From: Folioceros fuciformis
Lineage: Eukaryota
Direction: 5' to 3'
DNA length: 29,640 bases
NCBI GenBank assembly: GCA_049999805.1
Contig: JBNGIO010004579.1
Location: 62,001-91,640 of the forward strand
Shown: positions 1 through 29,640 of the stretch, piece after piece
Layout of the letters: the number at the start of each line of letters is the position of its first letter
Position numbering within the stretch: the stretch's first letter is position 1
Notes under the pieces: generated by a model
Seen by the model: only the letters and a program-made list of their open reading frames with translations
Database searches by the model: none
Told to the model about the DNA's origin: nothing
Made by a program: the position numbers and the translations under genes

Positions 1-127
1 CTGCGCACCGCTGCTTTATTTGTTCCTTCCCGGACCCTTTGATGCCCTAATTGCTTGGTTGGTTCCGGTACTCTGAGCGATTCAAATGCCGCCATCGTGG
101 TGGCTCTGGAAACCTGTATTATGAGGG

Positions 128-2497
128 ATGCCCGTTTGTGCTCGAAGTGTTTGGTTGATTCTACGCAGTAGACTGACAGGATATCAGTCCTTGGGTGCAC
201 CGCGGGCTCGTGGCTTGGCTGGGTACAAGTCCAAGCTCTGCAGTGAGCACAGCAGAAAGTGCACAGTTGCCCGCTGTGGTAGGTATGCCGTGCTCCTCAG
301 ATCCACTCACTACCTTGCCCAGCCCTTGGAAGGCTCGGTTCGCAGTTTGGATGATGCCGACAAGTTGGCGAGAACTGCAGGGTATGCCGACCCTGTGGAA
401 TGGAGAAAGCTGTGTGATCATGGACAGCTTCTCAAGGCCTTTGAGGTGCTGGTCCGCATGGCTGACAAGGGTGACTTCGTGTCCAGGGACATGCTGTATC
501 ATCTGCTCAAGGGTTGTATTGAGTACAGGGATGTGGGCATCGGCAGGCGTATTCATGCCGTGTCTGCTGGCCTTGGGTATGGCGGGAATTCCTTCTTAGC
601 CACTCATATCATTCGCATGTATGCTTCTCTGGGTAGCCTGGTGGAAGCGAGCCAGACATTCAGCCTGTTTCCTGCACCCGACGTGTTTGTGTGGGCGTCC
701 ATCATTTCTGCACATGCTGAGCACGGCCAGCCGGATGATGCGGTGCAACTTTATCACCAAATGAGGCAGTCAGGTGTCCAGGCGAACGACTACGTGTTTG
801 TGGCGGTCTTGAAGGCCTGTGCTCGTGGAGGGGATTTGACGTCCGGAAAGTGGGTCCATGGTCATGTCACGGACACTGGGGGGCGGCCTGGTGCCTTTGT
901 TGGCAGCTCGCTTGTCGACATGTATGCCAAATGTGGCAGCCTGCAGGACGGCCGTGCCGTATTCGACAGCTTGCCCACGAAGACTGTAGTGACATGGAGT
1001 GCCATGATCAGCGCATATTCTCAGCATGGCTTTGGTCAGGAAGCCCTCAATCTGTATGGTAGAATGGAGCGAGAGGGCCTGACGCCAGGGAACGACGTCA
1101 CGTTTGTGGCCCTTTTGAAAGCCTGCGCTAGCATTGGAGCCTTACAGGAAGGACGGCGGTTGTATGCTCAGATTCTCAGCTGGGGAGTCAGTGTGAGCTT
1201 AATTGTCGGTAATACCTTACTGGACATGTTCGCGAAATGTGGGAGTCTGGCGGATGCGCGCATAGTGTTTGACGGGTTGCCAGCCCGGAGTTTGGTCTCG
1301 TGGAGTGCCATGATTGCAGGATATGTGCAACATGGGCGTGGGCAGGAGGCTATCAATCTGTTCGATAGTATGTTGCAGGATGGAGTCGTTCCAGATAGCT
1401 TCACACTTGTTTGCGCTTTGAAAGCATGTGCTGACGTAGGAGCTAAGCAGAGAGGCCAGAAGATTCATGCCCAGGTTCTGGAAATGGGACTAGAAACAGA
1501 TTCGTTCATCGGGAATGCTTTGGTGGACATGTATGCCAAGTGTGGGAGTATGCACGACGCTCAAGGAGTTTTCTCCAGATTGTCCAGAAGAGATGTGGTG
1601 ACATGGAATGCCCTGATTCATGGCTATGGCCTACATAATAATTGCAACACGGCAATGAGGTGTTTTCTGGAGATGCAGCAGCAGGGAGTGGAGCCGGATG
1701 GTGCTACATTCCTCTCTCTGCTCATGGCATGCAGCCATGTGGGCCTGGTGAATGAGGGCCAGTATTTCTTCAGGTTCATGGTAGAAGAGCATGGCACGCT
1801 GCCCACTGCCGAACACTACAGTTGCCTGGTGGACCTTCTAGGGCGAGCCGGGCATTTGGAAGAAGCAGAAACTGTGCTGCAACGGATGCCTTGCCAACAG
1901 GACGTCGTCGGGTGGATGTCCCTCCTGAGCGCTTGCCTAACTCACTGTGACGTGGAGAGAGGGAGGAGATGCTTCAATCGTCTGACTGAAGTGGATCGCC
2001 AGCAAGCTGCGGCATACATACTCATGTCACACATATACAGAAATGCTGGTCGTTGGGAGGCTGTAGCGGAGATAGAACGCTTGAGAAATTGCGTGGGTGC
2101 TCAGAAGAAGCCTGCGATGGCCTTCATTGAGGTGGGCAGGACAGTGCACGAATTCATTGTAGGGGAAGCGCGTGCCGATACTTCTGGAAAGCTCATGGCC
2201 ACAAATTTCCTCATCCAGCAGGAGGTCCAAGTCACATTCCCACAGCCAGAATTGAGGAAGTGGAAAGGAGATGTTCTATGCGGTCATGCAGAGAAATTAG
2301 CCCTGGCGTTCGGTCTTCTGAACACTCCTGACGGGACTCCTTTGCTGGTGACCAAGAACCTGCGGATGTGCGATGACTGCCACAATGGCACAAAGATTTT
2401 GTCCCGGCTTGAAAGACGACCGATCATAGTTAGGGACAATCATCATGTGCATCACTTCAAAGATGGCGTATGTTCTTGCCAAGATGGGAGGATTTGA
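128..2497 (+). CDS. PLS-class PPR protein with E1-E2 and DYW:KP-type domain (candidate U-to-C RNA editing factor)
   Basis: Intronless 789-aa ORF. R/S/L-rich N-terminus resembles an organellar presequence. About 14 P/L/S motifs end in P2-L2-S2 (VVTWNALI..., [21 protein letters not shown]), followed by E1 and E2. KPAMA replaces the PG box, then [17 protein letters not shown] and [15 protein letters not shown]. Confidence 0.95.
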
Positions 2498-2582
2498 TCT
2501 CCGTAGATATCTGCCCTCTGGTGTAGAGCTTGGGCAAATGATTTACCTCAAATTCTGGGGTCTGTCTGCGTGACAAATTATC

Positions 2583-5500
2583 TCAGTTGTTGTTCACGAA
2601 TCTGACTGTTGTTGGCCCACAAAGTCGCTTTGCCAACACCGTCACTTGTATTAGTCTGTCGCAGTTGAATCTGTCTGGTGGGTTGGGTCGGTGGAAGAAA
2701 GCAGTACAAGTTGCCACAGTCAGGGGCGTTGGATCCAATTTCCACTTCGGACTCCAAATTTTGACGTGCATCTGTTGGTGCAGTGTTGGGCCCCGTCCAT
2801 TTGTGTGCTGTATCCTATTTTGACATGTGCGTGCTGTGAGGCTATACGATAGCTGGCTTCTCGCTGTGACCAAAGAAATGTTCTTGTTTTCGTCAGAAAA
2901 GTTCGAGTCCAAGTATGGGGCGTACCCTGCGATGGGAATTTTGCAGGACACCTGTCTGGGCTTTGCTTCACTTTGGGGATGCTTCTCGTCCCCAACCAAA
3001 AAGCTGTGCACCAGTCCGTCCTCGTCTGTCCACCAGCTCTGGCCTGGCTGCTTCCAAGCTCCGATTATTGTTCTCTTCGCTTGGATCTCCTGTGCCTCCT
3101 CCCACATGTGAGCACTGGTGTATATGTTTGACATTATCACATATGCCGCGGCATCTCGGCTGTCCAACTTCACTGCTTCATTGAAAGCATGGTTTCCCAC
3201 CTCTACGTTGCTCCACTTTCGACAGGCAGCCAATAGGGTGTGCCACATTGAAGCATTACACAAGACAGGCAGCGATTTGACCAAAGATAAGGCCTCGTCT
3301 AGGAGTCCTGCACGGCCCAATAGGTCCACCATGCACGAGTAGTGCTCCACTGTGGGCGTGATGCCATGCTGTCTGCTCATATCCTCGAAGTATTGTCTAC
3401 CCTTATGCACAAGACCTGCATGACTGCATACTGATAGTACACAAAGGAACGTGATGCCCACAGGCCGTATGCCATCCTCTCTCATTCTGTGGACCAGATT
3501 GAAGACCATTTCGCTATCTCCTTGGGAGGTGTAGCCTGCAATAAGTGCAGTCCAGGTGACAACGTCTTTTTCGGGCAATGCATCGAACACTAGCTGTGCA
3601 TCTATCATGCTTCCGGCCTGTCCGTACATGTGAATCAAACTGCCAGCTATAAACATGTCAGCTTGAAGCTCTTGTTCTCTAATCTGTGCATGTAGCTGCC
3701 GTCCAAGATGCAAAGCTGCCACATTTGCACATGCCTGCAGTAGGCACACAAATGTTATGGAATCGGCTACGGCTGTGCCTTCTCGTTGCATGACACGGTA
3801 GAGCCGAAAGGCCTCCTGGCCCATGCCATGTTGGGAATACCCCCCTATCATGGCGTTCCATGTCACCGCATCTTTCTGACCAAGTCCGTCAAACACTCTC
3901 TGAGCATCTTCCAAGCTGCCGCACTTTGAATACATGTTCACCAGACTACTGGCTATAAACCCATCAGTTTCATGCCCTTGCTCTCTGATTTGTGCATGAA
4001 GCTCCCTCCCCATCTCCAAAGCCGGTGTACCGACACTGGCACATGCCTGCAGGAGGCACAGTAATGTTACAGGATCGTTCACTCCAATGCCTTTTTTTTG
4101 CATAGCACTGTACAGCTGAAGGGCTTCCTGCCCCATACCCTGTTGAGAATACCCTGCTATCATGGAAGTCCACGTTACCACATTTTTCTGACCAAGTCCG
4201 TCAAACACTCTTTGAGCATCTTCCAGGCTGCCACATTTTGCATACATGTTGACTAAACAGCTGGATATGAACACATCACCGTCATGTCCTTGCTCTCTAA
4301 CTTGCGCATGAAGCTGCTTCCCCATCTCCAAAGCCGCTGTGCCGACACTAGCACATGCCTGGAGGAGGCAAATAAATGTCACTGAAGTAGGCTTAACGAG
4401 GCCGACTTCTCGCATACCACTGTACAGCTGAAGAGCTTCCTGCCCCATGCCCTGCTGGGCATACCCTGTTATCATGGCATTCCATGTCACGACGTCTTTT
4501 TGACTGAGTGTGTCAAACACTCCCTGTGCGTCTGCCAAACTGCCACACTTTGCATACATATTCACCAGACTGCTGGCTACAAACACGTCCCCTTGATGCC
4601 CCTCCTGTCTGAGCTGCGCATGGAGCTGCTTCCCCATCTCCAATGCAGGGGTACCCACACCTGCACATGCCTGCAGGAGGCAAACGTAGGTCACGACATC
4701 TGGTACTGTCAGGCCGTCGTCCTGCATAGCGCTGTATATGTGAAGGGCTTCCTGTCCCTTGCCCAGCTGAGAATATGCTGCAATCATGGCATTCCATGTC
4801 ACCACATCTTTCTGACTAAGTCCGTCGAAGACTCTCTGGGCGTCTTCCAAGCTGCCACACTTAGCATACATATTCACTAAACTGTTGCCAACAAGCACAT
4901 CAGCTTGATGTCCTCCTGCTCTGATTTGAGCATGAAGCTGCTTTCCCTTTTCCAAACCCGGGTTGCCCACACTCGAACACGCCTGCAGCAGGCAAACAAA
5001 TGTCACAGAATCTGGCATGACGATGCCTTCCCTTTGCATAGCACTGTAGAGACGGAGGGCCTCCAGCCCTTTGCCCTGCTGAGAATACCCCGCCATCAGC
5101 GCATTCCATGTCACCACATCTTTCACAGCAAGACCGTCAAACACTCTCTGAGCATCTTCCAAGCTGCCACACTTTGCGTACATGTTAACCAAGCAGTTGC
5201 AGACGAACAAACCGGGATGACAGCCAGTGGCCAGAATATCAGCATGAACCAACTGCCCAGTTTTCAAGTCTGCTGCCCTTGCACAGGCTTGGAGAGCTGC
5301 CACAAACACATGGCCGTCTGGCTTCACACTTGACCTGCGCATCCGATGATAGAGATGTACGGCCTCACTTTCTTTTCCATGTCGAACATGGGCAGAAATT
5401 ATGGCAGTCCACGTGAAGTTGTCCGGTTTAGCAACGCCTTGAAAAACATCCATCGCATCTTGCACCCTGCCATGAGAAGCGTACATTCTCAGAATGTGGA

Positions 5501-5960
5501 AGCCCAGGAACGTGTCTGATTGGTATCCCTTTCTCACCGCTAAGGCATGGACACGCCTACTCAGAACAAGATCCTTCTTCAATACACACCTCTTCAGCAC
5601 TGCGTACAAAAGACATATCGAAACACAACGGTCTGTCTGCACGAGAACTCCCAAAGCCTCGACAGCCTCGTCGACACGGCCATCATTACACACCCTGCTT
5701 ATGGTTTCATCCGTTACGCCCCGATCATAGCCTGCAGGCCCGCCAAGCTGGTGAGAATCATCCGGGAAACTCGTGTCCGAGGCACAAAGACCTGGCTGCC
5801 TGTCCAACCAAGGCGTTCGCTCACACGAGTCATTGAAGCAATGAACCTCCTGGGCCTGCCTGTGACGGATGCCTGATCTATCTCCAGGCCGACATCCTCC
5901 CCGAAAGGGTGAATCGAAGAGAATCGCACGTGCCTCAATTGCAACGCCCGACACAACCAT
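2583..5960 (-). CDS. PLS-class PPR-E1-E2 protein with WW-type PG box and frameshift-truncated DYW domain
   Basis: Intronless 1125-aa ORF with about 23 PPR motifs, P2-L2-S2, E1, E2 and WKQPGQSWWTDEDGLVHSFLVGD. Similarity to DYW persists to AGYAPY...KNISL. No in-frame HxE or CxxC follows. Confidence 0.92.
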   Translation of the reverse strand: MVVSGVAIEARAILFDSPFRGGCRPGDRSGIRHRQAQEVHCFNDSCERTPWLDRQPGLCASDTSFPDDSHQLGGPAGYDRGVTDETISRVCNDGRVDEAVEALGVLVQTDRCVSICLLYAVLKRCVLKKDLVLSRRVHALAVRKGYQSDTFLGFHILRMYASHGRVQDAMDVFQGVAKPDNFTWTAIISAHVRHGKESEAVHLYHRMRRSSVKPDGHVFVAALQACARAADLKTGQLVHADILATGCHPGLFVCNCLVNMYAKCGSLEDAQRVFDGLAVKDVVTWNALMAGYSQQGKGLEALRLYSAMQREGIVMPDSVTFVCLLQACSSVGNPGLEKGKQLHAQIRAGGHQADVLVGNSLVNMYAKCGSLEDAQRVFDGLSQKDVVTWNAMIAAYSQLGKGQEALHIYSAMQDDGLTVPDVVTYVCLLQACAGVGTPALEMGKQLHAQLRQEGHQGDVFVASSLVNMYAKCGSLADAQGVFDTLSQKDVVTWNAMITGYAQQGMGQEALQLYSGMREVGLVKPTSVTFICLLQACASVGTAALEMGKQLHAQVREQGHDGDVFISSCLVNMYAKCGSLEDAQRVFDGLGQKNVVTWTSMIAGYSQQGMGQEALQLYSAMQKKGIGVNDPVTLLCLLQACASVGTPALEMGRELHAQIREQGHETDGFIASSLVNMYSKCGSLEDAQRVFDGLGQKDAVTWNAMIGGYSQHGMGQEAFRLYRVMQREGTAVADSITFVCLLQACANVAALHLGRQLHAQIREQELQADMFIAGSLIHMYGQAGSMIDAQLVFDALPEKDVVTWTALIAGYTSQGDSEMVFNLVHRMREDGIRPVGITFLCVLSVCSHAGLVHKGRQYFEDMSRQHGITPTVEHYSCMVDLLGRAGLLDEALSLVKSLPVLCNASMWHTLLAACRKWSNVEVGNHAFNEAVKLDSRDAAAYVIMSNIYTSAHMWEEAQEIQAKRTIIGAWKQPGQSWWTDEDGLVHSFLVGDEKHPQSEAKPRQVSCKIPIAGYAPYLDSNFSDENKNISLVTARSQLSYSLTARTCQNRIQHTNGRGPTLHQQMHVKIWSPKWKLDPTPLTVATCTAFFHRPNPPDRFNCDRLIQVTVLAKRLCGPTTVRFVNNN
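3640..5200 (-). repeat. Intragenic tandem repeat: five 312-bp (104-aa S-P-L) units
   Basis: The homologous CGSL-encoding anchor starts at + positions 3913, 4225, 4537, 4849 and 5161, an exact 312-bp period. The translated units are near-identical. Outer boundaries are approximate. Confidence 0.9.
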
Positions 5961-6449
5961 TGCTAGCTGGCGTGCTGGAGCACGCTGAAAGCCAGACTGC
6001 CCGGATACCCAATTTCCACACCTGCTGAGGACTGCGTGGCGAAGAATTGATCAGATGCATTCCAGGGCTTTGAGAGGATAGCCGTTGACAAAATTGTGGG
6101 GAGTTCCACATACACCTGCCTCCACAGAAAGGTGCGAACAACAACCGCCTTGTGGCTGCTGCGGGTGATGCGTCTTCGCAGCAACAAGTCGCCTGCGTCG
6201 TTGCTGGATGGAACAGTTTCTGCTTATGGAGATGACGATCCTTAGCCAAGTGCTGGCCATCGTCTTCTGAAACGAAATGGGGGTCAGCAGGTCAGGGCCT
6301 GATGGGGGTGCGTTATTAGATTCCGTTCAATCCCATGACCAGGGGTGTGAAGCTGTCTGATGACGAGATCAGAGGCAGGTGCAGAAGGAGCCAACGTGGT
6401 GCTCACGGCATTCGGTGCTTCTCCAGAGGCTGTAGGGAAGGCGACACGA

Positions 6450-9400
6450 CTAAGCTCCACCGGTATCTTGTCTGGGACGAAACTTGTAGATCTCGGGAGG
6501 TTGACTGAGTTTAGTGTAACCTGATACCAGAGCAGTCCATGAGCTTTCATCCTGGGAGGGTATGCTGTTGAACACTTCGCGAGCGTCATCCATGCAGCCA
6601 CACCTAGCGTACATGTCGATCAGAGCTGCTGCGATCGCAGGATCTGTCTGGAGACCACGTCTCGCCACATTTGCATGAATCCTTCTGCCCTGCTGTACAG
6701 CTGCTGTGTTCGCGCACAGGTGAAGCATGCCGATGAGCAGGAACCTGTCTGGCGGTGTGATCTCCTGATCCATTTGCCAGAAGAGGATGAATGCCTCCTG
6801 CTCATCTCCGTGCTTTGCGTACGCCCCTATCATTGTCGTCCAGAGTACAACATCTCGGTCGTGAATGCTTTCGAAGACATGACGAGCATCGTCTATGCTC
6901 CCACACTTGCTGTACATCTGTATGGCTGATGAAGCTACAATCACATCCGACTCGAAGCCCATGTCCATGGCAAGGATGTGGAGACGCTTGCCGTTGTCTA
7001 AAGCTGCTGGACTTGTACAGGCACCGAAGATGCTGACAAAGGTCCACCTGTCAGGCTTCCACCCATCTTCAAGCATCTCGTTAAACAGATTGAAAGCTTC
7101 CTGGAACTCTCCATGTCTGGAATATCCTCCTATGATAGCATTCCAGAGGACCACATCCTGCTTCGGCATGTTCTCGAAGACCTCCCTCGCATCTAATAAG
7201 CTCCCACATTTGGAGTACATGTCAACTACGGCGGTCGCCAGCATGATGTCCGATGAAAGTCCCTTCCGACAAATGTCCATGTGAATCTTCCTGCCAGTTT
7301 CCAAAGCACTAGGATTTGCACAAGCTTGTAAGACGCAAAGAAAGGTAATCTTATCCGGCTTTGCACCTTTGAGTAGCATTTCGCTGAAGAGAGCTAAAGC
7401 CTTGTCCCCTTCACCTCGCTTGAAGTAGCCTCCAATCATTATGTTCCACGACACCACGGTGTGCTCATGCATTTCATCAAAAACCTGGCGGGCATCCTGT
7501 ATGCTTTCGCAGTTTATGTACATGTCAAGGAGACAGTTAGCTACAAACATATCAGACAGGAGAGCCCTTTCCCTCACAAGGGAGTGCAGTTCCTTTCCTT
7601 CTGCTAAGGATGAGCAGGAAGTTAGGAGAGTACAAAATGTGACCCTGTCTGGTTTCACATCCTCTGATTCCATGAGCCCAAATTGTTGATGAGCTTTGCT
7701 CATATTCCCGTGCCTCAGATTCTCCAGTATCATTTGGTTCCAAGTGATTACATCTCTCACAGGCATATTATCGAAAAGTTCCTGTGCTTTTTGGATACCG
7801 TCACACCTGGCATACATTGCGAGAAGAGCACTTGTGATTACCACATCTGAACCATATCCAGTCTCGGTGATCAACTTATGTATCTGCCTTCCCTCTTCCA
7901 GGTCCTTGGGGCCAGCACAAGCAGATAGAATGCTAACAAAGGTCACCTGAGTTGGGGGCACACATTCCAGTATCATGCTACTGAAAAGAGAAAATGCTTC
8001 GTTACACAGGCCACGTCTTGCATATTCACCTATCAATGCAGTCCAGGAAAAGGCACTTCGAACACGAAGCCTATCAAAAGCTCGGCGGGCATCTTGCAAG
8101 CTCCCACATTTGATATAGGCGTCTAGTAAACAATCTCCCAAGCCTTCGAGGCCACAGGATTCAATTTCGGCGTGGATCAAATGGCATTGTTGCAAGGCTG
8201 CTGGACCACGACATGCTTGCAAGATGCTGGCAAATGTAGCTTGATCTGGAGGCTCCCCCTGTAGCTTCATCTCATTGAAGAGTTCAAAAGCCTGATCAGG
8301 GTCTCCGTGATTTGCATAGCCCCCAATCATAATGCTCCAGGAAACCTTCGTTTTCTTTACGATGCTGTTGAACACTTCCCTTGCTTTTGAGAGACTGCCA
8401 CAAATTACATACATGTTGACAAGAGAATTCTCCAAAACGGTGTCAACTGCTCGCTCACTCTTGATAATGAGAGCATGAATCACCATACCCTGTTCAAGGC
8501 TTGCTGAACTCGAGATGGAGTTGAGAACGGAAGCAAAGGTAACTGCATTGGGCATTACTGTCCCTGAACCCATGCGCTGGAAAAGTTGTACGGCCTCATC
8601 AATGAGTCCATGCCGTGCATAGCCTGCAAGCATCATATTCCATGCAACCAGTCCATAGTCAGCGATGCCATCAAATACTTGCCGTGCCAGCTCCATGTTC
8701 CCACATTTAGCATACATATCGACAAGGGTGCTCATCAATTGCACATCTGTATCATACCCACAGGTAATGAGCCTGGCATGAATACGCTTGCCCTCTTCAA
8801 GCGCCACCGTATCCGTACAAGCCTTCAGCACTGTGCCGAAGGTGACCTGTGTTGGCTTCACACCATGTAGTTCCATTTGCCAAAACACTTCGATGGCCTT
8901 TCTGCTCTGGCCATTCCTGGAATATCCTGCTATCAAACTCGTCCATGTGATAACGTCCCGTCTCATCATGGAATTGAACACTCTTTGAGCATCCTCCATA
9001 CTTCCACATTTTGCGTACATCGCTATAAGACAGTTACTTAGGACAATGTCTGAGTGTAGCCCACATCTAACCAAGTTGGAGTGAATTCTCATGCCCTGCT
9101 CCAGCCCTGAGGGGCCAGTACAAGAGCAAAGGACGTTGACAAAAGTGCTCTCCTGTGGCTTCAGTGCTGCCTGTTGCATCTTTTCAATCGCCTCCACAGC
9201 CTTGCCCACTTGTCCCTCCCTGACGTAGCCTGCGATCAACACATTCCATGACACTTCATCTGGTTGAGAGAGTTTTGAGAACAGTTCACAAGCCAAAACA
9301 ACGTTCTCACATCTCACATACATTTCCAGCAGGGCGTTTGCAACACCCATATCCGATTCCAGCTCACTTCGAGCAACCATTTCATGTACGAGGCACCCAC

Positions 9401-10115
9401 GTTCGAGGAAGCCAGGGCTGGACAACGCCTTAAGGATGGTAATGAACGTGATTCTGTTTGGAGAGACACCCTCTCTTGCCATATGCTCATACAAGTGGAA
9501 CGCCTTCTCACCCTGTTGATATTTGGCATACCCTGCAATCATGGTATTCCATGATACGACATTCCGGATTGACATGGCATCAAAAACTTTGCGTGCATCT
9601 GCAACACTTCCACATTTGATATACATGTTCAGGAGGGTATTTTGCAGAAACATGCTCATCCCCACCCCGCTCCGAATTATGTGGGCATGGACCTGCTTCC
9701 CCTCCAAGAGGGATTTCGTGTTTACACATCCCCGAAGAAGTGCAGCATAAACTTCAGAGTCTGTTAGCACGCCTCGTCGCTCCCTGTTATCCAAAATATG
9801 TAACGCTTTCCTCAGTGGCCCTGTTTTGCTGATCCTGATCAGCTCCCTGTCCGATCCGACGCTGCTGCTGGCCATCTGACCTGTAGACGCACCTGGCCAG
9901 CTCTCTCTCACGTTTTGTCCCGCTGTTGACGACCCACCTGGAACAGCCATAGTAACTCTTGGCAATCCACGTCTCAGTAGTGGGCATCTGCATCGCCAAG
10001 GATTCTCACCATCCCTACTGGCGCTTCTCACCACCTCCTCCCCTCCAGGCAATCCACAGCGAAGAGAACCATTGACGAGACGAAACTGCGGGTTGGGCTG
10101 TCCCAGAATCTTCAT
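6450..10115 (-). CDS. Long PLS-only PPR protein (about 32 motifs, no E/DYW)
   Basis: Intronless 1221-aa ORF with regular L-S-P triplets from SEVYAALLRGC to PAIAAALIDMYARCG, ending in a partial P motif. No P2-L2-S2, E or DYW. An alternative start lies at 9950 (MAVPGG). Confidence 0.92.
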   Translation of the reverse strand: MKILGQPNPQFRLVNGSLRCGLPGGEEVVRSASRDGENPWRCRCPLLRRGLPRVTMAVPGGSSTAGQNVRESWPGASTGQMASSSVGSDRELIRISKTGPLRKALHILDNRERRGVLTDSEVYAALLRGCVNTKSLLEGKQVHAHIIRSGVGMSMFLQNTLLNMYIKCGSVADARKVFDAMSIRNVVSWNTMIAGYAKYQQGEKAFHLYEHMAREGVSPNRITFITILKALSSPGFLERGCLVHEMVARSELESDMGVANALLEMYVRCENVVLACELFSKLSQPDEVSWNVLIAGYVREGQVGKAVEAIEKMQQAALKPQESTFVNVLCSCTGPSGLEQGMRIHSNLVRCGLHSDIVLSNCLIAMYAKCGSMEDAQRVFNSMMRRDVITWTSLIAGYSRNGQSRKAIEVFWQMELHGVKPTQVTFGTVLKACTDTVALEEGKRIHARLITCGYDTDVQLMSTLVDMYAKCGNMELARQVFDGIADYGLVAWNMMLAGYARHGLIDEAVQLFQRMGSGTVMPNAVTFASVLNSISSSASLEQGMVIHALIIKSERAVDTVLENSLVNMYVICGSLSKAREVFNSIVKKTKVSWSIMIGGYANHGDPDQAFELFNEMKLQGEPPDQATFASILQACRGPAALQQCHLIHAEIESCGLEGLGDCLLDAYIKCGSLQDARRAFDRLRVRSAFSWTALIGEYARRGLCNEAFSLFSSMILECVPPTQVTFVSILSACAGPKDLEEGRQIHKLITETGYGSDVVITSALLAMYARCDGIQKAQELFDNMPVRDVITWNQMILENLRHGNMSKAHQQFGLMESEDVKPDRVTFCTLLTSCSSLAEGKELHSLVRERALLSDMFVANCLLDMYINCESIQDARQVFDEMHEHTVVSWNIMIGGYFKRGEGDKALALFSEMLLKGAKPDKITFLCVLQACANPSALETGRKIHMDICRKGLSSDIMLATAVVDMYSKCGSLLDAREVFENMPKQDVVLWNAIIGGYSRHGEFQEAFNLFNEMLEDGWKPDRWTFVSIFGACTSPAALDNGKRLHILAMDMGFESDVIVASSAIQMYSKCGSIDDARHVFESIHDRDVVLWTTMIGAYAKHGDEQEAFILFWQMDQEITPPDRFLLIGMLHLCANTAAVQQGRRIHANVARRGLQTDPAIAAALIDMYARCGCMDDAREVFNSIPSQDESSWTALVSGYTKLSQPPEIYKFRPRQDTGGA

Positions 10116-10743
10116 AGCAACACCAGGTGACCATCACTGATTCAGGAAAAGACCCAGGGAAGACAGTCCGCGTCGCCTCGCCCAAAGGATGCAGACAGGG
10201 TCAATAGGCGGCTCTAACCTTCAGCTCTTCGTTCTCGCAACAAAGTATAAATTCCCCTTCGTTTAGCCTTTGGTACCCAATATCTCGCCATTTTGTGGTC
10301 TCCCATTTCAGCAAACCTCCTTGGAGGACCATGCAGGCAGCCAAGAGCAGCCTCAGCTGCTGCAATTCTACGAGGGTGAACATGCTTTCAGGCTTGCCCA
10401 AAACATGCATTCCTCCTGCCAAGCTAGCTCTGGGCTTCACCCCTTTCCTCCCCGGGACGCACAAACTCCTCCTTCCCTGCTCTACCTCTTTGTCAGGCAA
10501 GTTCATCTGTAGCCTGAAGATGTCCAGGTTTGGGATGGAAGTTCTGAGATGGAGATCTGCAGACTGAAAGAATCGTCCGCTGTGTTACAGCTGACAGGCC
10601 ACATCATCGAATGCAACCCCAATCACCAAGATGTGTTGTCGGACTTGAGCAACTGTATAGCTCCTGCAACTTATCCCTTCCGCTACCCTTTTGTGGAGCC
10701 GTTCGAGATGGTTTCCAGTCATTCTTCGTACCTATCATTGCAG

Positions 10744-12445
10744 CTATGGTGCTGCTTCCATCCAGGGAACAGGAAGGCCGACTATGGAGGATACGTACAG
10801 TGTTGTTAAGGAACAGAAAGGCCCAGAGCCCCTCTTCTTTGGGGTCTTCGATGGGCACGGTGGGGCTGCCGTTGCTGAGTAAGGAGTCCCTTCTACTCTA
10901 GGATTTTTTTGGTGCCACATTCAAGGAATACGTTGATGACGGGGTATAGTTAAACTATGAACATGCTGTGTAGGATGCTGAAGACTGATTTCTGGCCGGT
11001 GTACAAGAAAAACCTCTCAGGTGGTGGGATCCTTCCTGTGTGCTCGTATTCGTCTGATAAGTTGCTGCAGTCTGTCTGACCGCAAGGTGCAGGCATCGTT
11101 GTATGTTTACACTTTGGTTTGTTTGCTGCAGGACCTGATCTGAGACGGGCCACTGTGGCTTCCTACCTAGAAGTGGACAAGAAAGCTCTGGTTTGCCACT
11201 CATGGCTCCGGTGCAGATCTTAGTGCCTAGCTGGATATCCGTGCCCAGCAGCATTTAGTTGATGAGTCCATGTTTGTGCAGGCTCCTCCTCCTGGTCTGT
11301 TTGGTGCATTACGCGAACGTGGCCTCGGTGGGTCTCGTTGTGGCTCCACAGCCGCGACAGTGGTGTTGCTAAGGGCACAAGGTCTGTACTACGGGAACTC
11401 AATAGCCAATGGGCAACCGATGTGTGCTTTTCGATGAAGGATTCCTTGAAAACAATGCACCATTCACATCAGGTGAGAAAGAGGTTCTCGTTGCTGCAAA
11501 TGTTGGAGATGCACGAGTTGTTCTTGCAAGGGCAGGACAGGCCATTCAACTAACCTTCGATCACAAGGTGAAGATTGTTTGCAGGAAGACGGAAGAGTGT
11601 AGGAGTTTTGATTGCTTTGCCTTTTGGAATCAGTGTTTATTGCGGGCTGGAAGCCTAAATGTTTCAAATTTCTTGGTGCAGCCAGATGTGGAGTCAGAGA
11701 GGAAGAGGATAGAGGCCAAGAATCCTACACCCAAGAAACCTCTCGTACGATCTTGGGAACACTGTTCCAGGATGTTGCAAATGTATGAGGATGTTGTGCG
11801 TGCCTACCTGATACTCGTACCTTTCAGGTGGTAAATGTTGGAGGGACGTGGCGTGTAGGTGGTCTTCTTGCCCTCTCCCGTGCCTTCGGGGACGTCTATC
11901 TGAAAGAGTAGGCACTCAAACCTTGTGCTCCTTGGGTTGGTGCTCCATACGATTTCTGGTACGACTTTGATCCTGATTCCTCGTTTGTGAAGCTGGACTG
12001 ATGGAAAAATGGAAGGTGCGAGCGGAGGTTTCGGCCTGACTGCTGAACCGCATGTGGCGGTGGAAACCCTTTTAGCCGGTACCTGAACTCGCTGAAACCT
12101 CCTCATTGCCAAGCTTAAGAGTACTTCTAGCCCTAACACATCCCTCCTGCTGTTTCCAGAGGACCAGTTCGTCATCCTGGGGACTGATGGCCTCTGGGAG
12201 CATATCAGCAACCAAGAAGTTGTGAACATATGTCTCGGTTCTAGGTGAGTTCCGATGGGACTCTTTGCATTGGCAAAAGTGGAATCAAGCAAGACAACTG
12301 ATGTGCTCACCATCTTGTGTGTTACAATCTCCGATCCAGCCGTTCTCTGACTGAGATCGCCGAGAATTTGGTGGAGCTAGCGCAGCAGCGAGGGACTACA
12401 GATGACATCACGGTTCTCATTGTTCGTTTAAACCAGGAGAGCTAA
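10744..12445 (+). CDS. Protein phosphatase 2C (PPM family), multi-exon; 5' exons unresolved (possibly from ATG 10189)
   Basis: Exons separated by short GT-AG introns encode GRPTMED, FFGVFDGHGG, GSTAATVVL, ANVGDARVVL...LTFDHK, LALSRAFGD, ILGTDGLWE and TTDDITVLIV. Stop TAA at 12443-12445. Confidence 0.92.
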
Positions 12446-12939
12446 TCATCGGGTCCGTAGCGTAGCTTCGTAGGAAGGGCATCCAGCCCTACGTTTGTGC
12501 GTTCGAAGGTCACAATAAACAACCGAAAGTGTAAAGCTCGGGGACGGTAACAGCTCTTGGCACGGATTCACATTTACTTCGTGCTACCGTTGTGGGTAGC
12601 CATGGCGGTTTCGCTCCCTCCAAAACGGAAGGATTCCGAACATGGGGCATTGGATGGAGAAACGTCGCCTTGTCGGGAATTCACTCGAGCCAAACCAAAT
12701 CCGGTAGATCAAAGCAAACTGTCCGTCTCTCAAATCCACGACCTACTAACCTACTACGAGGATGAAGATCCAACGAGATACATCTTATGTCGGTAGACCC
12801 TATCACAAAAATTATGCATTGATAATAATTATAATATGAATCTTACAACATTATGTATTAATGTCATATATATATTGTCGGTACAGATGTCACGAAACTG
12901 AGGACTCCACAAAGTCACAGATTATAGGAAACCCAGGAG

Positions 12940-13225
12940 GGAGGACTCCACGAGAGATGAGGAACCCCAGAATGGACGAGTCCACGAGAGATCAGCAACC
13001 CCAGCGATGGAGGACTCCACGAGAGACCAGCAACCCCAGGAAGGACGACTCCACAAGGGATCAGGAACCCCAGAATGGAGGAGTCCACGAGAGATCAGCG
13101 ACCCCACAATGGCGGGCTCCACGAGAGATGAGCAGCCCCAGAGATGGAGGACTCCACAAGAGATGAGCAACCCCAGAGATGGAGGACTCCACGAGAGATA
13201 AGCAAACCCAGAATGGAGGACTCCA
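12940..13225. repeat. Minisatellite: 8 full copies plus 1 partial copy of a 34-35-bp unit
   Basis: Consensus GGAGGACTCCACGAGAGATSAGCAACCCCAG(A)RAT. Unit lengths are 34,35,34,34,34,35,35,34, directly abutting with no spacers. Confidence 0.95.
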
Positions 13226-13367
13226 AACAAGAGTTCAGCAACTCCAAAATGACAGAAAGACCAGGAACACAAGAAAAATGAAGGACTCCGCAGACGTTCT
13301 GGAATGGTGTATAAGTATGTACGTAGCCTGTAAAGTAAACCACGCACAGCAAACCTTTTTGATGCCC

Positions 13368-15443
13368 TCAAAAGCGTTTCTCGTTGGCGAGGTAAGTATA
13401 AGACTTGAACGTGCGGTTCAAACGACACATAACAGCATCCGAGTCAAGGAGACAAGCCTCGCGACGGCTTTCTTCAACTCGTTTCTGCAGGACCTGCAGC
13501 ATGGAATCAGGGTTGTGCTGCATCAGGCGCACAACGTCGGCTACCGCTTGTCCTGGCATACACTCCTCAATCTCGTAGTTGGTAGAATGACCGGCAGCCT
13601 CCTTCTTGTGCAGCACATGCACTATGTTGGTGTTCCCGAACAGATTGTGCATTCCCCCCAGGATTTCCTGGTAAGCGCCAGCGAGAAACATCCCCATGAT
13701 GTACGCCCGCCCAGGCTGCAAGGCATGCACTTCCAGGTACCTCTTCTGCATGCCTTCTGCTTCCTTCCCAATGAAGGAAGAGACCTTTCCATCACTGTCG
13801 CAGGTGATGTCGCTGAATACAGCCCGACTTGTCGGTTCCTCCTCAAGCCGATGGAGCGGCACTATGGGGAACAGTTGTTCGATGGCCCAGTAATCGGGAA
13901 CGGACTTGAAAAGGGAAAGATTCACATGGTAAGTTGCGTTCACAGGGGAAGAACCTTGCGCGGGGACCATGCTGGACGGATCATACTCGTTGATGAGAGC
14001 GTACGCCTGTGCTGCATACTTTTGCTTGTTATGTTCAGCTTCCATGACAGCACCCACGATCTCCTCGTGAATGGTCTCCACGGCTGCACGAGCCTTAAGA
14101 CTGACCAGGCCGAGGCTAAACAGACGGGCACATTCTGTCCTCATAGCTGCACACCGTTCCAGACCTGTAAAGCAGTCGACGGATAATTTCAGGTCCTCGT
14201 ACATGCGTAGGATCTGCTCGGGCAGAGGCTCTGTACAGGTCATCTCGTCCAGCACATTCCACGCACCGCTTCCTGCAGAACTGTCCGCTGCCCTGGATCC
14301 CTGTACGCCCTTATGATGTGCTGAGAAAACATCGAACACCAGAACAGACTGGTGCGACACGATGCCTCTTCCGCTCTCACAGCAAAGGATGGGGTGCTGG
14401 ACATTCCTCCGGCTGCAAGCTTCTCCAATGGCACCCACCACCTCCTCTGCGTATTGCTCCATGGTGTACCCGATTGACATGTCAGACGAGGAGTCATGAG
14501 ATCCGTCATAATCTACCCCAAGGCCCCCTCCAATGTCTATGATGTTCATATCAGCCCCCATCAGAGCGAGCCCACAGAAGAGGTGAGCTGCTTCGGCAAC
14601 CCCCTCCTGGACAACCTCCAACGATGGGATCTGGGACCCAATGTGAAAGTGAAGAAGTTTCAAGCACTCCAGCATCCCATTTGCCCTTAGCTCCTCCACA
14701 ACTCTCACGATTTGGGGAATCGACAAACCGAACTTCCCGTCGTCGCCAGATGTGCCTCCCCAGTGCCCGCCGTGCTTGGTACTCAGCTTGGCCCGGAGTC
14801 CAATGACGGGCCTGACACCGAGCTCCCGGCTGACTTTGATCACAACTTCCAGCTCTTCTACCTGCTCCAGGACGATGATCGCATTCAGGTTCATGCACCG
14901 AGCTGTGAGCGCCAGAGCCACGTACTCATAATCCTTGTACCCATTGCATATGAGCATGGCTCTAGGGCTTGCCTTGCACATGCACGTCATGACAGTCAGC
15001 AGCTCGGGCTTGGACCCAGCCTCCAACCCGTAGTCGAAATCCTTTCCGAAAGCCACGATGTCTTCCACTATGCGACGGTCCGGATTACACTTCACGGGAA
15101 AAACACCTCGGAACAGCCCCTTATACTGCTGCAATGCGATGCCCCTCTCAAACGCCCTCTGCAACGTCTCCAGTCTGTGTTTCAGGATTTCCGGGAATCT
15201 GATAATAAGGGGCATACTCATCCCCTTCTTCCCGACAGCGTCCTCCACCACATTCATCAGGTCGATGCCTTCTTCAGCCTTGGTTTCCTGTCCGTGCGGA
15301 TGCACGCACATGTGACCCTTGTGATTCACCTTGAAGTACGGTGCCCCCCATCCGTCAACCTTGTAGATGCTGGCAGACTTTTCAACGCTCCAGGGCAGGC
15401 GAAATATTGCAGCGGCTCCGGCATTGGCTCCTTCGTGAGCCAT
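13368..15443 (-). CDS. ADC: Arginine decarboxylase (PLP-dependent), intronless
   Basis: 691 aa with GWGAPYF, GVFPVKCN (PLP lysine), GLEAGSKPEL, CNGYKD, LLHFHIGSQI, DIGGGLGVDYDG, CESGR, DITCDSDG and GAYQEILGGMHNLFG. Confidence 0.97.
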   Translation of the reverse strand: MAHEGANAGAAAIFRLPWSVEKSASIYKVDGWGAPYFKVNHKGHMCVHPHGQETKAEEGIDLMNVVEDAVGKKGMSMPLIIRFPEILKHRLETLQRAFERGIALQQYKGLFRGVFPVKCNPDRRIVEDIVAFGKDFDYGLEAGSKPELLTVMTCMCKASPRAMLICNGYKDYEYVALALTARCMNLNAIIVLEQVEELEVVIKVSRELGVRPVIGLRAKLSTKHGGHWGGTSGDDGKFGLSIPQIVRVVEELRANGMLECLKLLHFHIGSQIPSLEVVQEGVAEAAHLFCGLALMGADMNIIDIGGGLGVDYDGSHDSSSDMSIGYTMEQYAEEVVGAIGEACSRRNVQHPILCCESGRGIVSHQSVLVFDVFSAHHKGVQGSRAADSSAGSGAWNVLDEMTCTEPLPEQILRMYEDLKLSVDCFTGLERCAAMRTECARLFSLGLVSLKARAAVETIHEEIVGAVMEAEHNKQKYAAQAYALINEYDPSSMVPAQGSSPVNATYHVNLSLFKSVPDYWAIEQLFPIVPLHRLEEEPTSRAVFSDITCDSDGKVSSFIGKEAEGMQKRYLEVHALQPGRAYIMGMFLAGAYQEILGGMHNLFGNTNIVHVLHKKEAAGHSTNYEIEECMPGQAVADVVRLMQHNPDSMLQVLQKRVEESRREACLLDSDAVMCRLNRTFKSYTYLANEKRF

Positions 15444-15510
15444 TGGTGCTTTCAGCTGTCACCCACAAATGCACACACACTCGAGATCTTAGTTAACAGT
15501 GGCTTCTGTT

Positions 15511-15534
15511 TCACTTTTCACTGCTGCCACTCAT
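15511..15534 (-). promoter_or_regulatory. Candidate 7-codon upstream ORF (MSGSSEK) of ADC
   Basis: ATG AGT GGC AGC AGT GAA AAG TGA on the - strand ends 67 nt before the ADC ATG. Its inclusion in the mature mRNA is unverified. Confidence 0.4.
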
Positions 15535-16773
15535 GTACTGTCAGTGGAAACGGGATCTTGAAGGAGGACGCCTGGAACCGCGGGCAGAAGCTGTGTGGAA
15601 GTTAGCACTGTTAGCGAATTTCAGAGCCCAAGTGGGTGCAAGCTTCCTCGTTTCTTTTGCAAGTTGCAGACTACTGCGTCTTTGTTCGTCCGCACGAAAG
15701 CAAAGCCAAGCCACCGCTCCCTGAAAACCTAGATGCAACACAGCCCACCACGTTTGTCAGTCACCAGAAAGCTTAAGCTGCAACACAGTAATGTGCGCCT
15801 TTTACAGCAAGGTTAATGAGCTACACAAATAAGAAAACAATGACGGGCCATCAAAACGTTTTCTGCGGGGCAGACCAGCTGGCTCCTTCCTACCAGTCCT
15901 TCAATGCAGCGGATCCGGGTCCAGCTGCGATCGCAAGAATAATATGTAGCAGCTACTTGCAACGCAACAGCGCCGAGGTGAGTGGATGGAAGCTTGCAGG
16001 CAGCTCACAGCTGGCCAGGCCACCTCTGGACGGAAGGAAGGCAGATTGAGAACGCTCACAGCGGTGTGGATTAGAGAGGAGGGAGGCTTGGCGGGGGCGG
16101 TGCAACGGCTCTCAGGGATTGTACGGCAGGGCACGTACACGAACCCAGCACATGTGGAGGAATTCTGGGATATCTTGATATTCTGGACCCGCACTCCTGA
16201 AGGCAGGCTCAACTGATGGGCGGAGGCCACGGTAGGCGGGAAGCTCCTCGAACTTGGAACATAACCTTGATTTGAAACGTCTACACCCACCGAACTTCGA
16301 CACTCTCGAGTCGTGTTTCACAGAGTGATGGCGACAGAGCGAGGGAGTGCCAGCACAAATTATTCCCGCTGCCCCCCCTTAGCCCTACACCTGATTCAGA
16401 AATTAACACCGGCAGCGGCCTTCCATCAAAGCAGTGGCAACTGGGAGGGTCCAGTCTGCAGACCTGTTGATATGCTGCACAAGCTCTAGCTACTCCAACA
16501 TATCACTTCTCCAACATACATCAGACTACCACCAGCCGAAATTTTCATATATTTAGAGTTTCTGGAGTAAATGGAGAGACCTCGACCGCTGTTGCAGCTG
16601 CGTTGCACCCAAACAATTGGGACATCGAATTCGTGGATTCCATGGTCAGGACACGGGGGTGGAAATCTATACAGCTTCCGATTGCCAGCTCTCGGGTACA
16701 CGTCCGGAAGATGGGAGCACACTTTGGTGGAAGTAGTCGATGAGAGTAGCGTTGTCGATGCCATTGGGCAACG

Positions 16774-16930
16774 TTTTTCAAGGGTCGGCTCCTAGGTCAA
16801 GGGGTCGGCTCCTAGGCCAAGTTTCAAAGAATGATGTGCTCCTTTCACGCGGGTGACGTTTTTCAAGGGGTCGGCTGTTAAGGCCAAGTTTCGCCTGTTA
16901 AGGCCAAGTTTCAAAGAATGAATGAATGAA
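16774..16930. repeat. Nested local duplications
   Basis: TCAAGGG(G)TCGGCT x3, AGGCCAAGTTTC x3, GGCCAAGTTTCAAAGAATGA x2, and a short (GAAT)n tail. Confidence 0.75.
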
Positions 16931-16961
16931 TACAGTGTTCTCCTTCCACGCGGGTGGTCGT

Positions 16962-17041
16962 TATAACGACTATTGCCATGTCGCGTGACCCGGAAGAGCC
17001 ATATAACGACTATTGCCATGTCGCGTGACCCGGAAGAGCCA
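16962..17041. repeat. Perfect 40-bp tandem duplication
   Basis: TATAACGACTATTGCCATGTCGCGTGACCCGGAAGAGCCA at 16962-17001 and 17002-17041. Confidence 0.95.
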
Positions 17042-18600
17042 CCGGTTACGAAGTCAAAGACCATCGTTGATGTTGGAAATTTGCTTTCTTGCTGTTGTTT
17101 AACTGCTGTAAACCCTACAACCCAGTTGTTGTTTCCTCATTATGAATACAAGTTTTAATAGAGTATTTATGGCCGTTCATTTTAACATCATAAATTTTAT
17201 CTTTTTTTCTTTGGCACTAGGCCAATAGGGTTCCAAGAAAGGTGTCATTTTGAGTATGTACGGAGCTTGATCCTGGTCCCCATAAGTAGAAAACGAAGTG
17301 CGCCCATAGACCACCGTACTCTTGCAATTAAGTGGGTATTTTTAAGCAAGTTTTTTTAATTGAAAATAAAGTTTTCAAAATGCAGGTACGCTGGTAGACC
17401 AGCACACTCGTTAAGAGACTATTATTTTTAAGAAATAAAAGTCCAAAATTTAATTTCATACATTAGAAAACTCCCATTTCAAAAACTCAACACCAACCAC
17501 TACACCATTCCCCATTTATATACATACTAATGTTATTGATAAGATATATTGATATTAAAAAAATGCATGGGCCTAGAGGAGAGTGGGCCGGTTTATCAAC
17601 GTAATATGATGTCAGTGTGGAGTGGGCCGGTAGACCGACACACACTCTTGAAGAAAATGTTGGAGATCAAGAACCATAGAACATTGACATTATACCTCTA
17701 ATGAAGGTCTACAATGACAGCAACCTAATTCGGAAAAACTTGTAGGTCCTGAAACACGACCAAAAAACACTTCGGCATAAAAATGACGAAGTCTTGTTAG
17801 ACGTTTAGATCAAACTATTCAGTAAAAAATAACATAACTAAACTAATATATATGTCTACACTGTTATGCAACACATTTTTTCTGCACATTTACGCATCAC
17901 TGAAAATAAACGCACATAAATGTGGATACATGACATGAATTTCAAACGTTCAAATCCGGCAAAGCCCGAAATGGCATAATTCGACCGTTTTGATCGGACG
18001 TTATTACATTAATATTGATGTTGTAAGCGGAGATGTGCCCAGACATCTCGAAAACTTGGGGATCCGACTACCAGAAGTGAGGAGGTCCTCGTCTAGGAAT
18101 TTAGAGAGTTTGATTAGAGGAGCACCTACTTCTGGTACCCCCCGCATCCCTGTTCAAACCGTTTCTTTACCTAAGCTAACCTAACTCCTAGATTGGTTAG
18201 CAACTAACTTTAGTTCGCTTAATCCCGCTCAGTGTCTAACCTCTAGGTCTAACCTTGTTTCCTTCATCTAGCTCTAGCGGCTATGTTCTAGCATGCCCTA
18301 CGCGTACTCTGCTGCGGCCATTACTCTTATGTCAATAGCCTCATCTGGACGCAGATCAGGTGTCCAGTCCGTCTCGTTGAGCAGCTCTTCAGCTCATTGG
18401 CTCGTGATGACAGCCGGTTGTAGCAGATGTAACACTACCATTTGTTTACTATGTAGGATCAACATTTAGCTTTTCCAAATGAACTACATATACGAAATGT
18501 TAGCAAGTCCATGACTTCAGTTATACTTCTCTTCATGTAGACGGAATTAACATTCGAGGCCGTCAGCATGCTAGCAAGTCGATGCCCTACTATGTTGTGG

Positions 18601-18646
18601 AGGGTTTAGGGTTTAGCAATTACGGTTTAGAGTTACCCTAAACCCT
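18601..18646. repeat. Inverted pair of plant telomere-type (TTTAGGG) motifs
   Basis: AGGGTTTAGGGT (18601-18612) and its exact reverse complement ACCCTAAACCCT (18635-18646), separated by 22 nt. Confidence 0.8.
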
Positions 18647-18698
18647 TTGGTGTGCAAAAGTGTACCAGGATGCTTTAAACAAGCATTGAGTTCAACTC

Positions 18699-20045
18699 AT
18701 GGAGGAGAGGAAAAAACGGAACAAGCATAGATCCGAAGGGTATACAAAACCATACAAGTATATGTTGTTGTTTATTGATGGCATAGACCAAAAGAATATT
18801 ACATTGCCGCACATTCTCAGATGGCCAAAGGAATTGAAGGAGAAAAACAGAACTACGGTACATGTTGTGAGGTGTACGGTGTACAACCACAAATTCACTG
18901 AAAAGACATACCTACATTATGTCAATATATGGAACGGGGCCAATTTAACTATGTGCATTATTCATGATATCATTCACAGATATTCATGATATTCATATGA
19001 GGGTCTACTTCCATGGGTTTTATACATCTAGCTGGATAATACTTATCGTGAGAACAAAAACCAGCTACTATTTGGTTATTTGAATATGCTCGTTGGGCTT
19101 CAAGTATTTGTAAAAGTGTAGGCTGGATTCCTTTTTGTAGGCTGTACACATGACCAAGTACACCAAATGTTCTCTAGTTTCTCCAAGCATTTAAGGCACA
19201 AAGATTCGAAGACACTACCGCAACTCATTAATTCTGCATGGCTCATATACTCCGAATCCAGAGATTAAGCACTTGGCTGAAGTTCTAGACTGAGGGTTTG
19301 TCTAGCCTGTCATCCAAGGTGATGGTCGAGGGATGTACAAGGTTGCGGTGAAGAAGCTCAATAATCTTTCAAATCAACCTCAATTTAAAATAAACCGGGA
19401 GGAGAAACCAGGCAAGGGGTCTGTCACTGTAATCTAAAGCAAGCAATACGCAACCTCCCTTCTATGGGAACCCGAGGAGGTCTAGAGTATCTTACGCATG
19501 TATGTTCGATATACATTCATTAAACCATTGCAGGCAAAGGATAGGAAGGGGCCGGAAGGGCAAATGACTGCGAGGGAATGTATGGGACATGTGAAGAAAG
19601 GGTTGTTAAAACTAGCTACATACTTAACTGATGGGGAAATCGTGTGGTGGCAAGACTTCTGGCAAGATAAGAGGAAATTGCTGATATTGTGGACGACACT
19701 GTAGGTTTGGTACAAACGACCCCCTGGACATGGTACAATAGATCAAAAGCAGAAAGATTGTTTCAGCCTATGCAGGTACCAGAAGAGGTTATGTTAGAGG
19801 AAGCACTTCTACTTGACCTACTAGTGAGGACCATGTACATAGGCGCATATCGGAGTAATGGCAGACATGAGGCTGAGATTTCGTAGATGAATAGAGATGT
19901 CTTGGACATACAAAAAGGGATGTTCATAATCACACCATGTGAGGGTGATATACATAATCGAGAGTTTTGGGCAGCAAAAGTTGTGAGCACACATTTGACA
20001 GGTGTGGAGCCTTACTTGTTGCTGCATTTTGTTCCACAATCATGA
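18699..20045 (+). pseudogene. Degenerate DUF7869-type (Sola-like DDD) transposase
   Basis: Reading through stops in one frame gives FIDGIDQKNITLP...NGANLTMCII...LPWVLYI*LDNTYRENKNQLLFGYLNMLV...KV*AGFLFVGCTHDQVHQMFSSFSKHL. This matches the DGMDQ / QLDNxxRENKN / FLxVGHTHxDIDQxFS pattern as I recall it. Broken ORF pieces continue to about 20045. Confidence 0.75.
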
Positions 20046-20090
20046 GATCTTCCACCTAATGTAGAATCTTAGCTTCCTCCAATTACGTCC

Positions 20091-20323
20091 TCCACATGAA
20101 CTCTCTCAAAGCATGCATCTTGAGTGCATCTTGAGTGCTCATAGCTTGAGATGGTTTCCACATCAACTCTTTAAAAGCACGCATCGTGAGTGCTCATAAC
20201 TTGAGATCGTTTCCACATGAACTCTCTCAAAGCACACATCTTGATTGCTCACATCTTGATTGCTCACAGCTTGAGCTTTTCTTCAAAGGAACTCTCTCAA
20301 AGCACGCATCTTGAGTGCTCACA
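20091..20323. repeat. Degenerate tandem repeat, about four copies of a ~55-bp unit
   Basis: The core AACTCTCTCAAAGCACGCATCTTGAGTGCTCA recurs four times. Copies 1 and 3 carry internal micro-duplications (ATCTTGAGTGC; CACATCTTGATTGCT). Confidence 0.85.
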
Positions 20324-21446
20324 AATTAAGCTCTTTGAATTAGCACATAAAGCTAATTGACACCTAGTCCCCATCTTGCTAGGTTCACATAGGGGTTTTC
20401 TCTGAGGTAAATATTAATAATTATAAATATTAATTATAATTATGTGTTTGCGTTTAGATGCATGCAAATATAGTAATTAGTGAATAATTAAGTTATGCTT
20501 ATAAGTGGTACTAATGATAATTATAATTATTAGAAAATATAATATAATATAAAGTCGATAGACACACCTAATGAATGTGGTATGGTGTGAATATGGTTAA
20601 CTAATGAACCATGCATTAGTACGATATTTAACGATACAACACAACACCTTTTTCATAGGCCATCAAAATATGGAAGTCCCCCTCCCCCAATCGTTCCATG
20701 GTCACTTGAAGTTGGAGAACTTGTTGTAGTCCTAAAAATGGTGAGATCAATGATCTTATTCAATGAGATAAGTATTAAAAATGTTATGTTGACATTGTTT
20801 ACCACATTGCTCCTTTAGAGAAACCAACGTGGTATGTTTGGCTTCCCATGTACTATCTGTGTCTCTACATCAAAGTCAGCACAACATCGAAGTCAACACA
20901 ATATGCGAGCTCAACATATTGGTGGAGTCTCTTCCATTGGAACTCCTTAATTCTCCAAGGGAGATTTGGATACCCCACATATATTAAGACGGCTTGAGAC
21001 TTTCTACATAGCAAAAGATCCTTAGATTCTTCCCCCATAGTGTTGTCAAGTCTTAACCATTGATGAACTCGACTCCATGCACTAAGTACTAGTCTACATT
21101 ATTCAGGACTAAACAGCAAGAATCAAGAATATGCAAATGAGCAGCAAGCATTGATACGTCTGTACAATGTATCTATGTGTCTCTACGTATTTTTCCCGAG
21201 ACACGGTGGAAGTTTCTTCCTTTGCTTGTCGTGCATGCCCTGAGAGGACGCCCACTTATTCAAAAATCGAGGGATATTGTAAGCCTCAAGTAAAGGCTTC
21301 CTATGCCGGCCAACGTTGTTGACCAGGCTCGTCAAATGGAACCAGCGAATCCAACGAAATGCTATCCGAGAATCTAGACAGCCTTCACCAATTAAGCACG
21401 GCGCATGAAACTCAAAACACCCGCACCCAGTCGCATAACGGGATGC

Positions 21447-24400
21447 CTAGGCAAAGTTGGAAGCGTTCCGCTTTGCGGATTTATGGCGGACATCTCCTGT
21501 ACTGTTGCCATCAACAAGAGGCAGTGACGAGGTAGGTGCCGAAGGTGGTCCAGCGAATGCACTTATTGCATTTGTGGCAGCCTCAGAAGATGCACCACCA
21601 CCACCTGCCAAATTTGCGACCTGCGAAGGTTCCTCAGCCGACTCCACATCTTTGCGCCTTGACTCTACTAGCCCATCTCCATCACAATAGCGACGCCATA
21701 AATTTCGATAAGCAGCTTCGAGTCCGCGAACAAAATTGGGACCATTGCAGAGTTGTGACTTCAACATCCGCTCCCTTAGATTATTTCTCAGAGCTGCAAG
21801 CACTGGAAAGTCTGAAGCAAGCTCAATGGCTTTATGGACATACTCATCTTCTGTCCGCGCAACCAGCTTTTCCAAACCTATCAGACACGGAAGGATTCAC
21901 CATGTCAGTGCCGCACGACATGACAATGCAAGTGGATGGTGAACCCGGGATGACAGGTACGTACCAACTTGGTGAAGAAGGGTAACGCCCACGTTGTGGG
22001 CATGTACTAGCCCAGACATCGTTACACAAGGTACACCCATGTAGAGGGACTCACAGGTTGTAGTAGTTCCGGCATAAGGAAAGGTATCCAGGCTGCCAGA
22101 ACATCGGATATGGTAAATGGAAAGCCTTTCAAAGGTCAGGTGCAAAAATTCTCAACGCGATGCATACCTTATGTCCATCAATGAATAGGCTTGCATGTGA
22201 TCATGGTTGAGAAGGATCAACGGCAATAGATCAATTCGAAGAGGCTCCACTCCCAACTCCTCCAGCTTAGCTAAAAATCTCTCCCTGACACTCTCAGAAC
22301 AAAAAGGCTTGCACTTTACCACCAGCCTCGAGGTTGGTATGGCACATAGTATTCTGGCCCATACACGAAGCACTCGGACTGTAATCTGAAGCACCGTATC
22401 CCACAAACATTAGCCATGCGCAGGCGGACGCTCCACAACATCATCAAAAACAAGCTACCCAAAACGTGGCACCTTCGCAAGGTTGTTGAAACTCCCAAAT
22501 GTAATAAAACCATTGGCCATGGCTGGAGTTTGGACAACAGGTCCAGTCTCAGGCGATGCTGTGTAACAGAGGAAGCAGCCCGGCAGCCTCACGAGCTCCT
22601 CCACATGCCTGAGACAGTGTCAGACAAATTATGCGTTTCTGCCCGTCTTCGAAACTAATGTCAGCTTATGTTCTTCTAAATCCGCTATGTTATGAACTTA
22701 CCTTTGCCTAGTGTTTGGAGGATCTGCAAGCGCATCAGTGAACCGATAATCTATTGTGGGCAGACCAGTTGTGTTTGGGTATCCAATCCAAGTTGCCTGC
22801 ATCATTAGGCGAAAAAATTATCCAGGTGTCCACAACTTACCCAGCATGGTCGAAGAAATCACAAGCAAATCAATCCCGCGACTGCAGGGAAAAATTCCAG
22901 CAATACCTGGACTGGAGCAGGCCGGCAGGCCATCACACCTAATCTGTTATTTGCTGTGTGACCAGTGAGCTCAACCAGAATATCCACCTTATCTTCTCGT
23001 ACCATATTTGCAACCTTCTTTTCATCGATGCCATAGATGTCCCTCCAAACACCACCCTTCTTCAAAACCGTATCCTTGAACCTGCTCGTTTTGGCATCTT
23101 CCTGAAGAAGTGGTGCACACACAACACGGCTTAGCGTGATGCCTGCAAGCCACGGTTGCAGGGAAAGGAGAGCTTTAATTGCATGAGACTGAACTTGAAA
23201 TGCCATTACCTTCACAACGGCGGAGTACACAACCACCCGGTAGTTCTTACTGTCATGATGAACCAGGGGTGCCTCAATGAAATATGACACAGAGTGCGTG
23301 AAATAGTCTGGCGATATATAACCAACAACCAGGGGCCTATCAACATCCTTTAAATTTTCCCAAGAAGTATATGCAGGGTAGAGTCCACAAAATCGTTTTC
23401 CCCAATCTCTGCAAACAAGACCCTGCCGTCAGCTACAAACTAACTAATAGGTGACATCATAATCCACCATCCAGCAGGCTCGGATGTTACCGATGAGCAT
23501 TGAATAACTTGTCATCCTCCCCCTCATAAATGTAGTTCATGGCAAGCAATCGGTTCTGCACACAAAGCGTGCACCAGAAAGTGTTACTAATAAAGAAGGC
23601 AGACAGAGAAGAGCAACCTGAAGTACACAGAAGGATCCACTCGCACCTGCCCAGCATTGCGAGAATCAGGATCAATTTGCAAGCACCGCTCATAGGCGTC
23701 AATAGCTAGCGGAATATTTCCAGCATCTCTGTGCAAGACGCCTGCGAAGACTGCGTAAGTAACAACAGCTAACAGCCTTCCAAATTTATCACTGACAGCA
23801 ACAACAGCCCAATTCTTAAGAAAAGCAAGAGCCATCACCTAAATTGTTGTAGGCTTCTGCATAGGAAGAGTTTGCAATTATAGCCTTTTCAATCATGCTT
23901 GCTGCTGAATCCATTTTCCCCTAAACAGGAAAATTGAGTTGTCCATTTAACTGTCCTATCTGTCTGTGAAGGCAGGATGGCTCTACAAAGAAAAATTGTG
24001 GGAAGCCGATAGATCAGAAACCCTAGGACCTGTGTTACCTGGACTGTGTAAACCACACCAAGATTGTTCAGTGACTGGGAGAAGTTGGGCTTTATCGACA
24101 ACGCCATCTGCAACAAAAGCAGCCAGTAAGAAGGACCACTTCATGGGGGAGCCACAGGAGTCCTGCTCAAGAAATGCAGTAAAACAGACAGTTCATTCCC
24201 GCGCTGAATGAGATCACCTTGGGAGGGATAGCAGGTCTTAAAATAAAGCTAAAGTCAGCATTCATGCAAAGGAAGGACTGACCTCATTGAAGAGCATCCT
24301 ACTAACAAGGTGATCAATCAAGAAACATAGATAAACTGCCATACAAGCCACCACCAACCTGGTAACACTCAACAGCTTTGTCAAGATTATCTCTGTCTTT

Positions 24401-26333
24401 GTATATGACGCCTAGATTGTTGCAAGCTTCTGCACAATGTGGATTGAAATGTAGTGCGAGCTCATACATGACTACTGCCTGAAGGAACAATACTATAGTG
24501 TCAGGACAAACAAAAGGGACGCAATTGCAATCAAAGGACCTAGTAACCCTATGAGTATCTAAATTTCGAGCTTATTTAGTAAAACATAAAATTTACCTTG
24601 TCAAACTTGAGCATTTCTCCATACGCAACACCTAGGTTGTACATTGCATCTGCATAGTGCCAGTTGTAAAGAAGAGCTTTCTTGTAAAACGCCACCCCTC
24701 GATGAATGTCGCCCTCCAGTTTAACCTGAATGAAAATGAATCCACACAAAGATAACCGCAAACCCGCCTTCAAAAACCCTGTCTTTTGAGACCAAGATAA
24801 CCATTTGACATACCCACGAACCCATGTCGGCATGTAGCAAATATCAGAGAAAAGAAAGAGGGACGCAAGAGTTTGCACACACCTTAGTGCCAAGATCAGT
24901 AAGGGCAATTGCCATATTGTTTTTGGCGATATCAAAGTTCGGAGACACAGCCAAACACCTGCTAAAACAGAAAGGAAACCAAAAGCCCATTAACTGCCAA
25001 GATCTGACAAACCTTACATATCCAAGTTGCTTCCAAAAAAATACCACGAATGAAAGAATCATCTTTTCACCGCACCTCTCATAGCATGCAATAGCTGATT
25101 CTAGATCTCCTCGATTCTTGTAAATGACACCCATGTTGCAGTAGGCTTCAGCATACATGGGCCTATTAGCAGCTGCTTTTTCATAGCAACTAAGAGCCAT
25201 ATCATACTGCATCATCTCCGAGTAGACAACTCCCAGATTGTAATAAGCTGGCTGCGAAGGAAAGAACAGTAAAGATTCCCACCCGTTTCCTCAGTCAGGT
25301 CTATGCATAACTTGGACCAGCATCAGGAGAAGATCCAGCTCTGGAAACTTTGTTCTGAGCAGTGTGCAAATAGAGCACAGCCTACACATTGGAACCAGCT
25401 AGAATCACAATGCAAATCAATCAGCGTCCATGGATGAAGACAGAGCTATTCACATTAAGGGCACATATGCTTTCTCCCAACAGGAGGATCGTAGTGTGAA
25501 CACATACCGCATAGTGACTATCTGCCTTGAGGGCATCATAATATTTTTGCAGGCCGTCTTGCACATTGCCAGACAGCTTCAAACTTGTGCCTAGATCCGT
25601 GAGAACGATGGCAAGGTTTTCCGAGGCCGGCTTATAACTGGCATCTGCAATAAGAGCCTTATGGTATGCCTGCATCCAGTGAGGGTTGCGTCCATCAGCG
25701 TCTGGCAAGCAACGTACTCACACCTGATATCCACAGAGAGACTCCAGCAAGAATCGCTCGTGTCATGGAAACTACATCCCGGCCCGCCATGTGCAAAGCA
25801 TAATCCACATGCAGTAAAAACAGTGAGAAGCGTAAGTAACAGCATACCTCAGCAGCTTGCACAAGATGACCCTCCTCCTTGTACAGAATGCCACAGTGTG
25901 TGAGAGCACAGGCATTCTTTGGATCCAGACTCAGGGCATCGGTAAAGCTGTCGAAAGCTTGCCTTGATGACCCCTGCATCTGAAGGCAGATTCCTTTGCC
26001 CACGTGGGCTTCCACATTTCTGGGATCCACCTCAAGTACGCTCTCATACAGGTTTAGGGCATCCACAAATTTGTTGCGAGTGCGCAGAATAGCTGCAAAG
26101 GAAAGTGCATCTTTACCCCCAATTCTGCGTGCAGAAGTTGTTGGCACAAGAGTGCTGCTGCTGACGGGCAAGCTCATGCTGCATTCTGGAGCAATCGCAG
26201 CCGAAGAGGGCCTTCTTTTCATTCTCTGACTCTCGGTCGAAGATTCCCTCTCTCTACTGGTGCCGTTAGGTGCCGGAGTCGGTGCCGGGGGATGAACAAT
26301 CTGAGATTCTGGCCATGCCATCATATGCCCCAT
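21447..26333 (-). CDS. SPY: SPINDLY protein O-fucosyltransferase (N-terminal TPRs plus catalytic domain), 17 coding exons
   Basis: Exons encode TPRs (AHVGKGICLQ, NLAIVLTDLGTSLKLSG, YAEAYCNMGVIYKNRG, NWHYADAMYNLGVAY) and catalytic motifs (SPDYFTHSVSYFIEAPL, DILVELTGHTANNRLG, LDTFPYAGTTTTCESLYMGVPCV). The introns I traced have GT donors. Start is 26333, 26324 or 26321 (MAW). Confidence 0.97.
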
Positions 26334-27990
26334 GGGCGTCTTCAAAAATGTTCCTCATCCTGGACAGACATGGCAACGATCGCAGCAGTGCCTAGACACA
26401 ACGAGCTGATGCCTGCTTGCTGTCCAAGACCGTTTCACTGTCCCACTCGTAGTCAGCTAACAACCAGCTGGGCCCGAAGCTTGCTTGACTCGCGGACGAG
26501 ATGATAATTCGCCCCACCCGGGACAACCAGCTAATCCAGCCGACTACCTGTGCGAGGTGCGTGTGGAGTGATATAGTAGGCAGGTCCAACTTGAAAAGGT
26601 GTGGTGGAGAGGCATGATGTGTGATCGGATTGAGACGAGACAAGCTTGGCAGGCTGGTTGGCGCAAGAACGACGCCGTCCCGCAGCCGAAGTTGTGGAGA
26701 ATCATATCAAGCCCTGACCTAGGACATGAGGGCGAGGGCCTGCATCCCGAGCTGGCATAATTTTATAAGCTTTATTCAACCGGATGAAAGTGCGAACACT
26801 CATCGTTGTCAGCATCTCTCTATTTTGTCTCATCCTCCATATTGAACAATCGGCCCTGTGGAACATGTGAAAGCAGGTGGCAATACGACCTCACATGCTA
26901 GTGGCGTTCTAATTTCAGTGTGAATGAGGTTCTTCCTCGAGGCCTTTCGCAAATCTCTCCCCTAGTACATGGTGTGAACAACGTGTTTCTCTGGCTCGGC
27001 GAAGATATCGTATCTTCTTCTTGTTCTGGCCTCCATAGCCATGGCCTTGAAGCTCGGCGGGAAACTATCGATTGTGCGGCACGTGTTCTCGCCACAGTCC
27101 AGTCGTCCCTCCCTTCCCTCTCTCCAAACGAGCGGAAGCATGCGAGCGCGGGTAGCTTGGTATGAGGTTCTTTCCTCCGGTGATTCGGATTACAAGGACG
27201 TGGAATTCTCATCTCGATCTTTGTCCCAAGAACAACAGCTCTACGGCAGCGTTTCATGTCTAGGTGTTCGAGAATTGTCACAACTGTGAGCAATCCATCT
27301 CCTTCCTGAGTCAGGGTTAACCGACGGCTGTCCACGGGAGCAGGACACGAGCACGAGCAAGATCGTGCTCCACAATTCAGGTGTCTAGACGCAGATCATA
27401 GCTTGACGAAGAATCTGAGCGAACCACCGCACGCATTCGGAATCATCTTCCAGCCAATGAAAAGCCGTCAGCTAAAGGCGAAAAGAAATTTTCGACGTCA
27501 CACATGAGTGACAGAGCAGCCCACGGTGTGTAGAACGGGAAACAGTTACCTTTTTGAGAGGCTGGGGAGTCACATTTTCGAGATAGCGACGGCTAGTGGA
27601 CGGGTGAAATCAGGCAGGTGCTGAACATAGATCCGCCAGGTGTTGGAGTGCGTAGGAGCTGATTCCGTCATACGCGGAGATTTGTCCACCGGGGATTGAG
27701 GGTGTTAGTGACTGAACCCTGAACGCGATCCCCGTACCGTCCACAGGAGCGACGCATGATTTTCATGCTGAACGAACACGCGGCAACCTAGTCTTGCAAT
27801 AACGAAGGGCCACTACCCCTAGGTTCAATGAGACTGTGCCTTCATGTTTGAAGTACTGTCCTACTTGTGCGTGGGAAGCAATTGTCACTCTTGGCAGAGA
27901 ATGTTGAATCAATTACGGTAGGCATATGTTACACAGCTATGAACAAACAAATCCAAACTCTCACGAAACAATCCAGACCCATGAGAGCAG

Positions 27991-29568
27991 CTAGAGTCTC
28001 TTCTGCACCCAGGTAGATATCTCCTCAAACAGGGTCCTGCACACGGTAGAACGCCATCTTCGTTAGAGGCCAAAAATGCTAGCAGACACTGTGGCATGCA
28101 CCACAGTCCTAGAAGGGAATGAGAGTCGTACCAGACCAAAGCTTGATTCAAGGCACGCCTTCCAACCCTCGGCAAAATACCAGTGTATAATCCCCTGAAC
28201 CCTCGTTCCTGCATAACGTGATTGGTATTCCACCTGCTCAACACTAGACCGTAAAACGATGAAGTAACCGGAGGTGCAACCAACCTACCTGAACAATGAT
28301 GCGCACAGTCGACAAAATACCAGTATTATGCCGAGGGTCGAGTTGAAGCCTAGTACGAATCTGCCAACCAACATTCTCGCAAATATAAAAACATTCTCGC
28401 AGTTGCCCCACGCGTGCTTTAATAAGCATGGCCTTGTGGTTGAGAAGATACCACGTCGGGAGGGTGTGTAAGGAGGGTTGCCCCAGCACCAGCGACAGCA
28501 CCTGTGATCACGAAGCATCCTATCAGAGAAGGGAGATAAACTGTTCACACAGTGTCAAGGCCATCTGAAGGTCACACCAAATCCTGCGTCACTCCCACGG
28601 AAATGTGCTGCAGCTCACCTGAGAAAAAATTGACGTAGCCCGGTGCTGTCTGTGGTTGCAGCTCTGAACACAAGAGACACACAGTCCACAACAATTCAGG
28701 TTACCCCAAGTCAGGGACCAACAGATAGCGCTAGGAATGACAACATAGCCAAAAAAACACACCTCGTAGTGAATGCTGCAATCGGTTGTACATCAGCAAG
28801 TACAGTCCAGAATAAGGGGCATCTCGAGCAAGGGTTGCAAGCATCCCACTATACAGACCTGTTGCAAGCTTCAACCGTAAGGGCCAGGAGAGTATATAAA
28901 GAATCCCGGAAGAGCTAGCCGACATTGAGCATTGATTGAATCACCTGCCACGCCTTCCGTTCGCGCAATCGAAGCTAAACCCGCGGCCGTGCTAGTGTAC
29001 CGTAGACTGGACGCTGTCATACTGCATTGAACCTATCTACAACAAACTCGTGACAGTAACGAGCCTGGCGCTGCAGCATCATCCATGCAATATCGGCCGA
29101 AACCGACATCAACAAACTACACACCTCCATACGCGTCTTCACGACCGTGATAGGGCAGCAAACCACAGACGCAAAGGCACGGGTAAGCGCGCCGGCACCG
29201 AAGGCCACAGAATCCGAAACCTTCTCGTTCACGGACGAACCCGGACTCGGCGCCAGCGCACTGACGATGGTGCCAAGCACGCCGAAGTACAGTCCGGCAC
29301 CCAAACCGACGCGCACGCAGGCCGGGCCTGTGCCACGCCACAACCCTGCCATGCCTTCCCTTCTCACCACGGAGCTCACCACATCCCGGATGCCCTGCCG
29401 TTGCCCTCCCGCGGGCTGTACCGCCTGCAGGTGCGTCTTCACCACATCCAACGGCTGCAACACCACAGTGGTCGCCACTCCCGCCACCGCTCCCGCCACA
29501 AATTTGGCAGCTCTGCTCTTGCTTTTCTTCTCATCACTCCCTCCCGCTGCTGCCGCACTTTCCGCCAT
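27991..29568 (-). CDS. Mitochondrial carrier family protein, SLC25A38/Hem25 (glycine carrier)-like, about 8 exons
   Basis: Three carrier signature motifs: QPLDVVKTHLQ, CPITVVKTRME and HPPDVIRTRLQ. Also RDAPYSGLY, typical of SLC25A38/Hem25, and GILPRVGRR. The last exon encodes TLFEEISTWVQKRL* with its stop at 27991-27993. Confidence 0.88.
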
Positions 29569-29640
29569 GGCCGCTGGTGTGACGTCGGTCTCCTCCTCGC
29601 CATGAGAAGTCTCATACAGTATATAGGCTGTCTCCCACTC

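Follow-up and report, generated by a model that had tools for sequence, protein, structure and literature searches.

The open reading frame at positions 128-2497 on the forward strand of the window (the whole stretch of 29,640 nucleotides analysed here) encodes a protein whose C-terminal domain belongs, by its sequence, to the DYW:KP class, and we consider it, with a probability of roughly 0.65, to be an intact nuclear gene, probably transcribed, whose product is a PLS-class PPR RNA-editing factor targeted to an organelle and a candidate for U-to-C editing. The original prediction had placed a domain of this known class here from the letters, and both profile scoring and phylogeny bear it out by putting the domain in KP and not in PG. 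What we infer in this reading is import into the organelle, which way the editing runs, what its target is, and that a variable beta-finger is compatible with activity.

The gene is a single uninterrupted, intronless reading frame of 789 amino acids with its TGA stop at 2495-2497 (open reading frame list and translation), a complete coding sequence for a PLS-class PPR-E1-E2-DYW:KP protein. On this protein Pfam finds PPR repeats (E 1.2e-63), E_motif (PF20431, E 3.8e-13, residues 606-668), and DYW_deaminase (PF14432, E 8.4e-30, residues 713-786), and these domain and motif matches are not due to chance. The first 89 residues (128-394), which precede the PPR-like motifs, are probably an organelle-targeting presequence, as predicted from their composition: residues 1-60 include 9 arginines, 8 leucines, 7 serines, 6 alanines, and one acidic residue. 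The PPR array follows (residues 90-592; 395-1903; motif slicing and Pfam PPR and PPR_2) in motifs of regular length (31-36 amino acids each), ordered as a P-like motif, L, and S, then three P-L-S triplets, then P2-L2-S2. After it come E1 (residues 593-626) and E2 (residues 627-660), together at 1904-2107 by Pfam PF20431 and motif slicing, and the DYW-type deaminase domain forms the C-terminus of this PLS array with E1 and E2, as Pfam, motif slicing, and Foldseek agree.

Transcription is probable, on the basis of the presence of the gene in contigs of sequencing run X2. This run, whose label as RNA is a guess, holds RNA by our reading of its splice joints, because 10 GT..AG joints between 10654 and 12338 are seen there and are missing from the DNA runs X1 and X3. 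The X2 contigs span 267-1547 and 1519-3052 (together 267-3052) with 0 differences from the gene, and such contigs reveal neither the strand, the ends, nor the level of an RNA. Across 12674-20000, where the DNA runs have cover, X2 has none, which we take as evidence neither way. The adjoining PPR gene on the reverse strand (2583-5960) has a visibly decayed DYW domain.

The DYW:KP subclass of PLS-type PPR proteins was reportedly defined by Gutmann et al. in 2020 and Gerke et al. in 2020. The deaminase-like domain described here (residues 661-789; 2108-2494), recognized by Pfam PF14432, by KP and PG profiles, by trees, and by AF2 with Foldseek, shares with that subclass a KP box, HAE, a methionine before CxxC, the loss of xHP, a non-DYW tail, an equivalent of Lys88, and the P-L-S/E1/E2 architecture. 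The KPAMA, HAEK, and CDDC motifs had been located correctly in the original prediction, each in the frame of this gene. KPAMA (K661-P-A-M-A665; 2108-2122) takes the place of the PG box, and its Lys-Pro pair followed by alanine rather than glycine (K661-P662-A663) is the pattern that defines KP in the published descriptions (PMC11845758; PMC9478123). The glycine column of the box holds Ala in 93% of the 28-member KP clade that contains the query against Gly in 85% of PG domains, and the next diagnostic column of the box holds Ala in 89% of that clade against Ser in 94% of PG. Within HAEK (H720-A-E-K723; 2285-2296), the alignment identifies H720 as a Zn1 ligand, A721 as the KP-specific alanine, and E722 as the catalytic glutamate (2285-2293); KP domains have HAE or HCE at this place rather than the HSE of PG, and the serine is present in 100% of the 163 PG domains. 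Lys743 (2354-2356) falls in the alignment column of Lys88 in designer KP domains, which is K in 96-99% of every clade.

The stretch M747-C-D-D-C-H752 (2366-2383) aligns as the KP-state methionine where PG has valine, the Zn1 ligands C748 and C751, and the Zn2 ligand H752. The methionine is found in 98-100% of the inner KP clades of 28 and 44 members and in 76% of all 77 KP domains, and valine in 65% of PG domains, a difference noted as M92 and V95 in published work (PMC9478123). In place of xHP there is a four-column gap facing the SHPQ of PG sequences. The C-terminal equivalent of the DYW motif (2450-2494) consists of the Zn2 ligands H775, C782, and C784, then D786, then G-R-I, with zinc ligands assigned as in OTP86 work (PMC7611903). 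The original prediction that the protein ends in GRI instead of DYW is correct as to the ending (C782-S-C-Q-D-G-R-I789), but GRI is not a plain swap of the D-Y-W triplet, because alignment of the tail to other DYW domains (CSC-Q-D-G-R-I) shows the conserved Asp still in place and one residue more than the tail normally has. HAE, K743, M747, C748, C751, H752, H775, C782, C784, and D786 are all present, which completes the HxE...CxxC zinc site, the second zinc site, and the active-site lysine. Departures from conserved KP positions are E to G at domain position 61 and A to N at 118, and domain position 112 has Pro in place of the Glu of most domains.

The AF2 model of the domain (pLDDT 83.6, pTM 0.75) has the DYW fold as modelled. 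Foldseek with this model matched the synthetic PPR-DYW protein 9kfx (9kfx_A; E 9.8e-14, TMq 0.79) and OTP86 (7o4f/7o4e; E 1.6e-11 to 5.8e-10, TMq 0.70-0.75), and a sequence search of the PDB matched 9kfx (8.6e-32), DYW1 7w86 (2.3e-26), and OTP86 7o4e (5.3e-23). The likeness to 9kfx and to the DYW:PG domains of OTP86 and DYW1 (7o4e, 7o4f, 7w86) extends to the deaminase fold and two zinc sites (TMq of 0.56-0.79 in Foldseek and E of 8.6e-32 to 5.3e-23 by sequence). Unlike the query, these C-to-U enzymes have a PG box, HSE, Val, xHP, a DYW or DSW tail, and a conserved gating beta-finger.

Profile scores and trees both group the domain with KP rather than PG. A KP HMM made from 68 sequences, leaving out the query domain and its 8 nearest relatives, scores it at 173.1 bits and a PG HMM made from 163 sequences at 139.0 bits, a difference of +34.1 for KP. 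Held-out controls, scored as KP minus PG, gave +17.3 to +43.1 bits for 15 KP domains and -35.7 to -55.9 for 15 PG domains. For the trees, 240 of 264 proteins (query included) had a near-complete domain, 24 were dropped for partial coverage, and 21 diagnostic alignment columns were masked; the domain clusters with KP domains even so, and does not group with canonical PG-type domains. FastTree puts it in a 77-member KP clade (support 0.999) separate from the 163 PG domains. IQ-TREE, run on 84 of the 240 rows (the 28 of the query's clade including the query, 16 fern HAE, 14 of 33 other KP, and 26 of 163 PG), supports the 28-member clade at 99/94 and the KP/PG split at 100/99. A search with residues 600-789 returned P0002-P0027 (26 proteins) at 48-58% identity, with HAEK in 25 and HVEK in one, with KPA-like boxes, and with ends other than DYW, for example DRH and GRP, as the nearest relatives; the first fully canonical PG/HSE/DYW match in this search was P0033. 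All nine species-named proteins in the KP clade are from ferns (Ceratopteris, Adiantum) and none from seed plants. The distribution given in the original prediction matches the published one, in which KP is confined to hornworts, lycophytes, and ferns, with DRH and GRP as hornwort variants (PMC9478123). The DRH and GRP ends of the nearest relatives suggest that the gene comes from a hornwort, although the matches listed for the domain search and for a search with the PPR array included no protein named as a hornwort's.

Two features are unlike the DYW:KP subclass: the ...DGRI end, one residue longer and neither DRH nor GRP, and a shorter, unconserved beta-finger before HAE. The end of the gating domain with this beta-finger (residues 690-714; 2195-2269; alignment and AF2) is divergent and, compared with DRH, GRP, and PG domains, lacks about 4-6 residues, with AF2 pLDDT of 56-75 over the region. 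Across the 9 nearest sequences the segment has a mean pairwise identity of 0.13 and a length of 22-40 residues, against about 29 residues and 40-46% elsewhere (0.43-0.46 in other clades), and the catalytic core of the same sequences has an identity of 0.68, equal to that of the DRH/GRP-like group (0.68). The query and its 8 nearest relatives might represent a KP form in which constraint has been lifted from the beta-finger and from the C-terminal triplet while the core is as conserved as in DRH and GRP domains, a tentative proposal that we regard as rather unlikely. The main texts of the literature searched gave no description of such a KP subgroup, and the supplements of two of those papers could already show it (PMC9478123; PMC11845758). 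We define the 9-sequence group by shared characters alone because FastTree recovered it as a monophyletic third subgroup (0.755) and IQ-TREE did not (2 changes, a basal grade, supports of 12-51).

The same loose segment is an argument for a different account, which we think unlikely: that the protein is an impaired or drifting paralogue that kept its core and lost its gating beta-finger, and that it binds RNA only, depends on a partner deaminase in trans, or is an incipient pseudogene. The low identity and variable length of the segment and its low AF2 confidence would fit this account, as would the observation that in OTP86, whose gating domain spans H837-G891 with the beta-finger at 875-890 immediately ahead of HxE, swapping the beta-finger for GGG is reported to reduce editing markedly (PMC7611903). 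The decayed DYW domain of the neighboring PPR gene indicates that decay occurs at this locus, and a search with PPR array residues 60-600 (of 8000 candidates scored, 7916 matched at an E of 1e-30 or below) found no orthologue among the 120 matches listed, in which the best identity was 48%. Against impairment, the frame is open over 789 codons with all zinc, Glu, and Lys residues intact, the equal core identity argues for continued constraint, the KP-profile score of 173.1 bits falls inside the relatives' range of 167.6-190.4, and the gene is present in RNA-derived contigs. Moreover, the discussion by Takenaka et al. suggests that U-to-C editing may not require strong autoinhibition (PMC7611903).

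If the protein is instead an active U-to-C editing factor, as we favor, its array of about 15 PPR motifs would read a specific stretch of an organellar transcript through the PPR code. At their fifth and last positions the P and S motifs carry S(T,D) P(A,N) S(S,T) P(S,N) S(N,S) P(S,D) S(N,D) P2(N,D) S2(S,D), which we take to correspond, from 5' to 3', to G ? ? A C G U U G (the C being preferred over U), interspersed with the L motifs. The last motif, S2, would lie about 4 nucleotides to the 5' side of the edited base. E1 and E2 would bridge the PPR array to the C-terminal domain, and the zinc center (H720, C748, C751) with Glu722 and Lys743 would turn uridine into cytidine. The chemistry may follow the lysine Schiff-base or amination route proposed for designer KP proteins (PMC11332814). 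As the original prediction had it, designer KP domains edit U-to-C: this is reported for KP2, KP3, and KP6, and the HAA (HAE to HAA) and AxxA mutants are dead (PMC9478123). KP1 was based on the DRH and KP2 and KP3 on the GRP hornwort variants, and the KP6 design on a fern-specific KP clade (PMC9478123). Lys88 is described as essential for U-to-C editing in designer KP, and the activity of natural KP proteins as still unknown, in a 2025 paper (PMC11845758).

Which way a protein edits does not follow from its membership in the class, because designer KP6 also performs C-to-U editing in human cells (PMC9478123), and the query could be a KP-class protein that carries out C-to-U editing, or both directions, in vivo rather than U-to-C alone. 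Substitutions such as K88A or E64G-L113V-F133H turn KP6 to C-to-U (PMC9478123; PMC11845758), and the query keeps Asp786, Lys756, and His776 (in 'HHF'), states held in common with PG domains. We judge this quite unlikely, however, as every column that strongly separates KP from PG shows the KP state in the query (Ala replacing Gly and Ser in the box, HAE, Met747, Val774), and as the query retains Lys743 and nests with DRH- and GRP-ending proteins at 99/94.

With the hornwort DRH and GRP variants the query shares that common clade and 51-61% domain identity. The fern HAE-type KP domains of Ceratopteris richardii and Adiantum capillus-veneris, a sister clade of 16 (100/96), are like the query in their HAE, RMC, and KPA-like boxes; identity to them is 44-52%, and in the ferns the finger segment of 29 residues is conserved and the tails are aromatic (such as DMF, DSF, DIF). 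The query is not of the DRH subtype, as it ends in DGRI: relatives of the DRH type carry VHRF together with a conserved GHVPxTELVLKxVSExEKED finger, whereas the query has VHHF and no such finger (our own observation, and not a published definition). Nor does the GRI ending make it GRP-type, because the GRP-defining substitutions are absent. GRP domains have Gly for the conserved Asp and a replaced Lys at position 103, both as described in published work (PMC9478123) and in P0006, P0018, and P0127 (T, Q, or E for the Lys), and the query keeps Asp786 and Lys756 and has one extra terminal residue. It is therefore highly improbable, even though Pfam's single DYW model matches and GRI is one letter off GRP, that the protein is a canonical C-to-U factor of the DYW:PG type altered by chance substitutions or that it belongs to the hornwort GRP subtype: none of the PG box, HSE, xHP, and DYW tail is present, the score with the PG profile is 34.1 bits lower than with the KP profile, and the PG split is supported at 100/99.

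The class is already known, and the gene adds one member to it; genes of this kind are numerous in lineages that edit in reverse, and a single extra member alters little. U-to-C is the sole pyrimidine transition for which working enzymes have been shown for consensus designs only. An intact gene, a short array of about 15 motifs, probable transcription, and the full set of catalytic residues make it reasonable to choose this native protein for a heterologous assay. If the beta-finger is indeed released from constraint in this protein and its relatives, and if they are active, native U-to-C editing would proceed without need for the autoinhibition by a 'gated zinc shutter' that C-to-U DYW domains have. 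A native domain with a short finger could then be a simpler scaffold on which to study or engineer U-to-C chemistry. The loose beta-finger of this protein is also a natural means of asking whether the reverse reaction depends on gating.

The window is plant nuclear DNA (G+C ~50%), and its forward strand carries a complete ORF at 128-2497, open for 789 codons to the stop TGA at 2495-2497, whose product, a PLS-class PPR protein (here the KP protein), combines a PLS array with an intact zinc deaminase-like domain of the KP type. Pfam matches the PPR repeats (E 1.2e-63), an E motif at residues 606-668 (E 3.8e-13), and a DYW_deaminase domain at residues 713-786 (E 8.4e-30). Motif slicing gives, from the N terminus, 89 residues, P-like, L, S, three P-L-S triplets, P2-L2-S2, E1, E2, and the DYW-type domain, with all motif lengths (31-36 residues) canonical. 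On translation of the forward strand, the KPAMA box falls at 2108-2122, HAEK at 2285-2296, M-C-D-D-C-H at 2366-2383, and the C-terminal end C-S-C-Q-D-G-R-I directly before the stop; KPAMA, HAEK, CDDC, and the GRI ending thus lie exactly where the original prediction had put them. The N-terminal 89 residues, rich in Arg, Ser, and Leu with one acidic residue in the first 60 positions, are taken to be a putative presequence. At their fifth and last positions, the P and S motifs carry S(T,D) P(A,N) S(S,T) P(S,N) S(N,S) P(S,D) S(N,D) P2(N,D) S2(S,D), which under the PPR code would presumably specify G, ?, ?, A, C, G, U, U, G.

According to two published accounts, the KP class is marked by a first box with KP instead of PG, by HAE (or HCE) instead of HSE, by a variable last triplet, by missing xHP residues, and by Met where PG domains have Val; it is confined to hornworts, lycophytes, and ferns, with two hornwort variants, DRH and GRP (PMC9478123; PMC11845758). 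A protein search with residues 600-789 matched 205 proteins, and among the best 120 listed, 26 (P0002-P0027, 48-58% identical) have KPA-like boxes, HAEK in 25 and HVEK in one, and C-terminal ends including DRH, GRP, DHH, and DMF; the first listed match with the full canonical PG/HSE/DYW set is P0033. A second search, against 1.84 billion representatives, gave 2256 matches at E <= 0.001, of which the best 150 were listed. Pooling gave 264 proteins including the query; 240 had a near-complete domain and were used, and 24 with partial coverage were left out. Before tree building, 21 alignment columns were masked, namely those of the box, of the x in HxE, and of Met/Val, together with all positions past CSC. 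In the FastTree result, 77 domains form a KP clade (support 0.999) apart from the 163 PG domains, and the domain of the KP protein lies within a 28-member clade (0.90) that includes DRH- and GRP-ending proteins. IQ-TREE (LG+G4), applied to 84 rows out of the 240 (the complete 28-member clade with the KP protein, every one of the 16 fern HAE domains, 14 of the 33 remaining KP domains, and 26 of the 163 PG domains), supports the 28-member clade at 99/94, the fern HAE clade at 100/96, and the PG split at 100/99. The domain scores 173.1 bits against a KP profile of 68 sequences, from which the KP protein and its 8 nearest relatives were left out, vs 139.0 bits against a PG profile of 163 sequences; the corresponding difference is +17.3 to +43.1 bits for 15 held-out KP domains and -35.7 to -55.9 for 15 held-out PG domains. 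All nine species-named members of the KP clade are ferns and none of the nine is a seed plant; the nearest relatives carry DRH and GRP tails, and the named fern proteins are farther (44-52% identity). Because trees, profiles, and named members all point to KP, a grouping with canonical PG domains can be set aside, and by its sequence the domain joins the already known KP class as a new member. The class marks, trees, and profile scores support the original prediction of a DYW:KP-type domain and candidate U-to-C editor.

The residues expected for activity are all present in the alignment (H720, E722, C748, C751, H752, H775, C782, C784, and K743), C748 and C751 being Zn1 residues and H752, H775, C782, and C784 Zn2 residues by homology to the solved domain of OTP86 (PMC7611903). 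K743 aligns with Lys88, described as essential for U-to-C editing in the designer proteins KP2, KP3, and KP6 (PMC11845758). Sequence matches in the PDB are the synthetic PPR-DYW 9kfx (8.6e-32), DYW1 (7w86, 2.3e-26), and OTP86 (7o4e, 5.3e-23). An AlphaFold2 model of the domain from an 81-row alignment (mean pLDDT 83.6, pTM 0.75) best matches 9kfx (E 9.8e-14, TMq 0.79) and OTP86 (E 1.6e-11 to 5.8e-10, TMq 0.70-0.75).

Although the GRI ending hints at the GRP subtype, the KP protein does not fit it, since Asp786 and Lys756 are both retained. In the GRP-ending relatives P0006, P0018, and P0127, Gly takes the place of the conserved Asp, and T, Q, or E that of the Lys at domain position 103, replacements that PMC9478123 likewise describes for GRP proteins. 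The aligned tail is G-R-I after Asp786, one residue longer than usual. DRH-ending relatives, unlike the KP protein, have VHRF and a conserved finger. 'VHHF' is common to the KP protein and its 8 nearest relatives (P0002, P0003, P0011, P0013, P0017, P0019, P0020, and P0124), their tails vary (DNH, DHL, DSI, DHR, DHV, DDL, DDS, DDT), and the segment immediately before LCGHAEK is unconserved: at 22-40 residues, its pairwise identity is 0.13 (core 0.68), against about 29 residues and 0.43 (core 0.68) in 19 DRH/GRP-like domains, 0.40 (0.64) in fern HAE domains, and 0.46 (0.64) in 40 PG domains. These nine are not resolved as a clade (FastTree 0.755; a basal grade in IQ-TREE with supports 12-51). 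AlphaFold2 confidence is lowest in the variable segment (56-75), which corresponds in OTP86 to the last part of the gating domain and to its beta-finger (OTP86 residues 875-890). In the OTP86 study, changing the beta-finger to GGG markedly reduced C-to-U editing, and its authors note that U-to-C editing may not need strong autoinhibition (PMC7611903). Judged from the alignment, the loose beta-finger and tail would make up one mildly unusual feature of the domain.

The KP gene is contained in three sequencing runs, the DNA runs X1 and X3 and a run read as RNA, X2. Ten GT..AG joints between 10654 and 12338 occur in X2 but not in X1 or X3, so X2 holds spliced RNA. Its contigs cover the KP gene at 267-1547 and 1519-3052 with 0 differences, which is only a hint of transcription because the strand, ends, and level of an RNA cannot be read from contigs. 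At 2496, one X3 contig (depth 6.8) has T for G (TGA to TTA), by which the protein would gain three residues; G is read in X2 as well as in X1, which derives from the same sample, and the T could reflect an allele, a paralogue, or an error. In all three runs, summed contig word depth is 110-1350 at 1335-2001 and 2669-5336 vs about 10-15 in other parts, with many partial contigs and with loose ends at 1614, 4249, and 7477, which fits PPR repeat words common to many genomic paralogues.

Three PPR genes lie within 10 kb of this compact locus. This compactness, together with the short introns of a neighbouring gene, the hornwort-type DRH and GRP tails of the nearest relatives, and the greater distance of the named fern proteins, makes a hornwort source probable. 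The convergent neighbour (2583-5960, reverse strand) encodes by its sequence a 1125-aa PLS PPR protein whose repeats share 42-45% identity with those of the KP protein. It carries an E motif and a PG box (KQPGQSWW), but the DYW part has degenerated, especially at 2583-2950, with an in-frame tail lacking HxE or CxDCH and a remnant 'GHSEK' in a shifted frame followed by a stop. The third PPR gene (6450-10115, reverse strand; Pfam PPR_2 1.8e-167) encodes 1221 aa with a long array, and its ORF ends with neither an E motif nor a DYW domain. At about 10200-12673 on the forward strand, splicing in X2 defines a gene whose GT..AG introns, at least 10 in number, are short (81-114 nt) and whose joined exons form a 402-aa open frame with motifs that we take to be PP2C-phosphatase-like. 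A 691-aa ORF (13368-15443, reverse strand) matches arginine/ornithine decarboxylase (PF02784, 3.6e-34) and, weakly, arginine decarboxylase helical domains. From 16000 to 26000, G+C drops from about 50-54% to 42-46%, and long ORFs are almost absent, the only one of at least 150 aa being at 25695-26345.

Class membership does not fix the direction of editing, because KP6 also performs C-to-U editing (PMC9478123). As a candidate U-to-C editor, the KP protein would be imported into an organelle, where its PPR array would bind one transcript by the PPR code, and the U converted would be the one lying about 4 nt downstream from the base that S2 recognizes.
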